From positions 62,001 to 126,000 of IMG/VR virus record IMGVR_UViG_3300008259_005066: DNA of 64,000 nt; one strand, given 5' to 3'. The position numbers were made by a program, and so were the translations under genes. A model generated the notes under the pieces. It had not been told where the DNA came from, made no database searches, and saw only the letters and a list, made by a program, of their open reading frames with translations. Shown here one piece after another: positions 1 to 64,000 of the stretch. Numbering within the stretch: the first letter of the stretch is position 1; each line of letters opens with the position of its first letter.

Positions 1-171
1 TGTTTGTTGAGCAATTCAACTGAAACTTTGGCATCACCTTTGCCGGATTCCCATGTATGGGAAAAATGGGTGGCTTTTTCGAGAGGGCCGGCCCAGCGCC
101 ATTCTGGGCCTATCTTCACGATTATCTCAGGCAGTTCCTCATGCCACACAGAATCGATTTCGATATCGATC

Positions 172-1494
172 TTAGTTCTGTAGGTAGCCATGCTTGTCAA
201 GTATGTGGGCAAATTCTGGATACAACACACGAGCGTCAAATCCAAACACACGATCCCAGCGATCGAGATGCTGTACCAATGCTGACCAACGACGATCTCG
301 ATCATCAGGTTCTGGTAGATCCAATATCCGCAGTATTTGTAATATCTGATTTTTGGCCACCCTGCGGAAGTTGTTGGGGTCACTTTCGTTATAGTCAGAC
401 CACACATCGGCTTCATCCAGTGCATATCTTGTCAACAAATCAAGATATGGCAGTCGATACTGATCTCTTATGTTTTTGGGTACCACAGTGATATCAAGGA
501 AATCTGGATCTGTGCAGAGATTGCTTTTGATCAACAACCCCTTTTGCAAAGCCAACTCAATGACTTGCCAATAACTGCGCACTGTCAGCAATCCCGGTGC
601 TGGTCTCAAGGTCACTGTGATCGTGGTGCCATTGCACTCATTGATGTAATTCTCGATGTTGGCCAGCACCATGCTATTATCTGTGCCCTGGCGAGTGTAT
701 TCATTGAGCGTGTCCAGAGTTTCTATGCTGATCTCAAGACCCACCCTGGGGAACCGTTTGAGTTTTTCGATGATCTTTTTGTCAAAGGAAGTGCCATTGG
801 TCACGAAACTCATGCACACATCTGTGCGACCATGATCGATCAGGAAATCCACTAGATCATGGAACCGAGGTTGTATTATGGTCTCCCCGCCCATGAAATG
901 TATGTTCTTGAGTTTGGATATTGATACTAACTCCTCGCGGAATCTATTCCATACTTCTGGATCAGCGGTCCAATCCTGTGATACAGCACTGATCATGTTC
1001 CATTGACGATGTTGGCTGGCGATGCGGCTGGATGCTGACGGGTTACACATCTTGCAGGCGAGATTGCAGTAGTTGCCAAGATCAATGTGCAGATCGATTG
1101 GCATGCCATCATATGCACCTGCGTTGGATCGACTGTGTTCAAATTTTTCGAACCCAGGACTTTGCTGGTAACTTTCTGCAAAATTCTGCTTGGTGAATAT
1201 CACTGATTTCTGATTGCTACGATGCCGACGACTGGTGTCACTGACCTGTTCTTCGTGCCAGCATCTAGCACAATGATTCCATTGCTGATCCCCTAGCACT
1301 TGTAATCTAGCTTCACGCATGGGCACAGAATCATACCACTCCTTTATGGACATGTTCCTGATGTTGTATCGCTGTTTCAGCGATGTATCATAGGGAACAT
1401 TGGGAGTGGCATGACAGCAAAACGCCAAAGCGCCGTCCCAGTAGATATGTAATTCATACCACGGGCTGTTGCAGAATATTCTTTGATTAGACAT
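172..1494 (-). CDS. Radical SAM protein with N-terminal SPASM/twitch-like Cys domain
   Basis: CNLACKMC (CxxxCxxC), FMGGE, VTNG motifs; N-terminal C..PW..CC..CARC. Confidence 0.85.
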
Positions 1495-2077
1495 CTCGTT
1501 GGGTGATGATGCGATCAGCTAGGCCATACTCCACGGCCTGTTGTGCTGTCATCCAGTTGTCTCGATCCATATCTTTCTCCAGAGTCGCATAGTCTTTGCC
1601 GGTGTGCTGGACATAGAGTTCAGTCAAGGTCTTCTTCCAGCGCATGAGTTCTTTGTAACGGATCTCCACTTCAGTGACCTGTCCTTCAGCTCCACCCAGA
1701 GGTTGATGGATCATGTGCTGGCTGTGTGGCAGGATGAACCGCTTGCCAGCAGTGCCGGCGCAGGCCAGCATGGAGCCCATCGACGCGGCCAATCCACACA
1801 CTATGGTAGAAACATCACACTTGATGAACTGCATGGTATCATAGATGCTCATGCCCGCTGTGATTGACCCGCCTGGTGAGTTGATATAGAACAAGATGTC
1901 TCTGTCAGGATTTTCCGCTTCTAGGAACAGCATCTGCGCCACTATGAGGCTGGCTGAATGTGAGTTTACGTCTGTATCCAGCATGATGATGCGATCTCTC
2001 AGCAGGCGGCTGTAGATGTCATAACTGCGTTCTCCACGGCTAGTCTGTTCCAGCACGATAGGCACTAGATTGGGCAT
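1487..2077 (-). CDS. clpP: ATP-dependent Clp protease proteolytic subunit
   Basis: [19 protein letters not shown], catalytic triad AASMG / MIHQP / MDRD; SD AAGGAG. Confidence 0.97.
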
Positions 2078-2111
2078 TGTTTCTCCTTGTTGTAAGTAAG
2101 TATCCTAGATA

Positions 2112-2140
2112 AGTATAGCATACACTGAAAATATCTGCAA
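2112..2140 (-). promoter_or_regulatory. sigma70-type promoter for clpP
   Basis: TTGCAG-N17-TATACT with TG extension. Confidence 0.55.
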
Positions 2141-3696
2141 TGAGAAACCTAATCGATATCATAGAAAACCTAGAAGAATCACGTGGACTCAGCGCCAGGA
2201 ATCCCGGTGAGGAATTCGTGCGCACCGGGAGCAAAGAGCAAGACGATCTCATAGTGTTCCAGGGCCTGCAATTCTATCCCGAATCTGGTGCCTATGACAG
2301 TTCTGAAGAAATGATGCAGGTTTTTGACAAACTCAAGGCCAAACTAAAACCCGGTGTAGAGCCCATAAATCGCCCCACAGCCGGCACCAAAGCATTTGGC
2401 TTGGCCACTTTTGATACAGCAGTGGGCCGCAGATACCTGGTAAAATTTGCCAAAGAGATCAACCCAATACGGACCAAGAACACATTTTTCCAGACCGCAG
2501 ACATACCTGGAGAGTTTACCTACAAGACAGCACGTGGCGAAAAAGAAACTGTGGGTTACAAGCCCAGCCAAGTGCTCACGGAATTCCGGAGCCAAACACC
2601 AGAATCTATCTATCAACAGATCATGGCCAAGTTCGGAGAAGACAGCCCCATTGGTCAAGCCACTCGCATATTCTACCAAGCCACAGACTTTCCCATCATC
2701 GTGCCCGGCGAAGGCATTGATTTCAACGGATTCCGGGACTACTTCTGCGAGATGCTACAGCCCGTGGCCTTGATCCAGGGCAAACCCATCACAGGCAACG
2801 CTGGCAAAGCCGCCGAAGTGTTCTTGGGTGGAAATTATTCTGATTGCGTGGTATCGTTCAACGAAGGCGTGAGTGGTGGCCTGTTTGACAGTCTGTTGAT
2901 CGCTCCCAATGGCAAGCAGATCAAACTCAGTTCCAAAGGCGCCAAAGGCGCCATGGCATCAGTGATCAACTTGTTGAAGTCTGCCCGAGAACTGCGCGAT
3001 GCAGGCCTTGGAGACATAGTGGATCAATATCAATCAGTGATAGATATCTTGGAAACCATAGAACAAGGCAATCACTGGAGCGGACCCATTGAACTGGCCA
3101 CACAGTTGGGTATCATCGACGAAGCCGAAGCCGGTGCCATCATACCCACGCTCACGCCTTTGACCCAGTCTGTGGACATCCGCAAGGTCCAAGGATTGAC
3201 TGACAATCTACGCCAGATCTACAATGACAGAACCGTCAAAGATGCCAGCAAGGTGGTTCCTTTGGAGCACATGGTGGCCAGCCTGGCATACAAAGTCTGC
3301 AACGAGATCAACACAAGAACCAATTTCTCTGACGCGGCCGCAGACATCCTCAACAATTCGGCCTTTGTGCAGATGTATACTGAAGCTGCCAAGAAAGGCA
3401 CGGACATCATCATCAAGGGTTTCCGCACTGTGTGGCCCAGCAAATTGTTCACACAAGTGACCATAGAAGCAGAGAAGAGTTACAGTTCTACTTCAAGTTC
3501 GGGTGGCAAGTTGGTGTTCAACATCAACAAAGAACCCAAGGCCGTGGCCAACGCAGACACATCAGGCGGCACTGAACCCGGTAGCGATCAGGACATCGCC
3601 GATTATCAAGCGCCAAGATCCGACATCAAAGCGTCAGACACAGTGGCAGTGGGTGATGAACGAGGTCTAGGAAGAAAACGCCGCAAGAACTTCTAA
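2140..3696 (+). CDS. Hypothetical protein, possible PD-(D/E)XK-like fold, possibly virion-internal
   Basis: 518-aa ORF; LFDSLL...KLSSK pattern; N-terminal IIENLEE. Confidence 0.6.
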   Translation: MRNLIDIIENLEESRGLSARNPGEEFVRTGSKEQDDLIVFQGLQFYPESGAYDSSEEMMQVFDKLKAKLKPGVEPINRPTAGTKAFGLATFDTAVGRRYLVKFAKEINPIRTKNTFFQTADIPGEFTYKTARGEKETVGYKPSQVLTEFRSQTPESIYQQIMAKFGEDSPIGQATRIFYQATDFPIIVPGEGIDFNGFRDYFCEMLQPVALIQGKPITGNAGKAAEVFLGGNYSDCVVSFNEGVSGGLFDSLLIAPNGKQIKLSSKGAKGAMASVINLLKSARELRDAGLGDIVDQYQSVIDILETIEQGNHWSGPIELATQLGIIDEAEAGAIIPTLTPLTQSVDIRKVQGLTDNLRQIYNDRTVKDASKVVPLEHMVASLAYKVCNEINTRTNFSDAAADILNNSAFVQMYTEAAKKGTDIIIKGFRTVWPSKLFTQVTIEAEKSYSSTSSSGGKLVFNINKEPKAVANADTSGGTEPGSDQDIADYQAPRSDIKASDTVAVGDERGLGRKRRKNF

Positions 3697-4274
3697 CGGC
3701 TGACGTTGGCTATGTGATCACAGATGCCCAGTGCCAGTGCTTCCTCGGCGCTGAGCCAAACATCATTGGCAGGCAACAATTTGGTTTTGATGGTATCTTC
3801 ATCCAGCCCAGTGGTAGCACTGTAGTGATCGATCATCCGTTGTTGGGCCAATCCAAATTCCTTGGTTATAGCAAACAGTTCGTGATGCTTGCCATCACTG
3901 CCCCATGAATACTGGTGGCTGAGTATGGAAGTGTTGGGCGTGAGCACTCTGCGAGTTTTGGTGCCTGCCAGGAATATCAACAGACCACAACTGGCTATCT
4001 GACCCAGGCCCACGGTTTTGATGGGGATCGAACTGCTGTTCATGACATCGATCAGCGCAAAGGCCTCTTCCATGTCTCCGCCACGACTGCAGATCATCAG
4101 TATGAGTTCTTTTTTCTTTTTCTTGACTATGTAGTTTTCATGCAAGATCCACTCAATGATGGGCAACATGGACTCAGCGTCTACTTCACCCATAAAAGTG
4201 TAGATGCCACTTTTTTTGAGATCGTCACCTGGCGAGTATGCAACATCGTCTTTGTCTTGGATCATGGTCGACAT
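3693..4274 (-). CDS. Second, divergent ClpP-family protease
   Basis: ICSRGGD, IASCG (Ser), ILSHQ (His), NDVWLSAEEAL (Asp). Confidence 0.88.
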   Translation of the reverse strand: MSTMIQDKDDVAYSPGDDLKKSGIYTFMGEVDAESMLPIIEWILHENYIVKKKKKELILMICSRGGDMEEAFALIDVMNSSSIPIKTVGLGQIASCGLLIFLAGTKTRRVLTPNTSILSHQYSWGSDGKHHELFAITKEFGLAQQRMIDHYSATTGLDEDTIKTKLLPANDVWLSAEEALALGICDHIANVSR

Positions 4275-4365
4275 ATTTTTGAGTAGTGAATTCGTTATAT
4301 ACGCATATTATAACAAATTTTTTTGGATTGCATACTACTTATGAGCAAATCCAAAATAGGCTAGT

Positions 4366-5465
4366 TTAATTAGGGCACTGATCTCCGCGCACCACTGCGA
4401 TTTCGTAGCGATCTAAAGCGGGTGGGTTGGCGCTGTCAAGGTTAAATCCTGCTCGGCCCGCCCATCCAATATAGGTATTGATCTGCACCCCTTGATCCGT
4501 GGGTTGCGCCAAGCGTTCATTGTTCAGCATGCCCGCTTGCTGATTGTCCAGATCCGAATAACGATGGCATCCACGCCAGATCATGTTGCGATTTTGGTCC
4601 CAAAAAGTAAACAACACCGCGGGTCTGCTGTGTATCAAGTGTTGGCGCACCAAGGCCAGCGTTATGGAATCATCAAAAGCCGCGGTCCGGCTCCATCCAT
4701 GTGTGCCCGGTCGGGCCTTGATAGTGACGTAGCCTTGATATTGGCAATCACGGCGATATCTGCCCAGGCAGTCTCCGGCATTGGGTTTTGGCTCACCTGG
4801 CCCAGTGCTTCGTTGAGGCTTTGCACATAGGTGGGGCGCCAGCGCACCACGAAATTCAACTCCAGTTTCTTCTGGCGATCGTCACTGTAATACACCCTGG
4901 ATGGCAGTTTTTCTATGTCATAGGCCCGGTGCGGAAAATCCACCAAGACCTGGCGCAACAGAGCATCGCCATTTTTGCGGCTGTGATCTAGAGTTTGGGC
5001 CTGGGCAGTCAAACGATCGTTGTCTATGTGTCCGGGTTTTCGATGTTCGCCCAACAAACGATCAGCCAATCGGCTGCGGCGCACCCACACATCCACGGTC
5101 ATGACCACTAGACCGTTTTGTTGCTCTACGCTTTTGACTTCATAACTGTCCACGAAACCGGCCGCATGGGCTACCACTTCAGATCTTGTCAGTGTTCGAT
5201 CTTGCACTTCGCGTTCGGATGCTATGACCGACCCCACTGCTTGATCCACCGCGGCTCTCAGGGCCTGTATGCGGGCTTCTTCTGTGGTGCGCCCATGCCC
5301 TCGTGCGGTCACGAAGTAATGTGGATGGCCATCTTTGAGCAACCAAGGAACCACCTGTATGATGATGCTGACAGGATTGGGCTTCAGCGAATCAGGGGCA
5401 CTCTGTGCCACCACTGGCGCACTGACCAACAAGGTAGTGGCCAGTGCTAGAGCGACAATACGCAT
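4366..5465 (-). pseudogene. Secreted FlgT/LPP20-like protein with a frameshift near 4783 (ORFs 4662-5465 and 4366-4653 are one gene)
   Basis: Signal peptide; ARIQALRAAVDQAVGS motif; adding 1 nt at CAAAACCCAAT gives a continuous frame ...NPNAGDCLGRYRRDCQYQ...LVRQHLIHSRP. Confidence 0.7.
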
Positions 5466-6145
5466 TATCGCATCATTTCATTGAGTATGATCCGGCGCTG
5501 GCTGTTGTCTTTCCTATCCCAACGCACTGTTACCTGCACGTTGCGACCATCATTGATGATGCGGCCTTCTTTGAATACCACACCGCCCAAGATACCTGAA
5601 CGCTGGATAGATACTGTTTTGCGTAGATTGCTCTGGATGTTCACAGCATCGTTGCGCACGGCTGTGTTCTCTTCGCGATTGATCTCGCCAGATCGAGCGG
5701 CTTCTTCATCAGATGTTTCAAAAGCGAAATCCTGATTCTTGTTTGTGGCGAACTTGTTGGTCTTGTTGTCGCGAGCCTTTTCTAAATTCTTGGTCACTGT
5801 GTCCAGGAACCTTTTGGAATTGATGGTCTCAGGATGCAAGAACGAACTCATGCGATCTTTGGCCAGCACATAGGCCGCTTCGGTGGCCGATTGCACTGCA
5901 CGTTCCGAGTTGCCTTGAACTGGAGCATAGCCAGTGGCTTCTACAGCATCCAGGTCACCCAACAGTGAATAGATGACTTTGACACCTTCACGTTTGAAGT
6001 CCGATGCGGCACGTTGCTCAGAGATAGCCTGTTGTGGGCCTGGGTTCACTGTGCGATTGGGACCTACGTCTGTGGTCTTGGTAGAACTACAGGCCGAAAG
6101 ACCCAGGGCGGCGATCAAGGCCATGGCTAGGATTGACTTGTTCAT
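5465..6145 (-). CDS. Lipoprotein (LPP20-like)
   Basis: Start MNKSILAMALIAALGLSAC with lipobox LSAC. Confidence 0.75.
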   Translation of the reverse strand: MNKSILAMALIAALGLSACSSTKTTDVGPNRTVNPGPQQAISEQRAASDFKREGVKVIYSLLGDLDAVEATGYAPVQGNSERAVQSATEAAYVLAKDRMSSFLHPETINSKRFLDTVTKNLEKARDNKTNKFATNKNQDFAFETSDEEAARSGEINREENTAVRNDAVNIQSNLRKTVSIQRSGILGGVVFKEGRIINDGRNVQVTVRWDRKDNSQRRIILNEMMR

Positions 6146-6267
6146 TTGTTTTTGATCCATTCTCCGGCTTTGGAAAGATCTTGGCCGGCGCCGGAAACCG
6201 CGCCACCGATCGTGCCACAACCAACCAAAAGGCTGGCCACCAATACTGCAAAAACCAAGTGCTTCAT
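6142..6267 (-). CDS. 41-aa entericidin EcnA/B-like lipoprotein (not in ORF track)
   Basis: MKHLVFAVLVASLLVGCGTIGGAVSGAGQDLSKAGEWIKNK; SD AAGGAG; ATGA overlap with next gene. Confidence 0.75.
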   Translation of the reverse strand: MKHLVFAVLVASLLVGCGTIGGAVSGAGQDLSKAGEWIKNK

Positions 6268-6291
6268 GCGAACTCCTTAAAGATTGGTCAT

Positions 6292-6341
6292 AAAAAATCC
6301 TACTATGTGTGTATTATTACACAAGTAGGATTTTTGGTCTA
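6292..6341 (-). terminator. Long hairpin with U-tract after phasin, overlapping a sigma70-like promoter
   Basis: AAAAATCCTACT...AGTAGGATTTTTT inverted repeat plus inner TGTGTA/TACACA; TAGACC...TAATAAT. Confidence 0.6.
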
Positions 6342-6369
6342 GTGACCGGTTAACCGTTTTTTTACCAAA

Positions 6370-6645
6370 TTACTTGGTTTTGGTCTGGGATGTGTAGGCT
6401 TTCATGATACCCTCACCGAATTTGACATAGTCAAATTTAGCGGCTTCCTGGGCATGCTTGATGGTTTCTTGCACAACCGTGGTGCCAGCATCCAAAGTGG
6501 CCTTGGCGGCTTTTTTGGTATATTCGGATTGGTTGTCAATGAACTCATTCAATGCTGTGGCAATCTTTTCGTCAGTTACGAAAGTCTTGACAAATTGCTT
6601 CTTGCCGGTCTGGACTGCATCGATGGTCGCGTCTAATGTAAACAT
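6370..6645 (-). CDS. Phasin-like PHA granule-associated protein
   Basis: 91-aa amphipathic helical protein (IDAVQTGKKQFVKTFV...FIDNQSEYTKKAAK); SD AAGGAG; PhaR-like box upstream. Confidence 0.65.
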   Translation of the reverse strand: MFTLDATIDAVQTGKKQFVKTFVTDEKIATALNEFIDNQSEYTKKAAKATLDAGTTVVQETIKHAQEAAKFDYVKFGEGIMKAYTSQTKTK

Positions 6646-6704
6646 AGTGTTTCTCCTTGAGTTAAGCGAGTTTACTGCTAGAGACCCGCCCCATGCGGCA
6701 TCTC
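6646..6704 (-). promoter_or_regulatory. ROSE-like RNA thermometer in the phasin 5' UTR
   Basis: CUC(G)CUU pairs with AAGGAG with a bulged G; upstream hairpin GAGAU(G)CCG...CGGGUCUC. Confidence 0.65.
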
Positions 6705-6724
6705 CTTTGAACTATTATATATGA

Positions 6725-6749
6725 TAATTATTGCACTGCACAATAATTA
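6725..6749. promoter_or_regulatory. Palindromic operator, PhaR-box-like
   Basis: TAATTATTG-cactgca-CAATAATTA, containing TGCACTGCACAA. Confidence 0.65.
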
Positions 6750-6804
6750 ATCTACCCAGATAATAGTGTTTTGGCTAAGTAATTTTATCAAAATGGAGGA
6801 CTGC

Positions 6805-7185
6805 ATGGCTTGGACTGCTACACTCAACATCGTCAACAACACCCAATATAACCTAACCGTTAACCACAACACAGTGGGTGATTTAACTACTATCGCACCT
6901 GGTCAGTCATGGTCCTGGACCACATCTGATCCAAACAATACCAACGCCTTGCGTTTTTGGACAGTTCCGGAACAGTGGTATATGCAAGGTTCAGTGGCCT
7001 ATGGTCCCATGGCCGGAGTATACATGGACCGTGGCTGGATGGCACCCACGGATCAGACCATCCGCTTGGATGCCGATGTCAATGGCACAGGATTCTCACA
7101 GACCCAAAACGGTGGAGCCACTGTGGTGCCTTGGAACGGATTTGAATCCGGTGGCACGATCAATATGAAGTTTTCTAAGACTTGA
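6805..7185 (+). CDS. Hypothetical beta-rich protein
   Basis: SD GGAGG before ATG 6805; 126 aa, Thr/Asn/Trp-rich. Confidence 0.7.
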   Translation: MAWTATLNIVNNTQYNLTVNHNTVGDLTTIAPGQSWSWTTSDPNNTNALRFWTVPEQWYMQGSVAYGPMAGVYMDRGWMAPTDQTIRLDADVNGTGFSQTQNGGATVVPWNGFESGGTINMKFSKT

Positions 7186-7885
7186 TGTTGTAGGCCAAAC
7201 CAAATCGTTCTAGCCCTTTGATATAAGTCCATCCTAGATCCCATTCCCAGGGTTTTTGGCTGAGTTTAGGCGAAGCTGGATCAGCATGATGATTGTTGTG
7301 TAGTTCTTCACCACCGATGAAGAATGCCCAGGGCACAATATTAGTGGAATAGTCTTTGGTTTGAGTGTTCCTATAACCCCACCAGTGTCCCAGGCCGTTT
7401 ATGACGCCGGCTGCCCACAGTGGGATCCAAATCATCTGCCATAGCCAAGGCAACCAACCCCAGTCCCAGCCCCAAATCATGCAGTTGATAAAGAACATCA
7501 AGGTCACCCCCAACCAGTTGAATGGTGCATAGATGTGACGCTCTACCCAGTCATCGGGCGTGCCCACACCATACTGGTTGACCATGGCTTTGTCTTTTGC
7601 GGCCCAGGCATAGTAAAAAGCACCGCCTAATAAAATCTGCCAAATTCCTTCATTTTGCGGACTGTGCGGATCACCTTCCGCGTCAGTGAATCTGTGATGT
7701 TTTCTGTGTGTGGCCACCCACTGTTTGGTGACCATGCCTGTGGTGAGCCACAGCCAAAATCTCATGAAATGTGCCACACGTGGATCAAATGTCACACCTC
7801 TATGTGCCTGGCTACGATGCAAGTAAAGTGTGACACAAGCTATGGTGATGTGTGTCATCACCAGGATGTATATGAATAGGAGCAT
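7175..7885 (-). CDS. Delta-9-type fatty acid desaturase
   Basis: His boxes HRSQAH, HRKHH, HNNHH; TM segments; start taken at MLLFIY. Confidence 0.93.
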   Translation of the reverse strand: MLLFIYILVMTHITIACVTLYLHRSQAHRGVTFDPRVAHFMRFWLWLTTGMVTKQWVATHRKHHRFTDAEGDPHSPQNEGIWQILLGGAFYYAWAAKDKAMVNQYGVGTPDDWVERHIYAPFNWLGVTLMFFINCMIWGWDWGWLPWLWQMIWIPLWAAGVINGLGHWWGYRNTQTKDYSTNIVPWAFFIGGEELHNNHHADPASPKLSQKPWEWDLGWTYIKGLERFGLAYNIKS

Positions 7886-7889
7886 CAAA

Positions 7890-8504
7890 TTACTTATCCT
7901 TGATCCAGAAGCCCAATCTACTACCAGCAGGGCTGTGATACCACTGTGTACCGGGAGGCTGTTGTTGGCTGGATTCGGGCCATACAGGCCAGATCTCATC
8001 ACTATCATGATTGGCGAAATCATCATTGTATCGTAGATGCACTTCGATCACTGTATCGCCGATGTATTCTACGTTGATCCATTCCTGATAATACTTGAGA
8101 TCGTGCAACATCCCAGGAAAAGGCCGATCTAAATCCGTTCGACACCACCGTGAAAAACGATCCAATCTCCGAGGATCATCTCTGAAACCTTGCACCGTGA
8201 GATGCTGTTGGCCCCAATGGTAGTCCACTGACACATGCGGACCTTCGAGCACCTGGGTCCAGAAAAATCCATCGGGCACTGTGTCACTGTCACCTTTTTC
8301 CATCCACACGATCTGCGCACCTCGACTCATCATGCGGATGTTGGTGATAGGTCTTATCACATATTCTCCGGACCATGGTACGGGAATACCAGCCGGTCCA
8401 GCGGCGATGCCCTGTCTTCGTGCCACTATGAGTTTGTCATAGACCCACAACCACTGTGGTGGGCATGAGTCATACACGTCGCGATCGCTGACGAACTGCA
8501 TCAC
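7890..8504 (-). CDS. Hypothetical protein, ATP-grasp-like
   Basis: YDKL, VIRPITN, INVEY..VIEVHLR pattern. Confidence 0.55.
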   Translation of the reverse strand: MMQFVSDRDVYDSCPPQWLWVYDKLIVARRQGIAAGPAGIPVPWSGEYVIRPITNIRMMSRGAQIVWMEKGDSDTVPDGFFWTQVLEGPHVSVDYHWGQQHLTVQGFRDDPRRLDRFSRWCRTDLDRPFPGMLHDLKYYQEWINVEYIGDTVIEVHLRYNDDFANHDSDEIWPVWPESSQQQPPGTQWYHSPAGSRLGFWIKDK

Positions 8505-9130
8505 GCTCCCGAGGCCAACACTATCTTGCAGATATGTTCCAGCCGTTCTATGTGTTCAAACGCACGCCACGGTGAGGTATCGATAGCAACCACACCATGT
8601 CCACGGATGCCCACGATGTCAAAGGCGATGTTGCCTTGTTGATCTAATTGTAAATTTTCGTGGCAACGATCTGCCAGTTCTTGGCTTATAGGCGGCACAT
8701 CTCCCACATTGGGTGCTACCTTGGTATATCTACTGAGTTCTGGAAAGTCCGCAACAATGTCGCCTAAATTGATGCCACGGTGCATGGCCGCCACACAGTA
8801 TGTTGGATGCAAGTGAACTACCACACGCACCTCCGAGGCATGTTGTCCCATGCGTCGTTGCAGTCCAAAGTGCAAAGGAATCTCGCCGCTGGGTTTGAGA
8901 TTGGCGCTGATGTCAGTGTAATAATCTTCTCGCCAGAGAGACACTGGACCATTTTCAAGAATCATGATCTTCTTGAACTGGTCTGGTTGTAGGGTCTGCT
9001 TTCTCACTCCTGATGGTGTGATGTAGAAATGATCTCGATCATGATGCCGAATGCTGACGTTGCCGTCTCGACTGGTGATCCAGTTGCGGCGGTATGCCTC
9101 TACTAATGTTTCACATATGGTTTCTAACAT
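8501..9130 (-). CDS. Class II aldolase/adducin family protein
   Basis: DGNVS, ITPSG, PSGE..LH, HLH, GHG motifs. Confidence 0.9.
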   Translation of the reverse strand: MLETICETLVEAYRRNWITSRDGNVSIRHHDRDHFYITPSGVRKQTLQPDQFKKIMILENGPVSLWREDYYTDISANLKPSGEIPLHFGLQRRMGQHASEVRVVVHLHPTYCVAAMHRGINLGDIVADFPELSRYTKVAPNVGDVPPISQELADRCHENLQLDQQGNIAFDIVGIRGHGVVAIDTSPWRAFEHIERLEHICKIVLASGA

Positions 9131-9131
9131 T

Positions 9132-9326
9132 TTACCAGTGCCTTATGACATTTGCTATTATGAATCCGCAAGTGATCACATGGATCACTATCCAGAACGT
9201 TTTGAGGCAGAGTGCTACCCTTGCTTCTCTCATGGTCAAGATGGGCACTCTAGGGCGGTCTTCGTCAGTGTTGCCCATGACATGACCTGTGGCTCGAGCC
9301 CAGATGCGTTCAATGCTACGCATCAT
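9132..9326 (-). CDS. Small membrane protein
   Basis: C-terminal hydrophobic helix; translationally coupled to neighbours. Confidence 0.6.
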   Translation of the reverse strand: MMRSIERIWARATGHVMGNTDEDRPRVPILTMREARVALCLKTFWIVIHVITCGFIIANVIRHW

Positions 9327-9433
9327 TGCAGATTGATCCATATCGCAATGGCCAGACCTGCACACCATAATACCGAGATCACAGCGTATTTGATCTTTTT
9401 GCGTCGAGATACTCTAGACCAAGTGCTTGCCAT
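9323..9433 (-). CDS. 36-aa membrane peptide (not in ORF track)
   Basis: [36 protein letters not shown]; stop/start overlaps on both sides. Confidence 0.5.
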   Translation of the reverse strand: MASTWSRVSRRKKIKYAVISVLWCAGLAIAIWINLQ

Positions 9434-10710
9434 CAGTGGAACTGTTCTTCTTCTGTTGAGCCTTTGAGAGCCTGGGTGGAAGCATCAGCCTCCACTGTGG
9501 TAGTCACGCGGTCAAAGTAACTGGTTCCTACTTCTCTCTGATGTTTGACAGCTTCGAAACCACGGCTCGCATCCGCGAACTCACGCTCTTGTAACTCCAC
9601 GAAAGCAGACATGCCGTCCCTAGCATAGCCATGAGCAAGGTCAAACATGCCATGATTAAGAGCATGGAATCCAGCAAGTGTGATGAATTGAAAACGGTAA
9701 CCCATTGCTCCAAGTTCACGTTGGAAACGGCCAATTGTGTCTGCATCTAGGTTCTTCCTCCAGTTGAATGATGGTGAGCAGTTGTAGGCTAACATCTTGC
9801 CCGGAAACTGTCGGTGTATGGCTTCGGCGAATCGCTTGGCGAAGTCGAGGTCGGGTTTGCCTGTTTCGCACCATACGAGATCTGCGTAAGGACAGTAGGC
9901 CAGGGCTCTACTGACTGCTTGGTCGAATCCTGCTCGGGTCCGATAGAAACCCTCCACAGTTCTTTCACCAGTAAGAAAAGGAACGTCGTTAGGATCAATA
10001 TCTGAAGTGATAAGATCGCCGGCTTCGGCATCTGTTCTAGCAATAACAAGACTAGGCACTCCCATAACATCAGAAGCGAGACGAGCGGCAATAAGTTTAT
10101 TGATGGCTTCTCGTGTTGGAACAAGGACTTTTCCTCCCATGTGTCCGCATTTCTTTACGGACGCTAATTGATCTTCAAAATGCACACCTGCGGCCCCGGC
10201 TTCGATCATGGCCTTCATGAGTTCGAACGCATTGAGCACACCACCAAATCCTGCCTCTGCGTCAGCCACGATGGGTGCGAAAAAATCTCGATCTTCTTGG
10301 TCTTCCATCCAGGCGATCTGATCTGCTCTGGTAAAAGCATTGTTGATCCTACGCACCACTGCTGGCACAGAGTCTGCGGGATACAGGCTCTGATCAGGAT
10401 ACATGGCGCCAGCCAAGTTGGCATCAGCGGCCACTTGCCACCCACTCAAATATATAGCCTTCAAACCGGCCTTGACCTGTTGCAGGGCTTGCATGCCCGT
10501 GAGTGCTCCCAGGGTGTTGACATAATCTTGTTCATGTAGCAAACGCCACAATTTTTCGGCGCCACGCCGTGCCAGACTGTATTCTATGGGGTTGGAACCT
10601 TGCAAACGCACCACGTCCTCGGCTGAATAATCACGTTTGATTCCGGTCCAGCGCGGGTTTTCTGTCCATTCTTGTTGCAGTTTGTATACCTTCCATCTAC
10701 GGTCTTGCAT
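9433..10710 (-). CDS. aceA: Isocitrate lyase
   Basis: KKCGHM signature, [19 protein letters not shown]-terminal STEEEQF; SD AGGAGG before ATG 10710. Confidence 0.97.
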
Positions 10711-10746
10711 GGTGTTTCCTCCTGTTGAGCCAGGATATTTAGTTAC

Positions 10747-10759
10747 ATTGCAGTGCAAT
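10747..10759. promoter_or_regulatory. Palindromic operator, PhaR-box-like, between divergent aceA and the KKPAAK gene
   Basis: ATTGCAGTGCAAT perfect palindrome, same core as 6731-6743. Confidence 0.6.
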
Positions 10760-10817
10760 ATGCTAGGTTTCGATAATATGCTGTGTAAATACACTATATA
10801 AAACAAAGGAGACTGCA

Positions 10818-11051
10818 ATGCTCGCATTTTTAAAAAAGTTTTTTGGTTCCAAGCCCACCGTAAGTCCTTGCCCAGAGGCCCCTTACAAAGTTGAAGCACC
10901 ACAGACCACACCTGGTGTGATACCTATGTCCACACAATACTCCGAGGCTGCGGCGCCTAAGAAAAAACCGGCTGCCAAAAAACCTGCTGGGGAAAAGAAA
11001 CCTGCTGTCCGTGCCAAAGCAGTGAGAGCCAAGAAACCTGCTGCCAAATGA
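10818..11051 (+). CDS. Small protein with N-terminal amphipathic helix and histone H1-like KKPAAK tail
   Basis: [10 protein letters not shown]...[30 protein letters not shown]; SD AAGGAG. Confidence 0.8.
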
Positions 11052-11410
11052 GTTCCCACTGGGGTTATCATCTGATGTTGGATTGTAGTGGTTGTGATAT
11101 TGAATCTATATCCAACCGCGACAACATCTATAGATTCGTCAAGGATCTAGTGGATCGTATCGATATGACAGCACACGGAGAACCCGTGATCGAACATCTC
11201 CTGCCCGGAGACCCCAAACAGGGCTACAGCCTCATGCAGTTGATCACCACATCAAATATCTGTGGCCATTTCATGGAACTAGATGGCACGGCCTATTTTG
11301 ATGTGTTCAGTTGCAGAACTTTTGATATTGAAACTGCCAAGGCCGTGGTCGATGAATATTTCCATCCCAGAAAGATGCGTGTCAATTTCCTGACTAGACA
11401 CGCCGATTAG
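11048..11410 (+). CDS. speD: S-adenosylmethionine decarboxylase proenzyme family protein
   Basis: GYHLMLDCSGC, G.S...LITTSNICGHF, DVFSC. Confidence 0.8.
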   Translation: MSSHWGYHLMLDCSGCDIESISNRDNIYRFVKDLVDRIDMTAHGEPVIEHLLPGDPKQGYSLMQLITTSNICGHFMELDGTAYFDVFSCRTFDIETAKAVVDEYFHPRKMRVNFLTRHAD

Positions 11411-12188
11411 CGAAATAACTCCGCAAGTATCCTAGGCCTTTGTATTCGATCACAGCATCAGTCATGCTCATCACACTGCTGATGATCCTTTGTTTTTTAT
11501 CTGCGTCTTGGAACACATCCCGTAGTGGTATCATGTAGACTCTGATCAAAAACAGCGCGGCTTGACTGTGTATGGGTATAGTGGTCTGGCGTTCCGATCT
11601 GAACCACATGTCATCTATTGTCTCCGTGGACCATGCTTCTACACCACTGGGATGTCTGCTCAACGCAGGACGGTTGGCTATACTCCACACTGATCTTATG
11701 AAAGGACCCCGGGTAGTGATCATACGTGCGATGTGTCCAGATGCCTTGTTGACTATGTCAAAGTCTGGCACGGGTTCATGTATTTCAAGGAAAGTCTTGT
11801 TGACTTTGGTTTGAGGATCCCACCCCGATGGCAAGCACACACTCAGTATCTGTGCAGAGAGTTCGCCGGCACGATTGGGTGCCCATATCACAAAGTCTTC
11901 CTGTAGTGCCCGAGTTAGTTGCCACACAGGAGCATCTCCTTGGATCACAGGTGCAGTGGGATCATATTTTCTCAGTGCATCTACGGCTTGATAAACCAGT
12001 TCACGACTGGCTGAATCTCCATATACCGGATTGTAGTTGTTGAGTTTGGCGTCTTGATATCGATCAAAATCCCTGTCCGTGGTCAGTATGGACTCACCGG
12101 GTTGCCAAGGTCGCATGTGCGGCCGCATGGCATAGGGAACTTCTACATCAAAAGGGATATCACACAGTGACGTGCTTGGCGAAACCAT
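11394..12188 (-). CDS. DUF3445 / heme-dependent oxidative N-demethylase alpha-like protein
   Basis: LQEDFVI, CLPSGWDP..K, IHEPVP, RSERQT motifs; start uncertain. Confidence 0.75.
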   Translation of the reverse strand: MVSPSTSLCDIPFDVEVPYAMRPHMRPWQPGESILTTDRDFDRYQDAKLNNYNPVYGDSASRELVYQAVDALRKYDPTAPVIQGDAPVWQLTRALQEDFVIWAPNRAGELSAQILSVCLPSGWDPQTKVNKTFLEIHEPVPDFDIVNKASGHIARMITTRGPFIRSVWSIANRPALSRHPSGVEAWSTETIDDMWFRSERQTTIPIHSQAALFLIRVYMIPLRDVFQDADKKQRIISSVMSMTDAVIEYKGLGYLRSYFANRRV

Positions 12189-13179
12189 CTCTTGCTAGAT
12201 TTTTACCTTTGGCCTCGCACTGGATGTCAAACTGATCGGAGAAACCAGCGGCCCAGTCGTTCACAGCCGAATTCCAATAGAAATCCGAGTGGGCGCGGAG
12301 TTGCTGTTTTTTATGACCTCGTGCAAGAAGTCCAGCAAGATCTGGGCGAACTCGGGGATCATGATCAACAAGAATATCTTCGCGACTAACACTGTAATGC
12401 ATAGCAGGGCGAACGTCACGCCAAGACTCAACCACACGCTGAACACGATCATCTTGGGGATCGATGTATTCTCCTGTTTTGACCCAATGGTGATGAATGT
12501 CCAGCACAAGAGCCACGTTATCAGCCACAAGCAAAGTAAGGTCCAAACCATTTGATATCTCGTCGTTTTCGATAGTTATGAGATTGCGTGCCTCGGGGCT
12601 AAGTTTGCCCAGGCTACGCAAGAATTTTTCAGGCCCACCCTTGCCCGACAGGTGAACATTGATCTTGAAGCCATGATCATGCCAGGTGGCGCCATAGCCC
12701 ATCCAGCGGGCCATGTCTGCATGATATTCAAACTCTTGGATGCTACGTTCCACGATGCCGTCGTTCTCTGATGCTAACACACAGAACTGTCCAGGATGGA
12801 ATGAAAGTCTTACTCCCAACTCTCGGGCACGGGCACCCACAGGAGCAAAGATCTTTTCTAGGTGTCGTTGGATGTCTGCTTGTTGCCACCAGTCAATCCA
12901 GTTGGGTTCTGTGTAGCCTTGTAGCATTTCAGACCCCAGTCGAACCATGCGTAGATGATGAGGTAGACTGCCCACACGTTCTACCATGTTGAGAGCGGCC
13001 TGTGCATTGTGATTCATGATGTCCCACTGGCGCTGTTCTGCTTGGTCTGCATGCTCACGCAACCAACGCATGGTAGTGCTCCGCCCATTGAGTTCACGAT
13101 TCTTGGCATTGACTTTCATGCCAGCAGTTTCACTGGGATCGTCTAACCATTTACAACAAAAACCAATTCGAGCAGTCAT
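12160..13179 (-). CDS. uvsE: UV-damage endonuclease
   Basis: RIGFCCK, RLSFHPGQF, IENDE, LDIHHH, AHSD, EAKGK. Confidence 0.93.
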   Translation of the reverse strand: MTARIGFCCKWLDDPSETAGMKVNAKNRELNGRSTTMRWLREHADQAEQRQWDIMNHNAQAALNMVERVGSLPHHLRMVRLGSEMLQGYTEPNWIDWWQQADIQRHLEKIFAPVGARARELGVRLSFHPGQFCVLASENDGIVERSIQEFEYHADMARWMGYGATWHDHGFKINVHLSGKGGPEKFLRSLGKLSPEARNLITIENDEISNGLDLTLLVADNVALVLDIHHHWVKTGEYIDPQDDRVQRVVESWRDVRPAMHYSVSREDILVDHDPRVRPDLAGLLARGHKKQQLRAHSDFYWNSAVNDWAAGFSDQFDIQCEAKGKNLARDGFAKHVTV

Positions 13180-13197
13180 GAAAGCCTAGAAGAGTTA

Positions 13198-13746
13198 TCA
13201 ATTAAGTAATTGTAACACGGCTTCAAATTTATCGCAAGTGAGATTGGGGATTTTGGTCAGGCTTGCATCCAAATCATTGGCATGATCAATCAAGACAAAT
13301 TGGGTTTGAGGATAGGTATTTAGGGTGGCCCGAAAAGCATTAAGGTAATTGGTTTTCTTATGCTTTTGGAACTTGTCTGTTTCGGTAATCTTGCTGACAT
13401 CGTAACCAAAAAGCAAAACCAAATCTGCGGAGTCAGCCACGAGATGCATGGACACGATCTCTTCAGGGTGGTCGAACTCTCCTGGAAAATCTCCATCATA
13501 TAGATTTACCTTGGAAGGTCTGTTCAACGCACCATAGTTCTTGTTGGGTATGTAGAGATTGCACACAGCATGGAACGCTCTTTTTATCAATTCGTCGGCC
13601 TTGGAAAAATCGTGGCACAGAACATTGTCTGTCTGCCAGGCACGCCATGTGCGCCAAGATCCCCAGAGAGCCCCTATGTCTTTGAGTTGCCCAGGCTCGA
13701 TATGAGTTGCCGAGAACTCGTCGGCCAGCACACACACTATCCTCAC
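13198..13746 (-). CDS. Hypothetical protein
   Basis: GTG start overlapping the upstream TGA; Rossmann-like LLFGYD segment. Confidence 0.6.
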   Translation of the reverse strand: MRIVCVLADEFSATHIEPGQLKDIGALWGSWRTWRAWQTDNVLCHDFSKADELIKRAFHAVCNLYIPNKNYGALNRPSKVNLYDGDFPGEFDHPEEIVSMHLVADSADLVLLFGYDVSKITETDKFQKHKKTNYLNAFRATLNTYPQTQFVLIDHANDLDASLTKIPNLTCDKFEAVLQLLN

Positions 13747-15035
13747 TGTGACATCCTCACAGTTTGCCAACGGAATGCACCAAGACATACCCATGCAAAG
13801 ATACCATCACTGGCATTGGTATTAAACACTATGTCACCCTTGGTGCCACTGTAACCGGGCACTTCAGTGCTCCATGACAAGCGATTACGTGCTATCCGCA
13901 GTTGTTGCACAGTGACCATGCCATCACTGTCTACTTCTATGTGATTCTGGCGATTGACACCGATCACCAAATTTTGTTTTCGATTGCTGCCAATGAAACT
14001 GGTGTTCTTGCTGTATTTGCCCAGAGCGAGATTGGTTTCTTCGTCCCATACGCTGAGTGCGCTGTCAGGTTCTTGTGTGTTGACGCCAACGCGATTTTTT
14101 TGCACAGTTAAAGTCTTGGCTAGATTTGTGGTCCCCGATACTTCGAGATTTTCCACTGTGCCTAGTTTCTTGATATTGCTATTGACCACTCCGGCACTGA
14201 GAGTGTTGCCCGTGACCAATGGGTGCCCATCCACTGTGATGTTTTCGATTTCAATGCCGGATTTGGTAGAATCAATCACTGTGGCGATCAATTCGCTGGC
14301 GAAATCCTGTTTGATGCGGTCATAGGTAACATTGCCCACATGGCGGCTGAGATCCTGCCAGGTTTGGTTGTCAGTGTTGATGCGACCTTGTATGCCCAGG
14401 TCACCTTGGACCAAGACATCTCCGTTGATCTTCACGTTATGTTCCACTGTGAGATCGTGTGTGACAGTTTCGTGCTCGATGACCACCACTCCGTCCATGA
14501 CTGTGAGTTGGGTGGAGCCGGATTGATCAACTATGCCCGCAGTGCGGAAATCTCTCTTGATAGCAGTGATCAACTGGTCTTTGTTTTCCATTATGGCCTG
14601 AGAAATCTTGGCATTTAGATCTATATCTCTCAAGAGATTGCGTAGGCGATCTTCTGTGCGCTGTGCTATCAGCGTTTCAATTTTGGTAACCCATTGCGGA
14701 TCCACAGACAGATTGTTGATGGTATTTTCAACAAAACGTTCTACGGCTAGATCCACTGTCTGGCGGATCTTGTCCTGATCAACATAGGAATTCAAATCAG
14801 GAACAAATCCGCTGGCAAACATTTCGCCTACTTTGTGTTCCACAGTGGTCACGAGATCAGGCAAGGTTCCGATATTGCTGAATCTAGCCGTGATACGATC
14901 CTGCACGAACCCAATGATCTGCTGTTCGAGATCCTGGAGCCATTCGGGTTGACTCACTGCCTGTTGCACCTGCAGTCGTGCTTCGTTGCGTATTTCTTGT
15001 TCGACTATGTGTGCCAGTTGTTGTGCGTCAAGCAT
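13743..15035 (-). CDS. Putative structural/fibre-like protein
   Basis: Helical N-terminus, beta-repeat C-terminus (RVGVNT..P, KGDIVFN..WVC). Confidence 0.55.
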   Translation of the reverse strand: MLDAQQLAHIVEQEIRNEARLQVQQAVSQPEWLQDLEQQIIGFVQDRITARFSNIGTLPDLVTTVEHKVGEMFASGFVPDLNSYVDQDKIRQTVDLAVERFVENTINNLSVDPQWVTKIETLIAQRTEDRLRNLLRDIDLNAKISQAIMENKDQLITAIKRDFRTAGIVDQSGSTQLTVMDGVVVIEHETVTHDLTVEHNVKINGDVLVQGDLGIQGRINTDNQTWQDLSRHVGNVTYDRIKQDFASELIATVIDSTKSGIEIENITVDGHPLVTGNTLSAGVVNSNIKKLGTVENLEVSGTTNLAKTLTVQKNRVGVNTQEPDSALSVWDEETNLALGKYSKNTSFIGSNRKQNLVIGVNRQNHIEVDSDGMVTVQQLRIARNRLSWSTEVPGYSGTKGDIVFNTNASDGIFAWVCLGAFRWQTVRMSQ

Positions 15036-15948
15036 GCTCTCTCCATAGGTCCAGCGTCACGCAATGGAAACCACCGCCCAAGGTGCGACTGTGACTCAAT
15101 CGGTGTCCTATCACTGTGATACCGTGTTTTTCTAACTCTCTTTGTAGCACCCGTTGATCACTGTCCATGATCACTGTGTTAGGATCTACCACGAGCATAT
15201 TTAAGGCTATCCATTTAGAAGCATAGGGGTATTGATAAAATCCCTGTTCTTTGACATAGTCAACGTAGAGCACTTCCCAATCTTTCAAGGCCCTAGGCAG
15301 ATTTTCTGGTGTGACTCGTGCGGCATTGACAATGACCAATCCTTCTCTGATCGGGACTATGGTAGAATCTATATGCACGCCAGAATAAAAATTGCAAAGT
15401 TCTATCGTGATATGTGGAAATTGTTCGCACAGCCATTCATAGGCTTTACGATTGCCCGATGCACTTTCTAGATATAGCCAAGTATCGCCAAGTCTGCACA
15501 CATTGGCTGCGTCCAATATCATGCCTTCGTTGCGCGGCATGTGCAGATATCTTTCACAAGAATCAACTACATCATGATAGGCCGCCAATTCCATGTCTCT
15601 GCAAGGATACATCATGGCAGGATCCACTATGGTTTCGCCGGCTACCAATAATCTATCTCTGGGGCAATAGTTATACATCCCTCCCAAGGCAACAAAATCT
15701 ATTTCTTGTGGACGGTATACTTCTACACCTAGCCCAGTGAGTTTGTGTGCGAGATCATCCAGTTCAGATTCTGCTTCATCCACTATCCATTGTGGCACAG
15801 GACCTGATGGAACTGGTGTTTCTTTCCACAAGGTCTTTTCACTTTCCAGGGCAAACACAGGATCTTGGCTAGGCCAATTGGCATGCTTGGCAGATCCTAT
15901 CACTATGGATCGCAAAGGATCCCATTCATTGTAGCTAGATATTTTCAC
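15028..15948 (-). CDS. Amidinotransferase (glycine/inosamine-phosphate amidinotransferase family)
   Basis: NEWDPL, CPRD, DAAN, HIDST, GGGFHCVT (catalytic Cys). Confidence 0.9.
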   Translation of the reverse strand: MKISSYNEWDPLRSIVIGSAKHANWPSQDPVFALESEKTLWKETPVPSGPVPQWIVDEAESELDDLAHKLTGLGVEVYRPQEIDFVALGGMYNYCPRDRLLVAGETIVDPAMMYPCRDMELAAYHDVVDSCERYLHMPRNEGMILDAANVCRLGDTWLYLESASGNRKAYEWLCEQFPHITIELCNFYSGVHIDSTIVPIREGLVIVNAARVTPENLPRALKDWEVLYVDYVKEQGFYQYPYASKWIALNMLVVDPNTVIMDSDQRVLQRELEKHGITVIGHRLSHSRTLGGGFHCVTLDLWREHA

Positions 15949-16478
15949 AGATGTCCTGTTATTTGTAGAGTGTAACGATCTTCAAGACCGATGTTGGCTG
16001 CCATGTGCGGCACATCATAAATCCATTCTGCCACTGTGCCTGCATGCCATTTGACCACAGGATCGCCCTGCACTTCTAGATAGTGTCCCGACTGCCAATC
16101 TTCCAACATCACCAATGCCCGGCGTATGTTGTATTCTTGACCTTCCAGTCCAAACAATTTTACATACTTTACATAACGATCTTGATGCACTGGCATCACT
16201 GTTCCGGAAGTCATTCTATAGTAAGATGTTCCAATATCTTTCCACCCCATGGCAGAAAAATAGTCTACGAAAAGATGATTCCAACTGGGTTGACGTCCTT
16301 TCATGTCTGCCATGGATCCACATATTTTGGGTTGATATCCTTGGGCCATCCATCGTCTCACATCTTCTGAATCGTTGAACGGCTCTTGGATGTAATCTAG
16401 ATGCTTGAATTCATCATCCCAAAAAACATCCAAACTGTAAATTTTATAATCCAGTCCGGCCATCTCGTGTGTTGCCAT
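15945..16478 (-). CDS. 2OG-Fe(II) oxygenase-like protein
   Basis: HQD (HxD), distal H in PHMAAN, R in DRYTLQITG. Confidence 0.75.
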   Translation of the reverse strand: MATHEMAGLDYKIYSLDVFWDDEFKHLDYIQEPFNDSEDVRRWMAQGYQPKICGSMADMKGRQPSWNHLFVDYFSAMGWKDIGTSYYRMTSGTVMPVHQDRYVKYVKLFGLEGQEYNIRRALVMLEDWQSGHYLEVQGDPVVKWHAGTVAEWIYDVPHMAANIGLEDRYTLQITGHL

Positions 16479-17688
16479 AATGGATCACATTATATTGTGG
16501 TGTAGAAGGCATTTTCCGCCAAGGATCAACAATGACAGAACCATAGGCTATGGGAGAATAGAACGTGTCATCTCTCACATCACCAGTGTATCCATAGGTG
16601 ATTTGTCGATTGTGTGCCAGCAACAATACACAAGGACCAGTGATCGATTGGACTACATCGTCGCTGTCATCTGCCAAGGGATCTAAGTATTTCACAGAAT
16701 AACCGGCCTCCTTGATATAGAATCCTATCAACGTGGAGTAGCTACCGATACAGTAGGCAACATCAGGCTTGTATGCCTTGCCATGTATGACTATAGGCAA
16801 ATTCTTTTCTTTGGCTTGGTCTACTAAAAAGTGTGCTAGATTTTTTGCTTGTATTTCTCGAGCATGCATGATGGTGTCAAACAAGTCATAGCCAATGTCA
16901 TACTCTTCGGCCAACCAACGCAAGGCGATGTTGTCTCGAGGATGGCAAGCACCTGCATCGCCCATGCCCGCGGTCATGTATTTGGGTCCCATGATACGCA
17001 TGGTTGATTGGGCAAGGGCATCGGTCACAACATCCACATTGATGTTGCCAATCTTCAGCGCAAAATCCTGTATCATGTTCACCAGTCCAACCTTGGCAGA
17101 AATGAATGTGTTGTAGAAAATCTTGATGGCTTCGCACTCGTCCCAGGTACCTGTGACATAACGGGGATTGTTTTTCATCAACGGGCGATATAGATCGATT
17201 AGATCACGCATCTCAGATGCATCACCAGTTTCTGTCCCGATCATGACCATTTCGGGATTGGCCATATCCCATTTGACCGAGCCCATGGCTATGAGGTAAG
17301 GATTATAAAGGAACTGATGCTGTGGACCCAACAAGTTGGCAAAATGTCTGCGTGTGGTTCCCGGCAACACTGTAGAGATCAATACCACACGCTTGGGTGT
17401 GTCAGCATGTTCATTGATCTGACTAATAGCGTCTTTCACCGCATCATGCCCAAAGTCTCGAGGCTCCATGTGCGAGCTGGGCACTGATCCATCATAGCCC
17501 TCGGCGTGTGGAGTTGGCACAGCGATAAAGATCCAGTCGCTTTTTTTGACCACTTCGTCAATGCCACAAACTTCAACGGTATCACTATACCTCGGATATA
17601 TATCATACCCTCGGACTGTGTAACGTTCAGCAAATACCTCTGCACAGTCTAGACCCAGTTTTCCTAGACCAATAAAACCTATATTCAT
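16444..17688 (-). CDS. UDP-glucose/GDP-mannose 6-dehydrogenase family
   Basis: GFIGLGKLG, AVPTP, STVLPGT, K..YN, GACHPRD; SD GGAGG before MNIGF. Confidence 0.92.
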   Translation of the reverse strand: MNIGFIGLGKLGLDCAEVFAERYTVRGYDIYPRYSDTVEVCGIDEVVKKSDWIFIAVPTPHAEGYDGSVPSSHMEPRDFGHDAVKDAISQINEHADTPKRVVLISTVLPGTTRRHFANLLGPQHQFLYNPYLIAMGSVKWDMANPEMVMIGTETGDASEMRDLIDLYRPLMKNNPRYVTGTWDECEAIKIFYNTFISAKVGLVNMIQDFALKIGNINVDVVTDALAQSTMRIMGPKYMTAGMGDAGACHPRDNIALRWLAEEYDIGYDLFDTIMHAREIQAKNLAHFLVDQAKEKNLPIVIHGKAYKPDVAYCIGSYSTLIGFYIKEAGYSVKYLDPLADDSDDVVQSITGPCVLLLAHNRQITYGYTGDVRDDTFYSPIAYGSVIVDPWRKMPSTPQYNVIHYGNTRDGRTGL

Positions 17689-17703
17689 TGTTTCCTCCAT
17701 TAA

Positions 17704-19005
17704 ATGACAGTGCCTGCTCATAATTTATACGATTTTATACATCAGGTCACAGAAAAACGTTTCTGGTTGTTGTATTTTTACCAATGGGGTAATAAAGATC
17801 TCAAGAACGTTTTGGACTACCAAAAGGACTATGAACACACAAAAGGACCCAATGGCATAGATAATCTGCTGGGAGAAACCTTCTTAGATCCAGATCAGAT
17901 AGGACTAAGCAGATTTTCATTGGCTAGGAATTTCCAACCGGTATTGTTTTGTCATGATCAAGAACCACTGAATTATGAACTGTATCAAGATGGACAGCCG
18001 TTGTTACACAAAACCGAAGAGTTCAATCGACAGGATTATAACTTTCCTGTGCAGGATCAAAATCTCAGAAACACCATAGTATGGTCTTGGCAAAAACAAT
18101 GGATCCTATTGCATTCTGAAATCAATTCCCCTCAACTGCAAAAATATGAATCCACTGGTCGTTATTGCGGCGCTTACTGGTGGAGCCATGCGTTGATTGC
18201 CCGTGATTGGTATAGATTTGCCCAACATGATCAAAGTCTCGAGAGAAAAAAGATCAAAAAAATATTTTTGATATATTGCAGAGATCAGACTGGTACCAGA
18301 CAATATCGCCAACAGGTCATGGATCATCTAAAACACAATGGACAATGTGATTTTGCAAATCCTACAACAGCAGATGCCATGGCCAGCGCCTATTATAACA
18401 GTGAAGATTTTTGCAAGACTGGTATAAGCCTGATCTTGGAAACTCTGTTTGAAGATCCAAGGATACACTTGACTGAGAAAACACTCAGGCCCATAGCCTG
18501 CGGACATCCATTTATCTTGGCTGCCGGACCCGGCGCCCTGGCAGTGTTAAAATACTATGGATTTGAGACTTTTAGCCCTTGGATTGATGAGTCATACGAT
18601 CATGAGTCCGATCATTCCACCCGCCTTGATCTCATACTCAAAGAGGTTGACAGGTTGTCTTCAATGGCTCCCGAACAACTCAATGAAATACTTGCTCATT
18701 GCTGGGCCGTGGCCCAGAGAAATAAACAACGGTTCTTTTCGGATAATTTCCTGAAATTCATAAAAGATGAACTTTACCATAACGTCATGCAAGCATATGG
18801 AAGGACCCAGAACAAATTGGATCCTTCATACTGGTGGTATGTGCGTCAATGGCGAAAGCAACACTTGCCTCAGAGTCCGCGATCTAACAAATACACCTTG
18901 CACCTGGTCAGACATCTACGACTCAACCAAGGGTCACTTGAACAATATCAGCGCCATGATCACAGCCTGGATGATGAATCCGGCACCAATTGTGACAATG
19001 TTTAA
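17704..19005 (+). CDS. Glycosyltransferase-like protein (GT10-like TEK motif)
   Basis: LILET...LTEKTLRPI..GHPF...GFETF..IDESYD. Confidence 0.6.
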   Translation: MTVPAHNLYDFIHQVTEKRFWLLYFYQWGNKDLKNVLDYQKDYEHTKGPNGIDNLLGETFLDPDQIGLSRFSLARNFQPVLFCHDQEPLNYELYQDGQPLLHKTEEFNRQDYNFPVQDQNLRNTIVWSWQKQWILLHSEINSPQLQKYESTGRYCGAYWWSHALIARDWYRFAQHDQSLERKKIKKIFLIYCRDQTGTRQYRQQVMDHLKHNGQCDFANPTTADAMASAYYNSEDFCKTGISLILETLFEDPRIHLTEKTLRPIACGHPFILAAGPGALAVLKYYGFETFSPWIDESYDHESDHSTRLDLILKEVDRLSSMAPEQLNEILAHCWAVAQRNKQRFFSDNFLKFIKDELYHNVMQAYGRTQNKLDPSYWWYVRQWRKQHLPQSPRSNKYTLHLVRHLRLNQGSLEQYQRHDHSLDDESGTNCDNV

Positions 19006-19257
19006 CGTATCCTTGAGCACCACTGCTCGTCCAAACAACAGCACCAGACCAGCCCACATAAACAGCACCACGTCTACAGAAGGAGTGCGATCACTGAGTC
19101 CCGTGAGTATGGCCAGCAATGTGGGTATGGTGGCCGAGTGGATCAGGATCACTGCCAGCCATCCCAGTGTTTCGGCTGAGACCGTGTGTAACTGATTGGC
19201 GAGATATTGGCTGAATCCTGCTCGGACATTTCCTATGAATTGGAAAAACTTGCTCAT
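18934..19257 (-). CDS. Multi-pass membrane protein, holin candidate
   Basis: About 3 TM helices; coupled (ATGA) to the cell-wall hydrolase. Confidence 0.6.
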   Translation of the reverse strand: MSKFFQFIGNVRAGFSQYLANQLHTVSAETLGWLAVILIHSATIPTLLAILTGLSDRTPSVDVVLFMWAGLVLLFGRAVVLKDTLNIVTIGAGFIIQAVIMALILFK

Positions 19258-19859
19258 GCGCCCTTCTCCTTCTTCTTGTAGAATCTGTGTGCTCCAAACT
19301 TGCCCACGTATTGCATGTTGGGCCAACCCGGATTTACATAGTCAGCATGGAAATACAGGGCCTCCTTGAGGCTGGGCAGTCGGAATCCCTCTAATAGGAC
19401 CTTCTTGGCCACTTCCATGCTCTCATCCCATAGTGCAGGGTGTATGGGTCGGACCTTGTGATGTGGTTCACAGTACCAAGAGAATTGGCATACGACCTTT
19501 TCGTATACCACGTTCTTTTGATAAACCACTCCACAGACGTCCTTGCCAAAACGACCGTCTTCTACGCGATTGATAGTGACTTGGGCCACACCCACTTTGC
19601 CTTCAAAAGGCTCAGAGGCGGCTTCCCAATAGATATTGCGGGCCAAGCATTCTAGTTGCTTGGAGCGATCCGCTGTGGACACGAAGCCTTGGCGCCATGA
19701 GGCCGCTTCGTTGTCAGATGCAAGAGCATCCAGACGCAAATTGGTGACTGTGATCAAGATCGATGCTACGATCATTAGGCCGATCACACGGGGCAGACTT
19801 ACAAAAAGTTTGGCCATGTCAACTTGGTGCGTTCTTGACTTTGATGTTGTCTCTGTCAT
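19254..19859 (-). CDS. SleB/Hydrolase_2 cell-wall hydrolase
   Basis: CLARNIYWEA..E..GK..VAQVTINRV, CQFSW, ALYFHA; N-terminal TM. Confidence 0.92.
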   Translation of the reverse strand: MTETTSKSRTHQVDMAKLFVSLPRVIGLMIVASILITVTNLRLDALASDNEAASWRQGFVSTADRSKQLECLARNIYWEAASEPFEGKVGVAQVTINRVEDGRFGKDVCGVVYQKNVVYEKVVCQFSWYCEPHHKVRPIHPALWDESMEVAKKVLLEGFRLPSLKEALYFHADYVNPGWPNMQYVGKFGAHRFYKKKEKGA

Positions 19860-19989
19860 AACTTCCTCCTTGTTTACAGGTTTCGAACCGTAGTAATATG
19901 TAAATCCAATATTACCACAGATATCGGCGTATATTACAAAATGGGCTATATTTAACCAACCGGCCCTGAATTTGTCTCATACAAGGTTT

Positions 19990-20018
19990 ATTTTATGGTA
20001 TTTTTTGGTGGTTGTCAA
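19990..20018 (-). promoter_or_regulatory. sigma70 promoter upstream of the cell-wall hydrolase
   Basis: TTGACA-N17-TAAAAT. Confidence 0.7.
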
Positions 20019-20035
20019 AAAAAGTTTCTTCAGAA

Positions 20036-20356
20036 TCAAAATCGCTGAGATTTTGGAAGAAAATTCCCATTTACGATGTCAGAGGATTCACCCACGCCCA
20101 AGATACAACCGGTGACGCGACCATACTGCACCAGAGTCCAGGCTCCGGTGGTTTCATTGAGAAAAAGACTGAATTGGCTGGTGTCTTGACTACTTTTTCC
20201 GATCCACAGTGGAAACTCTCGATACTTGTCTTTCATCAAAGTTTCCACTATCTCCCGGAATGGGCCGCAGGTCACTGGTTTGTCCCGCTCGGTCCACTCG
20301 CTCGCCATCGCTGAGATCGGTAGGATGGCGAGGATGAGGGCGATGATTTTTTTCAC
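20036..20356 (-). CDS. Secreted hypothetical protein
   Basis: Signal peptide MKKIIALILAILPISAMA; two Cys. Confidence 0.75.
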   Translation of the reverse strand: MKKIIALILAILPISAMASEWTERDKPVTCGPFREIVETLMKDKYREFPLWIGKSSQDTSQFSLFLNETTGAWTLVQYGRVTGCILGVGESSDIVNGNFLPKSQRF

Positions 20357-20897
20357 AGATCTCAGGGTGTGGATCCTGTGCTGGTCCCATCTTGCCCGAG
20401 GATGCTACAAATGGTGCAGGTGCTCCAAAACTGGGTGCTGTAGGTGCGGCACCGGGTGCGCCGAATCCGCCCATGGGCTTGTTAAAACTCATTGATGCTC
20501 CGCCAAAACTGGCAGATGCACTCAGGCCTCCCATGCCACTGGTGCCGCTGTTGCTGGGATTACCACTCACAGGAGTAGATCTCGTGGCCGCTTCCAGGGC
20601 TTTCATCTTGGCTTCTTTATCGTCTTTGCCGGCCAACATGATGCCCGACAGCGTACCGGTAAGGAACGTAGCAATGGGTATGATCAGTTCAAAAAACTTC
20701 TGATCTATGGGGCTCATAGCGTTGAGTGGCTGGGTGACGAATATGATTGAATACAGCACCACAAACACTATGCCTGTCAGTGTCAGCGCCAAGCAAACAC
20801 CTATGAAAAAACGCAGGCGGGCCATGAGCTGATCTTCGGTGTAGATAAATGGATCTTCTTGATCTTTTTCTTTGAAAAATTTAAAAATCATTTGCAA
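20190..20897 (-). CDS. Two-TM membrane protein; true stop probably near 20357
   Basis: Two TM helices and a G/A/P-rich tail; after HPEI the frame runs into the next gene. Confidence 0.65.
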   Translation of the reverse strand: MQMIFKFFKEKDQEDPFIYTEDQLMARLRFFIGVCLALTLTGIVFVVLYSIIFVTQPLNAMSPIDQKFFELIIPIATFLTGTLSGIMLAGKDDKEAKMKALEAATRSTPVSGNPSNSGTSGMGGLSASASFGGASMSFNKPMGGFGAPGAAPTAPSFGAPAPFVASSGKMGPAQDPHPEICEKNHRPHPRHPTDLSDGERVDRAGQTSDLRPIPGDSGNFDERQVSRVSTVDRKK

Positions 20898-21157
20898 TTC
20901 GCTCCTAGAGTTGTTTGGGGTGCCGATGCAGTCGTAGTTCCAGCACTGGGCGGGCCTAGACGTGGATCGCGGCCACCTTTGAATATGTGATCTGGGCAGG
21001 TCCTTGTGACATCACAAGCGGGTAACTTACACATGTCTTTGTCCCAGTTGGCAGGATCTTGGCAGGGATAGCGGAATCTATCACCGCCAAATATGGCCAG
21101 CATCAAGGGCATGAAAATCAGCAAGGCCAACCATTTGAACAGTTTACGATCGTTCAT
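20888..21157 (-). CDS. Small Cys-rich membrane-anchored protein
   Basis: SD AGGAG; TM followed by RYPCQDPANW..C..P.C....C. Confidence 0.7.
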   Translation of the reverse strand: MNDRKLFKWLALLIFMPLMLAIFGGDRFRYPCQDPANWDKDMCKLPACDVTRTCPDHIFKGGRDPRLGPPSAGTTTASAPQTTLGANCK

Positions 21158-21191
21158 TCGAGCTCCTAGTTTATTGTTTGCTGTATTTAAC

Positions 21192-21212
21192 AAAAAACCC
21201 GCCGAAGCGGGT
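21192..21212 (-). terminator. Rho-independent terminator with UUCG loop
   Basis: ACCCGC-TTCG-GCGGGT followed by a T run. Confidence 0.85.
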
Positions 21213-21219
21213 CGAGCGC

Positions 21220-21699
21220 TTATTTGCCTGCCAAGGGATTATCTAGGGCTTTTTTGATCTTGTCGTCTACTTCTCGTCGCAGTTCGCGCACATCTTTTTC
21301 AGTTTCGCGCTGGCTTTGTTTGCTACTGCGCTCTACTTGTTCTACCACATTTTCTAGCCTGCGGATATCTTGCTTGAGATCGTTCTTGATGTCTTGCGTA
21401 TACTGTGTGCCTTTTTCTGAACTCTGTTGCACCAGTTCCAGTTTCTTGTAAATTTCTGTTAGATCTGGCGTGACATACTCAGCGATCTTTTTCTTCATGC
21501 TCTGGTAGTCTTTGTATACTTCAAAAGCTCCATACAATCCGCCCAACACAGACGATACTATGGTGGCAGCCACCATGAGTTTAGCTGGCGTAAACTCATA
21601 ACCTCCAATGGAGATCACTGTGTCTTTGCTGGCGTATTTTTTCACCGCCGCATCCATGTCATCGATCTTTTTGTTTACGTCTTTGATTTCTTCTCCCAT
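21220..21699 (-). CDS. Membrane-anchored coiled-coil protein
   Basis: One TM, coiled coil, C-terminal LDNPL; SD AGGAG. Confidence 0.75.
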   Translation of the reverse strand: MGEEIKDVNKKIDDMDAAVKKYASKDTVISIGGYEFTPAKLMVAATIVSSVLGGLYGAFEVYKDYQSMKKKIAEYVTPDLTEIYKKLELVQQSSEKGTQYTQDIKNDLKQDIRRLENVVEQVERSSKQSQRETEKDVRELRREVDDKIKKALDNPLAGK

Positions 21700-21766
21700 T
21701 TCCTTCTCCTTTTATTGCACGCCTCGTTGGCGTTGTAATTTTTTAGCGACTTGATCAGACCTCTGT

Positions 21767-21883
21767 TCATTGAGATCTATTCTGTATCGTGCCTTGTTTT
21801 ATTGCTATGCTCTGATGCTCCAACCAGATGCCCAACAAACCCACTAGCACTGCTACCACGGCAAATAATTTGGCCACGATCAT
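21767..21883 (-). CDS. 38-aa membrane peptide (not in ORF track)
   Basis: MIVAKLFAVVAVLVGLLGIWLEH...; ATGA overlap. Confidence 0.35.
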   Translation of the reverse strand: MIVAKLFAVVAVLVGLLGIWLEHQSIAIKQGTIQNRSQ

Positions 21884-22323
21884 ACCTTATATAGTTTGAA
21901 AAAATATGTGAGCAAAGCAGCCACGCCCACGCAGTACCAGAACAGATCCTGCACCCGATGGCGATCTCTGTCAATAAACTTCATGTCTTGTGCATTCTGC
22001 GTCTGTATCTCCGTCTTGATCTTCTGCACTTGATTCCAAGCATCCTTGCCATGCTTCGCAGTCAAATCTGTTTTTAATTTTTTTACTAACTCTTCTCGTT
22101 GTAGTTCTTCTTCAAATTTACGTATGGCTGTGAGTTCTGCATTGATCAAGAGTTGTTCTTGTTGGCGCCGTTCCTGGACTCGCTTTTTCTGTTCATTCTG
22201 AACAGTTTTCTCCATGTCGCCTTGTATTTCGCCAACAAATTTACTGGTGTCATCTCCCAGTTTCTTGGCCTGTTTCAAGGCATTCAGGCCACCGGATAAA
22301 TCTTTGGGTATCTCCATGATCAT
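21880..22323 (-). CDS. Coiled-coil protein with C-terminal TM
   Basis: ORF coupled to neighbours; Q/E/K-rich helices. Confidence 0.7.
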   Translation of the reverse strand: MIMEIPKDLSGGLNALKQAKKLGDDTSKFVGEIQGDMEKTVQNEQKKRVQERRQQEQLLINAELTAIRKFEEELQREELVKKLKTDLTAKHGKDAWNQVQKIKTEIQTQNAQDMKFIDRDRHRVQDLFWYCVGVAALLTYFFKLYKV

Positions 22324-23861
22324 CTCGCATACTGTCTGTCGACCATGTCTGCATGGCGTCGGTCCGAAGCACCAGTGAGTCCCTGCAACAATCTGCGGTT
22401 ATCCACGTTCTGTTGTCCACGATAGATTTCTCTAGGTGCGTAAAATTGTGCATCTGGTAGGCGAGCCTGACCATAGGCTTCAAAGCCCGGCACAAAACTC
22501 ATGGTGGCCACTACATAAGATTGATTGGCCATCTGCTCATCCAAGGTCTTGGCCGAATCGGCTTCACGTATGGCTTCGCGACCACGTGCCACAGCATTTT
22601 CCATGGCAGCACGACGCTGGCGTTCGGCCAATTGTTTGCGTCGGTCGCTAGATTCTTCTTCGCGTTTCTTTTCTTCTTTCAGTGCGAGTTCACGCTCGGC
22701 CGCAGTGGCTTCTCGACCTTTTTTCTGCTGTTCTGACTCGGCAGAGGGTTTGGTCTGGATCTGTATGCTCAATGTGCCAGTAGGGCTGGCAGTGGTTTCA
22801 ACTTTCTTGGTAACCACAGTGTTGACTTGGCTGTCAGGTACAACTGCCACGCCGGTAGATACCGAGCCGTCAGTGGCTATGGTCAAGGTAGGTTCTGTGG
22901 TAGATACAGTTCCAGTCAATGATACCGAGCTGGTGGTCGTAGATGTGGTTGTCGTGGTCGTTGATGCGGCCTGTGTGTTTTGTTGCGTGACGTAGGCTGT
23001 GTTGTAACCAGGACAGGAACGATCATACAAGGGATTGGCCGTGCATTGTTGCGTAAAATAGGCCTGTTGATAGCCCGGACATGAAGGATCATACAAGGCA
23101 GAGATGCTACATTGTTGTGTGAGAAATGCCTGGGCATATCCCGGACAAGAAGCACTGAAAAGAGGATTGGCGCTACACATCGCAGTCTGGTAGCCAGGGC
23201 AAGTGGGATCACTGATGGGATTGATCGCACACTGGTCCGCATCATACAACAGTCTCACATCAGTGTTGCGCACACGCGGACCATAAAGACCCATCCAGAA
23301 AAGACTGTCCTTGCCAGTCCAGGTAACGTCGAGACTGGTTACCTGTCCGGTAGTATAGCCGCCGCTCTGAGAAAACAATTTGCGTCCTGAATCCAGCAAC
23401 CATGAGGATGCTGGTGTGATACCTTGCGGATAGTTGTAAGTATATGATTCCAAGGCCTTACCATTGTTGCCATTTAGCGAGATAGTGCTGAACAGAGTCC
23501 CTCCATACTGTCCCGGAGAATTTTGTATCTCCCAAGAATAGTCATAGCCCACCCATTTGATGCCGGTGCCGGCCAAAGCCGAGTTGATGGCAATGCTCTG
23601 TGCCACTGTGCCCATGATATAACTGAATCTAATGGTGTTGGTGTCACTGTTGTAGTAAGGACTGCCTGGCACATACACACCACCACCTTCCACAGCAGTG
23701 ATACCTGCTGTGTTCAGGACCTGGGCACTAGGTATACCCCAGGCTGTGCCCGCAGGATTGATCAGATTAGATGTAGCTGTTTGTGCCCGTGCCGGCTGGT
23801 GCAACCATAGCGCAAACGTGGCCACTGACCAGAAGATCCAGAACCGCAACCAGATGTTCAT
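22320..23861 (-). CDS. Secreted protein with Cys repeats, Thr-rich linker and coiled coil
   Basis: Signal peptide; four C-x9-CPGY repeats; poly-Thr. Confidence 0.8.
   Translation of the reverse strand: MNIWLRFWIFWSVATFALWLHQPARAQTATSNLINPAGTAWGIPSAQVLNTAGITAVEGGGVYVPGSPYYNSDTNTIRFSYIMGTVAQSIAINSALAGTGIKWVGYDYSWEIQNSPGQYGGTLFSTISLNGNNGKALESYTYNYPQGITPASSWLLDSGRKLFSQSGGYTTGQVTSLDVTWTGKDSLFWMGLYGPRVRNTDVRLLYDADQCAINPISDPTCPGYQTAMCSANPLFSASCPGYAQAFLTQQCSISALYDPSCPGYQQAYFTQQCTANPLYDRSCPGYNTAYVTQQNTQAASTTTTTTSTTTSSVSLTGTVSTTEPTLTIATDGSVSTGVAVVPDSQVNTVVTKKVETTASPTGTLSIQIQTKPSAESEQQKKGREATAAERELALKEEKKREEESSDRRKQLAERQRRAAMENAVARGREAIREADSAKTLDEQMANQSYVVATMSFVPGFEAYGQARLPDAQFYAPREIYRGQQNVDNRRLLQGLTGASDRRHADMVDRQYAR
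23004..23231 (-). repeat. Four tandem C..NP....CPGY coding repeats
   Basis: CAINPISDPTCPGY / CSANPLFSASCPGY / CSISALYDPSCPGY / CTANPLYDRSCPGY. Confidence 0.9.
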
Positions 23862-24479
23862 TTATTTGCAACCCATTCTTTCTTTGATTGTAGGGTCGTT
23901 ACCGGCGTAATCTTTACAGGCAAAATCGTCTCGGCGTGGAGATTTTTCTGCGGGCTTGCTCAAGTCAATCACGGGCGGCTTGGTAGCATAATGCCCCACG
24001 TTTTCTTTCTTGGTAGAATCTAGCACACCTCTACGTTCCCACTCAGCACGAGCATCGGCGCCAATTTTACCTTCTACTGGGCAGGGTGTGCCAGCGGCCA
24101 TCATGGCAGTAAATATACGTTCATCTTGACACAGCGTGGCCACTGCGGCGACCTTCATGCCCATGTCATATAAATTCTTTGACAGTTTGATGCGTTCGCA
24201 GTTCATGTCACGCATGGTTCCCCCCATGGAGATACCCAGGATCTGAGTCTGCACAGCACCTGACGCGGCCACGGCACACACATCATTGTTGATGGTGGTC
24301 ACAGCGGGTGCCACTGCCGTTGGTGGCGGACTTTTGATAGTGGTTGTAGAACTGGAATTGGTAGTCGACGTAGACCTGCTGGTGGAATCTGTGATGATTG
24401 GATCGGTCTGTGCAACTACTGCGGTCATAGATAGTGATAAAACTACGCCCGCCCAGAGTTTTTTATAGTTATAAAACAT
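23862..24479 (-). CDS. Secreted Cys-containing protein
   Basis: Signal peptide; six Cys; SPPPTAVAP; first gene of a late operon. Confidence 0.8.
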   Translation of the reverse strand: MFYNYKKLWAGVVLSLSMTAVVAQTDPIITDSTSRSTSTTNSSSTTTIKSPPPTAVAPAVTTINNDVCAVAASGAVQTQILGISMGGTMRDMNCERIKLSKNLYDMGMKVAAVATLCQDERIFTAMMAAGTPCPVEGKIGADARAEWERRGVLDSTKKENVGHYATKPPVIDLSKPAEKSPRRDDFACKDYAGNDPTIKERMGCK

Positions 24480-24480
24480 C

Positions 24481-24530
24481 TTTTGTCTAGCTCCTTAGGC
24501 GACATAATATTTAACGGAGCCAAGACAAAA
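24481..24530 (-). promoter_or_regulatory. SD-sequestering hairpin with a late promoter in its loop
   Basis: TTTTGTCTTGGCTCC / GGAGCTAGACAAAA stem; TAAATA at 24508-24513. Confidence 0.7.
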
Positions 24531-24554
24531 AATAAGCGGTAGTTTTATTTGTTA

Positions 24555-24797
24555 CTAAGAGATTGGTATATTTTTTAGCAGATTGATGCAGTCGTTGAAC
24601 AGTATCTGTTGATCCAGTTCATCTGCTGACAGTTGGATGTTGTCAAGGCGTTGCAGATCTTCCATGAGTTCCTGGAATTCTGCTGAGTTGACATCACCTC
24701 GCGACAATGCATCACGATATTCCAAGGCTTTTTGCACTCGATATCCCAAGGCATTGTTTTGTCTGCAGAAATTTTCTACCACTTGTTGAATGTTCAT
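24555..24797 (-). CDS. Hypothetical protein
   Basis: 80-aa ORF, ATGA overlap. Confidence 0.65.
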   Translation of the reverse strand: MNIQQVVENFCRQNNALGYRVQKALEYRDALSRGDVNSAEFQELMEDLQRLDNIQLSADELDQQILFNDCINLLKNIPIS

Positions 24798-25186
24798 GCT
24801 CGAGGTCTCCTTCCACTCACTGACAACATCTTGCGAGCGGCTTCGTTTATGTTTTTAATTTTGGCACTACAGAAAAATTTACTAGGTGGTCGGTCTCCAC
24901 GATAGCGTTGATCAAAATCTCCCACTATTTCACTGAGATTACGATTCATCTCTTGTATCTTGGAATTGTCAGGCAAGCTGGCACTGTATGTGGTCAGCCA
25001 ATCTACTTTGTGGCGTATATCTCTGCTCACTGTTCTGATTTCTTCAGTGGCACATACTGCATCTGTCTTGGTCAGTTCGATGATGTCTACCAAACGGGCT
25101 TGCTCATTATAGTCAAAATAACTAGGGAATAAAGCACAAGCCGACAGTAAAAAAGCGACACTAACGGTCGCTACTAAATTTTTCAT
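24794..25186 (-). CDS. Lipoprotein
   Basis: MKNLVATVSVAFLLSAC lipobox. Confidence 0.75.
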   Translation of the reverse strand: MKNLVATVSVAFLLSACALFPSYFDYNEQARLVDIIELTKTDAVCATEEIRTVSRDIRHKVDWLTTYSASLPDNSKIQEMNRNLSEIVGDFDQRYRGDRPPSKFFCSAKIKNINEAARKMLSVSGRRPRA

Positions 25187-25535
25187 ATACGCCGTTCCAA
25201 TCCGGACCTGGGTCCTTGTGTTTATACTTAGCGATTCTCTGAGAAATTTCATCATAGAAGCTGTTCAGCGTGCCGCCCCAGCGTCCGTGTAGGTGTTCTA
25301 TGGCCTGTTCGCAGAAACCCCAATTCCGCTTGCGATAGTTTTCCATGAGTTTGGCATGGAGATTGATGATATTAGGCATGGTACCTATTTCTTCCAATCT
25401 CACTGCATCAGTGTCCAACACACAGAAACTGTCCAAAATCGGACCATTGGATTGTATCTGTATCTGATCCAGTTCCAACACCGTGTATTTGTCCTTCAAC
25501 CCCTCTGCTGTTTCTTTGCCAAATATTATGTGCAT
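25161..25535 (-). CDS. Stand-alone protein resembling the C-terminal tail of class III nucleotide cyclases
   Basis: LELDQI...YRKRNW...Y..I..RI.....P..DWNGV pattern; no catalytic core. Confidence 0.5.
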   Translation of the reverse strand: MHIIFGKETAEGLKDKYTVLELDQIQIQSNGPILDSFCVLDTDAVRLEEIGTMPNIINLHAKLMENYRKRNWGFCEQAIEHLHGRWGGTLNSFYDEISQRIAKYKHKDPGPDWNGVYEKFSSDR

Positions 25536-25559
25536 AAAAAATCCTTTTAAATATGTATC

Positions 25560-26351
25560 ATGCCAATAGCATTTGATTTAATTTCAGACCTCCATGTGGA
25601 AACTTGGGATCAACCATTTGATTGGGAAGGACAGGCCACTGCTACTCTTTGTGTGGTGGCCGGAGATGTGTCTCGAGACCGTGCCTTGGTCAAAGATGCT
25701 TTGGAAAAACTCAGCCAACGATATCGTGCAGTGATGTTCATAGATGGCAACGACGAGCATCGATGGACCTTGAACGATCTTGGGGACAGTTATCGCAGTC
25801 TAGTGGAAGAAATAAGCGACATACCCAATGTTACCTATCTCCAAGACAATGTAGTCATCGTTGATGGTGTAGCATTCCTGGGTACCAATGGTTGGTGGAG
25901 TTTCGATTTTGAACCTGGAGTGGACTATGATCAGACGCGGTTGTGGTTCCAAGACAGATACCAAGTTGATAGGACAGTTTCGGATGCCATAGAATCCATG
26001 AGCATGCAGGATTTCGCTTATCTGGCCAGATCAGTGCGTAGATTGCAGACGCATCAAGACGTGAAAAAAATAGTGTTGATCACCCATACTCCACCGCGTT
26101 TGGATCTCATACATCATGACATCGAGATAGCCGACAGCTATAGGATCAACTGTTCAGGCAACAGTTATATGACGCAGGTATTGGGCGAGGACACCGAGAG
26201 CAAGATCTCTACTTGGTGTTTTGGACACTACCACGGCGATGTTGATACCACCATACAAGGCATCAGATATGTCAACAACTGTAGAGGAAGAGGCAACACA
26301 CCTTGGTGCAAGCCTGTGTATTACCCTCGTAGGATTGAAATAAGTCTCTAG
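25560..26351 (+). CDS. Calcineurin-like metallophosphoesterase
   Basis: SDLH, AGD, GNDE, THTPP, FGHYH. Confidence 0.9.
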   Translation: MPIAFDLISDLHVETWDQPFDWEGQATATLCVVAGDVSRDRALVKDALEKLSQRYRAVMFIDGNDEHRWTLNDLGDSYRSLVEEISDIPNVTYLQDNVVIVDGVAFLGTNGWWSFDFEPGVDYDQTRLWFQDRYQVDRTVSDAIESMSMQDFAYLARSVRRLQTHQDVKKIVLITHTPPRLDLIHHDIEIADSYRINCSGNSYMTQVLGEDTESKISTWCFGHYHGDVDTTIQGIRYVNNCRGRGNTPWCKPVYYPRRIEISL

Positions 26352-26668
26352 GCCGAATCTGGCTCTAGTTTGACCTGTAAAGGATACCCGGCACCACGTG
26401 CCATCACAGTGACTTCGATGCCTTTTTGTTCGGCTATCTCATAGGGCAACACGGCCACCACTGCAGATCCTGCTTCATGGATGTCGAAAGTGATTTTTTC
26501 TGCTGTTGAGGGGCTGTAATCAAAATGTTCTACCAGGCTTTCAATCACGAATTCCATGGCAGTTTTATTGTCATTGATGTAGATAACTTTGAACATGGGA
26601 GGTTCTTTGAGCACCTCTCTGGGCCTGACGGTTGTTTTAGTTTTGGGTTGTGTAGCAGTTTCTGACAT
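26348..26668 (-). CDS. clpS: Clp protease adaptor
   Basis: PPMFKVIYINDNKTAMEFVIESL, IHEAGSAVV, EIAEQK, YPL. Confidence 0.93.
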   Translation of the reverse strand: MSETATQPKTKTTVRPREVLKEPPMFKVIYINDNKTAMEFVIESLVEHFDYSPSTAEKITFDIHEAGSAVVAVLPYEIAEQKGIEVTVMARGAGYPLQVKLEPDSA

Positions 26669-26727
26669 GTCGTTCCCTTTGTCCTCAGTAGAGGGCGGGT
26701 GCCCTCCACTGTATTTACGCTATTATA

Positions 26728-27165
26728 TTATTTTGCGTATGAGATTGCAATACGCTTTGGCTTCATTTCTTCGGGCACGATGCGCTGTAGATGCACGTTC
26801 AAGATGCCGTCTTTCATCACAGCATCGCGAACCTCTACATAATCAGCCAGTTGGAATGTGCGCAGGAACTTGCGAGCCGAGATACCGCGATGTAGATAGT
26901 TCAATTCTGAGTCATCGGTGTTCTTTTCACCGGTGATCACCAACTGTCCTTCATGGAAATCTACATTCACTTCACCTTCGGCAAACCCAGCCACTGCCAC
27001 CTGGATTTCATAGGTGTCTTCTCCTGTTTTCAGGATGTTGTAAGGCGGGTAGTTCTGGCTTTGCGCGGCATGGTCAAACTGATCCATGATACGGTCGAAC
27101 AAGCGGTCGACGCCAATGGTATTACGATAGAAGGGGGTGAGATCAAAAGATGTGATTTTAGTCAT
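26728..27165 (-). CDS. Small heat-shock protein (Hsp20/IbpA family)
   Basis: NYPPYNI, AVAGF, YLHRGIS.R.F, DGIL, IAI C-terminal motif. Confidence 0.96.
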   Translation of the reverse strand: MTKITSFDLTPFYRNTIGVDRLFDRIMDQFDHAAQSQNYPPYNILKTGEDTYEIQVAVAGFAEGEVNVDFHEGQLVITGEKNTDDSELNYLHRGISARKFLRTFQLADYVEVRDAVMKDGILNVHLQRIVPEEMKPKRIAISYAK

Positions 27166-27221
27166 AACATTCTCCTTTTTTAAGCAAGTTGACTATGTAG
27201 GCCCGACCATCGGCACCTACA
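27166..27221 (-). promoter_or_regulatory. ROSE-like RNA thermometer in the hsp20 5' UTR
   Basis: CUU(G)CUU-AAAA-AAGGAG hairpin; upstream UGUAGGU(G)CCGA...UCGGGCCUACA hairpin. Confidence 0.75.
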
Positions 27222-27225
27222 AATA

Positions 27226-27256
27226 TATTTATACAGGATTTTTTGAGAGTTGTCAA
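27226..27256 (-). promoter_or_regulatory. Superimposed sigma70 and T4-type late promoter for hsp20
   Basis: TTGACA-N17-TATAAA, where the -10 is part of TATAAATA. Confidence 0.75.
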
Positions 27257-27504
27257 TATCGCTCGCCGGCCACATTAACCAATTCATATTCCAACCAGCG
27301 CCGGAACTGTTCTGGTGGGTTCCATGTCATGGCCCACATGGTATAGGTTTCGTCGTGATCAAAAGCCACACGATGTTCGTATTTTATGGTTTTTTGCGTG
27401 TATCTCACACCATATTGTTCAGCCCAACTTTGCACCTGCTGTTTGATGAATTCCAGGGTGCGGTGATAGTCGCCGTGTTGTGGCAACCGGAACCGGATAT
27501 ACAT
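27253..27504 (-). CDS. Hypothetical protein
   Basis: 83-aa ORF. Confidence 0.65.
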   Translation of the reverse strand: MYIRFRLPQHGDYHRTLEFIKQQVQSWAEQYGVRYTQKTIKYEHRVAFDHDETYTMWAMTWNPPEQFRRWLEYELVNVAGERY

Positions 27505-27556
27505 TAGAACTGGCCTTTTCTACATTGCCATCCGGAACGATCACTGTTTTACCCAA
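27504..27556 (-). pseudogene. rpsU: Internally deleted ribosomal protein bS21 remnant
   Basis: SD AAGGAGG, TTG-GKTVIVPDGNVEKA joined directly to CAG TTC TAA in another frame. Confidence 0.55.
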
Positions 27557-27557
27557 A

Positions 27558-28757
27558 CTATTCCTCCTTGTAAACGGGTTGTGGGTTATTTATTTGCTCT
27601 CGGTTAATAACTACGCGGTTTATCCCCCGATCACGATAGCGTTTGATAGCGAACATGTGTGGCATCAACACACGCTCAAGTTCGCTGTGCAAGGCGCGGG
27701 CACCAGTACCGAAATCTGCAGAACGCTGTGCTATGGTGGTCAAGGCCTCGTTCTCGAAATCAAGATCTATGCTGTCTGAAGCAAACAGGTGTTGATATTG
27801 ACGTATCAATGAATTCTTGGTATCTGTGAGCACATGCACCAGATCATCCGTGGTCAGTTCATCTAGGCTGACCCAACTAGGGAAACGGCCGACGAATTCA
27901 GGTATCAGACCAAATTTTACCAGATCATCGGGCATGGTCTTTTGTAGATCCACGTCACCTGATACTTTGACTTCAGCATTGAATCCCATGGAGGACCCGA
28001 ACAGTCGTTTCTTCACTATCTGGTCTAGGCCCACGAATGCGCCGCCGGCAATGAACAGTATATTGGCAGTGTCTATTTCGATCATTTCGCCACCAGGGTG
28101 TTTGCGGCCGCCACCAGCCGGAACTCGGCATACTGTGCCTTCTACCAGCTTCAACAGGGCCTGTTGCACACCTTCACCACTCACATCTCTGGTGATAGAT
28201 GTTGATTCGCTTTTTCGAGCGATCTTGTCAATTTCATCAACAAATATTATACCACGACGACATTTTTCCACATCGCCACCAGCGGCAGTGAGCAATCGCT
28301 GTATGAGACTTTCTACATCATCGCCCACATATCCGTCTTCGGTTATGCTAGTGGCATCTGCGATGGCAAAAGGCACGTCGAGATAACGTGCCACGGTGCG
28401 AGCCAGCAGGGTCTTGCCCGATCCTGTGGGGCCCAGCATCAGGATATTGGCCTTGTCTAGTTCTATTTCAGGATCGCGATTCTGTATGCGTTTGTAATGA
28501 TTGGCGATGGCCACTGCCAAGACAACCTTGGCACGGTCCTGCCCTATCACATACTGATCTAGATAACGTTTGAGTTCTTGAGGATCAATGTCTGTGTGAT
28601 TGTGTTCTCTCGTTACCGGATCCTCTTGCAAGAGTTTTTGGCAAAGATCCACGCAATCGTTGCAGATGGCCACATCATTGGCCACTATGAGTTTTTTAAC
28701 ATCGTCTTTGTGTTTGTTGCAGAAACTGCAAAGTTCGTATGAAGTATCTTCTTTCAT
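27558..28757 (-). CDS. clpX: Clp ATPase
   Basis: C4 zinc finger, GPTGSGKT, GYVG, DEIDK, RDVSGEGVQQALL, RKH, MGF loop, GARAL. Confidence 0.97.
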   Translation of the reverse strand: MKEDTSYELCSFCNKHKDDVKKLIVANDVAICNDCVDLCQKLLQEDPVTREHNHTDIDPQELKRYLDQYVIGQDRAKVVLAVAIANHYKRIQNRDPEIELDKANILMLGPTGSGKTLLARTVARYLDVPFAIADATSITEDGYVGDDVESLIQRLLTAAGGDVEKCRRGIIFVDEIDKIARKSESTSITRDVSGEGVQQALLKLVEGTVCRVPAGGGRKHPGGEMIEIDTANILFIAGGAFVGLDQIVKKRLFGSSMGFNAEVKVSGDVDLQKTMPDDLVKFGLIPEFVGRFPSWVSLDELTTDDLVHVLTDTKNSLIRQYQHLFASDSIDLDFENEALTTIAQRSADFGTGARALHSELERVLMPHMFAIKRYRDRGINRVVINREQINNPQPVYKEE

Positions 28758-30313
28758 GCTGGACCGTTGAATTTGGGATCATCTCGTAGCCTAGCTTCTA
28801 TTTGTTGTCTTTCGTTTTCGTTGAGCAGATCAGCATCATACTCACCAGAACCGATCTTGGCGATTAGATATTCGATATACTCATCATTGTAGGTGAATGA
28901 ATCAGTGATTTCTTTGTCCACTTCAATCCATTTCGCACCATTCCATTTGAACAGTTTAGTTGGCAGGAAATCTACACGGATAAACGCATCCCCACGACCG
29001 GGAGTTGTAGGGAATCGTGTTCCAAAATCAACATTGGCATATTGTTCTTGATCATCTGCCTGCAGTTGTAGACTCTGTTCCCATGGTAGTCGTTCTATCT
29101 TGCCCTGTGCCAACAATTTTTCGTGTCTGTGTAAAGTGTCATCAGGATTGTCCGCTTTCCATTGGCGCTTGGCCCTTTTTACAGGATCTTTTTCTTCAGG
29201 AGTTTCTTCTTCATCGGCATCACCTACATACTGCACATCCGGACGCACAGTGACAATGTCCGGCATGTCGACATAAACAGGTTCACCGGGCCGATTATTT
29301 TCAACGATTTGTTTTGTTAGATCTTGCCCGCCCCATTGCGTAGGTGGGATAGCCACCATCGGAGCGGTGGGTTGAACATCAGCATCATCTCTGTCAGGTT
29401 GTCTAGCCAGATCCTGGGCAATAGGTTGGCCATCATCAGCATTGGTACCATTGGGTTGCCTCCATTTTTTTATTTTGTCGCGCCATTCGTTTATGCGATC
29501 CATCACTGGGCTGTCAGGTGGCGGATTTTCTGGTTCATCGGGATCATCTCGAGCACCGTATTTTTCCCACTTGTAACTCTCAGTGGCGGCCAACAACATG
29601 AATATGGCCAAGGGATCAAACACTACCACAAGTATTATGATCACCCAACGCACGGCCTTTTCCAGTAAGTTGGCATCAGGATTGTCTCCATAGATCAAGG
29701 CCGCTATGTATTTGATTGGACCTACCTCGGCTTCTACTTTGCGTAGATTTGCGGCTATGGGTGCCCGTTGTTCGTTTAATTTTGCTATCTCGGTCTGTGC
29801 GCGAGAGATGTCTCCTTGCAGGTTGCCACGCTCACGGGCCTGAGCACGGCGCAGTGCCGCGGCTTTGTCAGCACCCTTCTCGTCAGATGATCTGCTGAGT
29901 GTTTGGTCCACAGCCGCATCCATCTGGGCCAGGGCACGTCGGGCGGCTTCGATGTTGTCTCGCTGTGTCTTTATCTTTTCGTCTAGCAAGGCCACTTGTG
30001 CGGCCACATCCCCAGTGGGAACTGCTTGATCTAGATGGGCCTTTGACAGGAAGCCAAAGATGCCCATGGAAGTGATCAACATCAGCATACCCACCGCAGG
30101 CACCAAGTATATTTTCATGGCTCGTTTACAACGATGCCAGTATTCATGCAACCATACAGTGACCGTTAGTTTGGCTATCTCCAATATGGTTCCCATGACG
30201 GCCACAGGAATCACAGCCGCGGCAAATATGGCAGTGAGACCTATGATCGAATAGAATGCGGCGATGGCGCTGAGGCACAGCGCCACAGCCAGCATCAAGT
30301 ATGTGAGAAACAT
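28754..30313 (-). CDS. Membrane protein with long coiled coil
   Basis: Three N-terminal TM helices, coiled coil, VVFDPLA TM; TAAATA upstream of ATG 30313. Confidence 0.8.
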   Translation of the reverse strand: MFLTYLMLAVALCLSAIAAFYSIIGLTAIFAAAVIPVAVMGTILEIAKLTVTVWLHEYWHRCKRAMKIYLVPAVGMLMLITSMGIFGFLSKAHLDQAVPTGDVAAQVALLDEKIKTQRDNIEAARRALAQMDAAVDQTLSRSSDEKGADKAAALRRAQARERGNLQGDISRAQTEIAKLNEQRAPIAANLRKVEAEVGPIKYIAALIYGDNPDANLLEKAVRWVIIILVVVFDPLAIFMLLAATESYKWEKYGARDDPDEPENPPPDSPVMDRINEWRDKIKKWRQPNGTNADDGQPIAQDLARQPDRDDADVQPTAPMVAIPPTQWGGQDLTKQIVENNRPGEPVYVDMPDIVTVRPDVQYVGDADEEETPEEKDPVKRAKRQWKADNPDDTLHRHEKLLAQGKIERLPWEQSLQLQADDQEQYANVDFGTRFPTTPGRGDAFIRVDFLPTKLFKWNGAKWIEVDKEITDSFTYNDEYIEYLIAKIGSGEYDADLLNENERQQIEARLRDDPKFNGPA

Positions 30314-30317
30314 AGAA

Positions 30318-30521
30318 CTATTTACCGGCTTCAGGCACTTCAAACCATACGGATACTCCAGGACGATTTTTCCCGTAGCGAGAGTTTTCCGTGAGTTTTC
30401 TCTTTACTCGAGGTTGTGTGCGCCAGTTTTTTCCAAACCAATCTCGGCACTCTCGCATGATCGAATACCATTGCTCTTGTGTGGTGACGCTGACGTAGAT
30501 TCGATGTAGTCCTGGTTCCAT
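30318..30521 (-). CDS. Hypothetical protein
   Basis: ATG 6 nt downstream of TGnTATAAT (30528-30533). Confidence 0.6.
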   Translation of the reverse strand: MEPGLHRIYVSVTTQEQWYSIMRECRDWFGKNWRTQPRVKRKLTENSRYGKNRPGVSVWFEVPEAGK

Positions 30522-30540
30522 GATATTATTATAGCACAAT

Positions 30541-31050
30541 TCAATCCCAAGTTCTATGCTTTTCGGCCACCCACTCCAGACCGTCGTATTCTTCTATTTG
30601 CCATTCTACATCGGCGGGGATCTCAACTACCTTTAATGCCGCAAATCTGCCACCGGCATCAGCGCCCATTTCCTGCACCACTTGCACCAGCACAGGGTCA
30701 TCTCTATCTACGTCACGATCAGAAAATACCTGTTGATCATAGAGTTGATTATGCTGTTGTCTTTGGGCCATGGTCATCGAATGCCAAGTTTCAGCATCAG
30801 GTTCTTGTAGTTGCTGTTGTTTGGGCACCAACCAGTGTTTGGGTCCTACGAGTCCACCAAATCGATCATTTTCCTCGACGTAGTATTCTATGCCCTTGAT
30901 TTCTAAATAGCGTTTGATAGCGTCTGGACTGAGACCAAAACCGCCATGTTGTTTGTTGATCACAACATAGCGGATGCCTTGTATTTCATTAAGTAACTGC
31001 TTTTGTTCAGCAGAGAGATCGGGATCTTCCAATGCTTTCATCAGGACCAT
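30541..31050 (-). CDS. Hypothetical phage protein
   Basis: VVINKQHGGFGLS...RDDPVLVQVV...IEEYDGLEWV.E pattern. Confidence 0.75.
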   Translation of the reverse strand: MVLMKALEDPDLSAEQKQLLNEIQGIRYVVINKQHGGFGLSPDAIKRYLEIKGIEYYVEENDRFGGLVGPKHWLVPKQQQLQEPDAETWHSMTMAQRQQHNQLYDQQVFSDRDVDRDDPVLVQVVQEMGADAGGRFAALKVVEIPADVEWQIEEYDGLEWVAEKHRTWD

Positions 31051-31259
31051 TTCAATTCAAACATAATTACATCCCGTTCGTCACGGAACAAATACCGAGC
31101 GATCAAATCATGGGTATGAGACACATCCGTCACGTCTACTACCTCATGTTTTTGATAACTGACACAATTTTTTTTGGCCCAGCGATGCGCTGATTCAAAA
31201 CGCTGTCCAGCCTGCTCGTATCCTATACCGCCGTCATCTAGCCAAACTTCTCGCATCAC
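31041..31259 (-). CDS. Hypothetical protein
   Basis: 72-aa coupled ORF. Confidence 0.6.
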   Translation of the reverse strand: MMREVWLDDGGIGYEQAGQRFESAHRWAKKNCVSYQKHEVVDVTDVSHTHDLIARYLFRDERDVIMFELKWS

Positions 31260-31546
31260 ACCGCTGTGCTGTTGCGATCATGGAATCGTTGGAACGTCAC
31301 TGCCATGTTCACGAAACGATCGCGATCTCGAGGATCCAAAGTGAAACAGTCAAAGTCACCATAGCGGCGATTGCGTCCAAACACATATTTCACAGCCAAC
31401 CACACACGCTGATACCAGGGTCTGTATGCAAGCAGATACACCGTGGTGTAGAGTTCACCATCATCAGGGTCATAGTCAAATCTCAAAGTGTGCTCGGCCG
31501 AATGGCACGAACAGGTATAATAGTCAGTTTTACAGGGTTGCATCAT
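31256..31546 (-). CDS. Hypothetical protein
   Basis: SD GGAG; CSCHSAEH motif. Confidence 0.6.
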   Translation of the reverse strand: MMQPCKTDYYTCSCHSAEHTLRFDYDPDDGELYTTVYLLAYRPWYQRVWLAVKYVFGRNRRYGDFDCFTLDPRDRDRFVNMAVTFQRFHDRNSTAV

Positions 31547-31820
31547 CTCTCCAGGTGTTGGTAACATCATCCCAATGACGACGATCATAGATCCTGACAT
31601 CCATGGTCCACCCAAAAACATTGATCATGAGCCACGGACCTGCATGATCAGTCTGTCGCCAGTTGAGATCTAGTTTGGCTTCTAGCCAATTAAATGCATA
31701 GTGGCTGAACTGCAATTCAAAGGTTTTATTGCGGAACATCTGCCAAGACCAACAGGCAATATTGCGGAAAGGCCTTGGCGGCCATGGATTGCGAAGCCGT
31801 ATATCGAGTTCTATCATCAA
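31530..31820 (-). CDS. Hypothetical Trp-rich protein
   Basis: 96-aa coupled ORF. Confidence 0.6.
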   Translation of the reverse strand: MMIELDIRLRNPWPPRPFRNIACWSWQMFRNKTFELQFSHYAFNWLEAKLDLNWRQTDHAGPWLMINVFGWTMDVRIYDRRHWDDVTNTWRDDATL

Positions 31821-31966
31821 TAGATTCCTTTGCCGTTACGCCATGCCTCAAAGCACTGACGGGGATGACGTATCCACATCCAGGCTACAATAACGGGAAC
31901 GGCCACCAAGGCCGCTGGAATCAATAACCACGGGCTCAGTATGCGCCAATAGATCCTAAACTTCAT
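31817..31966 (-). CDS. 49-aa membrane peptide (not in ORF track)
   Basis: MKFRIYWRILSPWLLIPAALVAVPVIVAWMW...; fills the gap between coupled genes. Confidence 0.5.
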   Translation of the reverse strand: MKFRIYWRILSPWLLIPAALVAVPVIVAWMWIRHPRQCFEAWRNGKGIY

Positions 31967-32195
31967 ATCTCTGTCGGGCAAACATTTTACGGATGCGCCA
32001 TTTGATGTAAGCCCACCACTCAGAACGGGGAATATGTCTCATGCTCGTCTTGCCTCCACGACAATACCAATTACAGCCAGTGTCAAACCGGCCACCAATG
32101 CCGCACCGTTGCCAGATATCAATGACTCCATTGATAATATGACCACTGCGAACCAAATCATCAGATTCAAATTTTTTCTCCAGGTTCAAACCCAC
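31956..32195 (-). CDS. Hypothetical protein (start uncertain)
   Basis: ORF filling the gap after the ligase. Confidence 0.4.
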   Translation of the reverse strand: MGLNLEKKFESDDLVRSGHIINGVIDIWQRCGIGGRFDTGCNWYCRGGKTSMRHIPRSEWWAYIKWRIRKMFARQRYEV

Positions 32196-33549
32196 GGAAT
32201 CTCACGAATCGTGGAAATCTCAGTGAGTATGATCCGTCTTGGTTTTGTGTGACTGCGTCCGCTTGGATTTCAACCAATCGACCAAGTAGGTCATCGCGAG
32301 CGGTCCAGAAGTCATCCCTATCGCTATCAGACAAACCACTGCCAACATTAACACGAATATTTCTGCCATTGTCATCTCCTTCACAAATTATAGCACCCAA
32401 TCGCTTTTCGTTGCGACCAGTTCCTTGTTCGAAACCCACGATTTCCAAATCCACTGTTATGGTGGGTTTCCACTTCATCCAAAAAGACGTTCGCTTGCAC
32501 TCATAGGGCGCATCCACCGACTTGATCATGATACCTTCATAGCCGGCCGTGACAGCATCTTGGGCGAATCGATCCATGATGTCATGACCTTCTCCGGTGT
32601 CGAGATCCACTTCCAGTCCGGGCATGATACGGAGGCAATCGGTCTGCTCTTGTAGCGGTTCCATTGCCCGGTTAAGTATGTCCAGTCTCTTGTGATGTTG
32701 TGCGTTCCAGAACCCACGCTCAAAATCTTCCAGAGGAATGATATCAAAGATATGATAAACCATGCCATCAGTTTGGGCATCGCTTTTACGATGTGCTTGA
32801 CGCATGAGTTTCTGGAATGACTCTCCCACGATCTCACCATCCAACACAAATCTACCACCTGAGTTCAGTCCGTGACGGAACACAGCCCTGCAATCTTCTA
32901 TGGCTTCAGCGATCTGCGGAAAGTTGTCAAAGGGTTTGCCGTTGCGGCTGTAGAGGTTCACTGTGCTACCGCTGACCACTGCCAGCACACGCACACCATC
33001 CAGTTTACATTCGATACGTTTTCGACCTTTCATCTTGGCCGGATGATCGCCCGAGTCTTGCGCCAGTTGGCAAGTGAACACCGGTATCTTCCATTCCGAG
33101 TTACCCAGCACTTTGTTTAAGGTCTTTTCTGAAATACCACAGCGGAGATCTTTGATCAGCACACGACGGGCCAGGCCGTTCCACTCGTCTGAGTCAAAAC
33201 GACCGGCCAGTTCGTCGATCCTATCACGTGCCTTGTTGCCAGTGATGCTACGGGTTCGGAGGCCTTCTGTGAGAGCCCAGAACTCAGTCCAGGGATTGTC
33301 TTTTCCTGTGAGTCCTTGGGTTTCTGGAACCTTCTTCACACCATAGACGAAATAAGGATTGTAGGTCAGGTAGCAGTTGTATAAAAAACACTGCGCCCCT
33401 GCCGACCCTAATCGAGCCGCTACCAGAGCCTTTTCGATCACTGCTTCTTTGTGTAGCCTAGAGTCTGAGCCTTCGAGATCTTGTATCCAATCTGCCGCCA
33501 CTTTTAATCCATTGAATTCATCATTGTGCCAATCGCGTGCCTGTGTCAT
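32167..33549 (-). CDS. ATP-dependent DNA ligase
   Basis: KLDGVR, LDGEI, FDII, EGIMIK, W.KWK, SLRFPRF. Confidence 0.96.
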   Translation of the reverse strand: MTQARDWHNDEFNGLKVAADWIQDLEGSDSRLHKEAVIEKALVAARLGSAGAQCFLYNCYLTYNPYFVYGVKKVPETQGLTGKDNPWTEFWALTEGLRTRSITGNKARDRIDELAGRFDSDEWNGLARRVLIKDLRCGISEKTLNKVLGNSEWKIPVFTCQLAQDSGDHPAKMKGRKRIECKLDGVRVLAVVSGSTVNLYSRNGKPFDNFPQIAEAIEDCRAVFRHGLNSGGRFVLDGEIVGESFQKLMRQAHRKSDAQTDGMVYHIFDIIPLEDFERGFWNAQHHKRLDILNRAMEPLQEQTDCLRIMPGLEVDLDTGEGHDIMDRFAQDAVTAGYEGIMIKSVDAPYECKRTSFWMKWKPTITVDLEIVGFEQGTGRNEKRLGAIICEGDDNGRNIRVNVGSGLSDSDRDDFWTARDDLLGRLVEIQADAVTQNQDGSYSLRFPRFVRFRGFEPGEKI

Positions 33550-33722
33550 GCCTTTACCTTTGTATTTAGACTGTCAGCAGTCTTCATTTCATATTCGTTT
33601 AATATGTGAGAGATGATGCCGGTCTCGTCCATGACATAACCATACCGATTCCAGATGCGCTGGAGCACCTCGATGTCATCCAGTGTGAACGTGATCGATA
33701 AGGTGACATCTCGTTGTGTCAT
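33546..33722 (-). CDS. 58-aa hypothetical protein (not in ORF track)
   Basis: MTQRDVTLSITF...; ATGA overlaps at both ends. Confidence 0.55.
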   Translation of the reverse strand: MTQRDVTLSITFTLDDIEVLQRIWNRYGYVMDETGIISHILNEYEMKTADSLNTKVKA

Positions 33723-33919
33723 GCCGCCACCTGATCAAAAATGCTTTGCTGTAATTCAGCGACTTCATCTCTTGGCACATAAAAATCTGTGCGTGGATCC
33801 CAGTATTCACCGGCCTTGGGATCATAATACAGCACCCGGCCATTGGGATAGTGGAACGGACCTTCCAGCCCCGATCGTGGACCATAGTCCTGGTTGTGTC
33901 GGAAAACGTGATAGGCCAT
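33719..33919 (-). CDS. Hypothetical early protein
   Basis: MAYHVF...GLEGPF..GRVLYYDPKAGEYWDP; SD GAGG. Confidence 0.7.
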   Translation of the reverse strand: MAYHVFRHNQDYGPRSGLEGPFHYPNGRVLYYDPKAGEYWDPRTDFYVPRDEVAELQQSIFDQVAA

Positions 33920-33920
33920 G

Positions 33921-34094
33921 TTATTTGACCTCGGCGGCGCCGATGTTGCAAGCGGCAAAGAATCGATCCGAGTCAAATCTGCGATTGGCTTCTTTACAAG
34001 CAGATGCCACCGCGATAGCCGCTTGCAAACGGCAATGCGGATCCATGATAGAATCGATGTATTTGGCGAGTAGTTCAAAGTGTTTCTTAGACAT
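33921..34094 (-). CDS. 57-aa early protein (not in ORF track)
   Basis: MSKKHFELLAKYI...NRRFDSDRFFAAC; SD GGAG; directly after a consensus promoter. Confidence 0.7.
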   Translation of the reverse strand: MSKKHFELLAKYIDSIMDPHCRLQAAIAVASACKEANRRFDSDRFFAACNIGAAEVK

Positions 34095-34126
34095 ACTGTG
34101 GCTCCAAGTTGTTTACTATAACTCAT

Positions 34127-34155
34127 ATTATAGCAAAATGGCGATTTTTGGTCAA
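34127..34155 (-). promoter_or_regulatory. Strong early sigma70 promoter
   Basis: TTGACC-N17-TATAAT with TG extension. Confidence 0.85.
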
Positions 34156-34159
34156 CCAC

Positions 34160-34187
34160 AAAAAAACCCTACTGTTTGTAGGGTTTT
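34160..34187 (-). terminator. Rho-independent terminator
   Basis: AAAACCCTAC-aaaca-GTAGGGTTTTTTT. Confidence 0.8.
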
Positions 34188-34208
34188 CGTAGGTTAGTGC
34201 CCACTGAC

Positions 34209-36413
34209 CTAGGAACGAATCACCAGGGCGTCGGCTTCTTCTTTGGTCAAAGTGTTCGGCGCCAGCGTTCCTGGGAACTGCGGTTGTTCTGTGGCCAGTG
34301 CTGTGTCCGTCTTGATGCCTGCATCATCCAATCTAGCTTGATTGCGACCCTCGCGCATGGCAGCGATCAAGGCCTGCCCTCCTAGGCTGTTGGCATTGGC
34401 CACACGCTCTAACCACATGGCCGGTCCGCCGAATTCAGTGTTTCTACCAAATTGAGGCAAGGACTGTCCAAAATTGATGGCAGTTGTGTCAGACGCTCTG
34501 AAATCTGTGACGATGAGATCTGCACGTTGTCTGTTGAGATATTCTCTGCCATACTGCTCTTGCCAGATTGTTTCGTTGGCGTTTACTGTTTGCGCATCTG
34601 GATAGTTTTCGTAGATGTCTGTTGACGCCACAGCGGTATAAGGAATGATTCCATTTAGCCATGCATCTTGAAAGGCAATATTGCCTGTAGCGCCATAATA
34701 AATGCCCGCGGCTGCCCATCCCACAGGGATCTCTATCTGGTAATCATCATTGGGCGGATCCACTGGTGTGGGGTTGGCAGTTGGACCAAATGTGCCTAGA
34801 CAGAATTGCTGGATGGTTTCGTAGATGCCCTGGCTTTGTGTGAATTCCGCAAAGGCACCATTGGCGTTGAGGCTGGTCAACAGCGGGCCATTGTCCTGGA
34901 GAGGCTGTCCTGAATTATAACCTGCGGCAAATCCCACGATGTCTGAAACTACATATGACCCATTGTTGCCAGTGGTCAACTGTATGCCAAAATCTTCGCC
35001 ATAGTAATTTTTCCAATAGTCAATCACCGGTTGGGTCACATATTCTTCCTGACCGGCTATCAAAGGCAAATCTCTGAGGTTTTCCAATTCCAGGACACTT
35101 GCGGCCAATGAATCACTGCTGGTATTTGAAATACCCTTGACCTGTAGGAAACTGCGGCCCAATGCGGAATTGGCCACTGCCAGGTCATCGGGTATGATAC
35201 CTTTGAGATTTTCTCCTAAGTCATTGAGTTCAGGATTGATGCTGCCACTTGCTTCATAGATACCACGGAAGCCAACAGACCCCACACGGATAGGCGTGGT
35301 CAGTGTGCTGGAGCTGGAGGCAAAAAGTTTTTGTGGATCAAGTAGGTCTTGACCTTTCTGCACAGCGACCTGTGTGTTGTTCAATATGCCTTTGACCTGT
35401 GTGACTTCAGTGGGCGTGAGTTTGGTCAGTTCTGTGTATATTTCTTTTTGTATGCCGGCGGGCAGATTTGCACCTTGTCGCGCTATCTGATTGAGATCAA
35501 TGCCGAGATCCTTGAGACGCAATTCTTCACGGCCCAATAAAGCATTGGTTATGTTCACTCCCAACTGCTGTGCGGTGCGGGGATCTACCTGGATGTTGCC
35601 CAGTTTGTCATAGAATGGGCCCAGTGTTCCACTGTTTTCAAGGTTGGCGATCAGTTGTCCTGGATAGCCAAGGAAATCAAGTTTGGCCCAGTCCACGGTG
35701 TTGCCTAGTTTGCTGATGTCATCGCCCAGACCTTCAAACCATTTGCTGACTCCATCCACGCCGGCAGTGATGGTATTTTCCATGTTGGTGAAGGTTTTGT
35801 TGAGATAGGTTCCGGCCGACTCGGCTGCGTTGATAAAGCCATTGGCTGTCTGCGCGAAAGAATTGGCAGCATTGAAAGCCTGACCTAGGATCTTGGGATC
35901 GCCAACCAACGCCCCTGCGACCAATGTACCAGTGCCCCCAAGAGTTTGGCTAGCCCAAGTGATACTTTCTTGGATAGCGGTCTTGAACACCCCTTCTGTG
36001 ACCGATGACAAAAATTGTGCTGTTTTTGGTCCCCAGGTTCCAGAAACTGAATTGAATACTTGTTTGCCGGCTGCGGCCGGGGCGGTGGCTAGATTGCTCC
36101 AGGCTTCTCTCATGGGCGCAGTGAATTCTAAAAAACTGTTGGTCATGGAATTGAGAGTGTCTCCCAGACCTCCGAGACCGCTGAACCACGATTGGCTCGC
36201 AGTATTTTCAATGATGCCCGACGCCACTGCTTCAGCAGTGCTCATGGAAAAGATTTCACCCGATGGAGTATACACAGTGACTAAACCTTCGGCCGCACTA
36301 CCGGCTGCGCCGGCCACAGGTGCTCCACCAAACACTTCTGCGAGGCCTCCGTTGGCGATAAATGCGCCAACCGCAGTCATTATGATCGAGGTGAGTGCGC
36401 CTGCGCAGGCCAT
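34209..36413 (-). CDS. Putative tail/baseplate-associated protein
   Basis: 734 aa, G/A-rich, directly after PAAR. Confidence 0.6.
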   Translation of the reverse strand: MACAGALTSIIMTAVGAFIANGGLAEVFGGAPVAGAAGSAAEGLVTVYTPSGEIFSMSTAEAVASGIIENTASQSWFSGLGGLGDTLNSMTNSFLEFTAPMREAWSNLATAPAAAGKQVFNSVSGTWGPKTAQFLSSVTEGVFKTAIQESITWASQTLGGTGTLVAGALVGDPKILGQAFNAANSFAQTANGFINAAESAGTYLNKTFTNMENTITAGVDGVSKWFEGLGDDISKLGNTVDWAKLDFLGYPGQLIANLENSGTLGPFYDKLGNIQVDPRTAQQLGVNITNALLGREELRLKDLGIDLNQIARQGANLPAGIQKEIYTELTKLTPTEVTQVKGILNNTQVAVQKGQDLLDPQKLFASSSSTLTTPIRVGSVGFRGIYEASGSINPELNDLGENLKGIIPDDLAVANSALGRSFLQVKGISNTSSDSLAASVLELENLRDLPLIAGQEEYVTQPVIDYWKNYYGEDFGIQLTTGNNGSYVVSDIVGFAAGYNSGQPLQDNGPLLTSLNANGAFAEFTQSQGIYETIQQFCLGTFGPTANPTPVDPPNDDYQIEIPVGWAAAGIYYGATGNIAFQDAWLNGIIPYTAVASTDIYENYPDAQTVNANETIWQEQYGREYLNRQRADLIVTDFRASDTTAINFGQSLPQFGRNTEFGGPAMWLERVANANSLGGQALIAAMREGRNQARLDDAGIKTDTALATEQPQFPGTLAPNTLTKEEADALVIRS

Positions 36414-36704
36414 TTAGATTCCTACTATAACATCGAGACTTCCAAATGCCCGAGGATGAAAACAGGTGTCAGGTGACCCAACATAAACAATGGGTTTGCC
36501 TTCGGCCAGCACAGAAAGACTGCCCAGTGTGGTCAAAGCGGCGCAATGAATCTCGCAACCAGGTGCACCGCAACAAGGATGAGGTGTGACTAAAGTGCCT
36601 GTGGTGCAGGCCGGACGACCGTTGATCAGCACGCTGAGAGCGCCGGGGAATACTGCGAGACCCCCGGCTATGTTTGGGTCTCCGATTCTTACTGATGGTG
36701 GCAT
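36414..36704 (-). CDS. PAAR-domain spike-tip protein
   Basis: RIGD, VLINGRPAC, H/C zinc ligands, GS..V.AEGKP. Confidence 0.88.
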   Translation of the reverse strand: MPPSVRIGDPNIAGGLAVFPGALSVLINGRPACTTGTLVTPHPCCGAPGCEIHCAALTTLGSLSVLAEGKPIVYVGSPDTCFHPRAFGSLDVIVGI

Positions 36705-36708
36705 GATG

Positions 36709-37014
36709 TTATCCTGTTATGATTTGTTTAGCAGGCGGAGTGGCGATTCCTGTGGTAGCCTCAATGTATTTGGACTTGACGTCTTCGCGTGTTTCTGCCT
36801 GCATCACTATCGTAGCAGTATTTATATGCACAGTTTTGTCCTGATTTGCTGAAAACAAACTGGGCATCATCTGAAGCCCTTGTGGGCCCAGGACCATGCT
36901 GATGGGTTGGGTAACTTCTATCACATCGCCGCAGATTTCTACGACTTTGGCGGTGATTTCTTCACCGCTGATTAATTTTAGAGTGTATATTTGGCTTCTT
37001 TGGAATACGTTCAT
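36709..37014 (-). CDS. Hypothetical protein (Sm-like fold candidate)
   Basis: TLKLISGEEITAKV...Y..ATTGI. Confidence 0.65.
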   Translation of the reverse strand: MNVFQRSQIYTLKLISGEEITAKVVEICGDVIEVTQPISMVLGPQGLQMMPSLFSANQDKTVHINTATIVMQAETREDVKSKYIEATTGIATPPAKQIITG

Positions 37015-37280
37015 ATGGTTCCTAGGTCTGTAAGATTCATGCGCTCGCGGATGTCCGTTCGCGTCAACTTACTTAAACCTTGGAACCCACCTTCCACAAA
37101 TAATTTGCCTTCAAAATAGATCTGCGGCACCGTGCGATGACCTTTTTCCTGGATGAACTGGCGTGCTTGCTCATCCTTTTCGATGTTGATTTCTTCGAAG
37201 GGTATGTCTTTGCTTTTCAAGTAATTTTTAGCATTGACACAAAACGGGCAAACGGTTTTTGAATACACAGTCAACATCAT
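37011..37280 (-). CDS. Glutaredoxin
   Basis: CPFC, TVPQI, GG. Confidence 0.95.
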   Translation of the reverse strand: MMLTVYSKTVCPFCVNAKNYLKSKDIPFEEINIEKDEQARQFIQEKGHRTVPQIYFEGKLFVEGGFQGLSKLTRTDIRERMNLTDLGTI

Positions 37281-38404
37281 AGACTCATACCAGAAAAAGT
37301 AGCATCTGTGACATCCTGTTTGGTGCCGCCGATCACATAGGAAGTGATCTCAGTTTCTTGAGGTGCTACCTGCACTTCAGCACCTGCGATCCATTTGGCC
37401 GTCCATGGCAAAGGGTTGGATCCGCCGCGATAGCGATTGGGCAAACCAATGGCTGTCATGCGCTTGTGGGCGATCCACTCTACGTAATCGCACAACAACT
37501 GTTTGTTGAGACCGATCATGCTTCCGTCACGGAAAAGATACTCAGCCCACCGTTCTTCTTGTTCTACAGCTGACTCATACATGGTGATCATGTCGGCCTG
37601 TGTTTCTTGTTTGATTTTCACGTAATCTGGATCGTCTTGTGGCAACAGTTTAAGCAGAGTCTGTGTGAATCCTAGATGGACGTTTTCATCACGTGCGATC
37701 AGTTTGATGATCTTGGCATTGCCTTCCATCTTTTTCAACTCAGCAAATGCCCACGAGCAAGCGAACGAAACATAAAATCTTATGCCTTCCAACACATTGA
37801 CCGAGGCCACAGCCAACCATAGTCGTTTCTTCAGTTCATATTCAGTGATTTCCAGTGTCTTGCCGTTGACAGTGTGCCGGCCAACTCCCAACAGTTGATA
37901 GGCAGTGGAGTATTGTATGAGGTCATCATAGTATTTGGAACAGTCTGTTCCGCAGGTCACGATATCTTCGATGTCCAACATCTCATCAAATATCTTGCCG
38001 GGGTCGGAATAGATGTTGCGGATGATGTGTGTGTAACTACGGCTGTGTATGGTCTCATTGAAAGCCCAGGTCTCTATCCAGGTTTCTAATTCAGGCAGTG
38101 TAACCAAAGGCAAGAAGGCCAGATTGGGTGAACGACCTTGCACAGAATCCAGCAATATCTGGCGTTTGAGATTGCTGGTAAAGATGTGCTGTTCCCATGG
38201 TGTGAGATCCTTGAAATCCTTGGAGTCACGTAGCACATCTATTTCTTCTGGACGCCAGAAAAATCCCAACTGCTTGTCGGTGAGTTTGTCAAACTGACGA
38301 TACTTCAGTGTGTCATATCTTTGCATGCCTAGTCCGCCTTGAGGATCAAGAAAAGCCAAGCTCTTGGTGTGGTCACGATTCTTTTTTAGATTCAATACGC
38401 TCAT
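37277..38404 (-). CDS. nrdB: Ribonucleotide reductase class Ia beta subunit
   Basis: FFWRPEE, DSVQGR, ETIHSRSY, EGIRFY, DENVH. Confidence 0.98.
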   Translation of the reverse strand: MSVLNLKKNRDHTKSLAFLDPQGGLGMQRYDTLKYRQFDKLTDKQLGFFWRPEEIDVLRDSKDFKDLTPWEQHIFTSNLKRQILLDSVQGRSPNLAFLPLVTLPELETWIETWAFNETIHSRSYTHIIRNIYSDPGKIFDEMLDIEDIVTCGTDCSKYYDDLIQYSTAYQLLGVGRHTVNGKTLEITEYELKKRLWLAVASVNVLEGIRFYVSFACSWAFAELKKMEGNAKIIKLIARDENVHLGFTQTLLKLLPQDDPDYVKIKQETQADMITMYESAVEQEERWAEYLFRDGSMIGLNKQLLCDYVEWIAHKRMTAIGLPNRYRGGSNPLPWTAKWIAGAEVQVAPQETEITSYVIGGTKQDVTDATFSGMSL

Positions 38405-38416
38405 TTATTATTCTCT

Positions 38417-40726
38417 TTATATTTTGCAACTGTCGCAGTCTTCATCTGCTTGTATCGAAGTGTCGGGGGCTTCGATCAGGATTTCCTGTCTGTTCATCCG
38501 ATCTGCGTCGATCTCCCCCGAGCCATCATAGGTGTTGAAATAATACAACTGCTTGCCACCATACTTATAGAACATGATCATGTGCTTGAGCATGTCACTC
38601 ATAGGGATCTTCTCATCTTCAAAGTGCTGTGGATTGTATGATGTATTCACAGAGATGCCTTGGTCGATATACTTCTGCAAGATAGCCATGATGCGTAGAT
38701 AGCCTTCGGGGCTTTTCTGATCCCACAGCAGTTCATACTTATTTTTGAGTTTGCGATATTCGGGCACTACTTGTTTGAGCACACCATCTTTGCTCTGCTT
38801 GATGGAAACATAACTGCGAGGAGGTTCCACACCATTGGTAGAGTTAGATATCTGTGCTGACGTCTCTGCTGGCATCAAGGCCATCAAGGTAGAATTCCGG
38901 ATGCCGTGTTTTTGTAACTGCTGACGCAGACCTTTCCAGTCCACTAGATCTCGATGCGGCACCAACTCGTCCACATCACGTTTGTAGGTATCCACGGGCA
39001 AGATGCCATCGTGATATCGGGTTTCAGGACTGCGAGGACAGGCGCCAAACTCTTGTGCTAGATCCGCTGATGCTTTGATGAGATAGTATGACCAGTGTTG
39101 CGCCCAACGATCCACTTCAGGCAGTGCTCCGGGGTCACTGTAACTTAGATCGTTCTTGGCCAACCAATAGGCCAGGTTGATGATGCCCACTCCTAGAGGT
39201 CTGCGATTTTCTGTGGCGATCTGCGCGGCCAGGATAGGATAGTTCTGATAACTCAACAATGCATCCAGACCTCGCACAGCCAAAGTGCAGGCACGTTCCA
39301 TGTCTTCGGGATCACGGAACACACCCCAGTTGATGGCGCTGAGTGTGCATAACGCGATCTCGCCGTCCTTGTCATGCACATCATTGAGTGGTTTGGTAGG
39401 TAAGGTGATCTCACAGCAGAGATTGCTCATTTTAATAGGCGCCAAGTCTGGCTTGAACGAGCCGTGAGTGTTGGCGTGATCAACGTTCTGGAGATAGATG
39501 CGTCCGGTATCTTTGCGCTCTTGCATGAATGCCGTGAACAGGTCGATGGCCTTGAGCTTTTTCTTACGGAGTTTGGTGTTGCGTTCGGCTGTTTCATACA
39601 GTTCACGGAAACGTTCCACATCAGTGAAGAAGGCTTCATACATCTCGGGCACATCATGCGGTGAGAACAGCGTGATATCCCCACCAGTCAACAGTCGCTC
39701 ATACATGACTTTGTTGAATTGCACACCATAGTCCATGTGGCGCACACGATTGTCTTCAGTGCCTTTGTTGTTCTTTAGCACCAGGAGATCTTCTACTTCG
39801 TAGTGCCAGATGGGATAATAAAGAGTGGCGGCTCCATTGCGCACGCCGCCTTGGCTACACGAGCGGGTAGCCGCCTGAAACATTTTGTAAAAAGGAATAA
39901 CACCTGTGTGATAAGCATCTCCATTGCGGATGGGTGACCCCAACGCACGTATGCGTCCTCCGCCGATGCCAATACCGGCTTTTTGGCTCACATACTTGAC
40001 CACGCTGGAAGAAGTGGCATTGATTGAATCAAGGCTGTCAGCGGTCTCGATCAGCACACATGATGAGAATTGACGGATAGGAGTGCGCACGCCGGCCATG
40101 ACCGGAGTGGGCAGTGATACCTGATGTGTGGAAATAGCGTCATAATAATCTCGCACCCACATCATGCGGCTTTCTCTTGGATAGTGTTGGAACAGCGTGG
40201 CCGCTATCAACACATAGGCCATCTGCGGAGTTTCAAACAGCTCCTTGGTCACACGATTCTGCACCAGATACTTGCCACGGAACTGTTCCATGGCCGCATA
40301 GGTCAGTTGTTCATCACGATCATGTCGAATGAATGAGTTGATGCGATCCCACTCATCATCGTTGTAGGCAGTGAGCAGTTCCGCGTCATAGAATCCTGCG
40401 GTGACATTTTTCTCGACCAGCTGCCGGATTGGCCAAGGTTGGAACTGGCCGTATACTTGTTTGCGTATATGGTAGCAGATCAGTCGGCCGGCCACAAACT
40501 GATAGTTGGGAGTGTCTTCAGTGATGAGATCCGCGGCGCTCTTGATCAGAGTCTCCTGGATGTCTGCGGTTTTCATTCCATTGTAAAACTGTATGTGACT
40601 TTTAATTTCTACTTCGCTGGCGCTTACGCCTGTGATGCCTTCTGTGGCCCAAAATACTACTTTATGCAACTTCTCGAGATCCAGAGGCTCCTTGCTTCCG
40701 TCTCTCTTTGTGATTTGTATGCTCAT
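38417..40726 (-). CDS. nrdA: Ribonucleotide reductase class Ia alpha subunit
   Basis: ATP cone, SSCVL, SNLCCEI, LYY, C-terminal CDSC. Confidence 0.98.
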   Translation of the reverse strand: MSIQITKRDGSKEPLDLEKLHKVVFWATEGITGVSASEVEIKSHIQFYNGMKTADIQETLIKSAADLITEDTPNYQFVAGRLICYHIRKQVYGQFQPWPIRQLVEKNVTAGFYDAELLTAYNDDEWDRINSFIRHDRDEQLTYAAMEQFRGKYLVQNRVTKELFETPQMAYVLIAATLFQHYPRESRMMWVRDYYDAISTHQVSLPTPVMAGVRTPIRQFSSCVLIETADSLDSINATSSSVVKYVSQKAGIGIGGGRIRALGSPIRNGDAYHTGVIPFYKMFQAATRSCSQGGVRNGAATLYYPIWHYEVEDLLVLKNNKGTEDNRVRHMDYGVQFNKVMYERLLTGGDITLFSPHDVPEMYEAFFTDVERFRELYETAERNTKLRKKKLKAIDLFTAFMQERKDTGRIYLQNVDHANTHGSFKPDLAPIKMSNLCCEITLPTKPLNDVHDKDGEIALCTLSAINWGVFRDPEDMERACTLAVRGLDALLSYQNYPILAAQIATENRRPLGVGIINLAYWLAKNDLSYSDPGALPEVDRWAQHWSYYLIKASADLAQEFGACPRSPETRYHDGILPVDTYKRDVDELVPHRDLVDWKGLRQQLQKHGIRNSTLMALMPAETSAQISNSTNGVEPPRSYVSIKQSKDGVLKQVVPEYRKLKNKYELLWDQKSPEGYLRIMAILQKYIDQGISVNTSYNPQHFEDEKIPMSDMLKHMIMFYKYGGKQLYYFNTYDGSGEIDADRMNRQEILIEAPDTSIQADEDCDSCKI

Positions 40727-40733
40727 CGCTACC

Positions 40734-41165
40734 TCAATTGATTTTTTTTGTGACTGCTCGTGAATCCACGCTCTTCTTGATATTGACTGCTGGTGATGTG
40801 ATATTTAACAACTGCCCGGCTTCCCAATTCAGTATATATTTTCCCTCATTGACCAGGACTAAATTGTCCGCTGATTCGCCATTTACGGCTATTTCCACCT
40901 GGGTTATGTCTGATCTTGCCATCATATGTAGAGTATACACTATGCCCAGTGCTTTTGCAAGACTGCAGAAATGATTATCGGACAAAAGATCCCAGGGGTC
41001 CGGCCAATCGGCCATGTCATCCCAGTGGAGGTAATACGGAACCCATGGGCACTGTTGCCACCAATCATTCACTGCCAATAGGCATTGATCTAAGTCATTG
41101 CTGAGGTTGGCCTCTCTCAGTTGATACCAAGAAGCCAATCGGTCTTCATACCGGTTGGGCCACAC
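40734..41165 (-). CDS. Hypothetical protein, transglutaminase-like Cys peptidase fold candidate
   Basis: VNDWW...WPDPWDL...FCSLAKAL. Confidence 0.55.
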   Translation of the reverse strand: MWPNRYEDRLASWYQLREANLSNDLDQCLLAVNDWWQQCPWVPYYLHWDDMADWPDPWDLLSDNHFCSLAKALGIVYTLHMMARSDITQVEIAVNGESADNLVLVNEGKYILNWEAGQLLNITSPAVNIKKSVDSRAVTKKIN

Positions 41166-41167
41166 AG

Positions 41168-42778
41168 TTATCCTAGAGTGCTAACAGCGTATCGGAAACG
41201 GCCATTGGCCGTGATGGTGTAAGAGACTTCGATGTCAGAACCTACCTGGCTCACAGAAAGCGTGAGTCCGACAGGACCATTTTCAGTATAGTCATCAGTG
41301 AAAGACACAGGAAAAGTAGAACTGTCATCTATGTCTTCAGATACAATGACCAAGGTGCCGTAACGGACCTGAGTGGTTACTAGATCTTTGAAATTGTATC
41401 GCACTTCAAATGCTGAACCCAGCGCGGCAGGCAATGTCAACAAGGTGCCACTACCAACAGTTTTGTCTACCAGCACACCAGCTTCTTGTACCAAGGTGCC
41501 AAAGCGATATCTCTCGCCGGCTTCCATGGCAAAGACTTTTTTGTTGTCGATATTGATACGTGCTTTTAATTCATCTGCTGAAGAATCACGCTCAAACATA
41601 TCGCCAAAACTTACATTGTTGTCTGTGTCGATCAGTATGACGTTGAAATTGTCGGCGGCAGGATAGGCGCCGCCACGGAATTTGGTGGCCACGTCCAGGA
41701 ACATGTTGAATCCAGACATGTTGTTTTGCGCACCATCGATCTCGATGCCTTCGGCATAGATAGCGTCGAACAAGTTCTGTGTGATGCGGAAACCCTGCGG
41801 TCCTATATAGCCCGCAGTACCAGCACCAGTTCCTGTCAACAGCACACCTTGATACAGCGTGTTGAATTTGCTGTCAGTGACAGTGATACCAGAGATGGCA
41901 GCATCGCTGGATAAACCATAGGTCAGTCCTGAAAATTCGCAGGCCGTGAACGAAATATTCTCTGTGGGATAAGTTGTCGTGGATCCGAATGTGGCACCTG
42001 AGATGTCGTCTACATCGGTGTCAAGTTCGGCCTGCACCAATGGTCCAATGAATGCCACGTCTTGGAACAACACATTGGTGGCTTCCTGGATCGACACTAT
42101 GTTGAGTGTTTCTGCGGACTGGAAGCCCATGTCATAGATTTCTATGTTGGTAGGTGCAGTGGCATTGTTGTTGCCGATGTTGGGATAGACCTGCTGTAGA
42201 CTGTCTGCGGTCTGGGCCACATAAGTAGCAGTCAACGTGCTGTCACCAGTGGTGTCCAAGAATATGACCGAACTGCGGGCACCTTCGCCGTATAATTTAC
42301 AGAACGGGGGGATCTTTATGGTGGAAGTCACACGATACACACCAGCAGGGAAGAATATGCTACGTCTCACCTGTGGATTCTGTTCGCGGCAGAACATCTG
42401 GAACAGGGCACGGTTGATAGCATCAGTGTCGTCGCTGTCTCCGTCGCCCGTGGCACCAAAATCTTTGATCGATGCCATGTCATCCAGTTTGGATTGCAGT
42501 GTGCGCTCGATGGGGTCACCTGGTGTGGGGCCGGTCTGCACAGTGTATCCACCGGCTTCACCTTTGTAGGTGTAGGCTCCAGCTATGGCGAATATGTCAG
42601 AATATTGGGTGAGGATTTCAGTGTTGCCAATGGCAGGAGCACCTTCTTGTATGGTGCCATTGCCGATGAACAATCTGCGCTGGTCGATGACCCAGCCAAA
42701 CTCTGCGCCCGCTAGTTGCGGTAGATTTTCACTTAGACCTTTGCGTTGCGTGATACGCGATATCTGAACTATTGCCAT
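41168..42778 (-). CDS. Tail fibre/spike protein with pectate-lyase-like beta-helix
   Basis: SIKDFGATGDG..DDTDAINRA, FFPAGVY; N-terminal LPQLAGAEFGW. Confidence 0.82.
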   Translation of the reverse strand: MAIVQISRITQRKGLSENLPQLAGAEFGWVIDQRRLFIGNGTIQEGAPAIGNTEILTQYSDIFAIAGAYTYKGEAGGYTVQTGPTPGDPIERTLQSKLDDMASIKDFGATGDGDSDDTDAINRALFQMFCREQNPQVRRSIFFPAGVYRVTSTIKIPPFCKLYGEGARSSVIFLDTTGDSTLTATYVAQTADSLQQVYPNIGNNNATAPTNIEIYDMGFQSAETLNIVSIQEATNVLFQDVAFIGPLVQAELDTDVDDISGATFGSTTTYPTENISFTACEFSGLTYGLSSDAAISGITVTDSKFNTLYQGVLLTGTGAGTAGYIGPQGFRITQNLFDAIYAEGIEIDGAQNNMSGFNMFLDVATKFRGGAYPAADNFNVILIDTDNNVSFGDMFERDSSADELKARINIDNKKVFAMEAGERYRFGTLVQEAGVLVDKTVGSGTLLTLPAALGSAFEVRYNFKDLVTTQVRYGTLVIVSEDIDDSSTFPVSFTDDYTENGPVGLTLSVSQVGSDIEVSYTITANGRFRYAVSTLG

Positions 42779-42798
42779 TCCACTCTCCGATTACCTAT

Positions 42799-43512
42799 TT
42801 ATGCGGTCAAGTAATAGAGCTCCAGGCGCCGCCACCACTGCTGTTCCCAATAATCAAAATCCGCCTCTTCCAGCACGAATTCCTGATATTCTGGGGGTTT
42901 TGTGATAGTAAACTGTGTGTCTATTTCAGGTTTTACACACATCAGCACCACGCCCTTGCGTATGCGGGTGCCATGCACTTCGTTGTGGGCCAGGGCATAG
43001 GCCACCAGTTGCAGGAAGTAATCTTCGATCCACTCCCGGCGCTTGGGTTTGTTGGTTTGTTTGTAATCTAGGATGCTTTGGCTGCCAAGATGGATTCCAG
43101 CACCGTCCGAAGTTCCTGCATAGAGATTGGGAAAGTAAAGCGGTATTTCCACACCCCAAAATTCTTCAACATTTTTAAGTCCTTGTTCAATCACTGTCAT
43201 GGCCATGGCATGACTGCTCCAGGCATAGGGATTAGTGCCCGCTGGTTTTATTTCACCGGTCTTGACATAGTGCTCAAGATATGTATGCATACGGGTTCCG
43301 CGATTGGCGGCCTCCGTGGTAATTTGCTGTGCTTGGGCCTCACCCACACGCTTTTTCCAATTGGCCAAAGCCTGTTTCTTTTCTTCGGGCTTGGTACGGT
43401 CAAGTATGGTAGTAACTGATGGTAACTTTTTACCATCGGGAGTGAGATACAGTCGTCGCCCATCTTCGCTGGTGCGATTCAAGGGCTCGTAGTTAAATTT
43501 TTGAATATACAA
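42799..43512 (-). CDS. PD-(D/E)XK exonuclease
   Basis: PSVTTIL, RGT.MH, AGTSD, LDYK, QL.AY; probable TTG start. Confidence 0.88.
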   Translation of the reverse strand: MYIQKFNYEPLNRTSEDGRRLYLTPDGKKLPSVTTILDRTKPEEKKQALANWKKRVGEAQAQQITTEAANRGTRMHTYLEHYVKTGEIKPAGTNPYAWSSHAMAMTVIEQGLKNVEEFWGVEIPLYFPNLYAGTSDGAGIHLGSQSILDYKQTNKPKRREWIEDYFLQLVAYALAHNEVHGTRIRKGVVLMCVKPEIDTQFTITKPPEYQEFVLEEADFDYWEQQWWRRLELYYLTA

Positions 43513-43514
43513 TA

Positions 43515-43844
43515 TTAGACTCGGAAACTTTCTCCGCAACCACAGCGGTCGCGTTCGTTAGGGTTGATGAAATCAAATCCTTCGTTGAGGCCGTTTTTGA
43601 CCCATGCCATGGTCATGCCTTCGAGATAAGGACGATGCTTGGGATCCACATATATGCGCACACCGTTGATGTCATAGTGTGCCACGCAGTGCTCTCGCCC
43701 TTGATCCGTATCCACGTATTCCAGGGTATAGGCCAGACCCGAACAGCCTGTGGTGCGCACACCAATCTTGATGCCTAGGCCGCGTCCACGTCGGGCGATG
43801 TTTTCCTTAACGCGGCAGGCCGCTTCATCAGTGACTGTGATCAT
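43515..43844 (-). CDS. iscA: Fe-S cluster A-type carrier
   Basis: GCSGLAY, NPN, CGCGESF. Confidence 0.96.
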   Translation of the reverse strand: MITVTDEAACRVKENIARRGRGLGIKIGVRTTGCSGLAYTLEYVDTDQGREHCVAHYDINGVRIYVDPKHRPYLEGMTMAWVKNGLNEGFDFINPNERDRCGCGESFRV

Positions 43845-44220
43845 GTTTTTTGCGATAGTCTTCTATGGCAGCCTTGATGGCATCCTCGGCCAAGATGGAG
43901 CAGTGGATCTTGACTGGTGGCAATGCTAGTTCTTCTGCGATTTGGCTGTTTCGGATTGTTCCTGCTTCATCAAGGGTTTTGCCTTTGACCCATTCTGTGA
44001 CCAGGCTCGAGCTCGCGATAGCCGATCCGCAGCCATACGTTTTAAAGCGTGCATCTGTAATAATACCTGTATCATCGTCCACCTTGATCTGTAATTTCAT
44101 TACATCCCCGCAAGCAGGTGCCCCAACCATACCAGTGCCAACGGTAGGATCAGACTTATCAAGAGCACCAACATTACGGGGGTTTTCATAGTGATCAATG
44201 ACCTTTTCTGAATAAGCCAT
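43828..44220 (-). CDS. iscU: Fe-S cluster scaffold
   Basis: MAYSEKVIDHYENPRNVG, ACGD, GCGSA, LPPVKIHC. Confidence 0.98.
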   Translation of the reverse strand: MAYSEKVIDHYENPRNVGALDKSDPTVGTGMVGAPACGDVMKLQIKVDDDTGIITDARFKTYGCGSAIASSSLVTEWVKGKTLDEAGTIRNSQIAEELALPPVKIHCSILAEDAIKAAIEDYRKKHDHSH

Positions 44221-44251
44221 ATCTACCTCCTATGTTAGTATACAGTAGTAT

Positions 44252-44587
44252 TTACTTGATGTCAATGGCCCGTTTGGCCATTTGGTTGACTTTTTTGCGG
44301 GCTTGATCCACTGACATGGTTTCGCCATCTGGTGTGATGGTTTGGGAACCTTTCCAGATGATATCATCACCCTGGATATTGGCGATGATATTGTTGAGTG
44401 GTGGTTGCGTAGACAAGGTCATCAAGCGTTCCCGATCCATGTTGATACCATTTTCTCTGGCTAGATCTATAAAGGCATCTACATTGTAAGGTTTGACCGC
44501 GGCTGTGTCCTGGGCTCGTTTGAGCAAAAACTGGCCTATGGCGGCCAGTCTCTGCACTGAGGGATCCTGGAACTCTCGGATCAGCAT
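44252..44587 (-). CDS. Hypothetical protein
   Basis: 111-aa ORF starting MLIREF. Confidence 0.7.
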   Translation of the reverse strand: MLIREFQDPSVQRLAAIGQFLLKRAQDTAAVKPYNVDAFIDLARENGINMDRERLMTLSTQPPLNNIIANIQGDDIIWKGSQTITPDGETMSVDQARKKVNQMAKRAIDIK

Positions 44588-44588
44588 G

Positions 44589-45596
44589 TTATCTACGCTC
44601 GCGGCCTAATGCTCGGGCTGGTAGTTCTTCAGCATCTACATCGAGATTGGCATCTAGGCTGAGGTCTGGAGTTTCACCGGTGTCAGCACCGGATACATCT
44701 CCGGTAGGAAGGGTAGCGGCTCCTGCGGCGCCAGCATCTTGTCCGGGAACCACTGGGGCTTGACCTGTGAGCACACCTTGTGCGGTTTCCAGCTGGGTCT
44801 TGGAACCCTGGAGGCCCTGGATGAGACCTTGTAGTGCGGCTGTGCAATCATTGTTAAACTGTTGTGCTTGATCCATACCAAGATCGTTACGGATCGAATC
44901 TACAAGTGCTGGCAAATCTTTGAACTGCATGGCCGAAACTTGTTCAATCATTTTTTGAACTTGGTCAACCATGTCTTGTGCGGCCAATACCACTTGAGCC
45001 TGTTGTATCTCGCTGGCTTCTTTGAGCCGGCGTGCTCGTTTGCCTTCCATGGCTGATGCCGTGGCTGTTTTCAACATCTGTTGTAGACGTGTGGCCTGCT
45101 GAGGATCTTTCATGGCAGCACCAATGCCAGCGGCAAAACCTGCCATGGCTTTCTTTTGGGTCTGATCCAAGGTCTTGCCCAGGGCGGCCTGTGATACTGC
45201 GCGAGCCAAAGGATTGGCCTGCGTGCCAGTGGCGGCAGCGGCTTTGCGTATTCCGCCCGACATAGATTTGGCGTCTGCTTGTGCGGCGGCAGCGGCCTGT
45301 CGTGGATCTTGTTGTGCCATGGCCATGCCAGGAGCGGCACCAGGTTGAGATTCTCGTATCCTGGACTCTAGAGCCTGTTCCATGACCACCATCTTTAGAT
45401 AAGCAGGATTCTTTTCACTGCGATGGAATTGTGGTGTGCCACGATGCTCACGGATCAGCCCGCGGATTTTTTTCAACATCTCTTTGGCCGTCTTGACGCT
45501 GACAGCGCCGACGTCTAACTGTTGACCAAAGTAACTTTCAAGCACTTTGCGTGTTTGTTGTGTTTTGGTTTTTGAGTCCAATTCTTGCAGTTTCAT
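44589..45596 (-). CDS. Helical protein, putative head scaffold/internal protein
   Basis: A/Q-rich helices, L-x-E sites, TAAATA upstream. Confidence 0.6.
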   Translation of the reverse strand: MKLQELDSKTKTQQTRKVLESYFGQQLDVGAVSVKTAKEMLKKIRGLIREHRGTPQFHRSEKNPAYLKMVVMEQALESRIRESQPGAAPGMAMAQQDPRQAAAAAQADAKSMSGGIRKAAAATGTQANPLARAVSQAALGKTLDQTQKKAMAGFAAGIGAAMKDPQQATRLQQMLKTATASAMEGKRARRLKEASEIQQAQVVLAAQDMVDQVQKMIEQVSAMQFKDLPALVDSIRNDLGMDQAQQFNNDCTAALQGLIQGLQGSKTQLETAQGVLTGQAPVVPGQDAGAAGAATLPTGDVSGADTGETPDLSLDANLDVDAEELPARALGRERR

Positions 45597-46029
45597 CTTT
45601 GAATCCTTTTTGTTGCCAGTATTTAGCCAGATTTACGCATTTGTCCAAGTGTTCTTGCAACCACTTCAAGCGTGTGTGGCTGTGTTGCAATCTGTCTTCC
45701 AGCACATATTTACGCTCAGTGTCTGTGGTGGTTTCTATCATGTGCCGGAAATATCTGATCTCATCTCTGCGGCGTTCTATTTCTTGATCAAACAGCATGA
45801 TCTCTTGTGTGAGGGTGAATTTGCCCAGTTTGTCGGCTATGCACCATGCCAGGGCCAGGCGTGCAGAACTGGGGCATGCGGCCAATGTGGCTCCACGATA
45901 CACTTCAAAATACTGGGCCTGTTTGACGATAGTATAGCGTCCAAATGCTTGATACCCATCGTTGACTGGCAGTATTGAGTTGGGATTGGCAAATACCTGT
46001 CTTGCTATGCGATCCAGCGTGGATTCCAC
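45538..46029 (-). CDS. Hypothetical protein (start uncertain)
   Basis: 3' part of ORF 45538-46344; the 5' part overlaps a better gene. Confidence 0.55.
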   Translation of the reverse strand: MESTLDRIARQVFANPNSILPVNDGYQAFGRYTIVKQAQYFEVYRGATLAACPSSARLALAWCIADKLGKFTLTQEIMLFDQEIERRRDEIRYFRHMIETTTDTERKYVLEDRLQHSHTRLKWLQEHLDKCVNLAKYWQQKGFKDETARIGLKNQNTTNTQSA

Positions 46030-46040
46030 GCGGTCTATGA

Positions 46041-46304
46041 TTATTTGATCACGTATGTGGTTATCATCCAGCCCAGGCTGGCCAGCAGGAACCCGATTAT
46101 TCCTATGCCCCACGATATGATCTGATCCGTGCGCTTGTCGGCCATTCTTTGCATCATGTCGTGAATCTCTCTGATCACGGTTTCGGTCTGTGTTACCTTT
46201 TGCTCCACGTTTTCCAGTTTTTCTTCCAGAAACTTGTATCTCTCCGCGCACAGTTCCACGTGAGTTTCTAGGCTTTTCTTTTCGATGTCCGTGGTCGTGA
46301 CCAT
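46041..46304 (-). CDS. Coiled-coil protein with C-terminal TM
   Basis: TATAAATA upstream; LETHVELCAERY; TM. Confidence 0.75.
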   Translation of the reverse strand: MVTTTDIEKKSLETHVELCAERYKFLEEKLENVEQKVTQTETVIREIHDMMQRMADKRTDQIISWGIGIIGFLLASLGWMITTYVIK

Positions 46305-46336
46305 GATCTTCCTTCGTTATGGATTTATTTATAGAT

Positions 46337-46768
46337 TTAGGCATGATATATGGTGTTGGGGCTGTCCCCTAATGTTATGATCCTGGGTTCGAGATCAGAT
46401 GTTTCTTCTAGATCAATGATCATGGGTGTGCTGTCACTGTCCTGTTTAAGCACCCAAAATTCATCACCATCCACCAACCATTGCGCCTGCGGTTCTATCT
46501 CAAAATCAAAGTGCCAGGTTCGTTGATTGCCAAAGGGCCCTGTGTCCTGCACAGTGGGATCGCTGACATTGAACATTTGGGTGCGCAGTCCGATCAACTG
46601 CAATAAGGTGTCAAAATTCCTTTGTTGATTGCGTGCTCGTGCCAAGGACGCTGGGTCTGCCATGGTCAGTCCGTTGCGACTCACATAAGGAAACTGTGCG
46701 GCTTTGACGTGCCCATTTATCCCAGTAGCAGTGATATCAAACAAGGTATAGCATTCAATCTTTTGCAT
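46337..46768 (-). CDS. Hypothetical protein
   Basis: 143-aa ORF. Confidence 0.7.
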   Translation of the reverse strand: MQKIECYTLFDITATGINGHVKAAQFPYVSRNGLTMADPASLARARNQQRNFDTLLQLIGLRTQMFNVSDPTVQDTGPFGNQRTWHFDFEIEPQAQWLVDGDEFWVLKQDSDSTPMIIDLEETSDLEPRIITLGDSPNTIYHA

Positions 46769-46997
46769 ACTTGAGACTGTAGTAGATCCGTAGTTGATCC
46801 AACATCTGCTGTAGGGCAGGATCTTGCTGGGCTCTGCGCCGTATATCGCCCCACAGTTTGTCTTCTTTCAAGGCAGCCAGTTTGTCCTGGGTTTCCTGAT
46901 CGATGGATACCAATTCTCTATCCAGTTTGCCAGGATGCCTGCGATAGATAGTGTGTCCACCATCAGGACTTTCATATACGTATCGTTGATCTGCCAT
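46755..46997 (-). CDS. Hypothetical protein
   Basis: YVYESPDGG.TIYRR; TAAATA 5 nt upstream. Confidence 0.7.
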   Translation of the reverse strand: MADQRYVYESPDGGHTIYRRHPGKLDRELVSIDQETQDKLAALKEDKLWGDIRRRAQQDPALQQMLDQLRIYYSLKYAKD

Positions 46998-47014
46998 GCG
47001 GGTATTTAAGCCAC

Positions 47015-47044
47015 AAAAAAACCCTAGTTAAAGAACTAGGGTTT
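47015..47044 (-). terminator. Rho-independent terminator
   Basis: AAACCCTAGTT-cttt-AACTAGGGTTTTTTT. Confidence 0.85.
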
Positions 47045-47065
47045 CTTCTATACCAAAACTACAGA

Positions 47066-47449
47066 TTAGGTTGTGAGTTTGAAACCAGCGTTTGTGGCTG
47101 AGTCTAACTGGAAACCTGTGTAGGTGATGTTGGCTGCTGACAAGAAAGCGGCAGCGTTTGCGAATGCGCCTGTAGGATATACAGCCACTGACAATGCTAC
47201 GCCGTCAACTTGATACATAGCAACTGTGGATGTTTGCTGGATAGCCTGGATCACGTTTGCAACGTATTCTGCTACACCGCCTTCGCCGTTGATGCTGTTG
47301 TTAGCAACTGCACGGAAGAAGTCAAGTTTTGGACCTTGAGGCTGGACAGGAACACCGGCCAACGAAGTGGAAGGTGCGACTGGACCATTCTGTGTGTCTA
47401 GCGCGAATACTGGTTGCGAATCACCATTGGTGCGTGTAAATTGTGCCAT
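47066..47449 (-). CDS. Putative abundant virion structural protein
   Basis: Own TATAAATA promoter, strong SD and terminator; small A/G/T-rich protein. Confidence 0.65.
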   Translation of the reverse strand: MAQFTRTNGDSQPVFALDTQNGPVAPSTSLAGVPVQPQGPKLDFFRAVANNSINGEGGVAEYVANVIQAIQQTSTVAMYQVDGVALSVAVYPTGAFANAAAFLSAANITYTGFQLDSATNAGFKLTT

Positions 47450-47520
47450 TTTAAATCTCCTAATAAGTGGCCTTAGCGGGCCTACTTTTATTTATACCGA
47501 AATGGTGAAATCGGGGGCTA

Positions 47521-49398
47521 TCAGGCTAGATCAGGATTGTTGCGGGCAAAGTTGGCTTGGCTGAAACGCATGCGATCCACGTATTTCATGCCCTGGCCCA
47601 CATAACCTTCGTGTCCGGGCTCGTCGTTGATGGATGCCTGCACATCATGTGCTTGGCTGTCTAACTGTCGCACCACTTGATTCTTCAAGGCGCTGAGATC
47701 CAAGAATGTCTGGAACACAGCGGCCACGCCCTGTTTGTTGAGATTGGCCCACTCAAATATGCGCGGTGCCTTGGCTGGTTCTCGTTCCTGCACCCAGGGA
47801 CCAAATCCCTGTATCAAGTTATCATAACTGCCAGCACGCACACGGGTGTTGATATACTGTTTCATCAACTGTGGTAAGTTGGTGATCTTGCGGGCACGCA
47901 GTTCTGCAGGGTTGAACAGCGCATCTATGGCCGCACCTTTGGATTTCAGTAGATCCTGTGTTTTCTTTACGGTCTTGGCGTCGAGTTTTATTTGCTGTGG
48001 TTCTCGCAGGCTGGGGTCCAAGATCAACAGGCCCGGAACCGGCTTCAGTGCCGCCGCACGTATGGGAGTGGCTGCCGCACCTGGCGCATCTAACTGTGTG
48101 TGGACGACCACTGCGGCATCACTGGCCGCGATCTGGCGACCAAGATCGCTGTCAGCATCCACTGAATATTTCACTGTGTTGGGCTGGAACACCCATTTGC
48201 CATTCTCTTGTTGAGGTTGTGCGCTGTAGAGCAAGTCTCCTTGAACATAGCCTCTGAAATCTGGAGGTGTGGCTGCTCTCAACAACGGAAACAGTTTTTG
48301 ATATAGTCCTATGAGTTCGCCACGCTCGCCGCCTCTGGCAGTCATGATGCGGGCGATCATATCAGGCGAAGTGGCCAGACCATCATAGCCCTTGGCCAGG
48401 AAACCGGCCTTGTCAGTGAGCACAAAATCACCGTTGGATTTGCGACCAAAGATGATAGCGGGTTTGCCATCCCATTTCACAGTGGCAGTGTCTGGTTGCT
48501 GTGCGGTATTTACAATGCCTGTGAGTGCTTGTTGTGCGCCGCGACTGCCCATGTCAAATACCATGTCTTCGGGATGCTCGATGCGCACACCTTCAGCGAT
48601 GATTTGCATGCCCTGATTCACGATCCTGTCGCGCAGGCGAGCCAAGAAATGCACTTCGGCTTCTTCTAAATTTTCATCAAAGGGCTGGCCTTCACGTTCC
48701 ATGTGCGCACGGAAGTCTGCTATCTTGCTGTCTTTGTTTGGATCCATTTTGAGAGCACGCATGATGCTCTCCACGGAATAGAGGTCTTTGGCCGATGCGG
48801 TGGGATTCAGCAACAGTTTGGCCACCGCGTCTGGATCGTCGGTGACAATGTCATTGGTGTTGCGATTTGCGATACCATCATTCTGATTGAGTTTGAAACC
48901 CATGGATTTGGCCATGGAGTTGATCATGATGTTGCGCAGGGCACCTTTGTAGGCACTGGCCGGATCGCTACGCAACACGAACTGATTCCAGCGTGGTTTA
49001 TTTGCGAACATGAAATCGGTCTGCACAAACCCACGACGTGGGTCACCACCAATGGCAGTGAGGAAATGCACAGATATTCCGGACTTCTTGATGTAGCGTT
49101 GTGGATCCACTCCTTGCTGTTTGGCCCAATCTCGCAGTCGATCTATCAATTGTTCTTTGGAGATTTTTGTGGCATCTATCTGCAGATCCAGATCACCTGA
49201 TGATTCCTTGCGACCGGTGGAACCCAACCAGCGTGCCGGTTGTCCATCTATGGAGTCTTTTTCTGTGGTAAAGTCAATGCCAGTGATGGGTTCTAGCCAC
49301 TGCACAGTGGGCATGATGTCGGCTTGCGCTATGCGTTGCGTGATGACCTGTCCTTGATCATCCTTGAATACGTTGCCACCTTCTAGTAATCTCATCAT
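47521..49398 (-). CDS. Fusion of a Pol-beta-type nucleotidyltransferase domain and a ligase-like KxDG domain
   Basis: LGSTG...SGDLD...QTD; TVKWDG.P...QGDLL; ATGA-coupled start 49398. Confidence 0.7.
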   Translation of the reverse strand: MMRLLEGGNVFKDDQGQVITQRIAQADIMPTVQWLEPITGIDFTTEKDSIDGQPARWLGSTGRKESSGDLDLQIDATKISKEQLIDRLRDWAKQQGVDPQRYIKKSGISVHFLTAIGGDPRRGFVQTDFMFANKPRWNQFVLRSDPASAYKGALRNIMINSMAKSMGFKLNQNDGIANRNTNDIVTDDPDAVAKLLLNPTASAKDLYSVESIMRALKMDPNKDSKIADFRAHMEREGQPFDENLEEAEVHFLARLRDRIVNQGMQIIAEGVRIEHPEDMVFDMGSRGAQQALTGIVNTAQQPDTATVKWDGKPAIIFGRKSNGDFVLTDKAGFLAKGYDGLATSPDMIARIMTARGGERGELIGLYQKLFPLLRAATPPDFRGYVQGDLLYSAQPQQENGKWVFQPNTVKYSVDADSDLGRQIAASDAAVVVHTQLDAPGAAATPIRAAALKPVPGLLILDPSLREPQQIKLDAKTVKKTQDLLKSKGAAIDALFNPAELRARKITNLPQLMKQYINTRVRAGSYDNLIQGFGPWVQEREPAKAPRIFEWANLNKQGVAAVFQTFLDLSALKNQVVRQLDSQAHDVQASINDEPGHEGYVGQGMKYVDRMRFSQANFARNNPDLA

Positions 49399-49978
49399 AT
49401 GGCCTGCGAAACTGTGGTGGACTTGATTTTGCCTGCGGCATCCTGTGAAAGACTGTTGTGCAATGGTGTGCCGGCGATGACCTGTTGGCCGCTGGCACTG
49501 GTCCAACGACCATTGGCCCAGGTGTAGATTTCGTCAGGAATCTCGGTAGTTCCTGCCCTGCCGCCACGCACCATCACATTGTATCCGTTAGGTATTTCCG
49601 GAGCCACTGCGGTTTTGCTGACTTTGTAGGCGGGCAAAAAATGCTTGGCCAGATATTCACGCATCTGTTCTATGGCTGGTTGGGTGATATACTTGTCCAT
49701 GTTGCGCTCATCCACAGCGACCTGTCCTTGCATGGCTTGCTCTAACCAGGCAGCCGCTCGTTTTTTGTATTCATCCGCATCCATGACCTGTCCAGCAGTC
49801 TTGCCAGCGTTTATTTTCTTGGCCTGACGCCGGGTATTTTGCCCATGGCGCCTTTGATCGCGGCTCCGGCCTTGCCCATCATGGCCGAACGGCTTTGGGC
49901 CATGCGATCTTGCTCGGCACGCCCAATGGTGGCCAAATCTTGGAAAATACCTTCGTTAGTGACCTGTTTAACTTTCAT
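49395..49978 (-). pseudogene. Hypothetical gene broken by a frameshift/deletion near 49827
   Basis: MKVKQVTNEG...KIPGV switches frame to QAKKINAGK...MDADEY. Confidence 0.6.
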
Positions 49979-50213
49979 CGGTGCGTCTCACGGTCCTCGT
50001 GAATTTTGACGCATCCCGCATGCGTATGGCGTTGAGTAGCTTGCGCTGGAGATTTTCTGCCTGCTCTGGATCATAAGTGGCATCGATCTGCTCCATGAGC
50101 CTGATGGCGCCGGCAATGATGTTTGAAGCACGATTTTCTATCACGTGCCTGCGATCACGCTCGATATACATAGCATCGAGTTCTTCTAATATACTGCGGG
50201 TCTTTTTGTGCAT
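49968..50213 (-). CDS. Hypothetical protein
   Basis: 81-aa ORF, TAAATA upstream. Confidence 0.75.
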   Translation of the reverse strand: MHKKTRSILEELDAMYIERDRRHVIENRASNIIAGAIRLMEQIDATYDPEQAENLQRKLLNAIRMRDASKFTRTVRRTDES

Positions 50214-50267
50214 GATCCGAACCTTTAAATTATTTAGTAGATTTTACGTATCTGTAAATATCCTTAT

Positions 50268-51320
50268 ATGATAAGTCAACGTAAAGTTTCAAGTCACAGC
50301 CAATGGCAACCATTGAAAGAAGTATGGGTAGGTGGCACTTATCCTGCAGATTTTTACCAGCATCTTGGCAACAAATCCCACGATATTTTTGCAAAAATCA
50401 CTGAAATTACCAACAAAGATTTTGACAATCTAACAGACACATTGGAAAAATTAGGTGTCACAGTAGTCAGGCCTCAATTCGATCGTATAGACGACTTTTT
50501 AGACGAACATGATCATTTGCTTAAACCACCGGTAAGTCCATGCGACATAGCACTGACACTAGGAGATACTTTGCATCTCATGCCTCAATACACGTCCGAA
50601 GTAAATCCCTATCAACGTGCTGTAGATGATTATCGCCAAGCAGGACAAAAAATACATGTCATTGACCGTGCTACACCAGAACCATGGGCCTGGATGATTT
50701 TTGCCAGCGTGGTGCGGGCCGGAAAAGATATACTGATAGATTATCAGCCAAATATACCAGAATCAAAAAAATACACGTATCTGGTAGCACAGGAATTAGC
50801 CAAAGATTATAGAGTGCATCTCAGTGGCACTGGAGATCATAACGACGGAGTTTTTTGTCCGATTAGGCCAGGGCATATTTTTACGTCTCATTATAGAAAG
50901 GTCTATGACTCAAGTTTTCCAGGATGGTCTGTGTTCCATCTGCCAGACACCACATATAAAAATCTCCAACACGTTGGTATAGCCGACAAGTGGTATCTAC
51001 CCGGAGTAGACTACGGGCATTTCAACGCAGATATAATGGCCGTGGCAGAACAATGGTTAGGCAATCCGCAAGAAACTGTTTTTGAAGTCAATATGTTGGT
51101 AGTAGACGAAAAAAATATCATATGTGGCGCTTACGATGAAATGGCTTTTCAATATTTTGAATCTCTAGGTATCACTCCGCATTTGGTAGAATTTCAATCT
51201 AGATATTTTTGGGATGCCGGAATACACTGCGTTTGTAGTGATATACATCGATCAGGGGGCCGGGAGGATTATTGGCCTGAGCGCGGGGACAGCGGCATCT
51301 ATTATATAACGGAGTGGTAA
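50268..51320 (+). CDS. Second amidinotransferase-family protein (divergent)
   Basis: SQWQPLKEVWVG, SPCD, HNDG, EVNML, DAGIHCV. Confidence 0.82.
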   Translation: MISQRKVSSHSQWQPLKEVWVGGTYPADFYQHLGNKSHDIFAKITEITNKDFDNLTDTLEKLGVTVVRPQFDRIDDFLDEHDHLLKPPVSPCDIALTLGDTLHLMPQYTSEVNPYQRAVDDYRQAGQKIHVIDRATPEPWAWMIFASVVRAGKDILIDYQPNIPESKKYTYLVAQELAKDYRVHLSGTGDHNDGVFCPIRPGHIFTSHYRKVYDSSFPGWSVFHLPDTTYKNLQHVGIADKWYLPGVDYGHFNADIMAVAEQWLGNPQETVFEVNMLVVDEKNIICGAYDEMAFQYFESLGITPHLVEFQSRYFWDAGIHCVCSDIHRSGGREDYWPERGDSGIYYITEW

Positions 51321-51791
51321 ATGAAAGAACGAATACGTTTTGAATTCGACATAAGATCAGAATTTTGGGATAAATTTCCCATGATAGAAATTTCCGTTGA
51401 TGATCGTATCAAATGCACAAAAACTCTAGATCAAAAGCAATGCAAATTATCCTTTGAGGATGATCTAGAATTTGATCGCCCACACACAGTATCTTTAAAG
51501 AGATTTAACAAAACAGATGATCAATGCGTGATTGATAACAATGGATCTCGGTTCGATCAATATGTTATCTTGAATCAAGTTTGTATTGATGGTATCGATG
51601 TGCAGAATCTCATCTGGCACCGCAGTTGGTTTGAACCTATCTATTCCACAGTATGGAAACAACAACAGATAGATGCTGGAGTTGCGTTGGAAGAAAAAAT
51701 CATCGGAGAAACTTGGTTAAGTCACAATGGGACATGGAAGTTTGAATTTTTCAGTCCTTTTTATAAATTTATTATCTCACAATTTGAGTAA
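51321..51791 (+). CDS. Hypothetical protein
   Basis: 156-aa ORF in operon. Confidence 0.7.
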   Translation: MKERIRFEFDIRSEFWDKFPMIEISVDDRIKCTKTLDQKQCKLSFEDDLEFDRPHTVSLKRFNKTDDQCVIDNNGSRFDQYVILNQVCIDGIDVQNLIWHRSWFEPIYSTVWKQQQIDAGVALEEKIIGETWLSHNGTWKFEFFSPFYKFIISQFE

Positions 51792-51797
51792 ATCATC

Positions 51798-52628
51798 ATG
51801 ACATGGCAATTAACTAAAACAACAAAAACTCTCTTTCCTGTGAAAGATCAAAAAATGATATCATTGCGACAGTCATGGTATCACGATGCTCAAAGACAAA
51901 GCACCTATCAAGACTTTTTCCCGATGGCAAAAGAATGGTTCACATCAACCAAGATCAACGATATACAAGGGTGGGACGCTTTCCCTCATGTGGACGTGAC
52001 CATGGGATGCACACATTATATAGAAAGTTTTGTCCAAAAGCATGGATGGAATGGATTTCAGATACTCAAGAACGAATATGCTTATTATACCCTAATGGGC
52101 AAACATGGAGTAGAAGTCAATGACCTTGAGCCCAACAAGCCATTGATCATCACCATGCCCCATTGGACTTTTTGCGATGTCAGACCGGAGTGGGAGGATG
52201 TTCTAAGAATCTGCGAACAGAGGATGATTGATATCCACATCGATATGGCATGGATTGTCACTGCCAAAGATATCCATCTAGATCTCAATCATCCCTGCAT
52301 CAAAAGCATTGGTGTGAGTCTCAGCAAATTGAGCCTACAATGGAATCGAGTAGGACTACGATTCAGCAGGCAAAAATCCATGGATTCTGTGACAATATTC
52401 AACGACTACTACAAAGATACCAACACAGTGATCACTTCTATCGGTTGCTATTGGATTGATAATTTTGAAAGAGATTATCTATGGAATTCCTATGGCGGTC
52501 AACATCAAGAAATTTGTAGGACTTTAGATATCTTGCCAACAAAAATAATACATGTGGCCAAAGATAAAACAGGACAATCGTTAGGTATCGGTAAGATGCT
52601 TGGAGATGCGACTCCACACAGCGTATAA
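51798..52628 (+). CDS. PLP-dependent fold-type-I-like enzyme (truncated aminotransferase-like)
   Basis: IDMAW, SLSK, RVG motifs. Confidence 0.6.
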   Translation: MTWQLTKTTKTLFPVKDQKMISLRQSWYHDAQRQSTYQDFFPMAKEWFTSTKINDIQGWDAFPHVDVTMGCTHYIESFVQKHGWNGFQILKNEYAYYTLMGKHGVEVNDLEPNKPLIITMPHWTFCDVRPEWEDVLRICEQRMIDIHIDMAWIVTAKDIHLDLNHPCIKSIGVSLSKLSLQWNRVGLRFSRQKSMDSVTIFNDYYKDTNTVITSIGCYWIDNFERDYLWNSYGGQHQEICRTLDILPTKIIHVAKDKTGQSLGIGKMLGDATPHSV

Positions 52629-53189
52629 GATGTAGCGGGTAGTTCCGGCTGAAACTACACTCTCTGACCTATGAGAGATTTTGTCTGTTCTATCATGTTG
52701 GATTAGATACCCTGAGTTGTGCTCACTGGGTATCAGGATCGGAGTGTGTTCCGATCCAAAGATTGTTCCCACCCCAGATGAAGTGTAGAGATATATTTGC
52801 ATGGCAACATCGATGTCAGGATTATCAGTGTGCCAACCAATTTCATATCCCGCTTCATCTTTCCAGAGCGATACTCCCCAGAAATGTTTATAGGGGTCTG
52901 TAAACGTTTCATTGATCAGATCTGTCGCAGAATCAAATATTTCATGCAACTCTTCTATCACTGTATCAAAATCCCAAGTGATTTTTTGTCTAGGAAGAGT
53001 TTCTTGACCTTCCACTGTTTGCCATTTGTCATTGGAAACCGATGAAACATACTGATTGAGTTTTTGTAATATCGCAAGATCTAAGACATCTGTTATCTGA
53101 TACAAATCTGCTATAGGGGTAGACAGTCTGTTGGAGATGCAAGACGCTAGATGTTTCTTGTTGTTCTCGATCAAATCCTGATCTATCAT
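52581..53189 (-). CDS. 2OG-Fe(II) oxygenase-like protein
   Basis: WHTDN, QIYL, NSGY, distal H, R. Confidence 0.72.
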   Translation of the reverse strand: MIDQDLIENNKKHLASCISNRLSTPIADLYQITDVLDLAILQKLNQYVSSVSNDKWQTVEGQETLPRQKITWDFDTVIEELHEIFDSATDLINETFTDPYKHFWGVSLWKDEAGYEIGWHTDNPDIDVAMQIYLYTSSGVGTIFGSEHTPILIPSEHNSGYLIQHDRTDKISHRSESVVSAGTTRYILYAVWSRISKHLTDT

Positions 53190-54583
53190 GACTGTTTGAT
53201 TTGTCCTAATAACTGTTTGAGTTTGTTTGATTGCACATCGGCTGTGACCTTGCCAACATCTTCAGCTGGTTCACTGTTGTCATCCTTCATAGTAGACTTG
53301 GCCTTGATTGATTCGTAGATGTTGGGTTTCTTGACAAATCCAGAACTTTGCTGTTGGTCTTCGCCTAAATCTCTGATACGCAGGCTTTCAATGTCAAACT
53401 CTAAATCTACCTTCTGTCCCACTCCACTCGATGAACGAGTCTTCATCAACTGTATCTGATAGCGACCACGTTCACGCATGGCTCGACTTGTGAAGATACC
53501 AAACACATTATCTGCTGTGTTGATCTTGGAAATACCACCCGATATATGGCTATGATCGAACTCAATCTCTTCCACTGCCGCACGATTCAACTGCGAAGCA
53601 GTGACAAACAATACATTGAGTTCTTTAGCCAAGTTGCGCAGTTCTTCTGAAACATACTTGTCTTTGACGAATAAATCATTGGGGCTAACTTTGGCACTCA
53701 CCGGCATGATCAAGTCTAGATAATCTACGCATAAAAAATCCACACGTTTCTTTGTCTTCACTTGCAGTTCTTTGAGATATGCACGGATATCATTCACTGT
53801 GCTCTGTGCTGGCATGTATTTGATCTGCAAGGCGCCGGCCTTCTTCTGCATCATCTTGACTTTCATTTCCACTGTATCGATATCTCGAAAAATTTCTTTG
53901 CTAGACGTATTGGTCATCATGGAGTCGATGCGCATGGAACAAAGACCTTCTGACAGTTCCAGCGTGATGTAACAACCGTTGAGCCCGGCCTGTGCCCAGT
54001 TCACTGCCAAGTTCTGCATGAACAAACTCTTGCCAGAACCTGAACCTCCTGCGAAAATCTGCAATTCACCTCGGTTGAATCCACCATACAGCAATTTGTC
54101 CAGGGCAGGCCATCCAGTAGAGTTCTGTCCATTATTATTTTTCAAGGCCAGCAGTCTCGATCGCGGATCTTCAAAGTAATCTGTGCCCAGATCCTTGGTC
54201 AATGATATTTGCACGGCATCCTTAATCAACTTCTCCACAGGATCAAAATTGCCCTTTTCCAAAAGGTCCGCCGACTTAAGGATCGCACGTTCCAATTCTT
54301 GTCGACGAGTGAATGATTCAAACTCTTCCATGAACCAGTCGAGATGCCCTTCATTGATATCGGGTATTTCTTGTAGGTCAACATTGGTCACTGCTCGAAC
54401 CTGTTTGCGATCAGGCAAAGTTTTGTGTTGATCACAGTGTTCTCGGATAAACTTCGCGGCACTACGCAGGCTGCGATCAAAGTTTTCTTCATTGAATATG
54501 TTCTGCACTCGCACGTAACTCTGTGCGTCCTGCATCATAAACTCCAGGAACAACTTTTGGACTTCTACGGAATAATCTTTCAT
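53186..54583 (-). CDS. Replicative helicase (DnaB/T4 gp41-like)
   Basis: GGSGSGKS, LELSE, VDYLD, TASQLNR, KTR. Confidence 0.95.
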   Translation of the reverse strand: MKDYSVEVQKLFLEFMMQDAQSYVRVQNIFNEENFDRSLRSAAKFIREHCDQHKTLPDRKQVRAVTNVDLQEIPDINEGHLDWFMEEFESFTRRQELERAILKSADLLEKGNFDPVEKLIKDAVQISLTKDLGTDYFEDPRSRLLALKNNNGQNSTGWPALDKLLYGGFNRGELQIFAGGSGSGKSLFMQNLAVNWAQAGLNGCYITLELSEGLCSMRIDSMMTNTSSKEIFRDIDTVEMKVKMMQKKAGALQIKYMPAQSTVNDIRAYLKELQVKTKKRVDFLCVDYLDLIMPVSAKVSPNDLFVKDKYVSEELRNLAKELNVLFVTASQLNRAAVEEIEFDHSHISGGISKINTADNVFGIFTSRAMRERGRYQIQLMKTRSSSGVGQKVDLEFDIESLRIRDLGEDQQQSSGFVKKPNIYESIKAKSTMKDDNSEPAEDVGKVTADVQSNKLKQLLGQIKQS

Positions 54584-55269
54584 TGGGTTTCTCTCGATGT
54601 ATCTATGTGTTGTTGTATCATGTCAGCGATTTTTCTATGCGTGGCAGCGCCCGGATGATCATCCAACGGTGCATGGTCCAGTTTGAGATCCACGATGCTG
54701 TGCCACGGGTTTACCCATTGTGTCCAGTCTATCAATTCAAGATTATTGCGCAACCGTTCACTGAAATCTCGAGTTTGATCATCATCTAGATCTTGATATA
54801 AGGTCTTGGCATAGTCACTGTGAGATTGATTGGTCAACATGTCTTGGGTCCAAGGAATCATGCCATTGATAAACCATATATCTTTTCCAGCATCATCGGA
54901 CATCTGTTGCAGTATCCTGGTATAGTCTATCAATGACATTATATTACTATAATCGTGATTAAGCAATTGATATTGGGCCACAAACTTTTTATCTATTAGA
55001 TTGCTATCAGTGTCGGCACCGATATAAAATCCCTGGTTGGCGCTGGGGTAAACCCAGTGTCTGTGCAAAGCACTCCATTGCACAAAATATCGATCATGTC
55101 GACGATCCAATAAAGCCTTGGCTGCTCGGGTAAAAATTTTTAGATTGCTGGATCCACCTTCGGCATCGTTGTCTGCATGGCCAATGAGATTGGGATAGAT
55201 CCTGGGATCATTTTGTTGGCTCTCGAAACCTGCACCCATGGTGATGCTACAGCCGCCAAAATAATTCAT
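54580..55269 (-). CDS. SGNH-like hydrolase
   Basis: GGCSIT.G, GGSSN, DDHPG. Confidence 0.7.
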   Translation of the reverse strand: MNYFGGCSITMGAGFESQQNDPRIYPNLIGHADNDAEGGSSNLKIFTRAAKALLDRRHDRYFVQWSALHRHWVYPSANQGFYIGADTDSNLIDKKFVAQYQLLNHDYSNIMSLIDYTRILQQMSDDAGKDIWFINGMIPWTQDMLTNQSHSDYAKTLYQDLDDDQTRDFSERLRNNLELIDWTQWVNPWHSIVDLKLDHAPLDDHPGAATHRKIADMIQQHIDTSRETQ

Positions 55270-55973
55270 AGCCATCCTAACTCCTGCATGCGAGGACACA
55301 ATACTTTTTCATACCAATGATGATTGCCCGCAGATCCATAGTGACCGTGCCATCCGTGAGTATCAAAGTCCACGGGACGATGGACATTTTTGTTAGTGCT
55401 GAAGTAGGTATCTTCAAACAGGATACTGTGCGGATCTGCTAAAAATCTTCTCTGTATACTGGCCAGTGTTGGCCACTCGGTCTTGGGCTGGAATGGTTCG
55501 GCGAGATTCACGATGAGATAATTGCTAGTCCATCCTTGGATATATCTAGTCAATAAAAATAATTCTCTAAGAGCCTGTGCTTCTTGCCAACTACGATTCC
55601 ATGACATTACATAGCCTTGGCCCAGCTGATGAGTAGTGACTTGCCTGAGCCCATCATGTTCTCGTAAGCATGGTTGATCTATGGGTTCTAGATTGCCAAA
55701 AAATCTATGATAACTAGGAGCCATACCATCATAATCATACACAGTAAATCTCTCGATAGGGGGCACACCCACTATTACATAATCGTTAGGACTAAATCCA
55801 GAACCAGCCACTATGAGATGTGATATGCTATCTACGTTGTTTCCTGGCCAACTGTAGTTTTCTACACTATCAACTTGCAAGGCAGCAGCCATTAAGCCCC
55901 ACCAAGAATCCTTGACATCTACACAGAATCCTGGTGTGCTATAACTGTCGCCATACACGATCAATCTAGACAT
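55266..55973 (-). CDS. SGNH-like hydrolase
   Basis: YGDSYS, NYSWPGNN, HGHY. Confidence 0.7.
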   Translation of the reverse strand: MSRLIVYGDSYSTPGFCVDVKDSWWGLMAAALQVDSVENYSWPGNNVDSISHLIVAGSGFSPNDYVIVGVPPIERFTVYDYDGMAPSYHRFFGNLEPIDQPCLREHDGLRQVTTHQLGQGYVMSWNRSWQEAQALRELFLLTRYIQGWTSNYLIVNLAEPFQPKTEWPTLASIQRRFLADPHSILFEDTYFSTNKNVHRPVDFDTHGWHGHYGSAGNHHWYEKVLCPRMQELGWL

Positions 55974-56955
55974 GGAGTTTCCTCATGAGATTCTTCCGAG
56001 CCATTTCAATTTTTATTTTACTGGTGCATCGATGCTGGAAAATATTCAACAGCGTGGCCAATCGTCCTTGGCGTATCACTGCATCGTTAACGTCCTTGAC
56101 ATCCGCTGGCCAGTCTGGTATGCTCACTGCCCAACCCAGTTCTATAGCACAATCTATCAACTTGAGACCGGCCTTGTCTTGATCGGGCACCACTGTGACT
56201 TCTCGACCAATACTGCGTATCAGTCTCGCTTGGGTATCATTGATTTCAGCATGCAATACTGCCAATCCACCGATGCTGAGAGCATCAAATATGCCTTCCA
56301 CCACGATCACATGCTGCCAATCTGGTCGCTGTAGATCTGTGCCAAACACATAGCCCTGTTGCATGTCGTGGACGTAGCGAGGATTATGATCATCAAAAAA
56401 TCTACGTGTGTGTCCTACTATGCGTCCATCATAGGTAAACGGTATGATCACACCTTGCCTACGACTGAATTTGTCATCAGGCCGGCCATGGATCATACCT
56501 ATGGGATAATCCTCGGGCACACAACGATCTCTGAGATACTGCCAATGCACTGACATGTCGCGATCCACCAATGCGAATTCTTCCGGCAGTTCTCGATCTT
56601 CAAACTCGATGCCCTGCACCACATTGGCAGTGCGCTGTCGATCATCCAGTATGCCTTGGATGTTTCGATGTTTGAGGCTTTCGAGATTTATATATTCTAT
56701 TTCTTGTTGTGGAACATTAAGCCATTGCAACAGTCTGCGAGCCTTGAATGAAAGATTGCGACCCAGGATGAAGCTGGCAGTGAATCCGCAATTGAAACAG
56801 TGGAAACTCCAACCTTGGTCAGTGGCCTTGATTCCACCGCGCTGTCGTCGATCCTGGCTTTCACCATTGTGAACACAACACGGAGCATTGAATGAAATCC
56901 AGCCAGAACTTGTGCTTTTGCGTTTGGCTGGTAGATAAGAAAATATGTCGATCAC
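55966..56955 (-). CDS. DNA primase (zinc finger + TOPRIM)
   Basis: CCVH...CFNC, VEGIFDA, PDQDKAG, KDVND. Confidence 0.92.
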   Translation of the reverse strand: MIDIFSYLPAKRKSTSSGWISFNAPCCVHNGESQDRRQRGGIKATDQGWSFHCFNCGFTASFILGRNLSFKARRLLQWLNVPQQEIEYINLESLKHRNIQGILDDRQRTANVVQGIEFEDRELPEEFALVDRDMSVHWQYLRDRCVPEDYPIGMIHGRPDDKFSRRQGVIIPFTYDGRIVGHTRRFFDDHNPRYVHDMQQGYVFGTDLQRPDWQHVIVVEGIFDALSIGGLAVLHAEINDTQARLIRSIGREVTVVPDQDKAGLKLIDCAIELGWAVSIPDWPADVKDVNDAVIRQGRLATLLNIFQHRCTSKIKIEMARKNLMRKLHV

Positions 56956-57692
56956 TCTAACATTTTACTATGTTTTATGTGTTCGATCAAGTGGTCTGCA
57001 ATGATTTTATGACCCAATTCATTGGGATGTCCGCCGCGAGCAAACGGTTCTATGCCCAATTCTTTCTTTTTGTTGTATAATATTTCTTTGAAACTCAGTC
57101 CTGGATAGATCAGACTGGGCACTCGTAGAGAATAAGGATTGGGCAATGCGCTGACCTGTATTATCGGAATGCCATACCTGCTCTCGGCCTGATCAAATAG
57201 ATTGATGGATGTTTGGAAATTGTATTCTGCCCATTCTCTATGATAACTCATGCCCAGCCATAATCGTTGCAAAGAGAACCAGTTGTCATCTATGTCGGGG
57301 TTGGGTTGGAGCAACCAAGTTCCGTGCATGTGTCGATTCCATTGCGGATCCTTCATGCTAATTTGATGCTGTGGGTTAAACCAGCTTTGCCGTGTGCTAT
57401 CAGTGTGTGCCACGATAAACAGAACATCGTCGGTGCTCTGACCGTTGCGCAGATACCACATGAAGTTCCAGCGCATGCTTTCAAGGCTGGATCCCGGAAA
57501 AGCCATGTTGTCTAGTTCAAGATCAAATTCTTTGGCAATACGACCCGCAAAGCCATTGGCCAGCCTGTAAGGACGATTTTGATCGTAGTGATCTCGGAAT
57601 GCTTCTTCAGACAAGTCTCGGAATTCAGGAGCGATGAGTTCATCGCCATAGGTCCAACTACAGCCAAATGCCACTAACTTCCTAATCTTCAT
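56952..57692 (-). CDS. SGNH-like hydrolase
   Basis: FGCSWTYG, NMAFPGSS, GGHPNELGH. Confidence 0.75.
   Translation of the reverse strand: MKIRKLVAFGCSWTYGDELIAPEFRDLSEEAFRDHYDQNRPYRLANGFAGRIAKEFDLELDNMAFPGSSLESMRWNFMWYLRNGQSTDDVLFIVAHTDSTRQSWFNPQHQISMKDPQWNRHMHGTWLLQPNPDIDDNWFSLQRLWLGMSYHREWAEYNFQTSINLFDQAESRYGIPIIQVSALPNPYSLRVPSLIYPGLSFKEILYNKKKELGIEPFARGGHPNELGHKIIADHLIEHIKHSKMLE
56962..56990 (-). promoter_or_regulatory. sigma70 promoter giving a leaderless primase mRNA
   Basis: TTGATC-N17-TAAAAT, 6 nt before GTG 56955. Confidence 0.55.
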
Positions 57693-58631
57693 CTATAGGC
57701 GATGGATGTAATGAATCCGTTGTTGATTTTGGCATTGGGATTATTGACGTATCCTGCGCCACCGGCTGTGACTATCACAGCATTGACATTGCCACCTGCA
57801 GTGGCCACGGCATATCCTTCAGCACCTGTGCCTTCGCCCACAAAGTCTACATTAGGGAATGGCGTGGAAATCCACTGACTACCAGAATTGTTCATGGTAA
57901 CATTGGTCACGGTGCCACCACTGACCACTGCATTGCCAATTTTGGCCTTGTAGCCATATTGATTTACTTCGAAACGACTGTCGCTGGCTGCCAACATCAT
58001 ACCATGGCCCCAATTGTGTGCTGGAACCCTGCGCCTTGACGTTGCCCGAGAAATTGTCAAAGTCCATCTGGAAGGTTACAAGATCGCGACCTTGTGTATA
58101 CACCGCAGATGTATGATTGCGATTGGGATTGCTCTGGCTGATTTCCGGGTTGGTAGGAACAGTCATTATCTCACTGGGCACAAATGCAGGATACACTGAA
58201 TCTACTACATCGGCTGTGCCGCGGCCGCCGGAGTAGGCATTGGTAAACACAGGCTCGTAGAGTTCGCTGGTGGCTGAGTTACGTTCAAGGCTCCAGCCCA
58301 CGGGCTGTGCATCAACTTCGTCTAGATCGGTGCTGAGCAGAGTGACCTTGGCCCGGCCGTAAGCGGCACTGAGTATTTCTAGGTCTTTGCTCAACAAAAG
58401 TATATCACCATTGGTCGAGATCAATCGGAAAGTGATGGTAGACCCAGTGATGTTCACGGGTTTCTGATCTTGATTGACGAATTCAAACAGTATGACGTTG
58501 TCTACGCCACGATGGATTTTTAAATTTTTAGCATACACGGGTTGCCACCTCCGGTCAAAATAGGCACCACTGGTGTCGATCAAAATGACCTGCTGTCGCT
58601 GTTGATATAAATAGGCAGTGGTTGAATACAT
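57689..58631 (-). pseudogene. Structural (baseplate/tail-like) gene with a frameshift/deletion near 57977
   Basis: Frame ...WYDVGSQRQ joins RFEVNQYG... in another frame; the two ORFs overlap with nonsense ends. Confidence 0.65.
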
Positions 58632-58652
58632 AAGGTTTTCCTAACGATATTT

Positions 58653-59030
58653 ATGGGCTCTGAAATCTTCGCTAAAATAGCCGAACGCTACCCTTTCATA
58701 ACATTTTGCACCTATGCTGGCAATGAATACATCGGTGTGATACAGAACCGCGATGATGCTGTGACCACCATCTATGATTTTGGCAATATTCCCCACGCAG
58801 ATCTCAAGAAACTGTTCTTAGAATTGGCCAATACTTGGTGGTGGGAAAGCAATCGTAGCATACCTATCAATATATTCCTCAAGCAAGATTGGGAAGTATT
58901 CCGCCCTTATCTCAGGACATTTACCAACAAAGATCTGGAAATAGTGCATGGACCATGCACCAGCCTCACCGACATAGCCCGCAAAAAATCCAAACGCAAA
59001 TCAATCACCCTGGTTCGCAGGATCGATTAA
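58653..59030 (+). CDS. Hypothetical protein
   Basis: 125-aa ORF (WWWESNR.IPINIF); TATAAATA at 58606. Confidence 0.75.
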   Translation: MGSEIFAKIAERYPFITFCTYAGNEYIGVIQNRDDAVTTIYDFGNIPHADLKKLFLELANTWWWESNRSIPINIFLKQDWEVFRPYLRTFTNKDLEIVHGPCTSLTDIARKKSKRKSITLVRRID

Positions 59031-59579
59031 GTTCATGTGCAGTGCTACCAAAGCCGCATAACTGATAGCATGGCTTTTCTTGAAAGTATAACCACGGCTG
59101 TCGTCACCATCCCACACTGACTCAAACACTTCGGCCCATGGGAGATTTTGTAGATGGGCCTTGCCAGGGCGTATGATAGATATAAAAGCTGCCATCCTGG
59201 GTATAGAATCGGGTCTCATGATTGAGAGCAGGCCAGTGTAATTGCCCACATGCACCAATCGGCTGGCCCAGTCTGTATCAGTCCATAATTTTGTCCAAGG
59301 GGGCGATCGATCCAACATGTCTTTGTAATGATCCGGGCCCCGGACCAAAGAATACACGCTCATATTTAAAAAATCCAGTTTGAAGTAACCCCTAGATTCG
59401 GCTTCTTGATAGTCTATGGACGCACATTGATTGATAGGATCCCAAGGTATATCCGTGACATATACTCCGGAGTTGTGTCGTCGCACTTGAGATTCTACAT
59501 GTTGTCTCGCAGATCTGTGCTGTATCAGCGACAGGATCTTTTCTCTATCAGCGAAATCTATGTCAATGTCTGCGCTCAT
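59001..59579 (-). CDS. Miniature DNA polymerase III alpha (family C) catalytic-core homologue
   Basis: DIDIDF, HNSGVY, GYFKLDFL, IRPG, YTFKKSHAISYA in DnaE order within 192 aa. Confidence 0.85.
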   Translation of the reverse strand: MSADIDIDFADREKILSLIQHRSARQHVESQVRRHNSGVYVTDIPWDPINQCASIDYQEAESRGYFKLDFLNMSVYSLVRGPDHYKDMLDRSPPWTKLWTDTDWASRLVHVGNYTGLLSIMRPDSIPRMAAFISIIRPGKAHLQNLPWAEVFESVWDGDDSRGYTFKKSHAISYAALVALHMNLIDPANQGD

Positions 59580-60271
59580 CACCAACCTGCCTGTCGTAAC
59601 ATTTCGCGGGCATACTCTTGATCTGCCGGATAATCGCGGAATTTGCGTTGCCAGAATTCAGGATCGATCCAAGGCCATACTATGGCGATCTGCTCTTGGT
59701 CTAGATCATCCAGCAATTTTTGTCCGCTGTCGCAGTTATACAATACCCAAGCACTGATGCGGCCGGTGGACACAGCATAGGCCACGGCATTGCTGTTGCC
59801 ATATCTCAAACAATCCTGTGCCGGGTGCCCATGGGTTTCACTCCAGTCGATAGAATATTCTATGGCCCGAGCCAAGGCATCATTTACGCTTTCCTTGCGC
59901 ATGTATTCTGCGAGGTATTCTGCATACACGCTGTCTCTACACCAATGATCGATCTTTTTGTTTTTCTCTACCACCCAATCAATGAATCTGGCAGTGTTCA
60001 CAGCACGGATGGCCACACAATGACGGCCAAACTTTACAAAGGCTCGATAGTAAGGACTCTTGGCAAAATCATCAAAGGTTTTGAGTTTGGCAGAACCTTG
60101 CGTCATTTCGTAGAAACGCAGATAGGCCTGTAACCCCAACCGCACACCGGGCTCCTCTCGATCTTGATAACGGCGTTTTTGTTCGCACACATGCACAGCC
60201 AGGCTCTCGGGCCTGGCAAAAGTTTTTTCACAATATCTACAGACGTGGTCAGTCTTTGTTTCCGTGCTCAC
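59579..60271 (-). CDS. Zinc-finger protein
   Basis: CRYCEKTF....LAVHVC. Confidence 0.75.
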   Translation of the reverse strand: MSTETKTDHVCRYCEKTFARPESLAVHVCEQKRRYQDREEPGVRLGLQAYLRFYEMTQGSAKLKTFDDFAKSPYYRAFVKFGRHCVAIRAVNTARFIDWVVEKNKKIDHWCRDSVYAEYLAEYMRKESVNDALARAIEYSIDWSETHGHPAQDCLRYGNSNAVAYAVSTGRISAWVLYNCDSGQKLLDDLDQEQIAIVWPWIDPEFWQRKFRDYPADQEYAREMLRQAGW

Positions 60272-60689
60272 GTAGATACTCTTGTAGTTCTTTTTTGGTG
60301 ACCAACTTGGCCATGACTTCTATGTCAGACATCTTCCAGTTAGGATAGAGGTCTGTCAACGTTTTCTTTACTTCGCTGTTGCCGGCTTCTTTCTTCTTGG
60401 GAGCGATCCACTGATGCCGTTGTGTGCCCAGACCAGGACTCACTGCCGTGGCACATAACCATTGTAGTTTGGGGTGACGATTGATGGCAAAGAAGTTTTT
60501 GTTGAGATAGTGATTGGTGCTCTGCACATAGTATTCCTGCAATTCCTGACCGCCTTGTATGGCAGATCCCCAACGTATCATGAGATAGTTTGAAAACTTC
60601 TTGCGTTCTTCGTCAGTGAGTTCATCATAGAATGATCTGTTTTTACGATCAAACTCGGACATTTCGTTGCCGATGCTTAACTTATCCAT
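60249..60689 (-). CDS. Clamp-loader small subunit-like protein (T4 gp62-like)
   Basis: KKFSNYLMIRWGS...HQWI..KKK pattern; replication context. Confidence 0.55.
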   Translation of the reverse strand: MDKLSIGNEMSEFDRKNRSFYDELTDEERKKFSNYLMIRWGSAIQGGQELQEYYVQSTNHYLNKNFFAINRHPKLQWLCATAVSPGLGTQRHQWIAPKKKEAGNSEVKKTLTDLYPNWKMSDIEVMAKLVTKKELQEYLREHGNKD

Positions 60690-61189
60690 CACCAAGCCTT
60701 GTTGTAGTCAACGATCTCACAGTTCCTGGAGATGTCCTTGACAAAATACACACAATCAGGTTCTGGATCCTCTGTGAGTGGCACACACAGCATCTGACCA
60801 TTTTTTAGTTTAGGGCAATACCATGCCACGTCGTGATAGACATCCACGATCTCTATGTCCAGGAAACTGGGGCGGAATGACGTCAGTGGATTGAACTGGA
60901 ACACTTTGAATCCGCGATCATTGATCGACGTCAACGGCAACATCTCTAGATCGCCCAAGTCGGGCTCACCTATCAGCACTTGCCAGTCTATGGGCATTTT
61001 GATCCTGTGGGATCCGATCTGTAGCACCAAGGCCGGTGAGTTGAAACTCTCAAGGAAGATCAGAGGAATATAGTGATAGTCTGGATCTGCGGGATCTGAG
61101 TTATCTAATATCGCGAAACGCATGTCATCCACTTCTTCGGGTAGCGCATCCAGATCATAGGCTGTGTTGTCTAGTGTGAGTATCTTCAT
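60689..61189 (-). CDS. Hypothetical protein
   Basis: 166 aa, beta-rich; TATAAT 7 nt upstream. Confidence 0.7.
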   Translation of the reverse strand: MKILTLDNTAYDLDALPEEVDDMRFAILDNSDPADPDYHYIPLIFLESFNSPALVLQIGSHRIKMPIDWQVLIGEPDLGDLEMLPLTSINDRGFKVFQFNPLTSFRPSFLDIEIVDVYHDVAWYCPKLKNGQMLCVPLTEDPEPDCVYFVKDISRNCEIVDYNKAW

Positions 61190-61197
61190 AGTATCCA

Positions 61198-61803
61198 TTA
61201 TACGATATAATTTCTGTATCCGCGACCGAGTATGACTCCATAATCTCTCGCGACAAGGACCCCAAATCCTTGCCCCAAAAGATAAGGAACCACGGCGCCA
61301 CCCTTGCCAATAAACACGCCATTGTATTCATAGGTATCATCAACACATATCACACATCGATCACTCATATGCGGCAATAGATTGACCATTTGAGTGACAT
61401 GTGCTGTTTGGCAGTTGATGTTGGTCATGATCAAGCCTTGCTGACTATACCAAGCGATTTGATCCTGGATCATTTGTTGCTGTCTATCAGTGCGCCAATC
61501 CCAGTCGAAGTTATCCAGATACAGCACCCGTATTTTTGACCCGGAATATTGAGCTGTCCATTGGGTGCCTTCGGCTTGCACAAATTCAGCAAGATGGCTG
61601 TGCTCCGGAGCGATAGTTTTGCGCAATCTATGTCTGGCATCTTGATCGAGATCCACAGACACAAATCTCATGTCATGTGTGTGGGCCAGATCTGCGAAAT
61701 AGGCACTGCTGCCTTCCCATCTATCCGACCCAATCTCTACGATAACCTCACCAGAGAACTTGCCCAATAGGTGTTCTCCCACTTGTTGATACAGTTTACC
61801 CAA
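61198..61803 (-). CDS. Class I SAM-dependent methyltransferase-like protein
   Basis: IVEIGS, SVD, LYLD, VDD, GKG. Confidence 0.75.
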   Translation of the reverse strand: MGKLYQQVGEHLLGKFSGEVIVEIGSDRWEGSSAYFADLAHTHDMRFVSVDLDQDARHRLRKTIAPEHSHLAEFVQAEGTQWTAQYSGSKIRVLYLDNFDWDWRTDRQQQMIQDQIAWYSQQGLIMTNINCQTAHVTQMVNLLPHMSDRCVICVDDTYEYNGVFIGKGGAVVPYLLGQGFGVLVARDYGVILGRGYRNYIV

Positions 61804-63265
61804 TGGTCATCCACTCCAGTTTCTCGTGCGTGAAAGGATAACGGGCTTCTTTGTAGAACTGTTTGCGCTTGGTCAAGTGCCTTTTGGCGAATCGGCAGGT
61901 GGAGGTGATGTCCCAGATTTGGACGAAGTCTTTGTCCTCAGCTTTTCTAATGCCGCGCCCAATTGATTGTATAACTCGGACAAAGCTCTTTCCGGGTTCC
62001 ACAAGCACCAGATTGAAAATACGAGGAATATTGATACCAACAGCAGCCACGCCATAGGTAGCAACAATAATTTTATCGGTAGCTTCAGCCACTTCGTCAT
62101 ATTCATCCTGTCTGTCCTTTGCTTTGGTGGCGCCTGAAACAAACACAGCACGGTCGCCCAGTCGTTTTACTAGTTCTTGTCCGGCTGTGATACGATCTAC
62201 CAGCACGAGAGTGTTGCCTGTTTCGTTAACTTGCCGTATCAAACTGGCCATGGTATCCAACCGCCCTGATTCCTCTAAAAGATATTTCAGTTCGCTTTGA
62301 TAGTTGTTGTATTCCACATGGTCTACTAGTTGCACGATGTTGACATGGCACTGCGCCAGCACTCCTCTATCCTGCAGTTCAGCGGCGGCCAGTCGAGATA
62401 TCACTGGTCCTAGACTCACATGCAAGGCCTGGAATTCAAAATCTTCTTTGGGTATGGTTCCTGTCAATCCCCAACGGATTGGCACTTGCGCCATCACGCC
62501 TGTGAGCAGAGTTTTCAGTGCATCGGCCTTGGCCATGTGCACCTCGTCCACTATCACGCACACTACGCCTTCGATAAATTCACCAATGGTGATTTCTGCT
62601 GATTGATTTTTGGTGTTCTTTAACAGCACATTGAGACTCTGCCATGTGCAGATGGTGTGTGTGCGTCCAAACTCTTTGCGGTCTCCGAAGAACACACCCA
62701 CGTCCAGACCCATGTTGATGTAGTCTTTTTCTGTCTGTGTCACAAGACTTTTGTTAGGAACTATCACTATGCTACGACCATAAGGTGTCACAGCATGGCT
62801 CAGGGCGGCAGTCATGATTGTTTTGCCGGCGCCAGTGGCCACTTCTTGCAGGCATTGAGGGTTGGCAAGAAAGTTGTTGACTATGTCAACTTGGTAGTCT
62901 CGCATCATGACAGGTTCGCCGGCATTGGGATGTCCTTTGGGCCAAGAGATGTTAGAGAAAGTGTCTTCTTGCACTTGCTCAAACTCAAAGGTGGTGCGAT
63001 ACTCTCTTTGATCGTCCAGTTCTATGTCGTAACCATATTCTTCCAGCACTGGTATGATTTCAGGCAAGAGGTTTACGTAGGTGCTACCACCCAGTTGGAA
63101 AAAGGAGACCTTGCCATCCCATCGCCCCAATCTTACCGCTGGTAGGTATCTGGCGTAAGGAACATCATATTTGAACTTGTTGACTAGAGTGCGACGTGCA
63201 TCCAGTTCTAGCCCTTCTATCTTGACGTTGACTTCATCTCGTATGCTTAGTCGTGCAGTTCTCAT
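61796..63265 (-). CDS. uvsW: UvsW-like SF2 helicase
   Basis: WDGK, RDYQ, TGAGKT, DEVH, GLTGT, QSIGRGIR. Confidence 0.92.
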   Translation of the reverse strand: MRTARLSIRDEVNVKIEGLELDARRTLVNKFKYDVPYARYLPAVRLGRWDGKVSFFQLGGSTYVNLLPEIIPVLEEYGYDIELDDQREYRTTFEFEQVQEDTFSNISWPKGHPNAGEPVMMRDYQVDIVNNFLANPQCLQEVATGAGKTIMTAALSHAVTPYGRSIVIVPNKSLVTQTEKDYINMGLDVGVFFGDRKEFGRTHTICTWQSLNVLLKNTKNQSAEITIGEFIEGVVCVIVDEVHMAKADALKTLLTGVMAQVPIRWGLTGTIPKEDFEFQALHVSLGPVISRLAAAELQDRGVLAQCHVNIVQLVDHVEYNNYQSELKYLLEESGRLDTMASLIRQVNETGNTLVLVDRITAGQELVKRLGDRAVFVSGATKAKDRQDEYDEVAEATDKIIVATYGVAAVGINIPRIFNLVLVEPGKSFVRVIQSIGRGIRKAEDKDFVQIWDITSTCRFAKRHLTKRKQFYKEARYPFTHEKLEWMTIG

Positions 63266-63271
63266 TGTGAT

Positions 63272-63299
63272 ATTATACACTAATTTTGACGTGTGTCAA
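63272..63299 (-). promoter_or_regulatory. sigma70 promoter giving a leaderless uvsW mRNA
   Basis: TTGACA-N16-TATAAT, 6 nt before ATG; -35 lies in the palindrome ATTTTGAC-n4-GTCAAAAT. Confidence 0.75.
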
Positions 63300-63309
63300 A
63301 ATAATTTGA

Positions 63310-64000
63310 TTAATGTGCATCCATTGCCGTTAGGACCTCGTCAAACAGGCTACGGAAAATACCCAAATGTTTTTGGATTTGCGGTATATCAACTTTCCTA
63401 TGTTTCATAAGTTTGGAAAATCTATCCACAAACTGTTGCCGCCATTGCGGACTGAATTTAACCTTGTCTAACCCATCAATCAGATCTTGTATCCACTGCG
63501 TCTGCTTGGATATCAATCTAAATCTTTGATTGCAATCCTGTAGATACTGTTTCAGTTCGATTTTTTCAGAAACGGTAAGTATGTCCCAAGACCAGCATCC
63601 GGGCGATAGATTGTGCAAAGAAATTGGTGTGCGTTCTCGATTGGCCCAGTCCAAAGTGGCATGCAGATTTTGAATATTAAGCACCTGTGTGACCACATGA
63701 AAATTGAGTTTGATGTTTGATAGTTGTTTCAGTTTTTGGTAATTGCCGATCAAGGTATCCCAGGTGTAAGGGTAACGCATAAGAGCATAGGTTTCTTCTA
63801 TAGCATCTATGCTGATTTGCATTTCAATTGCTTTGATCTCTGTAAGCTTTTTCCAAAGTTCATCAGTCAATACGCTGGCATTGGTTACGATCCTGGCTTC
63901 GAGATTTTTTTCAATGATCTTGTTGCAAATTTTGACGTTGTTTTTGAATAAGAAAAATTCCCCGCCTATGAAACTGACCTGCTCGAGATCAGGTAGCAGA
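63310..64000 (-). CDS. Radical SAM protein, C-terminal part (continues beyond the window)
   Basis: Open frame to the window edge with FIGGEF, VTNAS, ISIDA. Confidence 0.75.
   Translation of the reverse strand, partial: LLPDLEQVSFIGGEFFLFKNNVKICNKIIEKNLEARIVTNASVLTDELWKKLTEIKAIEMQISIDAIEETYALMRYPYTWDTLIGNYQKLKQLSNIKLNFHVVTQVLNIQNLHATLDWANRERTPISLHNLSPGCWSWDILTVSEKIELKQYLQDCNQRFRLISKQTQWIQDLIDGLDKVKFSPQWRQQFVDRFSKLMKHRKVDIPQIQKHLGIFRSLFDEVLTAMDAH

What the first reader, a model, noticed from the sequence alone, without database searches (positions are those of the whole stretch)
59001..59579. 192-aa miniature family-C (DnaE) polymerase core
Seen: all three catalytic Asp positions (DIDIDF, KLDFL) plus HNSGV, IRPG and YTFKKSHAISYA occur in DnaE order with the spacers strongly shortened. 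There is no PHP, clamp-binding, HhH or OB region. The start overlaps the stop of a zinc-finger gene in an operon with a gp62-like gene, near primase and helicase. Known: bacterial DnaE exceeds 1000 aa, and T4-like phages normally replicate with a family-B polymerase. Inference: clean ends and conserved motifs suggest a selected enzyme, either one half of an intein-less split polymerase or a repurposed primer-extension or terminal nucleotidyltransferase.
Basis: partly seen in the sequence, partly recalled or inferred. Interest (0 to 1): 0.82.

Follow-up and report, generated by a model that had tools for sequence, protein, structure and literature searches.

The report
Half of a split mini DnaE polymerase
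This 192-residue gene is the metal-binding half of a tiny DnaE-type polymerase core that freshwater and other jumbo phages encode as two far-apart genes alongside a normal T4-type polymerase; the family was described by computation in 2021, but no experiment on it was found.

Summary
The ORF at 59001-59579 (-) is real, intact in independent metagenomes and under strong purifying selection (median dN/dS 0.09). It is homologous to the second half of the bacterial Pol III alpha (DnaE) catalytic core. Its AlphaFold model (pLDDT 96) matches only C-family polymerases, covering E. coli alpha 399-781.

It is not a complete polymerase core. The nucleotide-binding "GRGS" half is a separate 173-aa gene about 97 kb away in the same genome. 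That half ends at ...EFLR, exactly where this ORF begins. Rare natural fusions of 375-376 aa join the two halves with a 9-residue linker, and their model matches DnaE/PolC at Z 21. Thumb, index finger, PHP, clamp-binding and OB regions are absent.

A near-identical 316-kb contig also carries a family-B polymerase. The enzyme was described in silico by Iyer et al. 2021 (Viruses 13:63) as the "split minimal Pol III alpha" of group 2.2 jumbo phages. This is therefore a new environmental member of a known kind. Its biochemical role, probably an accessory DNA polymerase, is untested.

The parts
59001..59579 (-). C-terminal (Mg2+-binding and template-binding) subunit of the split minimal Pol III alpha; 192 aa
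   Evidence: ORF. phrog_11778 at E=4e-52. AF2 model pLDDT 96. Structural match to E. coli alpha 399-781, Thermus alpha 460-838 and Mtb DnaE1 418-807, Z 8.1-9.6. Median dN/dS 0.09. Intact in independent metagenomes.
59553..59570 (-). DIDIDF: D4 and D6 equal catalytic D401 and D403 of E. coli alpha; D8 equals D405
   Evidence: Translation. D4 and D6 are in 84/84 homologues, D8 in 83/84. E. coli numbering checked on dnaE. The catalytic role of D401/D403 is cited from bioRxiv 10.64898/2026.06.29.735100.
59463..59477 (-). HNSGV, equivalent to E. coli HAGGV (511-515). Only about 25 residues separate it from DIDIDF where E. coli has about 105, so the thumb is deleted.
   Evidence: H35 in 83/84 and G38 in 82/84 homologues. 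HAGGV lies at residue 511 of E. coli DnaE.
59367..59381 (-). KLDFL: K67 equals K553 (primer-phosphate contact); D69 equals D555 (third catalytic Asp)
   Evidence: K67 and D69 are in 84/84 homologues. HMM alignment to E. coli 539-641. The role of K553 and the loss of activity in K553A are cited.
59163..59174 (-). IRPG, equivalent to E. coli R639-P640-G641, which lie next to the templating nucleotide
   Evidence: R137 in 83/84, P138 in 84/84, G139 in only 41/84 homologues. Alignment. Role cited.
59055..59090 (-). YTFKKSHAISYA, the helix-loop-helix motif Y754/F756/N757/H760. H170 equals the proposed steric-gate H760.
   Evidence: H170 in 83/84, K167 in 77/84, Y164 in 66/84 homologues. Alignment to E. 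coli 739-769. H760 as steric gate: PMC8485763.
59579..60271 (-). 230-aa protein with an N-terminal C2H2-type zinc finger (phrog_11058). Its stop overlaps the C-half start by one base. Conserved upstream neighbour and candidate partner (inferred).
   Evidence: A homologue lies upstream on the same strand in 75 of 76 related loci, directly abutting in 38. It is also upstream in phages Phosso and Paride.
60249..60695 (-). 148-aa conserved neighbour (phrog_11758). The 'gp62-like' label is unproven.
60689..61198 (-). 169-aa conserved neighbour (phrog_11279), function unknown
58653..59030 (+). Convergent 125-aa ORF (phrog_11637) overlapping the 3' end of the C-half gene by 30 nt. The tail-to-tail arrangement is conserved.
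   Evidence: It lies downstream on the opposite strand in 75 of 77 related loci, and in Phosso and Paride.
61796..63265 (-). UvsW-type DNA helicase at the head of the same-strand gene string
   Evidence: phrog_16 at E=1e-71. Same order in Paride.
55966..56955 (-). DNA primase, downstream on the same strand
   Evidence: phrog_47 at E=9e-31
53186..54583 (-). DnaB-like replicative helicase
   Evidence: phrog_19 at E=9e-71

Best explanation
Shown:
- The ORF encodes the C-terminal subunit of a two-gene, intein-less, minimal C-family (Pol III alpha / DnaE-type) polymerase core typical of group 2.2 jumbo phages.
- It carries the second half of the Pol-beta-like palm: both metal-binding Asp strands (D4, D6, D69) and the primer-phosphate lysine (K67).
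- It also carries a stump of the fingers: RPG next to the templating base, and the Y-x-F-K-K-S-H helix-loop-helix with the putative steric-gate His.
- The missing first half of the palm, with the R-G-S nucleotide-binding loop, is a 173-aa protein encoded about 97 kb away on the same strand. That protein ends where this one begins.
- Natural single-chain versions exist and fold like DnaE residues 270-773.

Inferred:
- The two proteins assemble non-covalently into one active site that adds dNTPs to a primer on a template.
- Because thumb, index finger, PHP, clamp-binding and OB parts are missing, the enzyme is probably distributive. It would depend on partners, or act on short stretches such as primer extension, gap filling or repair.
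- It would act beside the phage's family-B replicase. The neighbouring zinc-finger, 148-aa, 169-aa and convergent 125-aa proteins are candidate partners.
For: Identity:
- phrog_11778 matches at full length, E=4e-52.
- The family profile hits PDB Pol III alpha chains.
- The AF2 model (pLDDT 96) matches only C-family polymerases by Foldseek (probability 1.0, then a drop to noise) and by VIA-align (Z 8.1-9.6 over residues 1-191, E. coli 399-781).

Partner half:
- PF07733 hits at 29-30 bits at G000:C1:23293-23508, inside a 173-aa ORF that holds GVGRGSS and ends in EFLR.
- phrog_11127 is matched to its last position.
- An HMM of the N-halves aligns to E. coli 322-392.

Co-occurrence and conserved split:
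- The two halves are found in about 96 and about 100 phage records with near-identical tallies by organism name, tens of kb apart.
- Both halves occur in G001, G002, G003, G006 and G007.

Natural fusions:
- P0209, P0271 and P0272 (375-376 aa) come from three samples.
- Alignment A3 shows the N-halves ending and the C-halves starting on either side of a 9-residue linker.
- The fused model matches Thermus, Mtb and E. coli alpha and PolC at Z 14-21.5 with about 290 residues aligned. The next unrelated hit has Z 3.1.

Selection and conservation:
- D4, D6, K67, D69 and P138 are invariant.
- Median omega is 0.089 over 104 pairs.
- More than 7,900 homologues of each half have tightly conserved lengths.

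Template-dependent DNA synthesis:
- Equivalents of K553, R639-P640 and H760 are conserved.

Family-B polymerase in the same phage:
- G006 carries 100% identical halves plus an 891-aa PolB ORF.

Prior description: Iyer et al. 2021.
Against: - No biochemical or genetic data were found for any member.
- The index-finger segment carrying R709, R710, K714 and K715 contacts the incoming dNTP in E. coli. It is replaced by about 10 residues.
- The thumb is gone, so stable primer-template binding and normal dNTP closure are not assured.
- R390 has no aligned Arg in the N-half. Only the terminal Arg of EFLR lies nearby.
- Assembly of the two halves is inferred from co-occurrence, colinearity and fusions, not observed.
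- The C-half alone does not reach any Pfam threshold.
- No RNA run holding the gene was listed.
Confidence: 0.85

Rival explanations
1. The N+C pair is a non-canonical nucleotidyltransferase rather than a templated DNA polymerase. Candidates are a terminal transferase or tailing enzyme, a primer-independent oligonucleotide or signalling-nucleotide synthase, or an RNA-adding enzyme.
For: - The DnaE palm belongs to the Pol-beta nucleotidyltransferase superfamily. The only non-polymerase structural neighbour of the fused model is OAS3 (Z 3.1).
- The thumb, the index finger with its dNTP-clasping basic residues, and all processivity modules are deleted.
- The phage already has a family-B replicase.
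Against: - The residues that touch the primer's last phosphate (K553 = K67, invariant) and the templating nucleotide (R639-P640 = R137-P138) are conserved.
- The proposed deoxyribose steric gate (H760 = H170, 83/84) is also conserved.
- The gene sits in a helicase-primase-DnaB replication module.
Confidence: 0.12
2. The 192-aa protein is a self-sufficient miniature polymerase, as in the reader's title.
For: All three catalytic Asp residues lie in this ORF, and it folds confidently on its own.
Against: - It starts at the equivalent of E. coli residue 398-399. It therefore lacks the GS-motif strand and the helices of the first palm half that bind the nucleotide.
- That half is a separate, co-occurring and equally conserved gene.
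- The two are fused in rare relatives.
Confidence: 0.02
3. It is a decaying remnant or an assembly or deletion artefact of a full-length phage or host dnaE.
For: The size is about one sixth of DnaE, and the single sequence has no Pfam hit.
Against: - More than 7,900 homologues measure 186-204 aa.
- The PHROG family profile is 197 positions long.
- Omega is about 0.09.
- Identical sequence occurs in independent studies.
- Among the 150 best of 355 cluster representatives none is a full-length DnaE; the longest are three 375-376-aa fusions.
Confidence: 0.01

Closest known systems
Split minimal DNA polymerase III alpha of group 2.2 jumbo phages (Iyer, Anantharaman, Krishnan, Burroughs, Aravind 2021, Viruses 13:63; examples in PA5oct, RaK2/121Q/CBB, Atu_ph07, Phosso)
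   Same: - Same two half-size proteins, phrog_11778 and phrog_11127.
- Same split point.
- The halves are tens of kb apart.
- Same replication-module synteny.
- It accompanies a family-B polymerase.
- Identity to these phages is 37-42% for the C-half and 35-53% for the N-half.
   Different: This copy comes from an uncultured freshwater phage lineage found in lake and freshwater metagenomes. That lineage is under 60% identical to any isolate. Nothing differs in architecture.
Bacterial Pol III alpha (E. coli DnaE 2HNH/5FKV, Thermus 3E0D, M. tuberculosis DnaE1 5LEW) and PolC (3F2B)
   Same: - Pol-beta-like palm.
- Catalytic Asp triad.
- K553, R639-P640 and Y754/F756/H760 equivalents.
- GS motif, supplied here by the partner protein.
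- Colinear order of all elements.
   Different: - About 365 aa in two chains, against 1160 aa in one.
- No PHP domain.
- No thumb (E. coli 407-510 is replaced by about 25 aa).
- No index finger (642-738 is replaced by about 10 aa).
- Nothing beyond about residue 781: no clamp-binding, HhH, OB or tau-binding parts.
- The C-half does not reach the PF07733 threshold.
Cyanobacterial split-intein DnaE (DnaE-n / DnaE-c)
   Same: A C-family polymerase encoded by two distant genes.
   Different: - There the halves carry intein pieces and are spliced into one full-length chain. The split lies far downstream, in the fingers (from my own knowledge).
- Here no residues are available for an intein. The natural fusion needs only a 9-residue linker.
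- Here the split lies between the GS-motif half and the Asp strand of the palm.
Natural single-chain minimal Pol III alpha (P0209, P0271, P0272; 375-376 aa; AT-rich metagenomic phage contigs)
   Same: Both halves are colinear and 36-40% identical to the window phage's halves. The gene sits in the C-half's locus context, with a convergent downstream ORF and, on contig L130, a p250-like gene.
   Different: The halves are fused through a short linker. The form is very rare: three clusters, against thousands of split ones.

Membership tests
C-family DNA polymerase catalytic subunit (DnaE/PolC) | Pol-beta-like palm with three catalytic carboxylates (E. coli D401, D403, D555) | tested here: met
   D4, D6 and D69 are invariant in 84/84 homologues. 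Structural match at Z 8.1-9.6 alone and Z up to 21.5 for the fused relative.
C-family DNA polymerase catalytic subunit (DnaE/PolC) | GS nucleotide-binding motif (R362-G363-S364) in the same polypeptide | tested here: not met
   The motif is absent from this ORF, which starts at the equivalent of residue 398-399. It is present in trans, as GVGRGSS in the 173-aa protein at G000:C1:23287-23808.
C-family DNA polymerase catalytic subunit (DnaE/PolC) | N-terminal PHP domain | tested here: not met
   PF02811 has no match at E<=10 in the 209-kb record, while the control genomes are all positive. Neither half has room for it.
C-family DNA polymerase catalytic subunit (DnaE/PolC) | Thumb domain, and index finger with dNTP-contacting R709/R710/K714/K715 | tested here: not met
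   About 25 residues lie between DIDIDF and HNSGV, against about 105 in E. coli. About 10 residues lie between RPG and the HLH motif, against 98. Roles cited.
C-family DNA polymerase catalytic subunit (DnaE/PolC) | Helix-loop-helix motif with steric-gate His (Y754, F756, H760), and R639-P640 at the templating base | tested here: met
   Y164, F166, H170, R137 and P138 are conserved. Roles cited.
C-family DNA polymerase catalytic subunit (DnaE/PolC) | Beta-clamp-binding, HhH, OB and tau-binding C-terminal modules | tested here: not met
   The protein ends at the equivalent of E. coli residue about 781. A phrog_405 scan of the genome finds only the two palm pieces.
C-family DNA polymerase catalytic subunit (DnaE/PolC) | Pfam PF07733 above the gathering score | tested here: not met
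   The C-half has no Pfam hit at E<=1. The N-half scores 30.0 bits against a 23.9-bit cut-off.
C-family DNA polymerase catalytic subunit (DnaE/PolC) | Template-directed DNA polymerase activity | not testable with these tools
   This needs biochemistry. No experimental paper was found.
Split minimal Pol III alpha of group 2.2 jumbo phages (Iyer et al. 2021) | Stand-alone C-terminal unit of about 190 aa carrying the Mg2+-binding Asp residues | tested here: met
   phrog_11778 at E=4e-52, positions 7-191 of 197. 37-42% identity to PA5oct, Atu_ph07, Phosso and Rak2-like proteins.
Split minimal Pol III alpha of group 2.2 jumbo phages (Iyer et al. 2021) | Separate N-terminal NTP-binding unit encoded at a distant locus of the same genome | tested here: met
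   The halves are about 97 kb apart on the same strand. The spacing is the same in G006.
Split minimal Pol III alpha of group 2.2 jumbo phages (Iyer et al. 2021) | Host genome is a T4-related jumbo phage with a family-B polymerase, UvsW-type helicase, DnaB and primase | tested here: met
   The helicases and primase are in the window. PolB is absent from the 60%-complete record. It is present in the 316-kb contig with identical halves and in relatives G001, G002 and G007.
Split-intein DnaE | Intein (Hint) segments at the split ends | tested here: not met
   The N-halves end at EFLR and the C-halves begin 2-4 residues before the Asp motif. The fused relatives bridge the gap with 9 residues. No extra sequence is present.

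The most novel reading that the evidence does not exclude
The split mini Pol III alpha may not be a mere back-up polymerase. It could be the catalytic heart of a dedicated multi-protein module built with its conserved neighbours: the C2H2 zinc-finger protein (translationally coupled here), the 148-aa and 169-aa proteins and the convergent 125-aa protein. These partners would replace the lost thumb, index finger and clamp contacts. The module might act like eukaryotic Pol alpha, extending primase products before hand-off to the family-B replicase. Alternatively it might be a specialised repair or recombination polymerase, or a nucleotidyltransferase with a non-replicative product.
Probability: 0.15. 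Interest if true: 0.75.

Novelty: new member of a known kind. Interest (0 to 1): 0.4.

Why it matters
At about 365 residues in two chains, this is the smallest C-family polymerase core I am aware of. It shows which parts of the bacterial replicase are dispensable for a selected function. It is abundant: thousands of variants of each half occur in metagenomes. Iyer et al. proposed it as a model for the ancestral Pol III module. Its real activity, its partners and its division of labour with the family-B replicase are all untested. Cultured relatives (PA5oct, Rak2-like phages) and the natural single-chain form make it directly testable. For the scan itself, the finding is a correct recognition of an already published oddity, not a new class.

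Tried and rejected
- A single-sequence Pfam scan and a single-sequence PDB phmmer search of the C-half gave nothing. Homology needed PHROGs, a family profile and structure.
- Megablast of 9 kb around the gene found no close isolate phage.
- PolB, PHP and DnaQ-like exonuclease searches in the 209-kb record were negative. I do not read the missing PolB as absence. The record is about 60% complete, and G006 places PolB about 35 kb beyond the N-half, off the end of this record.
- Alignments A2 and A4 (fused, N-half and many C-half rows together) were misaligned by MAFFT and discarded. A3 was checked and used.
- G008 (92% complete) has the N-half and PolB but no C-half. With the usual spacing of about 98 kb, the C-half would fall just past that contig's end, so it is not counted as an exception.
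- The 'gp62-like' neighbour: PF16790 was negative by HMM, with only an Atlas feature lead. This is left unresolved.
- No metatranscriptome holding the gene was listed, so there is no expression evidence.
- The PA5oct omics paper, the PaBG paper and a 2026 jumbo-phage review say nothing about this enzyme.
- Co-folding of the two halves, or with the zinc-finger protein, could not be run. The structure tool takes one natural chain, so the natural fusion was modelled instead.

Full report
**1.

The minus-strand ORF 59001-59579 encodes 192 aa from its ATG; a TTG two codons upstream would give 194 aa. Translating the exact coordinates gives five motifs in the order they have in bacterial DnaE:
- DIDIDF at 59553-59570
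- HNSGV at 59463-59477
- KLDFL at 59367-59381
- IRPG at 59163-59174
- YTFKKSHAISYA at 59055-59090

The ATG shares one base with the TGA of the upstream 230-aa zinc-finger ORF, reading TGATG. A primase, a DnaB-like helicase and a UvsW-type helicase lie within 6 kb. Contigs from three independent studies cover 58835-60594 without a single difference. A fourth run holds a diverged strain with substitutions only. The ORF boundaries are therefore real.

**2. Homology to the DnaE catalytic core**

The single sequence hits no Pfam family and no PDB sequence. Three stronger tests do show the homology.
- It matches phrog_11778 ('DNA polymerase', 197 positions) end to end at E=4e-52.
- A profile of 84 diverse homologues hits Pol III alpha of E. 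coli, Thermus and M. tuberculosis at E=8e-6 to 5e-4. Positions 53-138 align to E. coli 539-641, and 149-178 to 739-769.
- The AlphaFold model is very confident (pLDDT 96, pTM 0.89). By Foldseek its top 14 matches are all C-family polymerases, followed by noise. VIA-align places residues 1-191 on E. coli alpha 399-781, Thermus 460-838, Mtb DnaE1 418-807 and PolC 969-1301, at Z 7.8-9.6.

**3. Residue-level reading**

E. coli numbering was checked on dnaE itself. Residue roles come from a 2026 cryo-EM preprint and from Vaisman et al. 2021.

| This ORF | E. coli alpha | Role | Conservation in 84 homologues |
|---|---|---|---|
| D4, D6 | D401, D403 | catalytic Asp | 84/84 |
| D69 | D555 | third catalytic Asp | 84/84 |
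| K67 | K553 | binds the primer's last phosphate; K553A is inactive | 84/84 |
| R137, P138 | R639, P640 | next to the templating base | 83/84, 84/84 |
| Y164, F166, H170 | Y754, F756, H760 | helix-loop-helix motif; H760 is the proposed steric gate | H170 83/84 |

Two elements of the E. coli enzyme are missing.
- The thumb: about 25 residues lie between DIDIDF and HNSGV, against about 105 in E. coli.
- The index finger: about 10 residues stand where E. coli has 98. That segment includes R709, R710, K714 and K715, which clasp the incoming dNTP.

The protein ends at about residue 781 of E. coli alpha. It therefore has none of the outer fingers and no clamp-binding, HhH, OB or tau-binding parts.

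**4. It is only half of the core**

A six-frame PF07733 search of the window's genome found a second piece. The genome is a single 209,518-bp virus contig, about 60% complete by CheckV. The piece lies at C1:23293-23508 inside a 173-aa ORF at C1:23287-23808 (-), which holds GVGRGSS and ends in EFLR.
- It passes the Pfam threshold (30.0 against 23.9 bits).
- It matches phrog_11127 up to that profile's last position.
- It aligns to E. coli 322-392, which holds the R362-G363-S364 nucleotide-binding loop.

E. coli reads ...ERFLNPERVSMPDFDVDF. The phage N-half stops at EFLR and the window ORF starts at MSADIDIDF. The break therefore removes about four residues of a loop inside the palm. The two genes lie about 97 kb apart on the same strand.

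**5. The split is ancient, conserved and functional**

- Both halves occur in about 96 and about 100 isolate jumbo-phage records with near-identical tallies by organism name: PA5oct-like, RaK2/121Q/CBB-like, Atu_ph07, Phosso and others. The halves are always tens of kb apart.
- Each half has more than 7,900 metagenomic homologues with tight length ranges: 186-204 aa for the C-half, mostly 173 aa for the N-half.
- Among 355 cluster representatives found with the C-half, one of the 150 listed is 375 aa long and matches over its residues 190-373.
- That protein and two relatives from other samples are natural fusions of N-half, a 9-residue linker and C-half. They sit in the C-half's usual locus context.
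- In the checked alignment A3, every N-half ends and every C-half begins on either side of that linker.
- The fused protein's model (pLDDT 80; residues 80-375 confident) superposes on Thermus, Mtb and E. coli alpha and on PolC at Z 14-21.5, with about 290 residues aligned. Model residues 71-375 correspond to E. coli 270-773, from the PHP/palm border into the fingers. The next unrelated hit, OAS3, has Z 3.1.
- Codon analysis of 65 gap-free orthologues gives median dN/dS 0.089 (range 0.04-0.16). The window versus its 92%-identical relative gives 0.096.

**6. The phage also has a family-B polymerase**

PF00136 and tblastn with relatives' PolB find nothing in the 209-kb record. IMG/VR contig G006 (315,778 bp, 91% complete) carries 100%-identical copies of both halves, about 98 kb apart. 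It also carries an 891-aa PolB ORF about 35 kb beyond the N-half, which would lie off the end of the window's record. G001 (345 kb, 99% complete), G002, G007, Phosso and Paride likewise have PolB together with both halves. No PHP domain was found.

**7. Gene context**

The gene order is: helicase, 169-aa, 148-aa, zinc-finger protein, C-half, convergent 125-aa ORF, structural-like gene, primase, DnaB.
- In 80 metagenomic relatives plus Phosso and Paride, the zinc-finger gene lies upstream in 75 of 76 informative loci, directly abutting in 38.
- In the same set, the convergent ORF lies downstream in 75 of 77.
- The order persists in Phosso and Paride at about 33% identity.

These proteins have no known function. 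The 148-aa protein has only a language-model lead to PF16790, which I recall as T4 gp62's family, and HMM tests were negative. That they are partners of the polymerase is an inference.

**8. What is known**

Iyer et al. [quoted passage not shown] It accompanies a family-B polymerase and lacks the other Pol III domains. They suggested a role in synthesis of one strand or in repair, and saw it as a model of the ancestral enzyme. Some GenBank records already label the genes 'DnaE-like DNA polymerase III alpha'. I found no experimental study.

**9. Verdict**

The headline 'miniature polymerase core' overstates what this ORF alone can be. The feature is a new, uncultured freshwater member of a published family.

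The most likely mechanism is non-covalent assembly of the two halves into a Pol-beta-type active site. That site would perform primer- and template-dependent dNTP addition. It would probably be distributive or partner-dependent, and accessory to the family-B replicase. The conserved primer, template and steric-gate residues favour this reading. The missing thumb and index finger keep a non-canonical nucleotidyltransferase role open, at about 10-15%.

Increments beyond the 2021 description are:
- the natural single-chain forms;
- the residue-level map of what was kept and lost;
- the selection estimate;
- the very large metagenomic family;
- the conserved, here translationally coupled, zinc-finger neighbour.

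Noticed in passing
window 57976/57977, inside overlapping ORFs 57879-58631 (-) and 57689-58060 (-): Contigs from runs X3 and X9 carry 56 extra bases here, and X14 carries 59, that the window lacks. The two overlapping ORFs (virion-structural-like, phrog_1084/14467) are probably one longer gene broken in the window by a frameshifting deletion or an assembly slip.
   Followed up: partly
L100:1066-2193 and L130:519-1649 (metagenomic contigs, 25-27% GC): These are natural single-chain versions (375-376 aa) of the minimal Pol III alpha, with the N- and C-halves joined by a 9-residue linker. There are three clusters from different samples. They make a ready-made single-chain construct for biochemistry.
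   Followed up: yes
window 60249-60695 (-): The 148-aa conserved neighbour has a language-model and structure lead to PF16790 Phage_clamp_A, which I recall as the family of T4 gp62, the clamp-loader small subunit (score 0.90). No HMM support was found, and no AAA+ gp44-like gene is adjacent.
   Followed up: partly
G000:C1:22434-22805 (L003:642-1013, -), two genes downstream of the N-half: This is a GroES/Cpn10-like co-chaperonin gene (phrog_931 'head morphogenesis', PF00166 weak). The N-half therefore sits in a quite different module from the C-half.
   Followed up: no
L004/L008 (Pseudomonas phage Paride, record positions about 88.9-92.7 kb): The family-B polymerase of this PA5oct-like phage is found in two separate ORFs (825 and 379 aa), about 2.5 kb apart. 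The main replicase also seems interrupted or split there.
   Followed up: no
G008 (IMG/VR contig behind L120, 320,175 bp, 92% complete): It has the N-half and PolB but no detectable C-half. With the usual spacing of about 98 kb, the C-half would lie just beyond the contig end. This is probably truncation, not loss.
   Followed up: partly
window 61198-61803 (-): A methyltransferase-like ORF (PF13578 / CmcI-like, below threshold) lies between the UvsW-type helicase and the polymerase gene string. It was not matched in the Phosso and Paride loci, nor in L019, L081 or L046.
   Followed up: no
whole window: Other annotated genes:
- radical SAM protein, 172-1494
- endonuclease, 12160-13179
- UDP-glucose dehydrogenase, 16444-17721
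- AAA+ ATPase, 27558-28757
- ATP-dependent DNA ligase, 32167-33549
- class I RNR small and large subunits, 37277-40726
- tail-spike-like protein, 41168-42778

These fit a T4-related jumbo phage.
   Followed up: partly
window 58600-61300: At least 14 DNA runs from many studies hold 86% or more of the sampled words of this stretch. They include lake-water and freshwater runs and several labelled 'fungus metagenome'. The phage is widespread in fresh water. No RNA run holding it was listed.
   Followed up: partly
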